Assembly: GCF_002113885.1 (NCBI RefSeq)
Contig: NW_018479914.1
Location: 1 to 64,000 of the forward strand
Origin: Mizuhopecten yessoensis
Taxonomy: Eukaryota
Reading direction: 5' to 3'
Length of the DNA stretch: 64,000 nt
Position numbers and translations under genes: made by a program. Position 1 is the stretch's first letter. Each line of letters starts with the position of its first letter. The notes beneath the pieces were generated by a model. That model made no database searches and was not told the DNA's origin. It worked only from the letters and a program-made list of their open reading frames with translations. Below, piece after piece: positions 1 to 64,000 of this stretch.

Positions 1-2140
1 CTAATAATGTTACCATTAATGTAGTACGATATCCAGTGTGTTAATCGCTAGGATGAGGTACTAATAATGTAACCATTATTGTAGTACGATAGCCAGTGTA
101 TTAATAGCTAGGTTGAAGTACTAACAATGTTACCATTACTTTAGTACGATATCCAGTGTGTCAATAGCTAGATAACCAGTGTGTTAATGGCTGGGGGGAG
201 GGACTAACAATATTACCATTAATGTAGTACGATATCCAGTGTGCTAATAGCTAGGGTGAGGCACTAATAATTTAACCATTATTGTAGTACGATATCCAGT
301 GGGTCAATAGCTAGATATCCAGTGTGTTAATTGCCAGGGTGAGGTACTAATAACGTAACCTTTAATGTAATACGATATCTAGTGTGTTAATAGCTAGGGT
401 GAGGTACTAATAACGTAACATATCCAGTGTGTTAACAGCTAGGGTGAGGTACTAACAATGTTACCATTAATGAGGTACGATATCCAGTGTGTCAATAGCT
501 AGATAACCAGTGTGTTAATAGCTAGGGTGAAGTACTCATAACGTAACCATTAATGTCATACGATATCCAGTGTGTTATTTGCCAGGGTGAGGTACTAACA
601 ATGAAACCATTACTGTACTACGATAACCAGTGTGTTAATAGCTAGGGTGAAATACTGACAATGTAACCATTAATGTAGTACGATATCCAGTGTGTTAATA
701 GCCAGGGTGAGGTACTAACAATGAAACCATCAATTTAGTACGATATCCAGTGTGTTAATAGCCAGGGTGAGGTACTAACAATGAAACCATTATTGTTGTA
801 CGATATCCAGTGTGTTAATAACTAGGGTGAAGTACTAATAATGAAACCATTAATGTAATACGATATCCAGTGTGTTAATAGCTAGGGTGAGGTACTAACA
901 ATGTTACCATTTATGAAATACGATATCCAGTGTGTTAATAGCTAGATAACCAGTGTGTTAATAGCTAGGGTGAAGTACTAATAACGTAACCATTAATGCA
1001 ATACGATATCCAGTGTGTTAATAGCCAGGGTGAGGTACTAACAATGAAACCATTAATGTAGTACGATATCCAGTGTGTTAATAGCTAGGGTGAGGTACTA
1101 ACAATGTTACCATTACTGTAGAACGATATCCAGTGTGTAAATAGCTATGGTGAAATACTAATAACGTAACCAGTACTGTAGTACGATATCCAGTGTGTTA
1201 ATAGCTAGGGTGAGGTACTAACAATGTTACCATTAATGTAATACGATATCCAGTGTGTTAATAGCCAGGGTGAGGTGCTAACAATGAAACCATTAATGTA
1301 GTACGATATCCAGTGTGTTACTAGCTAGGGTGAGGTACTAACAATGTTACCATTACTGTAGAACGATATCCAGTGTGTTAATAGCTAGGGTGAGGTACTA
1401 ACAATGTTACCATTACTGCAGTACGATCACCAGTGTGTTAATAGCTAGAGTGAAGTACTAATAACGTAACCATTAATGTAATACGATATCCAGTGTGTTA
1501 ATAGCCAGGGTGAGGTACTAACAATGAAACCATTACTGTAGTACGATATCCAATGTGTTAATAGCTAGGGTGAGGTACTAACAATGTTACCATTACTGGA
1601 GTACGATCACCAGTGTGTTAATAGCTAGAGTGAAGTACTAATAACGTAACCATTACTGTAGTACGATATCCAGTGTGTTAATAGCTTGGGTGAGGTACTA
1701 ACAATGTTACCATTAATGTAATACGATATCCAGTGTGTTAATAGCTAGGGTGAAGTACTAATAACGTAACCATTAATGTAGTACGATATCTAGTGTGTTG
1801 ATAGCTAGGGTGAAGTACTAATAATGTAACCATTAATGTAATACGATATCCAGTGTGTTAATAGCTGGGGTGAAGTAGTAACAATGTAACCATTAATGTA
1901 ATACGATATCCAGTGTGTTAATAGCTAGGATGAAGTACTAATGTTGTAACCATTACTGTAGTACGATATCCAGTGTGTTAATAGCTAGATAACCAGTGTG
2001 TTAATAGCTAGGGTGAGGTACTAATAACGTAACCATTAATGTAATACGATATCCAGTGTGTTAATAGCTAGATAACCAGTGTGTTAATAGCTAGGGTGAA
2101 GTACTAATAATGTAACCATTAATGNCAGTGTGTTAATAGT
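1..2140. repeat. 60-bp minisatellite (~35 diverged copies), runs off the window start
   Basis: Unit gatatccagtgtgttaatagctagggtgaggtactaacaatgttaccattaatgtagtac, with occasional 23-bp internal sub-duplications; ends just past the single N at 2125. Confidence 0.95.
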
Positions 2141-2559
2141 TTGATTGAAATACTCCCAGTGTACCGTGTAACGTAAAATAACACCACCAAATGTTTAGTA
2201 CTGTTGACTTGTGTTTGACATACATTATCGTCGTTCGATAATTTTTAATATAAAATTTACTTAAATGTGTTTGCCTAACTATCTGTAAGGTCTGATACCT
2301 ACCTGAGTGATGCAGGTTAAATGGTATATTCCTTACAAATTAGCCAGAATATATAGCTCAGTAAAAAGCATTCACATATTTTTGTATATATGGAGATTTA
2401 TACTTTTAAATAAACTCACTCAATCACCATACCACTTCCCAATCACCATCTCAACCCAAATCACCAGCCAACTTCCCAAGCAACATCACATACCAAACTA
2501 TCCATCTCTCTACCCAAACTCCATATCACACCCAACGCAATATGCCACATCTTTAGCAC

Positions 2560-3078
2560 TATCACACTACCTCAGAACAATCCATCACCCTAAATCAAAA
2601 TCCCCCTTTCCAATCACAATCACAATCCTCCTCCCCGATCACCCTCCCACACCCCAATCACCCTCCCACACCCCAATCACCATTCAACACCCGAATCATC
2701 ATCCCACACTACAATAACCATACCACTCCGAAATCACTATCCCACGCCCCAATCACCATCCCCAACCCAATTCACCATTCCACACCTCAATGTTTATCCC
2801 ACATCCCAATGACCATCCCACACCCCAATGACCATCCCACATCCCAGTGACCATCCAAGTCCAAAATCACCGTCCACTCCTACATCACCACCACACACCC
2901 CAAATCACCATCATACTCCCCAATTACCGATCCACTCCTCAATCACTAGCCCACTCCCCGATCACCATCCCACTCCCCAATCACTATCCCACTCCCCAAT
3001 CACAATACCAACACTACTCACTATCCCACTCCCCAATCACACAATCACATTTCCTCTTCCACTGTCTCCCCCCCCCCC
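2560..3078. repeat. degenerate ~19-bp C-rich tandem repeat ending in poly-C at an assembly gap
   Basis: Unit approx. caccccaatcaccatccca; explains the Pro/His/Thr-rich ORFs 2307-3475. Confidence 0.85.
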
Positions 3079-3659
3079 NNNNNNNNNNNNNNNNNNNNNN
3101 NNNNNNNNNNNNNNNNNNNNNNNNNNNNNNNNNNNNNNNNNNNNNNNNNNNNNNNNNNNNNNNNNNNNNNNNNNNNNNNNNNNNNNNNNNNNNNNNNNNN
3201 NNNNNNNNNNNNNNNNNNNNNNNNNNNNNNNNNNNNNNNNNNNNNNNNNNNNNNNNNNNNNNNNNNNNNNNNNNNNNNNNNNNNNNNNNNNNNNNNNNNN
3301 NNNNNNNNNNNNNNNNNNNNNNNNNNNNNNNNNNNNNNNNNNNNNNNNNNNNNNNNNNNNNNNNNNNNNNNNNNNNNNNNNNNNNNNNNNNNNNNNNNNN
3401 NNNNNNNNNNNNNNNNNNNNNNNNNNNNNNNNNNATCTAATTTGTTCCCATACGGTCACAACCTTGTTATATTAACTGAAAATGTAATGAATGACTGAAT
3501 GGATAAGAATAGCTTCATGCATTATTACAATCCTTTCATTTAATTTTGTTCAGTCGCTCTTTGTTACTTAGGAGATGCTTGTACATTTGTATATTTTAAT
3601 TAGCGTCTACACCATAATATGGAAGCGTCACATTACTTTATTTAGATTTCCCCTTCTAG

Positions 3660-5651
3660 CGATGTATGCTTCACACATGGCAACAGGTACAGGTGTCATT
3701 CATCGTAATAGCTAATTACAATATGATTGAATTGTGGTGACGAAAATGTTTATGATTATGAACAACATAATTAGGCAATTGAAGTATAATCTGATAGCGT
3801 ATTGAATAGATAAAACATGTATTCACTAATAACGGTTAAATACAAACTCATGCTATTCAGAGATCAATCATGTTTGGCATTTTATTCAATTTAAACGTTC
3901 GATGAGAGATTGTTCGGATGGCAATAGATAACGAAACCGCCCCCTGTTGACATGGGGCTAGCCTACTTTATATTATCATTACATACAACTGTGTGTGACT
4001 ATACCCTTGATCGACCCAGGTATCCCGCCACTGCTGACACCGACAACAACACTTGTAATACAATCCCAATGTTATTACTGCTATGTATTTAGACAGTGTA
4101 CATGTTGCTAGACGTTGTAATTATTGTAATACTTTGGGGTTTTGAAAGTGTTGCTACGCCAAGGGTCGTTGCAGTCATTGTTACACGCGTGAATGCTTTT
4201 ATTGTATGTACACCTAGGGATACTGTAATTATTGCAACACCTACGAATATTGTAATTATCGTTACACATTTCAACATTGTAATTGACTTTACAACTTGGT
4301 ACATTACAATTGTTCATAAACATTATAAGCATTGTTACACGTTCGAATTTTGCTAAAATTGGGACATTATCATTATTGTTACACCTACTATCATTGAATT
4401 TACCCTAACACCTTACAAAATTGTTAGATACGTTACACTTTGGGACACTGTATAAATGTTACACCAACGACCGGAAAGATAACATCGTAATTATTGTTTC
4501 TTTTTTGTATTATCATCTATAAAAGAAAAACGAAAAGATACTTGGGCGATTCTTTACATTCATATGTTCATATGATATTGATATGATATTACTAAACTCA
4601 ATTGCATTTAATTAATTTATTATATAACAATAATGTTCCATTATTATCAAGTTCTATAACATTTAGCTATTGTCTGACAATAATTTTCATTTCGACACCA
4701 AACTCTACGACAAGAGAGACGTAATTTACGATCGTTTGTTTTCTCAGTAGTAACATTCAAGCCTCCCCAGTTTATGGAGTTAATATGTCAATTAAATCGC
4801 TTTTGCAAAGCCTGTTTCTGGTATCAAGATTGATAAATTTATAGATTATATCACGCATATGTGATATATCAGAAAAAGCTCTATCCCAAGTTCAGCACGA
4901 GGCTCTATCGAGTGCTTAACTTTAAAATATGTTTCAGAGTTTTTCCTGTCTGTATAGCCAAACAAAGGATTGAATGTATTTCCTCGTAAATGTGATAGCG
5001 CAATCAGATGTATTGGTGAACCAAAGACACCGCACCATGATCTTTGTGACAACATTGATGTAGCGACCTTGGTTACTACTGCATTAACACGAGTCTGACC
5101 TGTAAGATTTCAGTACTTACCCTCATTAAGACGTGTTCACTCTATCTAAGTTCATTAGTGACTTCCCTGTGTTTTACAGGAAAGGTCATGATAGGTGCCA
5201 CATGTGGTCTCAAAAACGCTTACTCTTCCGGACCATTTGGGTTCGGCGTACCAGTCAGGTGTATCTAATGGAACTCTCATCTGGTGAACTATTTGGAGAG
5301 ACGGCCAGATATCGCTTTAGTAACTCTTTGAAAATTCTGAACAAATTTATTAACAATGTGACAAATGACCAAAAGGAATAGCTTTACTTTGATCAACGTG
5401 TAAACCATTGCACATCCAAAGACCTAAACACGTTGAAAAGTATGTTGCATTGTTTTATTTGCCAGCTGAAGACGTGTAGGTATTTGGTCTTTCATCTACT
5501 TAGACAGACATAAACACACGGTTTCTGTACAAGCTCACACGCTGGTTGTATAAGGTACATGTATGTATAATTTGCAGGTTTCCTGGCCGATAAAGAAAAC
5601 ATTAAAAGCGTGTTCCGTCCAAAGAAAACAAAACCACAAACATACTTCTAA
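3660..5651 (+). CDS. candidate last two exons of an unidentified upstream gene (3660-3686, 5578-5651)
   Basis: Acceptor tttccccttctag, 27-nt phase 1-1 exon, donor cag|gtacag; acceptor tttgcag then ORF to TAA 5651; AATAAA at 5869. Joined peptide xMYASHMATGFLADKENIKSVFRPKKTKPQTYF*. No homology recognised. Confidence 0.3.
4060..4500. repeat. old degenerate tandem repeat (~28-30 bp)
   Basis: Recurrent attgtaattattgttacac-like motif. Confidence 0.6.
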
Positions 5652-6609
5652 TTCCCGATTTCTTTTATCTTTTTATGGGATTTATAAACGATTCTAACAA
5701 AGAGAACATTTTGTCTGCTCTCTGGTACGCGCACCTTGCCAACATGCTAACAGAGTAGCATTGACAAGGCACAACACAGGTGCAATACGTGGGTACTGCT
5801 AGCCAAAGCCGTACAGGACTTCTCATAAACTTTTTGAACGCAAAGTTAATGCACATATACAAACCTTAAATAAATTATCACAAAAGTCACCTTTTCCGTA
5901 CCTCCCACCAACCAATATACAAAAATATATATGATATCATTTTCGCACGGCATAAGGTTTGACTTTGTATAGCATGTGAATGGTTGATATCAAAAGTCAT
6001 AAAACGCTTACACCTTTTCGGGCACGCTCAATACGCCATTTATTTTACATTTAAGTCTTTGAAGATTTTGCAATCTCCAATTAATTTGTTATTTATAGAA
6101 AGAAATATACGTCCCATTTTTCTTAAATTGGTATGAATACCAAATATACATTAGTATACAGCTGTATATATAAAGGCCTAACAGCTACGACATTCATAAC
6201 CGTAACTTTCACAGTCATAAAAACAATAAGCATTTTGAAATAACCCCAAAAGAACGTCAATTTTTGTCTGCACTAGCATGCTTTGATTCATCATACGTTT
6301 GTACAGTACATAAAACGATTTGAAAGACATAGTCTGTCGTATATAAAATACATATTTTACACCTAATGAAGTATACACGTCATCATCTTGACAAAAAGAT
6401 ATCAACTGACCAATACACTAATAACTAGAAATGTGTATCATTGACATTAAATTACCAATTAGTGGTATATTATTAATTGGTTGAATGAAACACGAACGGA
6501 GTTGGCCGTGTTATTGACAGCATCATTGTGACATTATGTGTCTTCTCGTTCCGAAAGTAAATAATGTTTTATTGGTAATATAATATAACATAATGGGCGA
6601 ATACCATTC

Positions 6610-7070
6610 GGCTGGTGGCCTATCAATACTCGAGTTTTCTAATGGTGGACACTATCAGTACCCGAGGTTGGCCTGATGGTGAACTATCAGTACCCGAGGT
6701 TGGCCTGCTGGTGGACTATCAGTCCCCGAGGTTGCCCTGATGGTGGACTATCAGTCCCCGAGGGTGGCCTGATGGTGGACTATCAGTTCCAGAGGTTGGC
6801 CTGATGGTGGACTAACAGTCCCCGAGGTTGGCCTGATGGGGGACTATCAGTACCAGAGGTTGGCCTGATGGAGGACTATCAGTACCCGAGGTTGGCCTGA
6901 TGGAGGACTATCAGTCCCCGAGGTTGGCCGGATGGTGGACTATCAGTACCCGAGGTTGGCCTGATGGTGAACTATCAGTCCCCGAGGTTGGCCGGATGGT
7001 GGACTATCAGTCCCCGAGGTTGGCCTGATGGTGGACTATCACTCATCGAGGCTGGCCTGCTGGTAGACTA
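6610..7070. repeat. 32-bp GC-rich minisatellite (~14 copies)
   Basis: Unit gtggactatcagtccccgaggttggcctgatg. Confidence 0.93.
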
Positions 7071-8918
7071 TTTGTTCATAACATGGTTTTCCATTGTCTT
7101 GTAGATGAAAAATGGTCTGTCACTGCTTACATAAATAGTTATATCATAGAGTTTTATATGGTAAAGTAAGTATTTACTTTATAATATATTGTTAGTGCGT
7201 TTTATTTTTTCAACGTATGTTGTATTACTAGTGATTATGGTATAAATCTAGCGTACACGCGTGATACACAAGATAACGTCTACACACCATAACGGTGACC
7301 TTTTTTGTTGTGGTGTCAAATTTTGGCGGTATTGATTATAGGATTTTCGAGCATATTTACATAGTTGTTCGTCTTATCTGTACCCAAATAATTGTCTTGT
7401 CGGCAAAGAATTTCAGTTATACCATATAGCACAAAACCATATGTATGTTCCATTTGTGATTAATAGAACAAATAACCTGCTAACATTGTCCACTAATAGC
7501 AGGCGTACAGAACTTAACCGTACAACTTACCTTGATAAGAATATAGCATATAATACTCCGACGCAAACAATCGTTATTACTACTGTAAGAGGGAACCGTA
7601 TTTGTTTTGTGTATAGACTCTATAATGTGTGTATAGGTGTTCGTTTAACAACATGCATGTGCATGTAAATTATAAGCTACAAATTATACCTGTATCAATT
7701 GTTTTCTTTTCTCTTTTAATTTTTAACCAAATGGTTGATTGTCATTTTTATCTATTTGCAGCAATTACTATTCTAATGAAGAAAGCCCAGACGAGGTTAT
7801 GCTATTATGACCATACTATCCTTCGGACAATCATAACTGCTCAGTGTAACGTTAACTGCACATCAACATAGCTTTTTCACTACAGGGGATACATGTTTAA
7901 CTCTATCAGCAACAGATAAATAGGGATTCCCATTTGAGGTGAAATGTCATCATCGAACAACTATGTTTAGAGTTCCGATGACATACATAAATTGTTCGAT
8001 AAAAACATGTACTCTGTACCGTGTAAACTACAAATCATTTGATGTATTTTTGGGAATTGATATCATAAAATCAATACGTGAAGCAATAATTGATCACCAC
8101 GTCTGTTTGAAGTCTGTGGTGATATACGTTGAATATGATATTTGGTTTTCACCTATAATGTCATAGCTCTATCTTTTACCATAAAATACATGTAACCATG
8201 ATCCCGAAATACACTCCATTCAGACGGTTACATAAATATCCGGAAAGAATTATCTTGTTTCTGTTTGTTCAGTTTCTATTTTTTTAATTATTACAGACAA
8301 CTAGATGACAATATTCCTGACAAATATCCATTGTTTGTTTTCATTTGACGTCATAGAATAACTGTTGCTGCCAAAAGAAGACTTACCAACTGTGCAACGA
8401 TGCGTAGTATAAAAATCATTTGTGACTGATCCGTGTTCAGAAAAGACATCCTTATGGTAATTGGTCCCGGCGGTCTGTATTATATTTCCAACGAAAATGA
8501 ATTCCAATTTGACATTTTTTAATAAAGATGCAATTGCTGCCTGTCCATTGTTACAAACAGTTGTATTCCAAAGAAATGTTTTCTTTATAATGATCATTGA
8601 GCTACCGGTCTCTATAGTCGTATGTTAATACCTTTTCTCCAACACCGATGGTTATGTTTTCAAAACAATATCACTTCATAAAAATCTCTGCAAGTTGATG
8701 GTTTTGAGTGAGTTTAGACAAAATGATATTCATTAAACATATAAATACCTTTCTTATCCCTTTATTTGTACAATGTATATGTAAAAAGAAAGTGATGGGA
8801 TTATCTGCCCTTACATTCTTGTTTTGTTTCTTAAAATTGTCAACACTATTTGACGTTTAATTATCTTTGATCATTATTCTTTTTCTACTTGTTATGTTTT
8901 TTGATGTTTTTATTCCTC

Positions 8919-9019
8919 TTCGATACATGCCTTTGAGATAGATTTATTCCTGTTCGATACATGCCTTTGAGATAGATTTATTCTTGTTCGATACATGCCT
9001 TTGAGATAGATTTATTCCT
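8919..9019. repeat. 34-bp tandem triplication
   Basis: ttcgatacatgcctttgagatagatttattcctg x3. Confidence 0.9.
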
Positions 9020-10589
9020 AAAGTATAGTTAATGATATTACGTCCACAGGACATCAGTTAAATAAGGAGCTATTTATAATGGAAATTATATTACCTCAAA
9101 CTAATAGTAAAGTGATAAGAGGAAAATGTGATCAGACGGAGTATGACTGTCTAAAATAAAACTGATATTGAACGAAAGGCTGCACAAGCGTTAATGGAAC
9201 AGTTTTATATAAAATGACAAAAAGTGATACATTTTCCTTTTGATATTCGGCGGTAAAACATACCACAGCAATGGTTTATTTGAAATACATATCAAGTTTT
9301 GCCCCGTGTTTACCATAACGCTCAAAGTAAAAACATAACCTTTATGCAAACCAAGAGTCGACGGAATCAAAAGATAAATAGTAAGAACGGTTTATAGCAG
9401 CCAGCGCCCCAACGTTTAAAGCAAGTATTATATTTTTGAATAACACTAGACATGATACGTTTATCAAAGGTGTTGTTGCTACTTGTAAAAATCAGCTTTC
9501 TTCTAACTATCGACAATTGTCATCATTTGCCTTCCTATGCCATTCGGTATCAAGCATCAACCATTCTCACTAATTACGTTACAAAACTGAGTTATTGGTC
9601 GTATTGGGAAGACATAGTTACTTAATAATAATGAGTGTTATGGTATCACTTTGGTCTGCATTTATTACTTTGACATTTGAATGTATAACGTGAAAACCAA
9701 CACCAGTTGAATAATGAATTATTCTGCAGTTGTTAGATACATGTAGGGTTGCTATTGATGCACGAACTAATTTACATATATAAGACATTATGTCTCGTTT
9801 TGATATTTTTGGCAATTACTTAATGCTATATATAAATGAACTTTGCGCACGTGTGATTAGGCATTTGTTATAGACATATTTTTAAACGAATTATGGTAAA
9901 TTAAGCTTCTAATGGAATTAATAAAAAATCAAAAAATGACCGGATGATCTAATATCGGAATCATTTCACTCCAATCCTTTTATATCTGTTTTACGAAGAC
10001 AGGTTTCACATTGAAGCCAAAAGGTTTTGAGTAATGATTAATAATCGCATTTCATAGTTACACTCTCATTCTGACATGAATAATGCATTAGATAATTTTC
10101 TATAGTGACGATGCAATACTAAATTAGCAATATTGCTTTTAACCATAAAAATTGATCCGTTAATATTGGAAAATTTCTGTATTTCTACCTTGCAAACATA
10201 AATCGAATCGCTAACAGACCGTACCATGCTGAAAACCTGGCTAAAACTCGTTTTCTGTCGGCATTCTGTCGAAATCGTTTACACTGATCCACGGCTACTG
10301 TAGTGACGTCATTGAGGCAGATATAGAGAAGTAATATAGATGTGCAGCGTGAGGGAGGGTATCCTAGGAGACAACATTGTGAGTCACGGTAAGTAAGTCA
10401 GGTAATGACCAGGTAACACATAAGGTATACGGTAAGATAGATGGTGATAGAGTAGCAACCATCCACATAATAAAACACCAAATTTGTCGGTAATAGAACA
10501 ACTACATACAAAGAAAGATGTCGCGTACAGAGCGAGTACCATTAGAAGGTTGTCGTGTCGTATAGTAAAATTATCGGATATAGTTTGTA

Positions 10590-11697
10590 TGGTATAACCC
10601 AAGTACCACAGATTGTAAATGTGTGGTAAGTGTGTAAGGTATGTATGGTTAATGTGTCAGGTATAAACCACATACCAAGTATGGTAAATGTGTCAGGTAT
10701 AAACCACATACCAAGTATGGTAAATGTGTCAGGTATAAACCACATACCAAGTATAGTTAATGTGCGGTAAATGTGTAAGATACAGACCAGGTACCACGTA
10801 TGGTAAATGTGCGGTAAGTGTGTAAGGTACAGACCACATACAAAGTATGGTTAATGTGCGGTAAATGTGTAAGATACAGACGAGGTATCACATATGGTAA
10901 ATGTATGATAAGTGTGTAAGGTAAATACCAGGTACCACATATGGTAAATGTGCGGTAAGTGTGTAAGGTATAGACCAGGTACCAAAGATGATGAATGTGT
11001 GGTAAACGTGTTAGGTATAGACCGGGTACCACAGATGGTAAATGTGTAGTAAGTGTGAAAGGTATAGACCAGACACCACATATGGTAAATTTGTGGTAAA
11101 CGTGTTAGGTATAGACTAGGTACCACAGATGGTGAATGTGTGGTAAACGTGTAAGGTATAGACCAGGTACCCAAGATGATGAATGTGTGGTAAACGTGTT
11201 AGGTATAGACCGGGTACAACAGATGGTGAATGTGTTGTAAACGTGTCAGGTATAGACCGGGTACCACAGATGGTGAATGTGTGGTAAACGTGTTAGGTAT
11301 AGACCGGGTACCACAGATGGTGAATGTGTTGTAAACGTGTTAGGTATAGACCGGGTACCACAGATGGTAAATGTGTAGTAAGTGTGAAAGGTATAGAGCA
11401 GGCACCACATATGGTAAATTTGTGGTTAACGTGTTAGATATAGACCAGGTACCACAGATGGTGAATGTGTGGTAAACGTGTAAGGTATAGACCAGATACC
11501 AAAGATGATGAATGTGTGGTAAACGTGTAAGGTATAGACCAGGTACCACAGATGGTGAATGTGTGATTAACGTGTTAGATATAGACCGGGTAACACAGAT
11601 AGTGAATGTGTGGTAAACGTGTTAGGTATAGACCAGGCACCACATATGGTAAATTTGTGGTAAACGTGTCAGGTATAGACCGGGTACCACAGATGAT
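10590..11697. repeat. 47-bp minisatellite (~23 copies) with a 36-bp derived sub-array near 10640-10760
   Basis: Unit gtatagaccgggtaccacagatggtgaatgtgtggtaaacgtgttag. Confidence 0.92.
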
Positions 11698-12985
11698 AAA
11701 GAAGGTAGGTCAGTATGTCGGGTACAGAGTATATACATGTACCATAGAAAGTATATGGTTGTTTAGTTACTCGGTAATAGAGCGATATCCACAGAAATTG
11801 AACGAAGACAAGGGTTATCAGGTTTAAAGGTATTGCTCAATTGAATGTTTTTACAGAATAGTGTGATATATATGCTAACATGTGTTTATACTGATAAGTA
11901 ATATATCCTGTGTGATTAACTAAGCATGAATTCCTCCAAAGCACTTATTTTTTTTATTATTTCGATGACATAGTTACGTTTCCTTTGTAAAATAATTCAC
12001 AAACAATGCAGGTTAATATTTTCACGCACGGGTTAGCGAGTGACGTTAATGTCTTGTGTAGTTTAACGAGATCACAACCTATTTGTATGTCCGACATTAT
12101 TATCTCGCGCCAATAAATATTTGACTGGCAAAGGGCAAGCTAAGCAGTAATTATTTCGTAACTAAAAGTGTCGTTCCCGTAGGGTTTGTGTTACTGTACT
12201 TGCGGTAAATAATGTAGTTCCATATATCGTACTCTATATATCAATTTCAAATAGGACTGAAGATAAAGGCGAACGTCAAAATCTCCACCGAATATAGCAA
12301 TCGGATACCCGGGGCGAACAAGTGACTAATTTGTACAAATGCTATTTTACGTCGGTTAAATGATGTTTGGAGATATGAGACAAAGTGAGATTCACGCGAA
12401 ATCAAACCTCCCTACGTGTAGCGAGGTAAAAACTAGGCCGTTCGAGTGACACCATGTGGTAACGGTACCATGTCGTATAGCCGTGATACGCCGTCATAAA
12501 TCAATGAGAGCAGCGGACGTCAATAAGCTACACTATATATACCGTTGTACCCTGCAGCGTTCATACCCGTAATGATGATCATATTAAACCCACACCCTTA
12601 TCTAGAGTTGTGAGGCGTGTCAGTCACGCGTGGTAACATGTACGTGTAACTTGTGCTTAGCATTTGGCACCAAACTTTAAAAATAAAATCTGCCCACAAC
12701 AATCAATGAGGTGATACTAGGTAAATCATAATAAAAAAAACGCTTGTTCCGTGTGTTTCTAGACAAATGCATACAAAGTACATTGTATATACAAATATTA
12801 CCAGGACGATACTAGGCCCGCATGTGATAGTTAAACATAGCATATATTAATTTGTGCAGTTCTGTTTAGTTACTCAATATATATGCAAACTTTACCAGGA
12901 CGCAAAAGGTATCTATAACTTGGTCACAAATACATTAGTAACATTTTTTTTATAATCAAACTCGGTCATTGATATACTATTTGGA

Positions 12986-13012
<27 letters not shown>
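12986..13012. repeat. (TA)n microsatellite
   Basis: Direct reading. Confidence 0.9.
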
Positions 13013-13016
<4 letters not shown>

Positions 13017-13876
13017 CGTGTTCAGGTTTTCCATGCACTTAAATTACATACAACCTTGATGACACTAGGTATATGATGTATAAACACACATCATCACTTG
13101 TCTACTGGTTACTTAAATTACACATACATATATATAAAGTTGATATAAAACATAAACCCTATACCAAAATTGTTGCACAATGTAACTAAATATTTGAAAC
13201 AAACCTATTTTTGTGCTCTCAAATTTTAGAGCAAAACGCGAATTAGCACATGTTTAAATTTGAAAAGAGAGTCGCATCAATGAATTGACGCAACTGCAGT
13301 TTATGCAACAGAAAAACAATACACATAATAGTCGAATGTCGTCATCATTAACACAACATTTATGCGCAAACCCCGCTAAAAGAAGATTACCATTAAAAGA
13401 TATAGTTTTCAGTATGTGGTCGTGTGTATTTTGTACTTGAGATCAGGACAATGAACCTTTTAACAGGACAAATTATTTGTTTAAAATGTATTTATCAATG
13501 GTCATCCATCAGATATAATGTGTTGCGATGATCTTGTCGGATACTGCTATCAACTGCATTGGTAAGGACCTTTTACCTGATTCTGGATTCTACATATTAA
13601 TATCGTTATTGAAAGTAATTCAACATGTCCTTGAACGTGGGGATTCAGCTTATCATAGTAATACATGTCAATGTATTATAGGGTATGGGTCATCTATGTT
13701 GTCATTAATTATGACAAGATTATAGATAAATTATTTTGTACCTGGAATAAAATTACACTAAACAGTTTACCAAGAGTGTTTTGTGAAATTGTCTCTGATT
13801 GTATAGAAATTTAAGCATTTTTTTTTCTAAAGCGAATTTAAAGCTTTTAATCAGATGGTATGATCCGGTTTAAGGG

Positions 13877-14018
13877 TTATAGCTAAGGGTATTCCTAAAG
13901 GACTCCGTACATATCACTAAAGAACTATTATAAATCATATGGTATGATATAGTTATAGCTAAGCGCATTCCTAAAGGTCTCCGTACATATCACTAAAGAA
14001 CTATTATAAATCATATGG
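13877..14018. repeat. local ~65-75-bp direct duplication
   Basis: ttatagctaag..attcctaaagg.ctccgtacatatcactaaagaactattataaatcatatgg occurs twice. Confidence 0.85.
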
Positions 14019-14332
14019 AAAATTATATTCAATTTATTTCCAACAAATGTCAGATAGGTGAAATCACCCCAGTCATCCACAAATCAATTCCAGCACACGC
14101 TGGGTACAGCTCTAAATAGACCCAGTCGTTCTGTCGGCTCTTGTTGGTAACAGTAGGTATAAACAGTAATAGCGTTTATGTTCAGTAATAGTTTTATAAA
14201 ACTGTGTCATGAATTTGTAATGAAATGATGAAATAGATTCTTTCATTTACGTGTCTATTTACGGGGCTCTGCTGGACAGAACGTTTTGTGTGATCACATA
14301 AATCTGTGTCGATGTAGTACGATGTGGTAGTG

Positions 14333-17300
14333 TGTTCCTCGTACAGGACATATACACCTTGGTAGCTTGTTCCTCGTACAGGACATATACACCTTGGTAG
14401 CTTGTTCCTCGTACAGGACATATACACCTTGGTAGCTTGTTCCTCGTACAGGACATATACACCTTGGTAGCTTGTTCCTCGTACAGGACATATACACCTT
14501 GGTAGCTTGTTCCTCGTACAGGACATATACACCTTGGTAGCTTGTTCCTCGTACAGGACATATACACCTTGGTAGCTTGTTCCTCGTACAGGACATATAC
14601 ACCTTGGTAGCTTGTTCCTCGTACAGGACATATACACCTTGGTAGCTTGTTCCTCGTACAGGACATATACACCTTGGTAGCTTGTTCCTCGTACAGGACA
14701 TATACACCTTGGTAGCTTGTTCCTCGTACAGGACATATACACCTTGGTAGCTTGTTCCTCGTACAGGACATATACACCTTGGTAGCTTGTTCCTCGTACA
14801 GGACATATACACCTTGGTAGCTTGTTCCTCGTACAGGACATATACACCTTGGTAGCTTGTTCCTCGTACAGGACATATACACCTTGGTAGCTTGTTCCTC
14901 GTACAGGACATATACACCTTGGTAGCTTGTTCCTCGTACAGGACATATACACCTTGGTAGCTTGTTCCTCGTACAGGACATATACACCTTGGTAGCTTGT
15001 TCCTCGTACAGGACATATACACCTTGGTAGCTTGTTCCTCGTACAGGACATATACACCTTGGTAGCTTGTTCCTCGTACAGGACATATACACCTTGGTAG
15101 CTTGTTCCTCGTACAGGACATATACACCTTGGTAGCTTGTTCCTCGTACAGGACATATACACCTTGGTAGCTTGTTCCTCGTACAGGACATATACACCTT
15201 GGTAGCTTGTTCCTCGTACAGGACATATACACCTTGGTAGCTTGTTCCTCGTACAGGACATATACACCTTGGTAGCTTGTTCCTCGTACAGGACATATAC
15301 ACCTTGGTAGCTTGTTCCTCGTACAGGACATATACACCTTGGTAGCTTGTTCCTCGTACAGGACATATACACCTTGGTAGCTTGTTCCTCGTACAGGACA
15401 TATACACCTTGGTAGCTTGTTCCTCGTACAGGACATATACACCTTGGTAGCTTGTTCCTCGTACAGGACATATACACCTTGGTAGCTTGTTCCTCGTACA
15501 GGACATATACACCTTGGTAGCTTGTTCCTCGTACAGGACATATACACCTTGGTAGCTTGTTCCTCGTACAGGACATATACACCTTGGTAGCTTGTTCCTC
15601 GTACAGGACATATACACCTTGGTAGCTTGTTCCTCGTACAGGACATATACACCTTGGTAGCTTGTTCCTCGTACAGGACATATACACCTTGGTAGCTTGT
15701 TCCTCGTACAGGACATATACACCTTGGTAGCTTGTTCCTCGTACAGGACATATACACCTTGGTAGCTTGTTCCTCGTACAGGACATATACACCTTGGTAG
15801 CTTGTTCCTCGTACAGGACATATACACCTTGGTAGCTTGTTCCTCGTACAGGACATATACACCTTGGTAGCTTGTTCCTCGTACAGGACATATACACCTT
15901 GGTAGCTTGTTCCTCGTACAGGACATATACACCTTGGTAGCTTGTTCCTCGTACAGGACATATACACCTTGGTAGCTTGTTCCTCGTACAGGACATATAC
16001 ACCTTGGTAGCTTGTTCCTCGTACAGGACATATACACCTTGGTAGCTTGTTCCTCGTACAGGACATATACACCTTGGTAGCTTGTTCCTCGTACAGGACA
16101 TATACACCTTGGTAGCTTGTTCCTCGTACAGGACATATACACCTTGGTAGCTTGTTCCTCGTACAGGACATATACACCTTGGTAGCTTGTTCCTCGTACA
16201 GGACATATACACCTTGGTAGCTTGTTCCTCGTACAGGACATATACACCTTGGTAGCTTGTTCCTCGTACAGGACATATACACCTTGGTAGCTTGTTCCTC
16301 GTACAGGACATATACACCTTGGTAGCTTGTTCCTCGTACAGGACATATACACCTTGGTAGCTTGTTCCTCGTACAGGACATATACACCTTGGTAGCTTGT
16401 TCCTCGTACAGGACATATACACCTTGGTAGCTTGTTCCTCGTACAGGACATATACACCTTGGTAGCTTGTTCCTCGTACAGGACATATACACCTTGGTAG
16501 CTTGTTCCTCGTACAGGACATATACACCTTGGTAGCTTGTTCCTCGTACAGGACATATACACCTTGGTAGCTTGTTCCTCGTACAGGACATATACACCTT
16601 GGTAGCTTGTTCCTCGTACAGGACATATACACCTTGGTAGCTTGTTCCTCGTACAGGACATATACACCTTGGTAGCTTGTTCCTCGTACAGGACATATAC
16701 ACCTTGGTAGCTTGTTCCTCGTACAGGACATATACACCTTGGTAGCTTGTTCCTCGTACAGGACATATACACCTTGGTAGCTTGTTCCTCGTACAGGACA
16801 TATACACCTTGGTAGCTTGTTCCTCGTACAGGACATATACACCTTGGTAGCTTGTTCCTCGTACAGGACATATACACCTTGGTAGCTTGTTCCTCGTACA
16901 GGACATATACACCTTGGTAGCTTGTTCCTCGTACAGGACATATACACCTTGGTAGCTTGTTCCTCGTACAGGACATATACACCTTGGTAGCTTGTTCCTC
17001 GTACAGGACATATACACCTTGGTAGCTTGTTCCTCGTACAGGACATATACACCTTGGTAGCTTGTTCCTCGTACAGGACATATACACCTTGGTAGCTTGT
17101 TCCTCGTACAGGACATATACACCTTGGTAGCTTGTTCCTCGTACAGGACATATACACCTTGGTAGCTTGTTCCTCGTACAGGACATATACACCTTGGTAG
17201 CTTGTTCCTCGTACAGGACATATACACCTTGGTAGCTTGTTCCTCGTACAGGACATATACACCTTGGTAGCTTGTTCCTCGTACAGGACATATACACCTT

Positions 17301-19610
17301 GGTAGCTTGTTCCTCGTACAGGACATATACACCTTGGTAGCTTGTTCCTCGTACAGGACATATACACCTTGGTAGCTTGTTCCTCGTACAGGACATATAC
17401 ACCTTGGTAGCTTGTTCCTCGTACAGGACATATACACCTTGGTAGCTTGTTCCTCGTACAGGACATATACACCTTGGTAGCTTGTTCCTCGTACAGGACA
17501 TATACACCTTGGTAGCTTGTTCCTCGTACAGGACATATACACCTTGGTAGCTTGTTCCTCGTACAGGACATATACACCTTGGTAGCTTGTTCCTCGTACA
17601 GGACATATACACCTTGGTAGCTTGTTCCTCGTACAGGACATATACACCTTGGTAGCTTGTTCCTCGTACAGGACATATACACCTTGGTAGCTTGTTCCTC
17701 GTACAGGACATATACACCTTGGTAGCTTGTTCCTCGTACAGGACATATACACCTTGGTAGCTTGTTCCTCGTACAGGACATATACACCTTGGTAGCTTGT
17801 TCCTCGTACAGGACATATACACCTTGGTAGCTTGTTCCTCGTACAGGACATATACACCTTGGTAGCTTGTTCCTCGTACAGGACATATACACCTTGGTAG
17901 CTTGTTCCTCGTACAGGACATATACACCTTGGTAGCTTGTTCCTCGTACAGGACATATACACCTTGGTAGCTTGTTCCTCGTACAGGACATATACACCTT
18001 GGTAGCTTGTTCCTCGTACAGGACATATACACCTTGGTAGCTTGTTCCTCGTACAGGACATATACACCTTGGTAGCTTGTTCCTCGTACAGGACATATAC
18101 ACCTTGGTAGCTTGTTCCTCGTACAGGACATATACACCTTGGTAGCTTGTTCCTCGTACAGGACATATACACCTTGGTAGCTTGTTCCTCGTACAGGACA
18201 TATACACCTTGGTAGCTTGTTCCTCGTACAGGACATATACACCTTGGTAGCTTGTTCCTCGTACAGGACATATACACCTTGGTAGCTTGTTCCTCGTACA
18301 GGACATATACACCTTGGTAGCTTGTTCCTCGTACAGGACATATACACCTTGGTAGCTTGTTCCTCGTACAGGACATATACACCTTGGTAGCTTGTTCCTC
18401 GTACAGGACATATACACCTTGGTAGCTTGTTCCTCGTACAGGACATATACACCTTGGTAGCTTGTTCCTCGTACAGGACATATACACCTTGGTAGCTTGT
18501 TCCTCGTACAGGACATATACACCTTGGTAGCTTGTTCCTCGTACAGGACATATACACCTTGGTAGCTTGTTCCTCGTACAGGACATATACACCTTGGTAG
18601 CTTGTTCCTCGTACAGGACATATACACCTTGGTAGCTTGTTCCTCGTACAGGACATATACACCTTGGTAGCTTGTTCCTCGTACAGGACATATACACCTT
18701 GGTAGCTTGTTCCTCGTACAGGACATATACACCTTGGTAGCTTGTTCCTCGTACAGGACATATACACCTTGGTAGCTTGTTCCTCGTACAGGACATATAC
18801 ACCTTGGTAGCTTGTTCCTCGTACAGGACATATACACCTTGGTAGCTTGTTCCTCGTACAGGACATATACACCTTGGTAGCTTGTTCCTCGTACAGGACA
18901 TATACACCTTGGTAGCTTGTTCCTCGTACAGGACATATACACCTTGGTAGCTTGTTCCTCGTACAGGACATATACACCTTGGTAGCTTGTTCCTCGTACA
19001 GGACATATACACCTTGGTAGCTTGTTCCTCGTACAGGACATATACACCTTGGTAGCTTGTTCCTCGTACAGGACATATACACCTTGGTAGCTTGTTCCTC
19101 GTACAGGACATATACACCTTGGTAGCTTGTTCCTCGTACAGGACATATACACCTTGGTAGCTTGTTCCTCGTACAGGACATATACACCTTGGTAGCTTGT
19201 TCCTCGTACAGGACATATACACCTTGGTAGCTTGTTCCTCGTACAGGACATATACACCTTGGTAGCTTGTTCCTCGTACAGGACATATACACCTTGGTAG
19301 CTTGTTCCTCGTACAGGACATATACACCTTGGTAGCTTGTTCCTCGTACAGGACATATACACCTTGGTAGCTTGTTCCTCGTACAGGACATATACACCTT
19401 GGTAGCTTGTTCCTCGTACAGGACATATACACCTTGGTAGCTTGTTCCTCGTACAGGACATATACACCTTGGTAGCTTGTTCCTCGTACAGGACATATAC
19501 ACCTTGGTAGCTTGTTCCTCGTACAGGACATATACACCTTGGTAGCTTGTTCCTCGTACAGGACATATACACCTTGGTAGCTTGTTCCTCGTACAGGACA
19601 TATAAACCTT
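14333..19610. repeat. apparently perfect 35-bp tandem array, ~150 copies
   Basis: Unit cttgttcctcgtacaggacatatacaccttggtag; no internal variant seen; only the terminal copies differ. Confidence 0.98.
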
Positions 19611-22600
19611 ATGCATCTGCATGTGTTTCAAAGGTTGTGAAATATTTTCCTAGTTTTTCACTTGTGATATGTAGAATTCATGAACCAAAGTCAGTACAAC
19701 ATTTAACCAGATATAATTGTCCCTATGTTTGGTAAACAATGATTTGCTAGATATCGTTTCCTAGTATTTTGAACAAGTCGAAGAAAGTACGTAATTATTC
19801 TTGCATTTTGCTCAAAGTGAGTAATGTAATTCTTTTCATGCAGAAGTTGACATATGATTTTTAATGATAAAATAATGATGAATTTTTATGTTCATTGCAC
19901 GATCGTCATCCTGACGTTATTGCAGTCAATAATATAGCAGTATCTAACCAGAAACAAGACCAATGTTCACTTTACCTTAAAACGATGGTGACCTATGGGC
20001 TTTCCTTCAAATGAGGATTGACTTATCGCAGATCGTATATATCTTCACTGCAAACACCGAAGTTGTCTAAATATATATTTCATAAATTCGATCGTCTGCA
20101 AACTTCCTTATTGCTTTCACGCAAATGAACAGTCTCGGAGCATTTCACTTCAATTTGATGTATTTTCGTATCATGTTTGAGTCCTATTTTATCCTTGTGT
20201 TTTATACATATAATTCTTACAAGTGGAAGGGAAATGAAACAGGATACTCCACAGTATCGGCACATGGAGACAAAATGAAAGCTCCAAAATAAATACAAAT
20301 GAACAGCAATAGGAAACGATGACATATCAACACAAAACAAAACTTATTGGTTATTGGTAAACAGAACATATCTATTCAGTTTTAAAAAGCGTAAGCAGTT
20401 TATAGGTAAAGAGGACAAAATTGTCAGTAGAAATTCTGGTCAATTAGTAAATTGGTACATAGGACACATAATTTTACTTAAAGAGGTATATTGGCGCATC
20501 TGTTCAGGTATAACCTACTTAAGTATGATATTTATACATGTAAGAAGACACATGGTAGGGATTTGTAATTAATATTTAAAAGAAACCAAGATTGGGATGC
20601 TATAGTTAACAAAAATGTGGGTGTAGATCAATTAGATTTGATAAAACATGATACCTCTCCTCGTAAGACAAGCGTAAACTTCAAAGTAACATGTGGAAGG
20701 CTATCATATTTAATTAGCACACACTAAAAATGCAAAACCTTCAGTATCCGTTGAAGGTTTCACATGCATTTCCCTCAACACTGTACAAGTACGTTCTTTT
20801 GTGATTGACCTTAACTTTCTCAGCAGGAATATAACTTTACATGAAAGTAAGCATTAGGTATATCAATCAACATATTATCAAACATATTACACTAATACAA
20901 TTTCACTCTGCAGGGTCTGTAATAAAACAGGATTTCTAATTATCTACATATGAAATTATTAATTAACTAGTTGAACAGAACATGAAAATAATTTGTGAAT
21001 TTGCATATACTGTGTCTTAATATTCCAGACTCGGAAATTTATTTTTAGAACCATGATATTATAGGAAGCTATGTTACAACGTCTTGAGGATGTGATCATT
21101 ATCTTACCGCTCTAGGTGAAATTCGGGTAAAAATATATTACCTCCTCACTTTATAATAATGTAACACAGGTTCTCCTTACATAGCAAAGTAGATTTGTAG
21201 ATCATGATACCGATCAGAGATTATCAGGTTCGATGTAATGGATAGATTTCCCTCAGCAGGCGGTCGTATATTAGTATCAGATTTAGATGCTGTTTGTACA
21301 TTATTTTAAGTAAGTATTCTACCTGTTATCAAGTTTTTCATGCATTGGCAACATTATAATAATGATAATACATAATATAGCTTTATCGTGTTAATTGAAA
21401 AAAGGGATATTTAATGGTTTTACGTTTATTAATGTATATATTTCATGCCAGAATATAAATATTTTTCACGTGTACAAAGCACGAGTAAAACATCTCTGTA
21501 AAATCATAGGAGTGAAAAATATATGATATTCAATGGTGAAATCTATTATTGTTTACTTTCATTACATTTCTTTTTAAAGGAATATGTCGCAAATATTGCT
21601 GCATAAAAAAGCGCGGGAAACAGTGGCGTGATATTTGACGCCAAGTTTTTCCTACGTCACTCTTGGCACCAAGACATAGCGCCATTTTTAACGGGTTACT
21701 TAACGTAACTCTGTCGTTCGCTGCCCTGAAACAAAAGTAATATCAATTGTTTAGTTAATATGTTAACATCGTACCGTATAATTCAAAGGTGTAACAAAAC
21801 AGCCACTTATTATGCCGTCTCTTCATCTGAAGAAAATCTACGCAGTGAATAAAAAGTACAGGGTTGACTAGACAATATCTAAAGTGATATCTTCATATGA
21901 ATGCAAAGATATAACACTTCATAAATATTCATCGCAGTTAAGAATTTAGTTTTTATCAAATGAATGATTCCTGATGTTTGACTGGTGAAAATATAATAAA
22001 TCAATATAATTTATTATGTTATCCTTCGGGCACCTTCCTGACATGAATGCCATACGAAATAGCGTAAACAATAATACTTTCTAATGAATATATATATTTA
22101 GAAAAGTATCTATAATGAGTTATTGGTTGTATTCATGTCTTAATAAATCCACTTCTTTCTTATTACAAATCGAACGTGTTTCACTTTGATGAACCTGTAT
22201 TTTTGGGTGCATTTTACATCCAAATACTTCTAAGTTTCGAGATTCAAAATGGCTGATGCTAAAATATAAATACAAATAATAAAAAATAAATGAATATATA
22301 CAATAGTACATAATATATATAAATGCAAATATAACTTAATTGCTATTCAACCTATTTAATATTGCTTGATGAAAGTTAAGATGTCTCAAACCTGAATATT
22401 TATTGATTGTATTGATAGTGTAAGGGGCAATGTTACAAGTGTTACCTTTAGCACTACTTTATATCTGTGTATGGTGATACGATACCGACGTGTGTTAAAT
22501 GTGTGTTGTTTGTTAAGAGGAAGAAGCAATAAGAATATTACTGCATTAGGTGCCAGAAAAGTAGCGTCTGATGAAGCAGTGCATTGTACACTGTGAATAA

Positions 22601-23829
22601 GACGTCTCACAGAAACTTGACCCTACTTTCATGCCGTCGCTTGGTCACTTACTTTGTCAGTGTTGTAGTGAGGTAATAAATGTCACTCGTTTAACAAATT
22701 GTCTAACGTCGCGTAAGCACAATTGTGCCATGGATTGCCTTTCAGGTATCCTCTTACAAGTCGTACAAGGTGCCCGAGCAGAATTTCCTTGGCCTACATG
22801 TTTCGGAAAACTGAGTGTTTTAACTATTTACTTATCAATGAACATGTTGTCACCATATAAGAAGGAAGAAAGCCCATATAATGTCGATATATAATAAGTT
22901 ACCTATTGGGAATACTAGTATGTGACGACACAATGGAGAAGCGACATGTGATTGTCAAGGCCATTTACACGTAATGTCCCAACAAATTCACACGTATTTT
23001 CCATATACGTGTCATATTCGTGAAACAAAAATCATTGAAAGCTCCCTATTTATTTATTTTTGTTTCATGAAAATGATAGTGGAAGGCAAATGTTGGCTTA
23101 TAAATTCGTTTTAAGTTCATGTTGTCTTTTATATCATTGTACATGTACGGTTAATTGTATATCTTATTATAATTTTACAAGTAGAGTTGTCTCATATGTA
23201 TTAACAAAGGTGCATTTCTCACGCTATTTGAGGATGCACTTTAGAACATCCCGAGGTTTGGCTGTGGAAAACGAAATGTGATTTCCACTACGTGTCAGTA
23301 AATACAATAGACCTTATAATGTAGAATGTTAAGTGTTTATAAATTTGATACAGGTAGTGTATATCCTGGGGCTTCCTTACGTACAAAACACATTGCGTAA
23401 ACACTCGAAATTGTGTGCAATATGGCGTCAAACATATGATGGAGAAAATAGATAAACACACCGCTTACATATATAATTAACATTTCCAATGGTAATGTTT
23501 CGTCATTGGTGAAAGCATTTTTTAAGTTAAACAAAAAAGTAAGAAAGTTTATCAAAGTGGAAAATCATGAAAACAACAGAATAATTATAATTGTTTGCTT
23601 ACCAAACTTTGTACATTGAGATGTTGCACAAACAGAATGAAGTAAAGCAAGCTTGTTATCTTGTCGGTACTGTGTCGTCTGGGGAGCAAATAGCTGTAAG
23701 TTTTATTACTAAGTAAGGTTAATGTCACAGAAGGGCTATGTTACATGATGTCTGGAACACCTACCGGCCGATCCTGTTACGTGGGGTGTCTCCTTATCTA
23801 AAACTCATCTACTCATGAGCTCAATTAGG

Positions 23830-24027
23830 TATAAAAAGGATCTTTTAAACATTGCAAAACACCACTTATTAGGAATAGTACTGTGAATATTTGCCGATGC
23901 AACAATTCACATTATCTACCACTGAAAATGCACTTAAAGAGTGCAAAACAAACGGAACCTATGTCATACCGACGGTCTAGTGGCAAGTATTGTGTTGACA
24001 ATGAAAGGACACGAAGACAATTAAAAG
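23830..24027 (+). promoter_or_regulatory. candidate TATA box and non-coding first exon of the CUB gene
   Basis: TATAAAAAG at 23830-23838; donor AAG|GTAAGG at 24027/24028; splicing to 25721 puts an in-frame TAA upstream of ATG 25733. Confidence 0.35.
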
Positions 24028-25732
24028 GTAAGGCAAAGATGTTATCATTGCGACAAATCCGCTTCCGTCTGTCATTCGCGTACACTTATCAACCATTATT
24101 CATGAGTTGAACTGACAGTGATTATTTCAAAGAAATTAATTGATATCGTCTGGCAGTCCACTGTGTCGAATATGTTTCCTGTTGGCCTAAATATTCCTAA
24201 AACGGTCGTGTATGTGTTCTAAAGGCTAACAATGCTGTAAGTGTCCCCACGAGATTTTCGCCTGATAAACTTAAACCGAGACCACCTTAGATTTCTCCCC
24301 ACGAGGACTGTTGTTTCATTCATGTTTGCAACTGAAGTAAATTCAAGTCATCTAGTACAATTGTGAATGAGTGTTTTGAGGGGGAGAGCTTGTCTTCGAC
24401 CTAGAACTCTGCTTCCTGCCCTAAGCAAACCAGCCAGTGGAAGACTTTGACCTTATGTTAACTGTTCTGCTTACATGTGAACCGCGAAACCACAGGCTAA
24501 GGATCGCTATACAAAATTTAAATCTTGCATACTCTGAGTACAATGCACAATTATGGACAAATTGGCCTGATTTCGAGCCCCTCTGCTTGAGGTAAATGTC
24601 TGATACCATGGTTTCAGAATACTGCCGGACAATTGAGAAGTGTATGTGTGTGTGTGTGACAAATCGCAATTTTAGCACGGTGATCACACTAGCTGTGTAT
24701 ATAATCACTAGGATGTCTACCGATGCGTCAGACTCGGGGTAGCCCTTTAATGTGCAGAGTGTGTGGGACTCAGGTAAAAAGGGAATTACCGTGTACACGT
24801 ATATCACAGCTGTCGCCACAGGTACATCCCAAGACACTGCTGTGTTACCGTTAGGACTGTATATTATACACAGGTACGTGGTGATCAACTGTGGGAAAGA
24901 ATAACTTGTTACACACTTTGTACACATTTAAAGAATTACATATATTGGACAGTACAGGAAGGTTTTACAGACACAAATTCATGAGGGAATATAATACTAT
25001 CTAAAAATTTATAACTTGGTAATAGAGCTGTTACTATTCCTCTTTAACATTTTTTTGTTTGGCTTGAATTCATATTTTATTCAGGTATGAATATATATCA
25101 CTCAATTATTTAATTTCCAGAAGAATACACTGGCAATGATGAGAATGATTTAATATTATTTCAATAATAGACAATAACACTGATTCTTTTTCTGAATGTA
25201 TCCAAATAATTAAGAAATAATATTTGTCATTTGCATTGTCTTCGAATTATGGTCTTGTTCAGGCTATTCTCTTGTTTTTTGTATTTTTTTCTTTTTTACT
25301 GATCTATCATTATATTTTAATAAGATTATTTTGCATAACACTCCACAATCAATATCGTTCGAGAAAAGAGTATTTATCCAAGGTTTTTTTTATAGGAAAA
25401 TATTATGATCTTTAGCAGCAAAGGCCGTGATAAAATAGACAGACGATAGTAAGACACTCACGTGATGATACAGAATGACAAAAATGCAATGTATTCCTTG
25501 TGTATGACTTAACTGATAATTGGAGATGACGTTATAGCGGTCTAAATATCATTTACGGGAGTTGATGATAAAACGTCTAACAATCATATAGTATTCCTTT
25601 ATTCAAACTCTCGTCATTATATAGGTGGTAAAGCTGAAACAAACTATATGTAATGTTATATTTTTTAATATAATAATACCTCATGTAAGTACAATAATAG
25701 CTTATTTTTTCTGATTTCAGAATAAACTGATC

Positions 25733-25811
25733 ATGTCAATGTGCGCCGATGGTAGGAAATACCCATTGACCGTGCTACAGCTGTGTATTGCCAATGTACT
25801 GGTCACATTCG
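25733..25811 (+). CDS. CUB gene coding exon 1 (signal peptide)
   Basis: MSMCADGRKYPLTVLQLCIANVLVTF; acceptor tttcag at 25720, donor G|GTAAGT. Confidence 0.8.
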
Positions 25812-28800
25812 GTAAGTCTGTCATATATTATCTCGGGAATGTAACAAAAATACATGTCTATGCCAATTAGTATTTAACGGCAGGCTCTGTCAGCATTACT
25901 TTTGGCAACAAATAAATAATGTAATGTTATACTGATTACAGAATATATAATGTAATTGATATGCATATTGTTCGTATCTGGAATATTTTAGAGAAACAAA
26001 AAACATGAATAAGGGGGTGGATGGACTATTCCTTAATAAATTGCATGTGTGTTAAACCTGGTTTATCTGAAATACTACAGGGTTTTATAACGATTTCTTG
26101 CTTTCATGCATATTTAAACATTTACACACATTTGTAAAGTGGCATTGCTATATTCAGTCCGTTTAACTATCACATAAATACCTGACACAAAATACGATTC
26201 AAACCATGCATCAGACCGCTGTCACGTATGTCCCTTGACAGAGGACCACGTAAACCTTACAATAAGCCAGATTCGACACCAGCCCAGTAACATTTCTGTT
26301 CTGGCGTGGTGTGACTCTCATTCAGCTTTTATCAACTTGAGTCAATTAGCTTTGACATAAACGTCACCTCTATTTTATTTCTATTCAATAATAATGGGAG
26401 ATTTTTTATGTAGTTCCTAGGCCATTAGCAGGCGGTATGCATATAACCACAACTTAATGAAACAAAATGATAATGCATTGCTGATATAATTTATTTGGGC
26501 GATCAAATTGCTAGACGCATCAGATTTCTACAAATTCGCTATATTGTTTGCCTGCCGTGTCATTATAATGAATACCTCATTTACACAATGTGCAAATTTA
26601 CCTTGTTTTTGTGTTTTCCTTCTATTTTAACATAATGATATTTTTTTTAAATTATATAGTGTATTGTATTTTTTACATGAAACAAAATTCTGCTTCATCT
26701 AAGCTATGTCAAGAGTGCATTTAAATGACACATTGCATACATGATTCCTTTTATAATTTTTTTTAGATTTCAATAAATATTTTGGACCGTTTTTGGAATT
26801 TATGAAGTTTTGTAATATAGAATGTACAGTGTACGAAACACGTGGATGTAAAATTCGTTGTTTATTTTACCATTTTATTGTATTTGGTTACAACGTACAA
26901 TGTAAATGCAGTAACTATCACACGGTTTATGAAGCTACCCAGTTCACGTCGATTCAAACGATTCTGCATATGTTTAATTCCAAATGATTTATTTCACAAA
27001 TACGTTTTCGCAGCACGTCTCTATATATGCACTACTGCTCCTCATCACTTTCAATAATTTACTTAATTGATGCTTTCAGTTTCATCTCAAACATGCAGTG
27101 TTGTTGACCCAAATGTGTTACCGTCCACATCAGAAATGACGGTGTTCTCCTCGCCTGGGTATAATGCTGGAACCGGGACCTACAGCGCGTGAGTTTTAAA
27201 TGTCAAAACAATTCCATTGCTAATGTCAAAGCCTTTATCTCCGAACATTGCAGACATATTTAGAATACGTTAATAAAGGCATGCTTTAAAAGCGATAAAC
27301 ATGTGTTTCGCTTTCTGGTTTTTTTTTGTACTGTAATTGATTGCAGTAAACCAAATTAAGGGTTGTGAAATATGGTAACTAGCATTATGATATGGAACGT
27401 CAATTGCTCAAATCGTGTTAGGCAAACAATGGCATCGGGTTGCCTAAAACAATCCCCAGGAATGTTGTTATATAAACAAATATGGTATTTCGTGTTGAAC
27501 TTTGTTGTACTTGCCGTATGAGGTTTATCGATAGACGTAAAGGTAGCATATGTATACGATAATATGTCCTCAGTGATACATGAGAATTACGAGTAGAAGT
27601 AATTGTTAGCAGGATGCACGACAGGTGTTCATATTCTACGGTTATCAAAATAAAAACTACAAACCTATCAGGTTAACCATATCACAACAAGTTGAATATA
27701 AAGCAATTTCAAACAATAAGTTTCTTCCCCTGAAATTGCATATAAAAAAAAGCAAATGTTACTTTGGAAAATACCTCCAAGGCAAGTTTTGACACTTTGC
27801 AATATTTCTAAGAATTGTTTCATTATGTTTGTAATATAAATTATGTTGATATAGTACCTTCTGACCTTGTCATAGCATAGGAATCCACGTATCAGTGCAC
27901 CAGTACACACTATCATTGATCATATACCTTTAAATTTCTCCTCATAATTAAAACGTCCTTGAGTAAGCAATGTGACATACTCTAAATACCAGGCAAATAC
28001 TTTGGTTCCGTAAATTGTCGACACGCAATTTGTAGTGTGGTCTTTATTTCTATCGAAGAATAATTTATGAAGAAGATTTATACATACCATTTAAAATTGA
28101 ACGTTTATCCTTTTTATGTGTAAATTATAAATAGAAAGTTTCAAACCTTATTAAAATAAACATTTCCAAATGACTGTTTGTAAACTGTACTGAAATATGT
28201 TCTACATTCCGATTTAAAGCTATTTTCAAGTTTGACTTCGAGTGTCAGACGCTTGTAGACTATTCCCTATTGTTTGAACGTGTAAATAAATAAACAAAAG
28301 CCAATATTCTGTTGTCTTCGGTAATTTTCGGTTAACTCTATGTCTTTGTCTTATGTCTCTAGCATAGACTTCTGCTTTTTCATTAATTGATAATAGCATT
28401 AAATTTAATGATAATGCAACATTTGTGAAGGAATCTACTTTTGCATTTTCGCGCTGAATTGCTCTTAGCGAAGTATTTCACCCATAGTGCCTGTTTCGTT
28501 TACTTGCTATGTTATTTGTTTTAATTATTGAACTTCTGTATTTGATTAGTTCATTAAGTAGTATTTATTACGTTACTATTTCAACAACTTTCCTTTTTTC
28601 ATTTTTAGCTGCCTAGTTAATTTGGTTTTATTACACGTATGTCTTTATATTCGGAAAACATTGTTTGTGATTTTCAGTGATATGGACTGTTTCTGGCTGA
28701 TAGACTCTGGGGCGGCTGACCTAAAGTTACTGATATTTATGACCTACGACACATCATGTCCCGGCGATAAAATATTTATTTACGATGGTAAGAGCAATAT

Positions 28801-31800
28801 ATCTTTGTTTTATCTTAACCTCTTTCCTTCTTGTAGTACAGAAAGAATGGCAACTCATTGCCAGTGTGGCATGGTAAATAGTAATTAGAGTATCTTGTTT
28901 TTTAACGTTAAACTTTCTTTAATCAACCTTTAATAATGTTTGCTTGCTAGTATTAATCATTTAAATTAACATGTGACAGTTAACTATAATGTCGTACAAT
29001 GTGACATTATTCCATGTCGGTCATTTCCTGTTGTCTACAGCACTCGGCCGTGCCTGTACATTGTTATCCCTCATAATGTTTGTACTCTTCGCAGTTCAAG
29101 TTTACGGGTCAGCTCTCCTCATGTCGTTCAAGGCCATCACCACAATACTGAACATTGTCAAAAGGAATAAATGACTTCCTGATAACCTATCTAATTCATA
29201 ATATAAATAAATCTTTCCTATTGATGTGAAAGTGGTATTGCACATGAGTGTTTCAGATACGAGTAGTAAAAAAAATACATTACTGTTGACAAACGAAAAG
29301 AATATTTTTACATGAATTATGATACATAGTGATGCCATGATAGATATGTTCTGTTACATAAAGAGTTCCTTCTTCTTCCCGAATATTAACTGGTTAAGTG
29401 TAATAGTCATTGTCCAGTCTCATAACTGCGTTATTCACGAGTTGGCCTGTGGAATTCAGGCGTTCAGTGTTCTTTTATTAAACTGGGAAAGTCACGACAT
29501 ATGTACACAATGGAGAAGGAATGTTGTAATAAAGCACACATGTACCTCATAATCTGATAAATATTTAATATGAACTGATCGTTGATATATCAATGCAAGT
29601 TTTAAAGAAGTCCATGGTGTATGAGCAAGACACCAACTTAAACTGATGCCTCCAGCGTCGCTAGCTAAGAGTCAAGTCCATGTTTAATATTTGGTTTACT
29701 GTTTAAACTATAAATAAACCTAATTTGAATATAGGTTTATATTACCGTTTTGCATACCTGTGATGGACCTGTATTTACAAATCCAGTGTAAAGCCTCTAA
29801 ATACATCTATGAACTCGAACTGCTATACCATAACACTAGGTATTATCATACATAAATGGTTCCGCAATCGGAAAATTGTCAGGACTTTCCAAAATATTTA
29901 TTTCAACTTATAAGGCCATAAGGCCCACAAACAGGGTTGTTAACAACTAACAGATTACAAGTAAAACACATGCCACAACATCACAAACGAAATGTAAAAT
30001 TATTTAAAAAATACGTGATAATGTAAGAGTAGTCTTAATTCGACAAAACAAATCCCTCATGGTTTCCGTTTGACGTTTGTCGCTTGACCGTAAGGTTAAC
30101 TATTAAAATTCAACCTTGTTCAAGCCTGTCAGCGTCATTATTTGGTAAAATTAGTTTATTGAAAATGAATCATAAACCGAAAGGAACAACAAAAATAGAC
30201 TAAGAAATACGATGCGTTATTGTTTGAGGGTAAATATAAGAATTAAGATGTCTCCTCGCAACACTTAAGATGGTATGAAACCCCTTTGCTCACAAAAATA
30301 CTCCATCCAAGCTAGTAAAGGTAAGTCATAAATGTATACAATAGTTTCATAATAGCTGTAATTATTTGTGACCGCAAATTGCTTATAGCATTGAAAAATG
30401 ACATTTATCATGTGGTGTTTCCTAGGTAACGCCAACACAGACACAGCGCTGGCCAATGGCGTGTGTGGAACCCCATCAGCTCCAACACCGTATTCCACCA
30501 CCCAGCGATACGCACGTGTGGAAATGGTTTCTGACAGTAACGTAGAGAAGTCGGGGTTTCAGATCGACGTCATTGCTGCTAAAGATTATTGTAAGTTAAG
30601 AAATGTTATTTTGATAATAAGCTTTAACCGTGTCATAATTGTTCACTGAAACGAATCACTGTAGAAATTAAAGGATATGAAACAAGTTCAATGTACATTA
30701 ATTGTCATCAGGTGACATTTTTGCTTCATGAACAATGTTATTTCACAACGAGTTTGGCATCTTTTTTTAATCCTCATCGTTGTTTCCCATAAACATGTTT
30801 TGAATGATTTTATCATAAATAATGAAGGTTGTCTTGGAAACAGATGATTTTGTTGTTTAAATTATCGTCCTGTTGTTTCGCATAAACGATAAGATCGACA
30901 TCTTGTGATACTTTTGGTTTTAACCTCCCTGTTGTTGGTCATAAACAATGTAGGCTGTGTTTGACACCCGGTGGTTTAACCCTCGTCATCATTACGTGAG
31001 GAATGGTATTCTAGTAAAGCTGTGTTAGTAAAACTGTCATTGAAGATAAGGCACTGGTGATAAATGAGATAAAGATCCAGTAGGTGTCGATAATGTAGCT
31101 TCAGTGAACTATTGTTAGTGCTGCCATAGCTAAAATATTAACTTGCAATAAATTATCAGAATTTGAGTGGTACTTAATGTCAGTCTACAACACATAATAT
31201 CTGCGCTTGTGGAACATGTAAGTACTTATTAGATAATATTTCTGTCATGTACAGCGAATATGAACTTTACTAGATTTTAAAAGAAATGGCGTATGTGTAT
31301 ATTATTAATGTCAATGACTAATATATTGCCAATGTCAACACAACGACTCGTTAAATATAAATCCTACCTCACTGTTCTGTCTTCTTTGATAGTGTAACAT
31401 TTTCTCACATTACTGGTATAATATACTGAAGAACAGCTTACCTCGCTCTACCAACTCGTTTATATAAAACATAAAGGGGGGTCGGATGGTGTAGTGGAAA
31501 GCACACTTGCCTTTCAACAAGGCGGCCGCGGTTCGATTCCCCGATCGAACGTGAAAGGGTATGTGGCCACCTGCCCGACCACGTGGGTCTTTTCCCGGTA
31601 TCCCGGTTTCCTTCCACATTAAGACCACCCGCGCAGTAACATCCGGGCCAACAAAAGTGATTGAAATAAGTTGTAAAATATTGCTTCATAATTGTTGTAA
31701 AAGAATTAAAGTTTATATTTATATAAAACATTCCTTGCATCTTTGACTCGCTATAATATACTACGGTATACCCTACCTCACTCTACCAACCCGTTTAAAA

Positions 31801-34800
31801 TAAAACGTTTTCGACATCATTGACCTGTTTAAAATACTTAGGTATACACAACCCAGCCACACTAACGCTAATTTACTGCACTGAAATACAAAAAAAATTT
31901 GAATTCATGCTGACTGTATCATTTGAAATAATTTGGTTAATAGAAAAGAAATACAATATTTGGAATATAGGTCAAACGTTATCACTAGAATGACATGATG
32001 TGTCAATGAACTCCCCAGGGAGAGCGGAACGCACTGTCATTAATCTAATTAAAACCAAAATATTTAAAACATTTCTATCAATAGTTCCCAACGTAAGATG
32101 TGTGAAATAAAAACAGTTCCGACTAGGGTTGTGAAACAGAAATATTAAGAAAGGGAATAATTAAGATAGTGTGTTTTAATGGATAAAGCCTATTTACGCT
32201 TGTAGATCAATTTACGGACTTCATTTAGGGGGAGGCAATGATATCACGGACGTCCCGACAGGGTACATATGATTACAATTTAAAATTTAATACTAGCAGA
32301 TAAGCAGTCATTGATGAATACATTAGTCACTTAAACAAATTAGGTAATTAAAAACAAATGTACTTACTAGGTCGTGGTCCAGTGGCATCTGATATCCACT
32401 TTGAAAGGTCATTGATTTTCACCTGAAATTTAAATCGTCACATTCTTATACAGCGCGGCAATATTTAATCTGAATGAATATATATATGCCATTGCAATTT
32501 TGCTATCTGCCAGTGTTAATCGGGCAGAATTAGAATTGTAAATAAATGCGGAAAATTGTTTGCCATTTTGAATTTTAACGAATATAAAGGTGGAGTGTTT
32601 AGGTTGTTTCTGTCACTCCCTGCTCATGTTGACTCAAAACAGCCCGAATCACATTCCCACTATGTAATTGTAGATGTTCCAAGCCCACCGAAGCTACCTA
32701 TACTCAAAATCAACGTTTTACCTCAGTATGCAATGCTATTTTTCTAATATTTACGATAGTTGATTTATAACCATTATTTAAATCATATGTTTAATCAGTT
32801 GGAACGTTTGATACGGTTCGTTTTAGTATCCTATTTTTTAAAGAGCAAATTAAATTGAAACATCCCCAACTAGGCATTTTTAATATACCAGTTGATATAT
32901 TACCACTATCAGTCACTACGCTGTATAAAATGCCGGGTAGGACACCGCTAATGTTATGGGGTCGAATAAATATGTCAGCTAAACTCACGTTCTCAAACAC
33001 ATGTCAGTGTATATTTCATTATAGGAATAACTTTCCCACGACGAATACAATTGCATGTTTATAGATATTAAATTATTCCCGATGCTCAATACTTAGAATA
33101 CGTTATGAGAAAGGTTGCACGCCAGACACTATGTTAAAATGTCTACAAATTTCAACCAGACACTGTCAGGCGTTGAAAAGGCCTAGTCATAAACTTTGTA
33201 ACAATACATATATTACAAACTCTGCAATAAACAATAAACCTTTATATATTAGGATAGAGTTCATACTCATTTCTATTCTAGCGTTTCGATATATTCAAAT
33301 AACGAAAATGTTATTCCTTAGTTTTATTTACTTAATGTTACTGGCGATAATTATGTTTCCTTCTGCAGAGTCTAACTGCTAAGAAAATGTCTATTTGTCA
33401 ATAAATGTGATGACACATTACGGATATTTCTATGTGATACTATTTATGGCGCAATTACATGATTTTAATCTTTTCTAACCAATTAATGTGTTCTTCAATG
33501 CGGAACGACCACTAGAACATAAGGTCACTCTTTTGGCAATGTATTACCCCAATCACGTTACGTAGCATATCTACATGTATAACAAATGAACGAAAATGCG
33601 ATACAAAATCAAATCAAATTATTTGAAACCTATTTTTGTTTGTAAAGTGATATGTTTCCTATTGAACCCTTTATAAAAAATATACACCACCAATATATAA
33701 ATATTGCCGTAACTTGAACATAAGGGATGCTCTATGAATGGTGTTACTTATATTTTCGGATACACCTGTTGTACAGTATCTAATGCACTTTCGGGGAATT
33801 TGATTTCCCTCGTGGGTTTTGTGGAGGGTTCATCATGACTATAAGTTTTGTTTTCGCATTAACTTAGTCCCTGTTGTTGCTGCAAAAGTCACGTTCACAT
33901 GTCGCTGATTTCGAGCTATTGTTTCACATTTTTATGCGACAAAGTTAGGTAGTAAATGTTCACTTACATGTTAATTTTAGCGACCACCCTCCTGTGAAAT
34001 TCGAGAAATTTCGACATTTTAGAGGAATGATGAATGGATATACTGAAACGATATATTTTTTATCAATAGATTGCGTAATTAGACAAGTATATTTAAAATG
34101 TGTAAATATTTACCAAAGAAATTTTGGAAAGAACAATCAAACGATGTAAGGACTTTAATACTTGAAGGAATATTACCACATAGAAATTATTCTAAATCCG
34201 TTTCCTTAAGTGTTCTGATGTGTGATCAGCTAGGCCACAGTAAACTTAATCAGAATTTGGTCCAGATAGTTTATCTCCAGTAATTCCTATAATACTCTTC
34301 TCAGCGTGTATGACGTATGAACTACACACTGTTTGTGTTTGTTTAGTGAACATTATCAGATAGGTCGAACACGTCACAAAAATTTAACGCTCTGATCTCA
34401 CTGCCACTGTTTGTTACAGCGGGAACTGGATGTACGGCCACACAATCCATCACAGCCACCAGCTCGTATCAGATGCTGACCAGCCCTAATTTCCCTGACA
34501 AGTACCCGAGGTAAATATTGCTGTATAGACAGCATTTGTACTCGATTGTGTATATCTCATCATTATCAACACTCTCCGGGTCTGAGGGTCATCATGCTGA
34601 AGACGGTAGCAGCCTGAGTGACACTTATCCTTATCTGGCATTCGAGATATGCTGTTCGGGTCGTGGCTAAGTATCATGTCTATAAACCACTTATAAAAAA
34701 ACAAACACAAAATTATGTAAGGTAAACTTCTTAACTCCACCTTCTTTCATGTCCAATTTATACCTCCCCCGCCCTCTTGTCTTTTCTCTGATATAATGTG

Positions 34801-37308
34801 TGGTCACGCATATTCATGCCATTGTACTATCGCAAACATGCTTTTATACACTTATGATATACAACACAAATAGAAGCAAATATGAAGCATGCAATTTTAC
34901 TGCTAAAATACACACGGTGGTTTCACCTATTATAGACGCCATGACGAGGACCAGACCATACACAGTTCCTCTTCTTTTCCAAATACAAACTATTTTATGA
35001 AAAAAACCCGCAACAGAAGTATCAGATACCATGAAATTCATTTAATGCAAATATTTCATATTGAAATCTACAATAACGAAAGTGAAAAGCAAGCTTCAAA
35101 TATGATAGCATTCAAGTCGTCAGTTTTATAATCGTGAAAAGCCGAATAATATGTAGTTCTCCTGCGAATCGTGTTACAGTAAACAATAGTTGCTATATAC
35201 AGTTACAGTTGTCATGGACTAAATAAATACGAATACGAGCACTGAATGGGACATGCATAACAATACAGGGCGTGGCAGTAATATATGCACTTCTGATAGC
35301 ACTGTCTATTGAGGCCGGATGAATGTTGTCACCGAGAGTTTTACTTATCCTTGATGATAGCTTTATCCGGTTGCTCTATCAAATACCTACAGGAAACTGT
35401 TTGCCATCTGCAGAAATAAGAGACATCTGCAGATGGCAAACAAGTTAATACCACACAAGAAATGATGGTATCATGTAAATCAATCCAGGAAATTGTTAAG
35501 TGAAAAAGTCATTTCGTGACTTCCTCGGTGACAATTGATGACACGCTTGTATCCTGTTACAGCGAATTCGTCACATTTTGACAGACTTGTTTACAAAGAT
35601 ATCAACTGACCTTCTGGTGTATAAATATCTCCTGCAAACAAGTTGTGAAATACACATTATTTCTATCGGGTACTCATTCGAACATCATCGGTAGATAACT
35701 GCAATGACTGTATAGGACATGCACGTTTATTGTATTGTCTTACCTAATCAATGTTCAACATCAAAACATCTCACCCACTGGTGGAGATATCTCTGTGTAC
35801 ATCCAAACACGAGCGCAAGATTCTGTTTATCCTTAAGTTTCATATCAGCTGTTAAATGCACTGCTCATACAATGATGCGTTACACTTGGCTGTTTATCAG
35901 ACATACAGTAAAAGCCATCACAGTGTTAACGATGCACAAGGACCCAAACACAAGACCTTGCTTTTATATATGTCGTATAAAAGGAAAGCATGTTTCTCGG
36001 CGGAAATCTGTTAACAAAGTCATATCAAATCTATTTATAGTAACAGTAATTGCCGATGGGCCCTGACAAGTCCAGATGGATACCTCGAGATAGACGTAAT
36101 TGTAAGTGACGTGGAGGACGACGACCCGACGTCATGTGACTACGATAAGTACCTGATATATGACGGTAGGTGGCGCAGTAAAAAGAATGTGTTGATAAGC
36201 TACCGTGAATATCCTTTCTGTAAAATATTAACGCCATGTGTAAGATAACGGTAGTTACATACTTACTCATGGGAACAACCTATTTAGCTTGCATTACTAT
36301 ATATGTATCTGGAAATTTTCATGACGGTATATAGGGCCATTTACATCTTATTTTTTGGAACAATGTTCACTGTTTCCTATGATACGCATTCAATGAATGA
36401 TTAAACACAGTCCAATACATCACCATGTGTTCCATAAACATGACATTCAACCTACACGTTTATGATCTCGTATTCCGGTGTTTTTATGCTGATCTCATAC
36501 CATATTTATTGTAGGAGCCAACAAATGCGACAATAACAATATAAAAATGATATGCTCTGAATATCCAAAAGTGACATCCTACAGTAATAACTCCACGGAA
36601 TCAACGGTGACCGTCACACTTGAGAGTGACGGTTCCGTCAACAGACGTGGATTTCTGTTGCGCTTCCGGTCCGTTTCCACAGCAACCACTACTACACCTA
36701 CTACTACAACCGTCACAACAGCATTTATCTCCGCCATCAGTTCCACAACCGCCCGCACCACAAATGGTCAACGTGAGTAATTGTTTATAATTAAATATAT
36801 ATAAATATATTAATGACAATTGAATTCCTTTCATTACTCAGATACTCCCCCATGTTAGGATCACCGAAAAGTCCTTGTAGGACGAAACGGCTGTATGGTG
36901 CAGTGTAATTCGTTTCTGGCTTCCTCATCAATTACTATTTGGTTTGGCGCTATCACGTGTATTTGTCTTACGTTCATAAGTCAGTAGTCGCACAACTTGT
37001 TTACAACTTTTTTGTTATTTATTTCAGTTTTAGAAATGAACATGGAACTACTAGTGGGAGTAGTGTTTGGATCCCTGCTGCTGATATCATTCACGATTAT
37101 TACTGTTGTTGTGGTGGTCAAAAAGGTATCCATGCCTCTTGAGAAAACAATAACACCAGTTCAGCCGTACAGACCACGTCCACAACCACCAGAGGTACAG
37201 CCTCGACCGCGACGGTCAAACGGCAGCACGCAACGACCATCTCTTCCTAACGGACACAAGACACAGGCGGCGGGCATAGGAACGACACGAATCGTCAGTG
37301 CCTGGTGA
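25733..37308 (+). CDS. type I membrane protein with two CUB domains, Thr-rich stalk, TM helix and Pro-rich tail (405 aa, 8 coding exons)
   Basis: Exons 25733-25811, 27080-27188, 28678-28787, 30426-30590, 34420-34510, 36041-36165, 36515-36772, 37028-37308; all GT-AG, phases consistent, total 1218 nt. CUB motifs FSSPGY..DCFWLI..IYDG..VCG..SDSNVEKSGF and LTSPNFPDKYP..CRW..CDYDKYLIYDG..SDGSVNRRGF. Confidence 0.92.
27080..27188 (+). CDS. CUB gene exon 2 (CUB1 N-part)
   Basis: VSSQTCSVVDPNVLPSTSEMTVFSSPGYNAGTGTYSA; tttcag / GTGAGT. Confidence 0.9.
28678..28787 (+). CDS. CUB gene exon 3
   Basis: DMDCFWLIDSGAADLKLLIFMTYDTSCPGDKIFIYDG; ttttcag / GTAAGA. Confidence 0.92.
30426..30590 (+). CDS. CUB gene exon 4
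   Basis: NANTDTALANGVCGTPSAPTPYSTTQRYARVEMVSDSNVEKSGFQIDVIAAKDY; tttcctag / GTAAGT. Confidence 0.92.
31473..31717 (+). mobile_element. tRNA-derived SINE with V-SINE-like core, intronic
   Basis: A box tggtgtagtgg, B box ggttcgattccc, core gtgggtcttttcccggtatcccggtttccttccaca; 14-bp target-site duplication tttatataaaacat at 31459-31472 and 31718-31731. Confidence 0.85.
34420..34510 (+). CDS. CUB gene exon 5 (CUB2 N-part)
   Basis: SGTGCTATQSITATSSYQMLTSPNFPDKYP; ttacag / GTAAAT. Confidence 0.92.
35398..35442. other. perfect 17-bp inverted repeat with 11-nt loop, intronic
   Basis: tgtttgccatctgcaga (35398-35414) / tctgcagatggcaaaca (35426-35442). Confidence 0.85.
36041..36165 (+). CDS. CUB gene exon 6
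   Basis: SNSNCRWALTSPDGYLEIDVIVSDVEDDDPTSCDYDKYLIYDG; tttatag / GTAGGT. Confidence 0.92.
36515..36772 (+). CDS. CUB gene exon 7 (CUB2 C-part and Thr-rich stalk)
   Basis: ANKCDNNNIKMICSEYP...ESDGSVNRRGFLLRFRSVSTATTTTPTTTT...NGQ; ttgtag / GTGAGT. Confidence 0.92.
37028..37308 (+). CDS. CUB gene exon 8 (TM helix, cytoplasmic tail, stop)
   Basis: LLVGVVFGSLLLISFTIITVVVVV-KK then PVQPYRPRPQPP...RIVSAW*; atttcag acceptor; AATAAA at ~38175 and ~38642. Confidence 0.9.
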
Positions 37309-40126
37309 CAAGATTAAACAAACACGAAACGATGACGTCATGCTTAGGACACAAACCTATGATGTGGTTTATGAGAAGGCATGGTTAAGTGACGTTACGA
37401 TGGGATTCTTCATTGATTGCTTACTATTGCAATGTGCTGAGTAGGGTTACATGTTGAAATTACTGTGAGTACCCTATGAGAACGCGTATCCGTGTAACAG
37501 ATTACCGTGATGTCACTGCCGGAAGTCTCATTCACACAGCTCATGCAATTCTTCGAATTTCAGAGCGCAACCAACTGTTGTTTTTTGGAGCCAACGAGAG
37601 GCTGAAATGTGACTATGCTATGACTGTAAAACAGATTTTATATCTGCATTGCCTTATTTACCATCGTCAGATGGAAATGCTTACATTGCCCACTGATGTA
37701 AACAGAACGGGCCTTGTGCAATACTACATTCCTTCATTCCAACACATCATCCATATTAATTTATTTCAAACTTAATAGTTTTTTATAATGGTAAATGAAA
37801 ATTTAGGTTTCAGCACCTTCGTCTTCGTTTTTCCGAAATGTTCATAGTAAAACATAATCAAAATTAGTAAGAAAACATGTTTCCCTCCGTACAACTTAAA
37901 GGCTGAGAACTAGTGCATAGATTAATGTTGAAAGATTACCCAGATCATATTCGCCAAGAAAATATGTTTGTGAATATTATGAGCATAGTGGGCTACTTTA
38001 GCGAGATTCAGTTTGGGCGATTTGGCGGACTTACAGGTTAATCGCAAAATGTTAAGCATAAGCGAAATCATATGTAGTAGATATGTTCTAACATTTTTAG
38101 TTTTCTGTTACCAAAGTACTCGAACTTCTTAATTTGACTGCACCGTAGATATTGAACTACATTAAATACATGATAATAAATGTGTAACTCGGTTATTAAA
38201 ATAGAAATCTGGTGCATAATTTAGAAACATCGCCAAATTTTTAATCTGGAAAAATATCGTTCTAAACAGTGGTTTCATAGTGGATGTAACACATGATGTT
38301 AACACTTAATTAGCCACTGCCGTAAATATAATATACTAGTAGCCATTAACACCGATATGCTTTAACTTTAGAAATGACGTTCGTTGTCAATGAGTCGTTT
38401 ACCAATGAAAAACAAAAACAAAACTATAGTTAAACGTCGTATATAACACTAAAAAACAACGGTATCAATGTGATGATGCTAACAAGGTATACAAGAATAC
38501 ATTATCTTGTCAGTGTACATAGATAAGTCCTGAGTACTATAGTCCGGAACCTATCCCAAACTATAGTCAACGAATCAATATAACTAACAAACAGCGCTTT
38601 GATTTCAAACTCTATATATTTTGTGTGTAGTTATTTATAATAATAAAATATTGCAATGACGACTGCAGAAATATTGCATAATGATGAAGAGGTGTGGATG
38701 TTGAATACATGGAATGTGTGGATGTGTTTGTACTAGTTAAATGACATTTAATGGAAGGTTTGTTTGATTTTTTGTACAAAAGGAATGATAGACTAATGAG
38801 TGATTGAATTGAAAAAAAATACTTGCCAAGAGATTTGTACAGGAAGATGTAAGTAAGATAGAGAAAGAAATGGTTGTAAATAATGTGACATAGTTATGTG
38901 ATGTTATCATAACTTTACCCGGTGTATATTTGTTATCATTGTATTTTTTATCTTGTTTAAATACCAATTAAAATGATAAATGTGATTATTTTATAAAGAA
39001 TGATAAAGGAGCTTATCAAAGGGATATGCGTTCTTTGATTTTTGTTATTCATACAAAATAAACAACAATATCAGTAAAGTAGGAAATCTAAAAAATATTT
39101 CTTTTTTAAAGATTGTTACAATACGTTATTTTCATTATCAAGAAAAAATTGAAGAGAAAAAAAAAGAGAAAAAAATAATGAGAGGATACAACAGTCACGG
39201 GCCGTTACTTACTTTTATAAATGTTTTGGAAAGTTTCTAGAAAGACCAGAATCTCGATATGGTTTTATTAACCGCAGTAATAGCCGACAATCGGGTCAGG
39301 ACAAAACGTGGTATCAGAGGGAGACGAAGGCATAGCCAACATGAAGATCTTGTTCCAAAATTGTTTTTTCTGAAACCAAGACAACTGGAGAAGTTCAGCA
39401 GGACGATTGCAGACGTAAACAACAAATTCAATATGAAATAAAAGGCTCAAAAGCAAGTATTGTTTCAAAGGCTTCTAAATATGTAACATTTGCTTTTGAA
39501 ATCATAGTTACATTATTTGGCAATAACATAACAATTTTGCAATGCCTTCAGAATTCGTGCAGCTTAATCACTCGTAGTTTAGTGGCATCTAAGTTTTTGT
39601 CAAATTGCAAACAACCGACAATTCACAAGCAAAACCGATGACCAGGACGTGATAACCTACCCCTCTCCAACTTATACAATGTACATGTCAAATATATATA
39701 TGTTTTAAAGATAAGCACTTGTAGATTTCAATTGCACAGTATTTTGTCACCATTTCCCACTCTGAATTCCTCGGAGGCATCCTATTTAAGCACAAATAGC
39801 TTAGGACAGGACCTACAGACATACGAAAGACTTGCTGATGGACTGAATTAGTGAGACGAGTTTCAAACAAAAACAAAGATAAATTCTGGACTTTATTTCA
39901 CCAGTAATTACAATAGTACGTTAGATATCAGTTAAATTTGTTTCTTCTTGTTAACAGTTGATTAAGTATGGAGTGGGGAGAAACTAGACACCATACATTA
40001 ACATGGCAGACACTTAAACAAATAACAAATACATCATGAGCAAGGTCAACACCATGAACAGTTACTAAAACTTGGGGCAAATGTAGCTGATCCTGAGAGG
40101 AAGCGTTTACAGTACCAAATTAATCA

Positions 40127-43100
40127 ACAGTCATGATGGTTTCTGTCGAATCCTAGAACAACTGTCAGACACAATCACCAGTTATGCTGGCTTCAGTCGA
40201 ATCAAAGAACAACTGTCAGTCACAATCACCAGTCATGATGGCTTCAGTCTTATCCAAGAAAAACTGTCATTTACAATCACCAGTCGTTATGACTTCAGTC
40301 GAATCCAAGAACATCTGTCAGTCACAATCACCAGTCATTATGGCTTCAGTCGAATCCAAGAACAACTGCCAGTCACAATCACTAGTCATGATGGCTTCAG
40401 TCGAATCCAAAAACAACTGTCAGTCACAATCACCAGTCGTTATGGCTTCAGTCGAATTCATGAGCAACTGTCAGTCACAATCACCTGTCGTTATGACTTC
40501 CGTAGAATCCAAGAACTACTGTCAGGCACATTCACTAGTCATTATGGCTTCAGTTTTATTCAAGAACAACTGTCATTTACAATCACCAGTCGTTATGGCT
40601 TCAGTCGAATTCAAGAGCAACTGTCAGTCACAATCACCAGTCGTTATGACTTCACAACTGTCAGTCACAATCACTAGTCATGATGGCTTCAGTCGAATCA
40701 ATTCAGTAGAATCCAAGAACTACTGTCAGTCACATTCACCAGTCGTTATGGATTCAGTGGAATCCAAGAACAACTGTCATTCACAATCACTAGTCATTAT
40801 GGCTTCAGTCTTATCCAAGAACAACTGTCATTTACAATCACCAGTCGTTATGGCTTCAGTCGAATCCAAGAACAACTGTCAGTCACAATCACCAGTCATT
40901 ATGGCTTCAGTCGAATCCAAGAACAACTGTCAGTCACAATCACCAGTCGTTATGGCTTCAGTCGAATCCAAGAACAACTGTCAGTCACAATCACCAGTCG
41001 TTATGGCTTCAGTTGAATCCAAGAACAACTGNNNNNNNNNNNNNNNNNNNNNNNNNNNNNNNNNNNNNNNNNNNNNNNNNNNNNNNNNNNNNNNNNNNNN
41101 NNNNNNNNNNNNNNNNNNNNNNNNNNNNNNNNNNNNNNNNNNNNNNNNNNNNNNNNNNNNNNNNNNNNNNNNNNNNNNNNNNNNNNNNNNNNNNNNNNNN
41201 NNNNNNNNNNNNNNNNNNNNNNNNNNNNNNNNNNNNNNNNNNNNNNNNNNNNNNNNNNNNNNNNNNNNNNNNNNNNNNNNNNNNNNNNNNNNNNNNNNNN
41301 NNNNNNNNNNNNNNNNNNNNNNNNNNNNNNNNNNNNNNNNNNNNNNNNNNNNNNNNNNNNNNNNNNNNNNNNNNNNNNNNNNNNNNNNNNNNNNNNNNNN
41401 NNNNNNNNNNNNNNNNNNNNNNNNNNNNNNNNNNNNNNNNNNNNNNNNNNNNNNNNNNNNNNNNNNNNNNNNNNNNNNNNNNNNNNNNNNNNTTCAGTCG
41501 AATCCAAGAACAACTGTCAGTCACAATCACCAGTCGTTATGACTTCAGTCGAATCCAAGAACAACAGTCAGTCACAATCACCAGTCGTTATTGCTTCAGT
41601 CGAATCCAAGTACAACTGTCAGTCACAATCACTAGTCATGATGGCTTCAGTCGAATCAAAGAACAACTGTCAGTCACAATCACCAGTCGTTATGGCTTCA
41701 CTCGAATCAAAGAACAACTGTCATTCACAATAACCAGTCGTTATGGCTTCAGTTGAATCCAAGAACAACTGTCATTCACAATAACCAGTCGTTATGGCTT
41801 CCGTCGAATCCAAGAACAACTGTCAGTCACATTCATAAGTTTTGATGGCTTTTGTCGAATCCAAGAACAACTGTCAGTCACAACAACCAGCCGTTATGGC
41901 TTCAGTCGAATTCATCATCACAAATCATGATGGCGTCAGTCGAATCCAAAAACAACTGTCAGTCACAATCACTAGTCATGATGGCTTCAGTATAATCAAA
42001 GAACAACTGTCAGTCACCATCACCAGTCGTTATGGCTTCCGTCGAATCCAAGAACAACTGTCATTCACAATAACCAGTCGTTATGGCTTCAGTTGAATCC
42101 AAGAACAACTGTCAGTAATCATCACAAATCATGATGGCGTCAGTCGAATCCAAAAACAACTGTCAGTCACAATCACCGGGCATGATGGCTTCAGTCGAAT
42201 CTAGGAACAACTGTCAGTCACAATCCCCAGTCGTTATTGCTTCAGTCGAATCCAAGAACAACTGTCAATCACACTCATCAGTTATGGTGGCTTAAGCCGA
42301 ATCCAAGAACAACTGTTAGTCATAATCACCAGTTGGTATGGCTTCAGTCGAATCCAAGAACAACTGTCAGTCACAACCACTAGTCATGATGGCTTCAGTC
42401 GAATCCGAGAACAACTGTCTGTCATAATCACCAGTCGGTATGGCTTCAGTCGAATCCAAGAACAACTGTCAGTCACAACCACTAGTCGTTATAGCTTCAG
42501 TCGAATCCAAGAACAACTGTCAGTCACAACCACCAGTCGTTATGGCTTCAGTCGAATCCAAGAACAACTGTCATTCACAATCACTAGTCATTATGGCTTC
42601 AGTCTTATCCAAGAACAACTGTCAGTCACAATCACCGGTCATGATGGCTTCAGTCGAATCCGAGAACAACTGTCTGTCATAATCACCAGTCGTTATGGCA
42701 TCAGTCGTATCCAAGAACAACTGTCAGTCACAATCACTAGTCATGATGGCTTCAGTATAATCAAAGAACAACTGTCAGTCACAATCACGAGTCATTATGG
42801 ATTCAGTCGAATCCAAGAACAAATGTCATTCACAATCACCAGCCTTAATTGCTTCAGTCGAATCCAAGAACAACTGTCAGTCACAATCACCAGTCGTTAT
42901 GACTTCAGTCGAATCTAAGAACAACTGCCAGTCACAATCGCCAGTCATTATGGCTTCTGTCGAATCCAAGAACAACTGTCAGTCACAATCACCAGTCGTT
43001 AGGGCTTCAGTCGAATCCAAGAACAAATGTCAGTCATAATCACCAGTCGGTATGGCTTCAGTCGAATCCAAGAAAAACTGTCAGTCACAATCACCAGTCT

Positions 43101-46100
43101 TTATGGCTTTAGTCGAATCCAAGAACAACTGTCAGACACAATCACCAGTCGTTATGGCTTTAATCGAATCCAAGAACAACTGTCACTCACAATCACCAGT
43201 CGTTATGACTTAAGTCGAATCTAAGAACAACTGCCAGTCACAATCGCCAGCCATTATGGCTTCTGTCGAATCCAAGAACATCTGTCAGTCACAATCACCA
43301 GTCATGATGGTTTCAGTCGAATCCGAGAACAACTGTCTGTCATAATCACCAGTCGGTATGGCTTCAGTCGAATCCAAGAAAAACTGTCAGTCACAATCAC
43401 CAGTCATTATGGCTTCAGTCGAATCCAAGCACCACTGTCAGTCACAATAACCAGTCGTTATGGCTTCAGTCGCATCCAAAAACAACTGTCATTCACAATC
43501 ACCAGTCGTTATGGCTTAAGTCGAATCCAAAAACAACTGTCATTCACAATCACCAGTCGTTATGGCTTTAATCGAATCCAAGAACAACTGTCAGTAACAA
43601 CAACCAGTCGTTATGGCTTTAGACGAATCCAAAAACAACTGTCATTCACAATCACCAGTCGTTATGGCTTAAGTCGAATCCAAGAACAACAGTCAGTCAC
43701 AATCACCAGTCGTTGTGACTTCAGTAGAGTCCAAGAACAACTGTCAGTCACAATCCCCAGTCGTTATGACTTCAGTCGAATCCAAGAACACCTGTCAGTC
43801 ACAATCACCAGTCGTAATGGCTTCAGTCGAATCCAAGAAAAACTGTCAGTCACAATCACCAGTCTTTATGGCTTTAGTCGAATCCAAGAACAACTGTCAT
43901 TTACAATCACCAGTTGTTATGGCTTCAGTCACTTCACGCAAATCAAAGAACAACTGTCATTCACAATAACCAGCCGTTATGGCTTCAGTCGAATCCAAAA
44001 AAAACTGTCAGTCACAATAAACAGTCGTTATGGCTTCAGTCGAAACCAAAAACAACTGTCAGTCTCAATTACCAGTCGTGTTATGGCTTCAGTAGAATCA
44101 AGAAACAACTGTCAGTCACAATCACCGGTCGTTATGGCTTCAGTCGAATCTAAGAACAACTGCCAGACACAATCGCCAGTCATTATGGCTTCTTTCGAAT
44201 CCAAGAACAACTGCCAGTCACAATCCCCAGTCATGATGGTTTCAGTCGAATCCGAGAACAACTGTCAGTCACAACCACTAGTAGTTATAGCTTCAGTCGA
44301 ATCCAAGAACGACTGTCAGTCACAATCACCAGTCGTAATGGCTTCAGTCGAATCCAAGAAAAACTGTCAGTCACAATCACCAGTCTTTATGGCTTTAGTC
44401 GAATCCAAGAACAACTGTCCGTCATCATCACAAATCATGATGGCTTCAGTCGAATCCAAGAACACCTGTCAGTCACAATCACCAGTCGTTATGGGTTCAG
44501 TCGAATCCAAGAACAACTGCCAGTCACAATCGCCAGCCATTATGGCTTCTGTCGAATCCAAGAACATCTGTCAGTCACAATCACCAGTCGTTAGGGCTTC
44601 AGTCGAATTCAAGAGCAACTGTCAGTCACAATACAAGTTTTGATGGCTTCAGTCGAATCCAAGAGCAACTGTCAGTCACAATCACCAGTCGTTGTGACTT
44701 CAGTAGAGTCCAAGAACAACTGTCAGTCACAATTGTCAGTCGTTATGGCTTCAGTAGAATCAAGAAACAACTGTCAGTCACAATCACCAGTCGTTATGGC
44801 TTCAATCGAATCCAAGAACAACTGTCAGTCACAATAATCAGTTATGATGGCTTCAGTCGAATCCAAAACCAACTGTCAATCACACTCATCAGTTATGGTG
44901 GCTTAAGCCGAATCCAAAAACAAATGTCAGTCACAATCACCAGTTATGATGGTTTCAGTCGAATCCAAGAACAACAGTCAGTCACAATCACCAGTCGTTA
45001 TGGCTTCAATCGAATCCAAGAACAACTGTCAGTCACAATCACCAGTCATGATGGCTTCAGTCGAATCCAAGAACAACTGTTAGTCACAATCACCAGTCGT
45101 TATGACTTCAGTCGAAAGAACAACTGTCATTCACAATAACCAGTCGTTATGGCTTCAGTCGAATCCTAGAACAACTGTCATTTACAATCACCAGTTGTTA
45201 TGGCTTCAGTCAAATCCAAGAACAACTGTCAGTCACAACCACTAGTCCTTATAGCTTCAGTCGAATCCAAGAACAACTGTCAGTCACAATAACCAGTCGT
45301 TATGGCTTCAGTCGAATCCTAGAACAACTGTCATTTACAATCACCAGTCGTTAGGGCTTCAGTCGAATCCAAGAACAACTGTCAGTCACAATACAAGTTT
45401 TGATGGTTTCAGTCGAATCCAAGAGCAACTGTCAGTCACAATCACCAGTCGTTATGGCTTCAGTCGAATCCTAGAACAACTGTCAGTTACAATCACCAGT
45501 CGTTAGGGCTTCAGTCGAATCCAAGAACAACTGTCAGTCACAATTACCAGTCGTTATGACTTCAGTCGGGAGAACAACTGTCATTCACAATAACCAGTCG
45601 TTATGGCTTCAGTCGAATCCTAGAACAACTGTCAGTCACAATCATCAGTTGTTATGGCTTCAGTCGAATCCAAGAACAACTGTCAGTCACATTCATAAGT
45701 TTTGATGGCTTCAGTCGAATCCAAGAACAACTCTCAGTCACAATCACCAGTCGTTATGGCTTCAGTCGAATCCAAGAACAACTGCCAGTCACAATCACTA
45801 GTCATGATGGCTTCAGTCGAATCCAAAAACAACTGTCAGTCACAATCACCAGTCGTTATGGCTTCAGTCGAATCCAAGAACAACTGTCAATCACACTCAT
45901 CAGTTATGGTGGCTTAAGCCGAATCTAAGAACAAATGTCAGTCATAATCACCAGTCGGTATGGCTTCAGTCGAATCCAAGGACAACTGTCAGTCACAACC
46001 ACTAGTCATGATGGCTTCAGTCGAATCCGAGAACAACTGTCTGTCATAATCACCAGTCGGTATGGCTTCAGTCGAATCCAAGAACAACTGTCAGTCACAA

Positions 46101-46655
46101 TCACCAGTCGTAATGGCTTCAGTCGAATCCAAGAACAACTGTCAGTCACAACAACCAGTCGTTATGGCTTCAGTCGAATCCAAGAACTACTGTCAGTCAC
46201 AATCACCAGTCGTAATGGCTTCAGTCGAATCCAAGAACAACTGTCAGTCACAATTACCAGTCGTTATGGATACAGCAGAATCCAAGAACAACTGTCATTC
46301 ACAATCACTAGTCGTTATGGCTTCAGTCTTATCCAAGAACAACTGTCAGTCACAATCACCAGTCATGATGGCTTCAGTCGAATCCGAGAACAACTGTCAG
46401 TCATAATCACCAGTCGTTATGGCTTCAGTTGTATCCAAGAACAACTGTCAGTCACAATCACTAGTCATGATGGCTTCAGTATAATCAAAGAACAACTGTC
46501 AATCACAATCACCAGTCGTTATGGCTTCAATCGAATCCAAGAACAACTGTCAGTCATAATCACCAGTCGTTATGACTTCAGTCGAATCCAAGAACTGTCA
46601 GTCACTTTCACCAGTCATTATGGCTTCAGTCGAATCCAAGAACAACTGCCAGTCA
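40127..46655. repeat. 51-bp minisatellite, ~6.5 kb including a 461-N gap, intergenic
   Basis: Unit cagtcgttatggcttcagtcgaatccaagaacaactgtcagtcacaatcac; diverged copies with stops and indels. Confidence 0.96.
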
Positions 46656-47272
46656 GTATTCGGTTACCATTATTGTTGTAAGTTACCAAGATGTCAAGCG
46701 TGCAACGAGATGTATCCGATGCCTTTAATTCTGAAATTTGAAAGATAAATGAGACGCAATTTATTTAAGGAAGTCGCAGTATTCATGGATAAAACATCCT
46801 CGAAAGGTTTGAAATTTTAGAATAGTACAGGTATACTGTCTCCTTTCATAATTTATCTACGCGATCGCGAAAGTATTTACCGTGTAATAACCTTCCTTTA
46901 ATACACAAAGAAAGGCCATAAGATACTTGGAAAGTTTTAACATCAACCTTTAGATAAACTCAGTTGACATAATGCGAGAACTATGAAAGAGACAAATGTT
47001 AAAGGGGGAGTAACTCGTAAACCCTATGTCAATGTATAGTTCTACTGTATTTAAATAAAATAACCCCAGCTTCAAAACTATAAGGCTAAATCCAGGGAAC
47101 ACTAGATCACCCATATAAATTACCCATGGAACACATGACATTTCCTTCGGTCGTTTTGGTTAGGTTCATTTCTGTTTGGTTTTGGTGTCCCATTAGTTCC
47201 TGGTCTTATATATCCACATTGATTTCCTGTTTTGTCCATGGGTGTTGGCGATGCAGTGGTTTTCACACAGTT

Positions 47273-47335
47273 TCCTCCTCCTCCTCCTCCTCCTCCTCCT
47301 CCTCTTCCTACTCCTCCTTCACATCATCATCATCA
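47273..47335. repeat. (CCT)n/(CAT)n microsatellite
   Basis: Direct reading. Confidence 0.9.
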
Positions 47336-49648
47336 ATATTTTTACTTTTATCCATTATTTGCACATTCAGATACACTAAATGGTTTGAAAATTTCGCCCT
47401 TCGCCGATAAAATCCATATTTACTTAGGTTTTAATTTCGCTCTTCACATTGAATCGCTACAGTGTTTGTATTAGGTTGTTTACATTTGATTGATATTCTT
47501 TGCTTTAGCTACAGAGGGTGAAAACTGCGGAAATTGAAATGCGGCGAAAATTTCCAGTTATACCGAAATAAATGTGTTTTGAATCTCAATAACGTGAATT
47601 TCGATAAATATAGCACACCTGTTCAGAACAACTTTAAGACTATTTTATCTGACTCCTTGAGCGGTTTTTATTACCATGTTTCACAGTATTATTTACCCTC
47701 AACGAGCTGATTGAAAGAGACTATTAATTGTCAGCTCAATACCATTTTATAAGAACAGGCTAATATTTCCCAATTTCGTCCACTTTCCTTTCCCTAAACG
47801 TATCAAAATGACAAACTCTCTTGCTTTTTGAGTTTATAGGTCAGACTTCAAAGTATCGCGGTATGTTGGTTAACCTCCCGGGCGTTAGACTTCACCCTTA
47901 TTTTCAATGAGTTCATGATGTTTCGTTTTGTTTTGTTTTTGAGCCATCATGGTTCCTTTTGTTCAGTATTTACGATCCGGTTCTTGTTTTCTGTTTCATC
48001 ATCGGAATGACTGGGGAACACTGAGTAAACGTACAACGAAACATGACACAGACACACCAATAGTTCTATACTATAGTATGATTGGATTTACTTCCCTTCG
48101 ATCACACCTGGGCGTTCATACGGGGTCAAAATCCACCCTGTCATACCATGATGAGGAGAATATAGCCGGCAAAGTGATTTTTCTATTTAGACTAGTATTT
48201 TACTAGGTGAACTTTCTATTGATATTTTTTTCAATTTACCAAGAATATAAAGAGCTGTCTCTTCGTATGTTATATGGCAACCATCTAGTCAAGCTTTAGT
48301 AAGGTAAAACACAATGATAGCCAAATGATTTAGCTGTTACATCAAATAGTTTTCTCTTTGAGGGCATGTGTCACAATTGGATTTGATATTAATTTATATA
48401 GTGGGTGTCAACGAAGAAGCAAAAGACGCCTACCCGTCTGGAACACGTGTTTTTATTCTCCTTATACTCAGTTAATAGTCTCAGTGTAAATACTTCAACT
48501 ATTCATATTTCCCCTCCTTTAATCGCTATTGTGTTTAAATCATGGTTCGCTTTATACTTTGGTATTCTCTCGAATTCCTCTCAAGCATTCATTTAGCGCA
48601 ATGATTAATGGATTATGTATACATTTCGAACATAAATGAAACAATAAACAGGAAAGAAATCAAGCAAATGCCTGTTTGATAAATAGCAGTGAACGGGAAC
48701 CGGTAAATATCAAACAATTTTTAAAATATAACAAATCCTGAACTACTCTCAAACATCTACGTAATTTATCAAACAAACCAGCATTACTGACATTTGATAT
48801 GTTTTAGCATTAATTGGTATGTCTCTATCTTAAATTGATCAAAAGTTACTTTTCTCTCAATCGTGCCACAGTACTCTTTAGCGTCGTGTCTATTGTAATG
48901 TCACCAGTAAATGACACCCATTTTCTGACCTCTACTCGTATGACGTTGGCAGTTTAAATTGAAACAAAGGATCCGACCTATTTATGGAGCTGATTTTGTT
49001 TTATGTATAAAACGTTTACAATCTTATCCCTTCGTCTTCACAGTGCATAACACACCTATACCTTACCTGTAAGCGTTAATCAGATCCAATATACCGCACG
49101 TATAACGTAGCTGTATAGGTTAATTAGATCGCTGGGAATCTAATCAATAGTGTATGAATGACCACGTCTTACTGGCGACCACCTGAATTTACACGGCTTG
49201 ATCGACATTTTCCTACCAACCATTATGTCTTAATCTCAAGGTAATGTATTGGTTATGTCAAATTTTACATTTCACTGACATTTAAGTTAAACAGTAAGAT
49301 ATATGTGGTCTCAATGGTAAAAATGATTATTTCATTCAGTTTGGCTAGTTCTCAAATAGATGTCTTTGGTTGAGGTGGATTAACCAAGGGATAGTACAAT
49401 AATCACTTGAGTGTACAAACATAAGGACAAAACGTGAAGAACAAACAAATTTTACGTTATTTAACATAAATTTGATAAAAACTTTCAGGTAAAGGAAGAA
49501 TTGATGGTTTTTTTGTTATTTGCCTTTTCTGACTTAATTGAGTTCATAACAACCGCTCTAACGCACGCGTTTATATTTAACCACGTGATGACGACAGAAT
49601 CTTAACGAGAATTAAGACAACAAATAAACACCGGACATATCTAGCAGC

Positions 49649-49746
49649 ATGCAGGAGAAAATCCACCATGAAGAGTACTGGATATCAGGAAGTATTAGGG
49701 ACACCCAGTTTGAGGACCTATATACAATTGGCACAGAACTGGGAAG
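49649..49746 (+). CDS. CaMKIV-like exon 1
   Basis: MQEKIHHEEYWISGSIRDTQFEDLYTIGTELGR; donor AAG|GTAGGT. Confidence 0.88.
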
Positions 49747-52700
49747 GTAGGTTTTTTTAAACACATTTAAGATTATTCGATTATTGATTTGTTTTTATTA
49801 CAGTCTCTGCTATGCTAACAGACCTGTTCACTTTGTATTGTTGTTGAATTACATGTTCCTATGTATCGCCCCTTTCGAGTTTTTTGGGTTGATGATGTGT
49901 TTCATTTTGGTTCAGTGTCCGTTATGTTCTAATTGTTTTGTATGTTATTCTTTTTCATTATGCAATATATCTTGATTATGTTGTTTCTTTATTCGTCAGG
50001 GGGACAAGTGCGGTGGTATACAGATGTGAGCACGTTGGAACTAAAAAGGCGTATGCAGTGAAGAAAATCCCTAAACAGGTGTGTTACTATATAATACATA
50101 ACGATTAAATAAACATTCGTAAACTCAAGTAAAAATACGTTCATAATGAATACAATCTAACAATGATACCACATAAAACCCATAGTAACGACAGTGGCCT
50201 TTAGAAGCGTTGTACATGGAGTCCTGTATAATATACCAAAATATCGACTTGTATTGTTGTTTACTAAGTGACAGGCTCAATATACCACACATTTATGTTA
50301 TACCCTGTATGATCTGTCATTGTATTTGGATCCCTTTAAACAAATACAACAACCATTCTTAAAACGTTAATTAACCGACACATATACTACGCCTAAATAA
50401 AGGGCCAACTCGTGCACATCTAGGGTAACAGCAAAATATTTCAGTGTGAACGGCGGTAATTAATTGTATTTACGAAGTCTTGAAACATGTCTCAATATCA
50501 GCTTCCCTAGGCATTTTAATCAAATACTTGAATTTCTATGTTTTTGTCTTTAATTATAAAGCTGTACATTGTTACGTTAAACACTGTCTCGGAACTACTG
50601 AATTATTTAACTACTGACAATATTACCTTTTCCTATTCGTATAGACTCGAAGTGTTGTTGGAGTCTGTACCAATGTAAATTGTACTAAAAGTCTGAATTT
50701 AATGTATGACCACTGCGGACCGAGTTGTGATGATCGTGTCAGATAAGTCAATACGTGCTATTAATAAAAATAATAAATACCTGAAACAGACGCATGTATA
50801 CGTGTTCACCTCAGTATATATCCACATTAAAGACGATGCTTTTGTACAGAATAATGACAGTAGATGTATATTATTATCTTACTCTTTATAACATATAAAT
50901 GTTAAGTGTGTAGTATACTTAGTAAACTACAGACCAGCATATTGTTAATAGATACCCGCTAGTAAATTGATTTCAGTTAAATGATATCGCTATTATCCAT
51001 GTTAACAATCAAATATGGCGTAATCTAGCGTGTGTCTGTGTATTTTGAATTTCAGAAAAACCGGAAAGTGGTACCAGCAGATGTTGGAAACCTCCTACAC
51101 ATAAGACATCCCAATGTTGTAAGTAAATCTACGAAACCATAAATAATATAACATTTTAAGTAAATTACTAAGATCTTATAAATCGCCTAAACTTAAGAAG
51201 CCCGATAATTTAAGTAAATCTCCTAAATCTAGCAAATCTCAGTGATTTAAATAAACGTCCATGGCTTGAAACATCCAATTTTGTGCATGAGTATCATGTA
51301 ACTCAGCCATCGATAGTAAAAGTGAAATATCTAGCATATATCATCAGATAATACGTGAAATATCTAGCATATCTCATCAGATTTAAGTGAAATATCTAGC
51401 ATATCTCATCAGACAATAAGTGAAATATCTAGCATATATCATCAGGTTATAAGTGAAATATTTAGCATATATCATCAGACAATAAGTGAAGTATCTAGCA
51501 TATCTCATTAGACAATAAGTGAAATATCTAGCATATCTCATCAGATTTAAGTGAAATATCTAGCATATCTCATCAGACAATAAGTGAAATATCTAGCAAA
51601 TATCATCAGGTTATAAGTGAAATATTTAGCATATATCATCAGACAATAAGTGAAGTATCTAGCATATCTCATTAGACAATAAGTGAAATATCTAGCATAT
51701 CTCATCAGATTTAAGTGAAATATCTAGCATATCTCATCAGACAATAAGTGAAATATCTAGCAAATATCATCAGACAATAAGTGAAATATCTAGCAAATAT
51801 CATCAGATTATTAGTGAAATATCTAGCATATGATTAAGCTAACGTCCATGGCTTGAAACATCCAATTTTGTGCGTATCATGTAACTCAGCCATCGATAGT
51901 AAAAGTGAAATATCTAACATATATCATCAGATTTAAGTGACATATCTAGCATATCTCATCAGATTTAAGTGAAATATCTAGCATATATCATCAGATATTA
52001 GTAATCTATCTTAAATCTGAGATATCATCGTGATTATTTAGAGAGAAAAAAAATAAAAAAAATCGATAATATAAATGTTCCATATCAGAGACATCACAAT
52101 ATTGTAAGTGAAAATATCCAACATCTGAGATACCCATATGATGTGAGTAATAAAAAATGCCTGCGTCATTAAGCACGTTTTAATTATAATTCTTGGTTTC
52201 CTGAGGTATATTTGATAACTGCGGACATTTGTCACTTTTACACTATAATAAGTTTATTATGACATTCTCAGTTATTGTATTGTTTCCAACAACTAGAGCA
52301 AACATTTCATTTGTCATGCATAGCAGAACAATTTTCGCATAATTGTTGTTTAGATACACATCACAGAACTGTACGAGACGAAGACCCATATCTACCTGAT
52401 GATGGAGCTTGTCACCGGGGGAGAACTTTTTGACAGGTCAGTGGTCCCTCCCAACACATCAAACATGTTGTTGAAGTCAAAATTGTGCACCTAAATATAC
52501 AACGTGCATTTTCATTATTCACCAATTAAGTAAAAAGGTTCTATACATGTGATATAGATATTTATTTAAAACAATCTCGTATTATGTCGAAACAAATACC
52601 AGTGAAAACCACATGTTTCAAGACTGAATGAGATGCTTGGGTAAAACACATTTTTGATAGTTAAATTTAATCGACTGTATTTGCGTACTAAGAAATGCAA

Positions 52701-55700
52701 CTTGATTATATGTGAAACTTTTCAATCTTAACATATGATTCAATATAAAAAAATAAATATATGTCTGGTAATTATATATCCTTCTATCCAGAATCGTTGC
52801 CCGAGGTTCCTTCTCAGAAAAAGATGCAGCCGAAGCCATGAGGGATATATTGAGAGCACTTAAGGTAATTAAGTATAACATGAGGGATATACTGATAGCA
52901 GTTAAGGTAAAGACGTATAACATGGGAGATATACTGAAAGCACTTAAGGTTGTGACGTATAACATGAGAGATATACTGAGAGCAGTTAAGGTAAAGACGT
53001 ATAACATGGAAGATATACTGAAAGCACTTAAGGTTGTGACGTATAACATGAGTGATATACTGAGAGCAGTTAAGGTAAAGACGTATAACATGAGAGATAT
53101 AATTAGAGCATTTAAGGTAATGACGTATAACACGAGAGATATACTGAGAGCATTTGAAGTAATGACGTGTATCATGAGAGATATACTGAGAGCACTTAAG
53201 GTAATGACGTATAACATAGGAGATATACTGAGAGCACCTAAGATAATGACGTATAACATGAGAGATATACTGAGAGCAGTTAAGGTAAAGACGTATAACA
53301 TGGGAGATATACTGAAAGCTCTTAAGGTTGTGACGTATAACATGAGTGATATACTGAGAGCATTTAAAGTAATGACGTATAACACGAGAGATATACTGAG
53401 AACATTTAAGGTAATGACGTATAACATGAGTGATATACTGAGAGCATTTAAAGTAATGACGTGTAACATGAGAGAAATACTGAGAGCACTTAAGATAATA
53501 ACGTATAACATGAGACATATACTGAGAGCACTGAAGATAATAACGTATAACATGAGACATATACTGAGAGCACTGAAGATAATAACGTATAACACGAGAG
53601 ATATACTGAGAATACATAAGGTAATGACGTGTAGAATGAGAGATATACTGAGAGCATTTATGGTAATGACGTATATCATGAGAGAAATACTGAGAGCACT
53701 TAAGATAATAACGTATAACACGAGAGATATACTGAGAGATTTGAAGTAATGACGTATAACATGGAAATATACTGAGAGCACATAAGTTAATGACGTGTAG
53801 CATGAGAGATATACTGAGATCATTTAAAGTAATGACGTTTATCATGAGAGATATACTGAGAGCACTTAAGGTAATGACGTATAACATGAGAGATATTCTG
53901 AGCGCACTTAAGATAATGGCGTATAACATGAGAGATATACTGAGAGCACAGAAGGTAATGACGTGTAGAATGAGAGATATACTGAGAGCATTTGAAGTAA
54001 TGACGTATATCATGAGAGAAATACTGAGAGCACTTAAGATAATAACGTATAACACGAGAGATATACTGAGAGCATTTAAAGTAATGACGTATAACATGGA
54101 AATATACTGAGAGCACATAAGTTAATGACGTGTAGCATGAGAGATATACTGAGATCATTTAAAGTAATGACGTTTATCATGAGAGATATACTGAGAGCAC
54201 TTAAGGAAATGACATATAACACGAGAGATATACTGAGAGCACTTTAGGTAATGACGTATAACACGAGAGATATACTGAGAGCATTTGAAGTAATGACGTG
54301 TAACATGAGGGATATACTGAGAGCACTTAAGGTAAAGATGTATAACATGAGAGATATAATTAGAGCATTTAAGGTAATGACGTATAACACGAGAGATATA
54401 CTGAGAGCACTTTAGGTAATGACGTATAACACGAGAGATATACTGAGAACATTTAAGGTAATGACGTATAACATGAGTTATATACTGAGAGCATTTAAAG
54501 TAATGACGTATAACATGAGAAATAAAATTAGAGTTTTTAAGGTAATGACGTATAACACGAGAGATATACTGAGAACATTTAAGGTAATGACGTATAACAT
54601 GAGTTATATACTGAGAGCATTTAAAGTAATGACGTATAACATGAGAAATAAAATTAGAGTTTTTAAGGTAATGACGTATAACACGAGAGATATACTGAGA
54701 GCATTTGAAGTAATGACGTGTAACATGAGGGATATACTGAGAGCACTTAAGGTAAAGATGTATAACATGAGAGATATAATTAGAGCATTTAAGGTAATGA
54801 CGTATAACACGAGAGATATACTGAGAGCACTTTAGGTAATGACGTATAACACGAGAGATATACTGAGAACATTTAAGGTAATGACGTATAACATGAGTTA
54901 TATACTGAGAGCATTTAAAGTAATGACGTATAACATGAGAAATAAAATTAGAGTTTTTAAGGTAATGACGTATAACACGAGAGATATACTGAGATCATTT
55001 AAAGTAATGACGTTTATCATGAGAGATATACTGAGAGCACTTTAGGTAATGACGTATAACATGAGAGATATACTGAGAGCACTTAAGGTAATGACGTATA
55101 ACATGAGAAATATAATTCGAGTTTTTAAGGTAATGACGTATAACACGAGAGATATACTGAGAGTATTTGAAGTAATGACGTATAACAAGAGAGATATACT
55201 GAGAGCATTTGAAGAAATGACGTGTAACATGAGAGATATACTGAGAGCAGTTAAGGTAAAGACGTATAACATGAGAGATATAATTAGAGCACTTAAGGTA
55301 ATGATGTATACCATGAGAGATCTGCTGAGAGCACTTAAGGTAATGACGTATAACATGAGAGATATACTGAGAGCATTTAAGGTAATGACGTATAACATTA
55401 GGTATATACTGAGAGCACTTAAAGTAATGACATATAACACGAGATATACTGAGAGCACATAAGGTAATGACGTGTAGAATGAGAGATATACTGAGAGCAT
55501 TTATGGTAATGACGTATATCATGAGAGAAATACTGAGAGCACTTAAGATAATAACGTATAAAACGAGAGATATACTGAGAGCATTTGAAGTAATGACGTA
55601 TAACATGGAAATATACTGAGAACACATAAGTTAATGACGTGTAGCATGAGAGATATACTGAGATCATTTAAAGTAATGACGTTTATCATGAGAGATATAC

Positions 55701-58700
55701 TGAGAGCACTTAAGGTAATGACATATAACACGAAGGATATACTGAGAGCACTTAAGGTAAAGACGTATAACACGAGAGATATACTGAGAGCACTTTAGGT
55801 AATGACGTATAACACGAGAGATATACTGAGAGCATTTGAAGTAATGACGTGTAACATGAGAGATATACTGAGAGCACTTAAGGTAAAGACGTATAACATG
55901 GGAGATATAATTAGAGCATTTAAGGTAATGACGTATAACACGAGAGATATACTGAGAGCACTTAAGGTAAAGACGTATAACATGAGAAATATACTGAGAG
56001 TATTTAAGGTAAAGACGTATAATATGAGAGATATACTGAGAGCATTTAAGGTAATGACGTATAACATTAGTTATATACTGAGAGCACTTAAAGTAATGAC
56101 ATATAACATGAGAGATATACCGAGAGCACTCAAGTTAATGACGTATAACATGAGCTCGAGGGATACACTGAGAGCACTTAAGGTAATGACGTATAACACG
56201 AGATATACTGAGAGCACTTAAGGTAACGACGTATAATATAATAGACTTAAGGTAATGACGTATAACATGAGATACACTTAGAGCGCTTAAGGTAATGACG
56301 TATAATATAATATAATTGAGGTAATGACATATAACATGGGAGATAACGTAAAACAATCATTCAACATGTTACAATTTTTTATCAGGTGTTGAGATAAATG
56401 TGAGTTAGTTCAAAGTGAATATGTACTTCGAGCAGCTTGATGCCAATCAGTGCTATTCTAAAGTTGATTGATATGTTAAGAGATATTTTCATAATTGAAA
56501 GCACTGAGTTTGTTATAAAGTTAGTCAACTTGTCAAGAAAAGTGTGTTTTCGGTTGTAGTGCATGCACGATAATGGAGTGGTCCACTTTGACGTGAAGGT
56601 AGGTTGAACAGTTTGTTTTAATTTACACGTGCACAATGTAACTCTTCTTAAACAATATAAGTACATCATAAATATACATTGATAATTTATACAATGTATA
56701 TATCAACTACATGCTTTCAACATACACTAGTTCAGAGATAGCCATTGTACAGTATTTCAGGGCACATCCTCCTATAAACCTAAAACTAGTTTAGATAGAA
56801 TACATTATACACTGGTTTGTTATGTGTTTTAAGTGCACAAGACATTTGTAACAGAACCGATCTGGGTCATTCACTAATGACTTTGTATAGTTCGTAAAAC
56901 CGGTACTTGTCGTTGTCATTTTCTTTCTGACTATTTGGCGTCAAATTATTTTGTTAAATAAGAGAGGAATGTACCGGAACTGATTTGGATTAATCGCCTG
57001 AGACAAAGTACATGTAGCTTAGTTGGAGAAATTGCCCATCTACAATTTAAAGGTCGGAAGTCCGGGATTCGAATCCAGGTCTGATCAAGTTTTGTAATTC
57101 TTTATTGATCGTAAACTGATACAGTTTATAGATACAACCTTTGCATTAAACTTAATTACAACAAATATTTCCAGGGCCATTCCATTAATACAATATTTAA
57201 TTATCTACTAAATAGTTTGCTCGTAATATGTTCGTTGATGGACAAATGTTCCTAAATTACACAATTCTTTCGTATTTACAGATGATAGAAATATAACTAA
57301 TTTAAAGACGGAGGGATTTATTCGATTATAGGGCTTAATATATTTGGTTCTCAAATCATTATACAAGGGGCATTTTAACATGAAATGATATTCGTCCTCG
57401 ATGTCATTAAGACACAAGGCAAGTTCGAAGCTGACGTGGAACATGGGTGTGTCTGCCTGATTCGATAAGAAGACAATGTGAAATTAAACGTAATCTAACA
57501 ATAGCTTTTATATAATAGGCAGGAATTGGTTTTGAAAGATGAGTTTGCAATGCTAAGTGATCTACAATATGCCTGTATAAAACACATTTTGGTGGCGAAA
57601 CAAAAAAAGTCTCACACTTTTGCTTGAAATTGTCTAATAAACGTTGTTTAACAATATATATAAAATTGTTTGCATTTATAATATGTTGGGAAACCCAAAT
57701 GTCCATCATACCTAATGAGTAGAGCTCGTGTTTGACTTTCGCAACCCAGTTTTTTACAATTTGGATTAGCCCCACATTCGTTGTACATGTACTCGTAACA
57801 TCCTTTTAAAATACAACTGTTGATAGGGGTTAACTTACACCAGTATTTAAATATTCTTAATTTGCGTAAGAGGGACAATGGGAACCTCCCCAGTTCAAAG
57901 TATACCATAGCATTTGGTGTCGACAGTTTAACTCCAAGAATATTTTTACAAAAATCTAATTGTACCCTCTCAATGTCAGGGGCTGTATGGAATCCCCATA
58001 CTTCACTACTATATCCCGCCACACTTCCTACAGATGTGTCAAAGAGACTCAATAATGTGGAAAAATTTAAAAACATTGGTACACAAGCCGAAATTAATGA
58101 GAATAATGCTTTCCTACATTGTGATGCTAACTGTTTTTCGATAAATTAAAGTTTGCACTTTTCCTTTTTCATGTGTATAACCTATCCAGTTAATCATTCA
58201 AATTACATGAATACAGTTACACAATAATATTCACATTAAATCATTACACTTGTTAAATCAACATTTATACTCTTTTCAGCCTGAAAATCTTCTGTATGAA
58301 AGCAACAAAGACCATTCAAAACTGAAATTAGGTGGGTATGACAATAAAGCTATATCCAAAAGTGGCACATAAACAATATCACAGCCAATGCCAATAGGTC
58401 CCTAGGTTTTCTCAAACGCAACCTGAAAATAAACTCACCACATATAAAAGAACATGCATACAAAGCACTAGTTAGGCCTAAACTTGAATACTGCTCTTCC
58501 ATTTGGGATCCACACAACACAAACCAAATTAAACAAATAGAAAAAACACAACGAAGAGCAGCACGCTACGTACACAGCAGATACCACAACACTAGTTCCG
58601 TAACAGACATGATCCACACACTTCAATGGCCAACACTACAAACACGACGCTTATACACTAGAATTATCCTTTTTTACAAAATTATACACAGAATCGTAGC

Positions 58701-61700
58701 TTTAAACCCAACACATATACTCACACCTGTAGACCCCCGCACCAGACAAGTACACCCGTACGCATACAAACACATATCTGCTACAAAGGACACCTGATGA
58801 CCAGTGTGTTAAATAAACTATGTTCTTTTTGTTGTCCATTAGATGCTGTATATAAGTACTAAGTAATGGTTTTGTTATCAGTCCTTGTTTTCGGGGAGCG
58901 TGTAGATCGACACGTATACTAAGTAGCTGGTATAACACTAGCCCTTGTTGTTTTTAGTAGTTGTTTTAGAGAGAAAAGGGTTTTATTGTCTCTGTTATCA
59001 GAAATGTTAAAAAACAGTTTCCTGATCACAAGATTAAGTATAATTGCTAATATACAAGTCTGTCATTTAATTGGACCGATAAGTAAGTAACGGTATAAGT
59101 GTGTCAATAGTAACGGCACAAGTCTAGAACAAATTCTTTCATTCATGTCAAGGTATCTATTTCTATTGTTCTAACTCAGATAACTTGTTTTATTTTATGT
59201 ATACAGAGAATAGTTTTAAAAAAATACACTTTTTTTGGTATGTATAGACAAACATTTATGAATAAATGTTTTTATATTTGTTGTATAGCCTGCCCTCGTA
59301 CCAGCTATGTTGCATATAATGTCTCCTGCTGGTACAATATCACGTTTTAGCGAAGTGTGACAGAGTCTTGTACCGTTGTTGGTGATAAATGTATGTATGT
59401 TACAGCCGACTTCGCTCTGCACCGTATAATAGCTGGTGATGTGAGATCTAACTCTGTCTGCGAGTCACCGGGATACGTTCGTAAGTACAAAACATATATC
59501 ATATGTATCATAGCTGGTGAACGTTATTATATATTTCTATAGACGTCAGTGACATAGTCGTTCGTTACGTACCGGTAAACGTGTATTGCAAAACCATGCG
59601 TTATATAAGCACGGGTTCCAACGCATACATTGTATAAACCTGGGTTACCAAGACATTCGTTATATGGGCGTGGGTTACAATAAAATGTTACATAGGCGTG
59701 GATTGCAGTGAAATGTTATATTGGCGTAAGTTACAATAAAATGTTATATAGGCGTGGGTTACAATAAAATGTTATATAGGCGTGGGTTACAATGAAATGT
59801 AACATGGGCGTGGATTGCAGTGAAATGTTATATTGGCGTAGGTTACAATAAAATGTTATATAGGCGTGGGTTACAATAAAATGGTATATAGGCGTGGATT
59901 ACAATTAAATGTTATAAAGGCATGGGTTACAATAAAATGTTAATTAGGCGTGGGTTACAATGTAATGTTATAAAGGCGTAGGTTACAATAAAATGTTATA
60001 TAGGCGTGGGTTACAGTGAATGTAACATGGGCGTGGATTGCAGTGAAATGTTATATTGGCGTAGGTTACAATAAAATGTTATGTAGGCGTGGGTTACAAT
60101 AAAATGGTATATAGGCGTGGATTACAATTAAATGTTATAAAGGCATGGGTTACAATAAAATGTTAATTAGGCGTGGGTTACAATGTAATGTTATAAAGGC
60201 GTAGGTTACAATGAAATGTTATATAGGCGTGGGTTACAGTGAAATGTAACATGGGCGTGGGTTCCAATTAAATGTTACATGGGCGTGGGTTACAATGAAA
60301 TGTTATATAGGCCTGGGTTACAATAACATGTTACATGGGCGTGGGCTACAATAAAATGTTACATAGGCGTGGGTTACAATGAAATGTGATATAGGCGAGG
60401 GTTACAATGAAATGTCATATAGGCGTGGGTTACAATGAAATGTTACATGGGCGTGGGTTACAATAAAATGTTACATGGGCGTGGGTTACAATAAAATGTT
60501 ATATAGGCGTGGGTTACAATACAATGTTACATAGGCGTGGGTTACAATGAAATGTTATATAGGCGTGGGTTACAATGAAATGTTATATATGCGTGGGTTA
60601 CAAAAACATTCGTTACAAGCGGACCATAACAAGGCTTTAAGNAAATATAACAATAATGTAGTGGTTAATATAACAATATACAACAGTGGTTAATATAACA
60701 ATACTGTAGTGGTTAATATAACAATATACAATAGTGGTTAATATAACAATACTGTAGTGGTTAATATAGCAATACAGTAGTGGTAAATATAACAATACTG
60801 TAGTGGTTAATATAACAATATACAATAGTGGTTAATATAACAATACTGTAGTGGTTAATATAACAATACTGTAGTGGTTAATATAGCAATACAGTAGTGG
60901 TAAATATAACAATACTGTAGTGGTTAATATAACAATATACAACAGTGGTTAATATAACAATACTATAGTGGTTAATATAACAATACTGTAGTTGTTAATA
61001 TAGCAATAGAGTTGTGGTTAATATAACAATACAGTAGTGGTTAATATATCAATACAGTAGTGGTCAATATAGCATTATACAGTAGTGGTTAATATAACTA
61101 TACAGTAGTGGTTAATATAACAATACAGAAGTGGTTAATATAGCAATACAGAAGTGGTTAATATAGCAATAGAGTTGTGGTTAATATATCAATACAGAAG
61201 TGGTTAATATAACAATACAGTAGTGGTAAATATAACATTATACAGTAGTGGTTGATATAACAATACAGTAATGGTTATGATATAACGATACAGTAATGGT
61301 TAATATATCAATACTGTAGACGTTAATATAACAATACAGTAGTGATTAATATAACATTATACAGTAGTGGTTAATATAACATTATACAGTAGTGGTTAAT
61401 ATAACATTATACAGTAGTGGTTAATATAACATTATGCAGTAGTGGTTAATATAACAATACAGCAGTGGTTAATATAATAATACTGTAGTGGTTAATATAA
61501 CAATACAGTAGTGGTCAATATAACAATACAGAAGTGGTTAATATAACAATACAGTAGTGGTTAATATAGCAATATAGTTGTGGTTAATATAACAATACAC
61601 AAGTGGTTAATATAACATTATACAGTAATAGTTAATATAGATAAATAATATCTCCCGAATAAATATTAACAGTCTTAAAATGGACACTCGATACAGCTGA

Positions 61701-63803
61701 TATAGAGTATAGCATATACTTTATATCATATCCAACATTGCTTTTACCGTGAGGACAATTTAAAACGACTCATATAAATATAATATATAACAAAAATATT
61801 TCGTGGACAGTGTATAAATATTATATTACATTAAGACTATATATTTTATCAAATAACTGTTGCGTACATTATGACACAATAAATGTATAAGATGGCTCAC
61901 AGTGTGTAGTATGATGATTCATATACAATGCTACATAACATAGGCGAGTCATAACATGACATGAAATTTACATGACATGGATGTATTTTAAAAAATATAT
62001 CTACAATATGCACTATAACATCTTTTTTCCCCAGACTATGCGGTGTTGAACCATTCGAAAGCGTAAATCATGATGTTGGCGAGATATACAAGAAAATTCT
62101 CAAAGTAGATTACAAGTTTGATCCGACAGTCTGGTCGAAAATAAGCGAAAATGCAAAGGTTAGTACTATTGACTTAACACAATAAGAAAGGAGGTTTCGC
62201 CTCCTTGATCACCTGAGCCCGTATTCATGAAATCGTTCTTATGCTCAAGTATGGATTTTAAGCCTAATTTCTTGTTTCAGTAATAAATCAATAAAAAAGC
62301 CTAATTTGTCAATGCTTCGGAAAAATTTGAAGAGACTCAAAAAAGCATAAGGTTTTCAATATTTACATTTGACGTTTTTGATCATTTGACATGATTTAAG
62401 GGAGTGACAAGAAAACTGATTTGAGCACAGAATCAATGTTTGATCATGAGAACGGTTTCATGAATATGGACCCTGAGTTTTCCCAGTACTTGATCTTTTC
62501 TATTAAAGATAGTATTTGCAGAAATGTTCGTTGCATAATGACGAATTTGTACTTTATTTCATTATTATTATATTAAACTTTTAAGTGCATATTCAGGGAG
62601 AAAGTGCATAACTTAACTTCATTTGAATGAAGTTGACCTTACGCTGATACTGTATTTTTATTTATCTTTGTCAAAAAGAGTCATCGAAATATTGTATATA
62701 CGTCGGTATTAATTCATCAGCCTACTATTAATGACATATCTGAGTTTTCCGTTACAAGTAAGTACACAAATATAAACGTACCTTCATGCTTTGTCTACTT
62801 ACATGTACTTACAGGATTTTATTACAAGATTATTACAAAAAGATCCCAGGAAGAGATTGTCAGTAGACGCAGCTCTCCGACACCCTTGGGTAATTGGCAC
62901 GGCCGCAAAAGGTGACCATCTCATCGAAACCCAGGAGAAAATCCGAGAGTTTAACGCCAGAAGGAGGTTGAAGGTATGGCTTCGTGTTTGTATTGTTTAG
63001 TGGTCCATCGACAATGATGCGAGTCATTTTGGGCCAAACGTGAAAGATAAGGCATCACCATGAAATATTATAAACACACAGCAATGTGAAGGACACAATT
63101 GAAACTCAATACAACGTATAATATAACAACAATGCGAAGGTGCATGCCAAAGAGAAAATGATGCAAAGTGAAGACACATGAATGTAATTGACTACAATGT
63201 GAAAGTGAGACATCGATGAAAAGGTGAAATATAACGACATAAAGTTAAGTCAAATAACGATAAGACAGCAATGTGAAGGTAACAAACAACGACGCAAAGG
63301 TAAGGCACATCGAAGTAACGATAAGACAGCAATGTGAAGGTAAAACACAACGACGCAAAGGTAAGGCACATAAAAGTAACGATAAGACAGCAATGTGAAG
63401 GTAAAACAACGACGCGAAGGTAAGGCACATCAAAGTAATGATAAGACAGCACTATGAAGGTAAAACACAAAGACGCAAAGGTAATGCACATCAAAGTAAC
63501 GATAAGGCAGCGTATAAAGGCAACACAACGATGCAATTTTCGGGTTCGGGTTTATTCCCTTATAGAATAATATAAAGCCGTCGTTATGTTATACGTCGAC
63601 TGTGAATTTACATTGTGTCGCGACTATTGTCTAGCAATCATTCATACAGTAATTTGAATAGATGGTAGTGCCATATTTCTTGTGTATTTTAGGCTGCAGT
63701 GGGAGGGGTTCTCTTCGCATCCAAAGCTGCTAGGATGATGAGCAACATGAGGGCAAGTGTGACAATACAGGTGGACAACAACCAGATATCTACAGACGCA
63801 TAG
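49649..63803 (+). CDS. CAMK4: calcium/calmodulin-dependent protein kinase type IV-like (divergent); one exon missing from the assembly
   Basis: Exons 49649-49746, 50000-50078, 51056-51118, 52354-52436, 52792-52864, 56560-56598, 58280-58331, 59406-59480, [missing], 62035-62158, 62815-62973, 63693-63803. CaMKIV-type signatures YWISGSIRD, ELGRG, YAVK, MELVTGGELFDRIV, LCGVEPF, HPWVIGTAA..QEKIREFNARRRLKAAV. The symbol denotes the family; orthology is not established. Confidence 0.9.
50000..50078 (+). CDS. CaMKIV-like exon 2
   Basis: GTSAVVYRCEHVGTKKAYAVKKIPKQ (Gly loop, beta3 Lys). Confidence 0.92.
51056..51118 (+). CDS. CaMKIV-like exon 3
   Basis: KNRKVVPADVGNLLHIRHPNV; tttcag / GTAAGT. Confidence 0.9.
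51254..52000. repeat. 31-33-bp minisatellite in kinase intron 3, with its ~75-bp leader duplicated (51254 and 51841)
   Basis: Unit aagtgaaatatctagcatatctcatcagacaat / ...cagattt. Confidence 0.9.
52354..52436 (+). CDS. CaMKIV-like exon 4
   Basis: IHITELYETKTHIYLMMELVTGGELFDR. Confidence 0.95.
52792..52864 (+). CDS. CaMKIV-like exon 5
   Basis: IVARGSFSEKDAAEAMRDILRALK; donor AAG|GTAATT. Confidence 0.92.
52837..56345 (+). repeat. 42-bp minisatellite (~83 copies) spanning the exon 5/intron 5 junction
   Basis: Unit catgagagatatactgagagcacttaag|gtaatgacgtataa; the first copy is the coding end of exon 5. Confidence 0.96.
56560..56598 (+). CDS. CaMKIV-like exon 6 (catalytic loop)
   Basis: CMHDNGVVHFDVK; ttgtag / AAG|GTAGGT; phase 0-0 fits both neighbours. 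Confidence 0.9.
57015..57085 (+). mobile_element. degenerate tRNA-like SINE head
   Basis: A box tagcttagttgg, B box ggattcgaatcc; no intact cloverleaf. Confidence 0.5.
57208..58142 (-). mobile_element. 5'-truncated, frameshifted non-LTR retrotransposon ORF2 C-terminus (RTEX-like)
   Basis: Three overlapping minus-strand ORFs: EKQLASQCRKALF..GYSSEVWGF..IERVQLDFCKNILGVK..ELGRFPL; RLRLISHCLLIESGRH; C-terminal Zn-knuckle CLNDIEDEYHFMLKCPLYNDLR. Confidence 0.88.
58280..58331 (+). CDS. CaMKIV-like exon 7
   Basis: PENLLYESNKDHSKLKL; tcttttcag / GTGGGT. Confidence 0.93.
58363..58797 (+). mobile_element. CR1-group LINE fragment (post-RT region)
   Basis: WHINNITANANRSLGFLKRNL..AYKALVRPKLEYCSSIWDPH..IEKTQRRAARYV..SSVTDMIHTLQWPTLQTRR. 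Confidence 0.9.
59406..59480 (+). CDS. CaMKIV-like exon 8 (DFG-equivalent and activation loop)
   Basis: ADFALHRIIAGDVRSNSVCESPGYV; ttacag / GTAAGT. Confidence 0.92.
59600..60620. repeat. 28-bp minisatellite (~35 copies)
   Basis: Unit ggcgtgggttacaataaaatgttatata. Confidence 0.93.
60643..61640. repeat. 23-25-bp minisatellite (~42 copies) starting at the single-N gap
   Basis: Unit gtggttaatataacaatacagta. Confidence 0.93.
62035..62158 (+). CDS. CaMKIV-like exon 10
   Basis: LCGVEPFESVNHDVGEIYKKILKVDYKFDPTVWSKISENAK; ttttttccccag / GTTAGT. Confidence 0.93.
62216..62472. mobile_element. MITE, PIF/Harbinger-like
   Basis: Imperfect ~25-bp TIRs agcccgtattcatgaaatcgttctt / gagaacggtttcatgaatatggacc, flanked by a 3-bp CTG duplication (62213-62215, 62473-62475). 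Confidence 0.7.
62815..62973 (+). CDS. CaMKIV-like exon 11
   Basis: DFITRLLQKDPRKRLSVDAALRHPWVIGTAAKGDHLIETQEKIREFNARRRLK. Confidence 0.95.
63245..63535. repeat. ~60-bp tandem repeat (~5 copies) in the last kinase intron
   Basis: Unit aagtaacgataagacagcaatgtgaaggtaaaacacaacgacgcaaaggtaaggcacatc. Confidence 0.88.
63693..63803 (+). CDS. CaMKIV-like last exon (end of calmodulin-binding helix, stop)
   Basis: AAVGGVLFASKAARMMSNMRASVTIQVDNNQISTDA*; tattttag acceptor. Confidence 0.88.
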   Translation, partial: AAVGGVLFASKAARMMSNMRASVTIQVDNNQISTDA

Positions 63804-64000
63804 ACAGTGTATTGCCGGAATAATTGGCCGATAAACATCGACAGTTTGAGTGGGGCACGACACCAAAACAGTTTGACTGGTACAATATACCAAGACACTT
63901 TGACCAAGACAGTTTAACGGGGACACGACACAAGGACAGTTTGGCCGAAACACGTCAACAAGACCGTTGGTCGATACATTTAGACCGATTCAAATGGACA

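Follow-up and report, generated by a model that had tools for sequence, protein, structure and literature searches.

CaMKIV needs both Ca2+/CaM and the upstream kinase CaMKK, which phosphorylates a Thr in the activation loop (T200 in the human protein) that is read by the RD Arg. In RD kinases, three groups coordinate the phosphorylated residue, namely the RD Arg, the beta9 Lys, and a base in alphaC (R165, K189, and H87 in PKA). DAPK/MLCK-type CaM kinases, which are non-RD, are active without activation-loop phosphorylation; DAPK1, which carries HFD, does not need this modification, and the extra-catalytic domains of the DAPK proteins comprise ankyrin repeats and a death domain. Another member of the CaMK group, CASK, was long labelled a pseudokinase and has lost the DFG Asp (GFG). 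A search of the literature on scallop CaMKIV returned nothing relevant. From an unrelated kinase group, the pseudokinase IRAK3 has a DFA motif in an active-like conformation (PMC7955167).

The gene described here, referred to as gene A, is a CaMKIV-like gene of Mizuhopecten yessoensis located at 49649-63803 (plus strand) of the window, i.e., the whole 64,000-nucleotide stretch analyzed, which forms the beginning of contig NW_018479914.1. Its coding sequence comprises 12 exons and encodes 345 aa; one of the exons lies on an orphan contig of the same assembly. The first-pass annotation proposed a CaMKIV paralog and raised the question of a coexisting canonical copy; such a copy, gene C (HRD, DFG, STVCGTPGYC-APE), lies in convergent orientation ~54 kb downstream, with its 3' end on the same contig at ~117-119 kb (minus strand) and its 5' part at the end of contig C5158. 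A third CaMKIV copy, paralog B (P0002, XP_021354748), is encoded on another contig (C2940:343-359 kb); its catalytic Asp is gone (HRN), and Met stands in place of the loop Thr, while the RD Arg, DFG, and APE are kept. Genes A and C agree in their exon-intron layout and phases, and the layout of paralog B is also the same.

Exon 1 (49649..49746, on the plus strand like all exons in the window) starts with the ATG, encodes MQEKIHHEEYWISGSIRDTQFEDLYTIGTELG(R), and ends in phase 2 at the donor AG/gtaggt; this start is shared with the Ylistrum and Pecten orthologs. Exon 2 (50000..50078) carries the Gly-rich loop GRGTSAVV and the beta3 Lys (AYAVKK), and exon 3 (51056..51118) the alphaC helix (KNRKVVPADVGNLLHIRHPNV), in which the salt-bridge Glu is replaced by Asp; the GAT codon of this Asp lies outside the read-covered stretch and is taken from the assembly alone. 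The beta4-beta5 region and hinge (IHITELYETKTHIYLMMELVTGGELFD(R)) are encoded by exon 4 (52354..52436), which shows 100% identity to Ylistrum, and alphaD-alphaE (IVARGSFSEKDAAEAMRDILRALK) by exon 5 (52792..52864), which is 87.5% identical to gene C. The catalytic loop in exon 6 (56560..56598; CMHDNGVVHFDVK) has Phe for the RD Arg and keeps the catalytic Asp and Lys, and the catalytic Asn is kept in exon 7 (58280..58331; PENLLYESNKDHSKLKL, PENLLY), which ends in phase 1 (G). Exon 8 (59406..59480) reads (A)DFALHRIIAGDVRSNSVCESPGYV with a further C before gtaagt, also ending in phase 1, and concentrates several changes, namely DFA, Ser for the CaMKK-target Thr, and ES for GT (SNSVCESPGYV). Exon 10 (62035..62158) is entered in phase 2 with (L)LCGVEPFESVNHDVGEIYKKILKVDYKFDPTVWSKISENAK, exon 11 (62815..62973; DFITRLLQKDPRKRLSVDAALRHPWVIGTAAKGDHLIETQEKIREFNARRRLK) covers subdomain XI, the autoinhibitory segment (EFNARRRLK), and the start of the CaM-binding segment, and exon 12 (63693..63803; AAVGGVLFASKAARMMSNMRASVTIQVDNNQISTDA, AAVGG...) runs to the stop TAG at 63801-63803, with the final ..DA and stop shared by the orthologs. 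Every residue quoted in the first-pass annotation (alphaC Asp, HFD, DFA, SNSVCESPGYV, the trailing C, and FNARRRLKAAV) was found at its place. Its statement that all visible exons are intact holds for the 11 exons in the window, which are bordered by AG/GT and free of internal stops, but exon 9 is missing from the window.

Neither a motif search nor three-frame reading of 59470-62040 revealed the APE..DxWSxG exon (subdomains VIII-IX) between 59481 and 62034; only minisatellites were found there. Two unlike arrays occupy 59659..61639, one of 28 bp x 34 (59659-60603) and one of 23 bp x 42 (60644-61639), and meet at a single N at 60642. Intron 5 carries another minisatellite (42 bp x 81; 52837..56236), whose unit duplicates the final 27 nt of exon 5 together with the donor. 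It is specific to M. yessoensis; in Ylistrum, the same intron measures 392 bp, and in Pecten, 364 bp. The lack of an exon between 59481 and 62034 could mean that gene A is a decaying or recently inactivated pseudogene in which the APE exon was truly deleted and exon 8 is spliced to exon 10 out of frame. The direct 59480>62035 join gives a frameshift to ..GYVHYAVLNHSKA and a stop after 10 codons, and both public gene models were forced into irregular solutions at the exon 8 junction. However, the exon is present on the 730-bp orphan contig (G000:C68697:353-430, minus strand; 82 nt, PPE..DMWSCGVIAYI), whose first 97 bases equal window positions 60545-60641, up to the N. It has ag/gt borders and fitting phases and is identical to Ylistrum at 25 of 26 positions. 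Since the orphan contig abuts the N, the hole at 60642 is an assembly fault, caused by the minisatellites, and the direct exon 8-exon 10 join was rejected as the true mRNA. With exon 9 included, the phases are continuous and every border is canonical. We infer the presence of exon 9 in the mRNA from the phases, conservation, and the orphan contig, the RNA joint 59480>62035 leaving the intervening letters undefined. The codon after GYV, which was expected not to encode Ala, encodes Pro (C+CT), so that the three scallops all read PPE.

The pseudogene explanation is also opposed by exons 10-12, which are intact and conserved like the remaining exons, and by abundant transcript contigs, unlike those of a nonsense-mediated-decay target. 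Spliced RNA contigs were found in two independent studies (X1 and X2), measuring 2654 nt at a depth of 24.5 and 1709 nt at a depth of 119. They join exons 6-7-8..10-11-12, matching exons 7-12 with 0 differences, and the exon 7-exon 8 joint occurs in contigs of both studies. They extend 331 and 1246 nt past position 64000, which places the end of the 3'UTR beyond the window. The same RNA joints contradict both public models, which were rejected: OWF36517.1 (P0001), with a mini-exon 'HVSDIVVRYVP' and exon 10 skipped, and the RefSeq model, with the junction 'GYVRKLCG'. In the raw RNA-seq runs X21 and X24, 0 reads fell on gene A exons, and reads were present only on the intron 7 repeat, which argues that expression is restricted. 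A Logan-derived protein of gene A was not found in the protein collection searched. Absence of transcripts and a dN/dS near 1 had been named as signs of decay; gene A shows spliced RNA and, as detailed below, dN/dS of 0.06-0.11. With introns kept and no stops, it is neither a processed nor a decaying pseudogene, and a true deletion of the APE exon is very improbable.

Even less probable is that the odd codons stem from mistakes of sequencing or assembly and that the gene is in truth a canonical CaMKIV. In favor of this, the assembly is broken into 82,659 contigs and contains a demonstrable fault at 60642. However, the HFD, DFA, Ser, and ES letters are the same in the RNA contigs of the two studies, where a loose end before 58278 reads ...GTCCACTTTGACGTGA, i.e., V-H-F-D-V. 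HFD, DFA, and Ser are thus not assembly errors. The same changes occur in the genomes of two other genera, and the canonical gene occupies a locus of its own. For HFD, DFA, Ser, ES, and PPE, the artefact explanation is refuted.

Orthologs of gene A were identified in Ylistrum balloti (P0153) and Pecten maximus (P0154 and L031), with the convergent arrangement of A and C shared. They carry HYD, DFA or DSA, Ser, and ESPGYV-PPE, so that H[YF]D, DxA, Ser, ES, and PPE are common to all A sequences. The beta3 Lys, HxD Asp, catalytic Lys and Asn, DFG Asp, and APE Glu are kept in all of them, as shown by AYAVKK, H(F/Y)DVKPEN, and D(F/S)A in Mizuhopecten, Ylistrum, and Pecten. As to whether HFD and DFA are conserved in orthologs, the odd motifs are shared, but HFD occurs in M. 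yessoensis only, the state of the clade being HYD, with Tyr in Ylistrum and Pecten, and Pecten has DSA, in which the regulatory-spine Phe is lost. Similarly, the alphaC Asp is present in the M. yessoensis assembly but is species-specific (Glu in Ylistrum, Asn in Pecten). Across the clade, R, H, or Q takes the place of the beta9 Lys in DFGLSK, a loss that the first-pass annotation did not list. The RefSeq model of P. maximus skips exon 8 in frame.

When 30 CaMKIV proteins ranging from flatworms to vertebrates were aligned, deviation was limited to the gene A clade and paralog B; HRD, DFG, the P+1 GT, alphaC Glu, loop Thr, and A/SPE were otherwise invariant, the lone loop-Thr exception outside these being Ser in one flatworm. 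At the positions altered in gene A, 25 other CaMKIV sequences show no or almost no variation. Changes at positions otherwise invariant in this alignment are not due to chance.

In the maximum-likelihood tree, A, B, and C fall inside pteriomorph bivalve CaMKIV (support 86/80), with A beside the canonical C. The A clade (support 100/100) has a stem branch of 0.56, compared to 0.21 for C, and tips of 0.02-0.12; the branch of paralog B is 1.09. By the Nei-Gojobori method, dN/dS of gene A among the three genera is 0.06, 0.11, and 0.075, like the values for gene C (0.074 and 0.11), at a dS of ~1 between scallop genera. Within the genome, dN between A and C is 0.31 with synonymous sites saturated, and dN/dS among A, B, and C is unusable due to this saturation (pS 0.82-0.91).

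The best PDB sequence match of exon 11 is human CaMKIV (2w4o; E 1.1e-11, compared to ~1e-6 for CaMKI). An AlphaFold model of the Ylistrum ortholog (pLDDT 80.6, pTM 0.81), in which alphaC and the activation loop are of low confidence, also has human CaMKIV 2w4o as the first Foldseek match (TM 0.95 by target). Together with the tree and the synteny of A and C in three genera, these matches place gene A in CaMKIV by descent, nested among the mollusc proteins. Like CaMKIV (human CAMK4, gene C, and P0155/P0156), gene A has an autoinhibitory EFNAR(R/K)KLK followed by a basic amphipathic helix; the putative autoinhibitory/CaM-binding segment EFNARR(R/K)LKAA.GGV(L/I)FA..A.RMM, reported as retained in the first reading of the sequence, is indeed present and conserved in the orthologs and is modelled as one long C-terminal helix (293-326). 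Unlike CaMKIV, gene A has Tyr/Phe for the RD Arg, DFA/DSA for DFG, Ser for Thr, ES for GT, and PPE for APE; its beta9 Lys is lost, and its alphaC Glu is not fixed. The mechanistic hallmark of CaMKIV, a CaMKK-phosphorylated Thr read by the RD Arg, is thus missing from all three A orthologs, and gene A belongs to the non-RD kinases.

DAPK1/MLCK/titin-type kinases are similar in having HFD or H(Y/L)D for HRD and, following the kinase domain, an autoinhibitory helix that binds CaM, which is putative in gene A. In contrast, there is no shared descent: the tree indicates that the non-RD state arose independently inside CaMKIV, DAPK1 is a poorer match than CaMKIV in both sequence and structure, and DAPK keeps DFG and APE. 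The protein encoded by gene A ends at 345 aa, without ankyrin repeats or a death domain, and lies outside the DAPK family. The CaM-kinase domain of CASK, which is among the top structural matches, shares with gene A membership in the CaMK group, altered Mg-binding and catalytic motifs, the maintained fold, and a CaM-binding helix (putative in gene A), but it belongs to another subfamily, and gene A keeps the DFG Asp. IRAK3 shares the DFG Gly > Ala change with Asp and Phe kept, but lacks HRD (CGS), whereas gene A keeps the His and catalytic Asp.

We consider gene A to be an intact, expressed CaMKIV duplicate of the scallop lineage under purifying selection, which most likely encodes a CaM-gated, CaMKK-independent kinase (probability of about 0.5). 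Gene A arose beside the canonical gene, diverged fast once, and then came under purifying selection. It retains the parts required for ATP/Mg binding and phosphotransfer (Gly loop, beta3 Lys, catalytic Asp, Lys, and Asn, and Mg-binding Asp) and the putative autoinhibitory/CaM-binding helix (EFNARRRLKAAVGGVLFA..RMM), while the phospho-Thr read-out has been lost as a set (RD Arg to Tyr/Phe, beta9 Lys to R/H/Q, and CaMKK-target Thr to Ser); the P+1 loop and nearby motifs are also altered (GT>ES, APE>PPE, and DFG>DFA). Ca2+/CaM would then most likely free the autoinhibitory helix as in CaMKI/IV, with no CaMKK priming, in the manner of DAPK/MLCK-type kinases. CaM gating, CaMKK independence, and residual catalysis are predictions from the sequence; substrate preference is probably different, and turnover is possibly low.

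It is quite possible that gene A instead encodes a conserved pseudokinase or CaM-binding scaffold with a non-catalytic role, e.g., engaging Ca2+/CaM or partners of CaMKIV, or acting as a competitor of the neighboring canonical CaMKIV, the kept catalytic residues then serving only nucleotide binding or fold stability. In agreement with this, the alphaC Glu that partners the beta3 Lys varies in the A clade (E/D/N), none of the three A genes has the DFG Gly and Pecten lacks the Phe as well, the DFG/activation-loop exon is the one skipped in frame by the Pecten RefSeq model, and DFA is found in an active-like pose in the pseudokinase IRAK3 (PMC7955167). The fast stem branch after duplication, the strong conservation of the regulatory helix, and the loss of the catalytic Asp (HRN) in the sister paralog B point in the same direction. 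On the other hand, the beta3 Lys, HxD Asp, Lys, Asn, DFG Asp, APE Glu, and hinge/alphaD substrate-binding residues are kept at a dS of ~1, and the three-residue rule (loss of the VAIK Lys, HRD Asp, or DFG Asp) does not predict a pseudokinase for gene A, whereas it does so for paralog B. The term "pseudokinase", offered in the first-pass annotation, is not borne out by these residues, which include the catalytic Lys and Asn and are kept in three genera.

Beyond the reading of gene A as a CaM-gated kinase, a more speculative and rather doubtful scenario is that scallops evolved from CaMKIV a Ca2+/CaM-gated, CaMKK-deaf kinase with a re-shaped P+1 pocket (ES, PPE) and its own substrates, which together with B and C would form a three-member module, the divergent copy or copies tuning or competing with the canonical enzyme. 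Gene A does not represent a new class of system, and lineage-specific atypical kinase paralogs are common. Its significance lies in the removal of the whole phospho-Thr read-out in one paralog, with the core and putative CaM-binding helix kept and this state frozen across scallop genera at a synonymous divergence of ~1, which offers a natural mutant set for the residues behind CaMKK dependence (Tyr/Phe at RD, DFA/DSA, and alphaC Glu/Asp/Asn). In addition, two public M. yessoensis gene models and one P. maximus model are corrected.

Paralog B resembles gene A in that it, too, arose in scallops by duplication of CaMKIV, shows altered motifs, and has an identical exon layout. It differs in keeping the RD Arg, DFG, and APE, in the loss of the catalytic Asp (HRN) and loop Thr (Met), and in its longer branch. 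Long-lived pseudokinases usually lose some catalytic residues, as paralog B did.

The CaMKIV-like gene of the window, referred to here as gene A, runs on the + strand from the ATG at 49649 to the TAG at 63801-63803 and is represented there by 11 exons, all with canonical AG/GT borders: exons 1 (49649-49746), 2 (50000-50078), 3 (51056-51118), 4 (52354-52436), 5 (52792-52864), 6 (56560-56598), 7 (58280-58331), 8 (59406-59480), 10 (62035-62158), 11 (62815-62973), and 12 (63693-63803). The motifs quoted in the first-pass annotation are encoded by these exons exactly: VVPADVGNL in alphaC as read from the assembly, with Asp replacing Glu; HFDVK/PEN in the catalytic loop and EFNARRRLK/AAV in the autoinhibitory/CaM-binding region, each split by an exon border (slash); (A)DFALHR in the DFG region; and SNSVCESPGYV in the activation segment, followed by a single C ahead of the gtaagt donor. 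The beta3 Lys (AYAVKK), the catalytic Asp/Lys/Asn, and the Mg-binding Asp are likewise present, in agreement with their claimed retention. Exons were searched singly and joined locally for phase checks and codon alignments, whereas full-length comparisons used database proteins (P0001, P0002, P0152-P0158). The best PDB match of the exon 11 peptide was human CaMKIV (2w4o, E 1.1e-11), and the 100% match among 1.84 billion representatives was P0001 (OWF36517.1, 'Calcium/calmodulin-dependent protein kinase type IV [Mizuhopecten yessoensis]'), encoded on a 118,960-bp contig.

Exon 8 ends in phase 1 and the exon at 62035 enters in phase 2, so an intervening exon of 3n+1 nt, carrying APE..DxWSxG, is required. 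It was not found between these exons in the window, where a 28-bp x 34 array meets a 23-bp x 42 array at a single N (60642). With the matching exon from the Ylistrum ortholog as query, it was located elsewhere in the assembly that contains the window, on an orphan 730-bp contig (G000:C68697:353-430(-), L034; 25/26 identical to the Ylistrum exon). This exon 9 has 82 nt and the borders ag/CT...CT/gtaagt; the trailing C of exon 8 completes Pro (PPE), and a Leu is completed once exon 10 (62035) contributes its first base. The first 97 bases of the contig are identical to window 60545-60641, reaching the N, and 23-bp array units make up its final 48 bases. Since the contig abuts the N and the phases are correct, the hole in the gene is an assembly fault at that position. 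Counting exon 9, whose inclusion in the mRNA is predicted, gene A comprises 12 exons and 345 codons.

Two Logan RNA contig sets from different studies (X1, X2) and two raw RNA-seq runs (X21, X24) were aligned to window 58200-64000. X1 and X2 each yielded one gene A transcript contig (2654 nt, depth 24.5; 1709 nt, depth 119), with GT..AG joints at exon 7-8, 59480>62035, 62158>62815, and 62973>63693, a loose end ahead of exon 7 matching the end of exon 6 (...GTCCACTTTGACGTGA), zero differing letters over the exons, and a 3'UTR extending past the window end. At the 59480>62035 joint the intervening letters are undefined, which is compatible with the 82-nt exon 9 without demonstrating it. A decaying pseudogene, to which an absence of transcripts would have pointed, is excluded, as is a sequencing artefact behind the odd codons. 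The joints also contradict two gene models: OWF36517.1 has an invented mini-exon, 'HVSDIVVRYVP' (59548-59580), after exon 8 and lacks the 62035 exon, and the 319-aa RefSeq model P0152 runs across the exon 8 donor, adding 'RK' (59476-59485). X21 and X24 gave no reads on the gene A exons within 58200-64000, indicating that expression is restricted to some samples. The sole part of this region that they covered was a repeat-derived 149-aa open frame in intron 7 (58348-58800); these reads carry several differences and diverge into unlike sequence at 58795, and thus derive from other repeat copies.

Exon-by-exon assembly searches and local tblastn identified two further CaMKIV-like genes in M. yessoensis. 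Gene C, the canonical paralog whose coexistence the first-pass annotation had proposed checking, carries TEAG, HRD, DFGLSK, STVCGTPGYC, and APEVL..DMWS and lies downstream of gene A, about 54 kb away, in convergent orientation. Gene B (G000:C2940:343200-359100 (+), L017 and L018; protein P0002) has HRN, lacking the catalytic Asp, carries Met at the loop Thr position and SSPDY at that of GTPGY, and is predicted by sequence rule to be a pseudokinase. Genes A and C share 62% identity, with dN 0.31 and saturated synonymous sites, which dates the duplication as old.

Among the matches to P0001, A-type proteins came from scallops only, followed in rank by canonical CaMKIV of scallops and other animals. 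The orthologs are P0153 (Ylistrum balloti, 344 aa) and P0154 (Pecten maximus); in both species the two genes A and C lie next to each other in convergent orientation, and A is followed downstream by an F-box/WD40 gene. The RefSeq model P0154 omits an intact in-frame exon 8 (DSALSQIIAGDVRCNSVCESPGYV; L031:14990-15061, LR736846.1), which may reflect true exon skipping or a model error. The unusual motifs are conserved in the orthologs: HYD, SNSVCESPGYV or CNSVCESPGYV (with Ser and ES), the trailing C, and PPE are common to both, and DFA recurs in Ylistrum, with DSA in the Pecten genome; HFD and the alphaC Asp are specific to M. yessoensis. Nei-Gojobori dN/dS for A was 0.06 (Mizuhopecten-Ylistrum), 0.11 (Mizuhopecten-Pecten), and 0.075 (Ylistrum-Pecten), with dS of 0.84-1.15 among genera; for C it was 0.074 and 0.11 in the first two comparisons. 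In the ML tree, clade A (support 100/100) groups with B and C (86/80) inside pteriomorph bivalve CaMKIV. Its stem measures 0.56 vs 0.21 for C and its tips 0.02-0.12, showing a burst of change with constraint afterwards; the gene B branch is very long (1.09). Across a 30-sequence alignment, departures from HRD, DFG, GT, and the alphaC Glu occur only in clade A and gene B, with minor variation elsewhere (Ser for the loop Thr in one Macrostomum sequence, SPE for APE in one other).

RD kinases have three ligands for the activation-loop phosphate, namely the RD Arg, the beta9 Lys, and the phospho-acceptor residue (PKA R165, K189, T197). CaM kinases of the non-RD type, DAPK1 (HFD) among them, function without loop phosphorylation. 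At these positions clade A has Tyr/Phe, R/H/Q, and Ser, respectively, and its changes are coordinated around one function, the read-out of the activation-loop phosphate. Conservation of the catalytic residues and of the autoinhibitory/CaM helix makes it the favoured reading that the gene A product, which in M. yessoensis shares HFD with DAPK1, would be a kinase gated by CaM and independent of CaMKK, its P+1 pocket being altered; we give this reading about even odds (0.5). A serious and quite possible rival is that the protein is kept for a conserved non-catalytic role: full catalytic competence is argued against by the alphaC position, which is E, D, or N across the three genera, by the Pecten DSA, and by DFA itself, the state of the pseudokinase IRAK3 (PMC7955167).

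The predicted structure of the Ylistrum ortholog (30-row alignment; pLDDT 80.6, pTM 0.81) shows the normal bilobal kinase fold and, C-terminally, a long helix (293-326); alphaC and the activation loop are its weak parts. Its best structural match was human CaMKIV 2w4o (TM 0.95 by target), then CaMKII, CaMKI, CASK, and DAPK1. Mammalian CaMKIV is also modelled in the 96-nm repeat of bovine sperm axonemal doublets (PDB 9fqr, chain Er), a possible lead to the site of action of the scallop paralogs.

Intron 5 of gene A holds a 42-bp x 81 minisatellite (52837-56236) that begins inside exon 5, its unit comprising the last 27 nt of that exon and the AAG/GTAA donor. The corresponding intron is short in Ylistrum (392 bp) and Pecten (364 bp), which makes this an M. 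yessoensis-specific expansion. Gene C is broken inside a minisatellite: its 5' part runs to the end of contig C5158 (L029:6400-6596), and its 3' part begins on the window's contig, at the far end (minus strand, about 117-119 kb; L015:8000-8960 = G000:C76587:118000-118960). The unit of this minisatellite ('..VHVTAPQIFV..') is a copy of the APE exon's acceptor and initial codons, making it a second exon-junction-derived minisatellite within the CaMKIV gene family. Further multi-kb arrays at 14194-19631 and 40184-46681 contain spurious ORFs of up to 1792 aa, and N runs occupy 3079-3434 and 41032-41492.

Follow-up and report, generated by a model that had tools for sequence, protein, structure and literature searches.

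A large donor-seeded minisatellite in intron 5 of a scallop CaMKIV-like kinase gene is removed from the dominant mRNA by its first donor

Introduction

In the scallop Mizuhopecten yessoensis, intron 5 of an atypical kinase gene begins with a long tandem array in which the end of exon 5 and its 5' splice site are repeated many times over. The question raised by this locus is which of these donor copies the spliceosome uses, and whether the remaining copies have any role in the gene. The initial annotation of the window, which is the whole stretch of 64,000 nucleotides analysed here, had proposed a ladder of alternative donors that would insert multiples of 14 amino acids into the kinase. It had also proposed that copy number tunes isoforms or dosage, and that recombination among the copies rewrites the coding end of the exon. 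As a fallback, it had suggested strict choice of the first donor. In this manuscript each of these possibilities is weighed against RNA contigs, orthologous introns and the variation among the repeat units. The coordinates of all features are collected in Table 1. In splice-site motifs, a slash marks the cut.

Table 1. Positions of the array, the host-gene exons and related features in the window.
Feature	Position	Strand	Basis or remark
Host gene, atypical CaMKIV-like kinase (OWF36517.1)	49649-63803	+	
Other host-gene exons	49649-49746, 50000-50078, 51056-51118, 58280-58331	+	
Further host-gene exons	59406-59480, 62035-62158, 62815-62973, 63693-63803	+	
Exon 4	52354-52436	+	RNA contigs join it to exon 5 across a 355-nt GT-AG intron
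Exon 5, 73 nt; last 27 nt are the exonic share of unit 1	52792-52864	+	RNA contigs, orthologues
Native 5' splice site AAG/GTAATTAA, with the cut following 52864	52862-52872	+	RNA contigs
42-bp donor-seeded minisatellite, about 83 units	52838-56347	+	TRF, segmentation
303-codon open frame, units 1-21	52838-53749	+	1-nt deletion in unit 22 ends the frame
15 GT pseudo-donors, in frame and free of stops (units 2-9, 11-15, 19, 20)	52906-53662	+	
Unique 3' part of intron 5, including the acceptor	56348-56559	+	
Exon 6, phase 0, CMHDNGVVHFDVK, catalytic loop	56560-56598	+	Joined to 52864, RNA contigs

The host gene and its protein

A search with exon 11 identified the host gene through 100% identity to P0001 (OWF36517.1 of Mizuhopecten yessoensis, annotated as CaMKIV). 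Orthologues are present in Ylistrum balloti, at 91%, and in Pecten maximus, at 89%, and a canonical scallop CaMKIV paralogue, with about 60-62% identity, is found on the same contigs. The host protein resembles the CaMKIV family in its kinase domain and calmodulin-binding tail but differs from it as a scallop-specific paralogue with HFD or HYD in place of HRD and DFA in place of DFG. These atypical motifs are present in all copies that cover them. The closest solved structure of the Ylistrum orthologue is CaMKIV itself (PDB 2W4O, E = 1e-99). In the orthologue from Ylistrum, as modelled by AlphaFold (mean pLDDT 84), residues 117-136 form helix alphaE; M124 is the first residue of the repeat, and K132 is the last before the splice junction. 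The sequence of alphaE is near-identical in the three scallops, and the peptide MRDILRALK, encoded by the end of exon 5, is identical in Ylistrum. The phase 0 start described for exon 6 was confirmed. Exon 9 of the host gene is absent from the assembled letters.

Structure of the array

Unit 1 of the array is made of the nine codons that end exon 5 and the first 15 nt of the intron. The junction itself was confirmed by the RNA contigs and the orthologues. The derivation of the 42-bp unit from it, given in the initial annotation, was confirmed by a shuffle test, in which the unit scored 93 at the exon 5 junction and shuffled sequences averaged 27 (p about 0.0005). The estimate of about 83 copies also holds. 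Dynamic-programming segmentation gave 83 units and a fragment over 52838-56347, with 74 units of exactly 42 nt, and TRF called 81 copies of period 42 at 52837-56236 (84% matches), with a decayed tail reaching 56338. It is the 3' end of the array that has decayed. The tail of the unit showed no significant likeness to the beginning of exon 6 (p = 0.23), and no dispersed copies of the unit were found elsewhere in the window, where the best match was 25 of 42 positions.

The first 80 units include 53 distinct types. Duplications within the array involve blocks of up to seven units; for example, units 35-41 equal units 45-51, and units 29-33 equal units 65-69. Such duplicated blocks are what unequal exchange predicts, and they point to turnover of the array. 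The donor itself is unevenly preserved. GT is kept in 66 of units 1-80 and AAG/GT in 39, comprising 24 copies with GTAATG, 11 with GTAAAG, three with GTTGTG and the single native GTAATT. The earlier statement that many copies carry AAG/GTAATG or AAG/GTAAAG was thus correct.

It was also considered whether the assembly had misjoined the array to the exon or inflated its length. The assembly is a draft with gaps near repeats, exon 9 is missing from it, and the copy number is an assembly count. However, the array contains no N and has many different types of unit. Exon 5 runs on into unit 1 without a break and is the source of the repeated sequence, and pieces of the array were found in an independent run. 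An artefact of this kind is scarcely credible.

Donor use in RNA

The RNA evidence consists of assembled contigs, which lose minor paths, and the runs were presumed to be RNA by guess, though their contigs are spliced. The 3' exons of the host gene are present in fourteen probable RNA runs from five studies. For the comparison of donors, four runs were examined over 52340-52969, a region covering exon 4, exon 5 and units 1-3. Two of them, X1 (depth 24.5) and X2 (depth 158.4), come from different studies, and each yielded one unbranched contig joining exons 3, 4, 5 and 6. In both contigs intron 4 is skipped, and the sequence leaves the reference at 52864 and continues with the first bases of exon 6. 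Runs X21 and X24, examined as raw reads, yielded zero reads in this region. No loose end was present at 52906 or 52948 in the contigs of these runs, and neither run gave a contig reading through from exon 5 into unit 2. Donors from the fourth onward were judged indirectly, since their transcripts must cross unit 1 into unit 2.

Donor 1 is also the site used in both NCBI gene models (P0001 and P0153). Of the junctions into acceptor 56560 that the initial annotation had suggested tabulating, the contigs of X1 and X2, in which minor forms would be invisible, show the one from donor 52864 alone. Donor 1 is therefore the dominant donor in the mRNA of two data sets, and the fallback of first-donor choice is borne out for the dominant mRNA. 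Besides its main contig, X2 contains two short array contigs at depths of 8 and 6.5, which by their differences fit units 72-73. Both cross a pseudo-donor unspliced, as unspliced intron or DNA would.

Strength of the donor copies

The in-frame decoy donors that had been predicted do exist: 15 GT sites past the first lie in the stop-free frame, and eight of them are AAG/GTAATG or AAG/GTAAAG. No use of any of the 15 was seen in the RNA contigs of two runs. Donor strength was scored by U1 match counts and U1 duplex energies, in place of a splice-site model trained on scallop. By duplex energy the decoys lie between -6.6 and -6.8 kcal/mol and the native site at -6.6 kcal/mol. The decoys are thus a match for the native donor in U1 pairing, and position, not strength, would be what decides between them, as the F7 mutagenesis suggests (PMC1557585). 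The native donor has a private T at +6 that gives it an extra U1 match (8 against 7 of 11). As a single substitution, this is only a hint of compensation.

The possibility that the array leaks was considered in this context. Donor 2, and perhaps donor 3, would then be used in at least 5% of transcripts and would yield by-products longer by 14 or 28 amino acids, which would escape NMD and would probably be misfolded. Several observations speak for it. First, donor 2 is AAG/GTAAAG, lies in frame, pairs with U1 at -6.8 kcal/mol and would give an exon of 115 nt, which is a normal size. Secondly, both orthologues have a G at +5 that is missing from the native donor, and their donors are stronger (GTAAGC in Ylistrum and GTAAGG in Pecten). 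Third, the human genes IFI6 (6-16) and CBS provide a precedent, for in each of them the next two donor copies are also used (PMC1557585). Lastly, contigs are unable to reveal minor forms. Against these points, the intron sequence of units 1-2 is in no contig piece even at the depth of 158, although distal pieces at depths of 6-8 were retained; the database proteins include no longer isoform; and the private +6 T favors the native site by the one added match. Leakage at this level is rather unlikely, and whole removal of the array from donor 1 is the reading followed below.

Recursive splicing, with the AG/GT copies as ratchet points, was rejected as a separate candidate. It calls for a polypyrimidine tract and an acceptor ahead of each AG/GT, and pyrimidines make up 37% of the sense strand of the unit.

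The open reading frame through the array

The open frame reported at 52838-53749, over about 21 units, was recovered exactly. It follows from a 14-codon unit that lacks a stop, and no functional explanation is required. Each taken in its own register, ten of the 80 units disrupt the frame. The longest run of open units is also the first, at the 5' end of the array, and shuffling the order of the units gave a first open run of at least 21 units with P = 0.043, a value to be read with the units being non-independent. Long open frames are common on this DNA. The consensus unit is open in three of six frames, the minus strand has ORFs of 401 and 434 codons over the same array, and another array in the window has ORFs of about 1,790 codons. 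As evidence for function, the open frame is weak.

The distinct variants in units 2-21 comprise 27 non-synonymous and 5 synonymous changes, where the neutral expectation is 76% non-synonymous. These units vary as neutral DNA and show no sign of protein-level constraint. A coding VNTR under protein-level selection was rejected, because the units lie outside the dominant mRNA and changes of amino acid are not depleted among them.

The proposed isoform ladder requires more than an open frame. It holds that several in-frame donors produce kinase isoforms longer by multiples of 14 amino acids, and that heritable array length shifts the balance between isoforms and NMD. The 15 stop-free GT sites and the position of the open run at the 5' end of the array speak for it, and an atypical kinase with HFD and DFA might tolerate such change. 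No junction of this kind appeared in the RNA contigs, however, the units lack purifying selection and both orthologues lack the array. In addition, donors past unit 6 imply exons of more than 300 nt. The position of the insert is a further objection. The insert had been expected to follow alphaE and to carry the consensus peptide. Its place at the exon 5 junction stands, but that junction lies inside the helix, and the first extra donor would insert VIKYNMRDILIAVK instead. Judged from the model, the insert would interrupt the core helix alphaE, conserved as it is in three scallops, and not a loop. The insert would duplicate half of the helix, so that looping-out of the added residues towards the N-terminal side is conceivable. 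With no downstream donor seen, no constraint on the units and an insert in a core helix, the functional ladder is very improbable, and tuning of isoforms or dosage by copy number found no support.

Origin of the array

The comparison with related species, another of the suggested checks, was made with the orthologous introns of Ylistrum and Pecten, which lie at the same position and are 392 and 364 nt long. Neither contains an array. Thus the array is younger than the intron and, among the three species, specific to the Mizuhopecten line. Gain of the intron through tandem duplication of a proto-splice site was rejected for the same reason, as the intron predates the array. The unique 3' part of intron 5 (Table 1) showed no alignment above chance with the orthologous introns.

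The array consensus agrees with both outgroups at unit positions 6 and 13, two sites at which the live exon has synonymous changes that are also present in both RNA data sets. Because the array retains the outgroup bases there, it represents an earlier copy of the end of the exon, which it has not overwritten. Among shared synonymous codons, 23% have changed on the Mizuhopecten lineage. The sequence comparison suggests, from very small numbers, that the array arose fairly early.

These two sites contradict the claim that the array is a sequence donor from which gene conversion or unequal crossing-over alters the coding end of exon 5. Units 1, 2, 36 and 46 have a G in common at unit position 6, which could reflect exchange near the boundary. 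The exon, on the other hand, has a private T at position 13, followed by private intron bases at +6 and +8; its peptide is the same in Ylistrum; and the exon sequence in two RNA data sets does not differ from the reference. Boundary units also typically escape homogenisation in the amphioxus arrays known as mirages (PMC3087553). Rewriting of the exon is accordingly given very little credence.

The evidence is best explained by a neutral, lineage-specific intronic minisatellite of the mirage type that is spliced out whole by the first donor, and this is probably what the locus represents. Once the Mizuhopecten line had separated from those of Ylistrum and Pecten, 42 bp over the exon 5/intron 5 junction would have been duplicated in tandem, with slippage or unequal exchange as the presumed cause of its amplification. 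The array would then have expanded and been shuffled through ordinary minisatellite turnover. The spliceosome would take the most upstream donor, probably through 5'-to-3' first-donor priority together with exon definition, as extrapolated from the F7 experiments (PMC1557585), and the other 82 copies would leave as intron and drift neutrally.

Comparison with known boundary minisatellites

Four of the five defining features of a boundary minisatellite of the mirage or F7 type are present in the scallop array. First, it is a head-to-tail array with a unit of minisatellite size (42 bp, 81-83 copies). Secondly, its first unit lies across a real exon-intron junction, as seen in RNA contigs, orthologues and shuffles. 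Third, the splice signal is kept in many copies but not in all (GT in 66/80, AAG/GT in 39/80). Fourth, splicing at the authentic site is regular in the dominant contig of two studies, where contigs hide minor forms. As to the fifth, variation of copy number between alleles or cells, the block duplications point to turnover.

Similar arrays are known in other animals. In the amphioxus mirages of Adh3 and of the globins BflGb6 and BflGb9, the same donor-seeded architecture is found and splicing is undisturbed (PMC3087553). BflGb6 has 3-6 copies (PMC3087553), in contrast to 83 in the mollusc. Among human genes, the minisatellites of F7, LMNB2 and PDGF use the authentic donor alone (PMC1557585). 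The 37-bp VNTR in intron 7 of F7 has a first unit that spans the donor and pseudo-donors that are skipped, and the use of donor 1 in the dominant scallop mRNA is the same as this documented behavior (PMC1557585). The F7 array has 5-9 units, 4 exonic nt and identical donors (PMC1557585), unlike the scallop array with its 83 diverged units, 27 exonic nt and unit length divisible by three. The minisatellites of IFI6 intron 2 and CBS intron 13 likewise repeat the donor downstream of the real one, 15-25 times, and are the precedent for the proposed ladder (PMC1557585). In these genes the two nearest pseudo-donors are used (PMC1557585), whereas none is seen in the scallop contigs, which are blind to minor forms. 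The literature search turned up no study of intronic minisatellites in scallops.

The scallop array is large but otherwise ordinary for its repeat type, which amphioxus and human genes are already known to carry. Its value lies in two properties. It provides a natural test of first-donor priority beyond mammals, with 38 AAG/GT decoys of similar predicted strength that the dominant mRNA ignores, and it preserves an older version of the end of exon 5.

Other repeats in the window

The arrays in introns 3, 8 and 11 of the host gene gave no sign of seeding by their donors (p = 0.09-0.84). Derivation of the two intron 8 arrays from the missing exon 9 was likewise rejected as not significant (p = 0.36-0.84). 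The assembled sequence has an N at 60642. Arrays occur in four introns of the host gene, and tandem repeat makes up 35% of the window.

Kinase character and expression

The host gene (49649-63803) is an atypical CaMKIV paralogue that is conserved in scallops. Its HRD motif is replaced by HFD or HYD and its DFG motif by DFA, and the alphaC glutamate is replaced by aspartate in Mizuhopecten and by asparagine in Pecten. Some runs contained kinase transcripts and two others lacked them, and expression of the gene is therefore probably tissue-restricted.

Arrays in the kinase introns and the absence of exon 9 from the assembly

Four further arrays were identified in kinase introns 3, 8 and 11 (see table), none of which was seeded by its own donor. 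Array turnover in the kinase gene is independent. Intron 8 carries two of these arrays in Mizuhopecten, none in Ylistrum, and in the Pecten orthologue (L002) an unrelated array of 290 copies of a 13-bp unit (L002:8102-11880), which begins 40 nt past the intron 8 donor.

Kinase exon 9, which encodes the end of the activation segment and alphaF in 27-28 codons, was located in the Ylistrum orthologue (L001:6263-6348) and in Pecten (L002:12397-12482). The assembled letters of 59481-62034 do not contain it, and the corresponding part is missing from both NCBI kinase models. A single N lies at 60642, flanked by the 28-bp and 23-bp arrays. The absence of exon 9 is probably an assembly gap.

Decayed pieces resembling the ends of LINE reverse-transcriptase genes were noted by eye in kinase introns 6 and 7; a Pfam search of the minus-strand piece gave no match.

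Features of the window and of the kinase introns
Feature	Position	Strand
35-bp array, 151 copies, 99% identity	14325-19610	
Multi-exon gene with CUB-like exons	about 27000-37310	+
51-bp (17-codon) array, >110 copies	40122-46655	
33-bp array, kinase intron 3	51320-51996	
LINE-like decayed piece	57407-58149	-
LINE-like decayed piece	58380-58780	+
28-bp array, kinase intron 8	59659-60603	
23-bp array, kinase intron 8	60644-61639	
61-bp array, kinase intron 11	63250-63511	

Other features of the window

The 35-bp array contains minus-strand ORFs of ~1,790 codons in three frames, and is either very young or an assembly product. Long open frames were also found in the 51-bp array, which lies downstream of the CUB-like gene and upstream of the kinase, and no coding signs were detected in it. 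The CUB-like gene gave a weak Pfam CUB match at 30398-30646 (E = 0.004), and its last exon (36997-37308) encodes a transmembrane-like segment.
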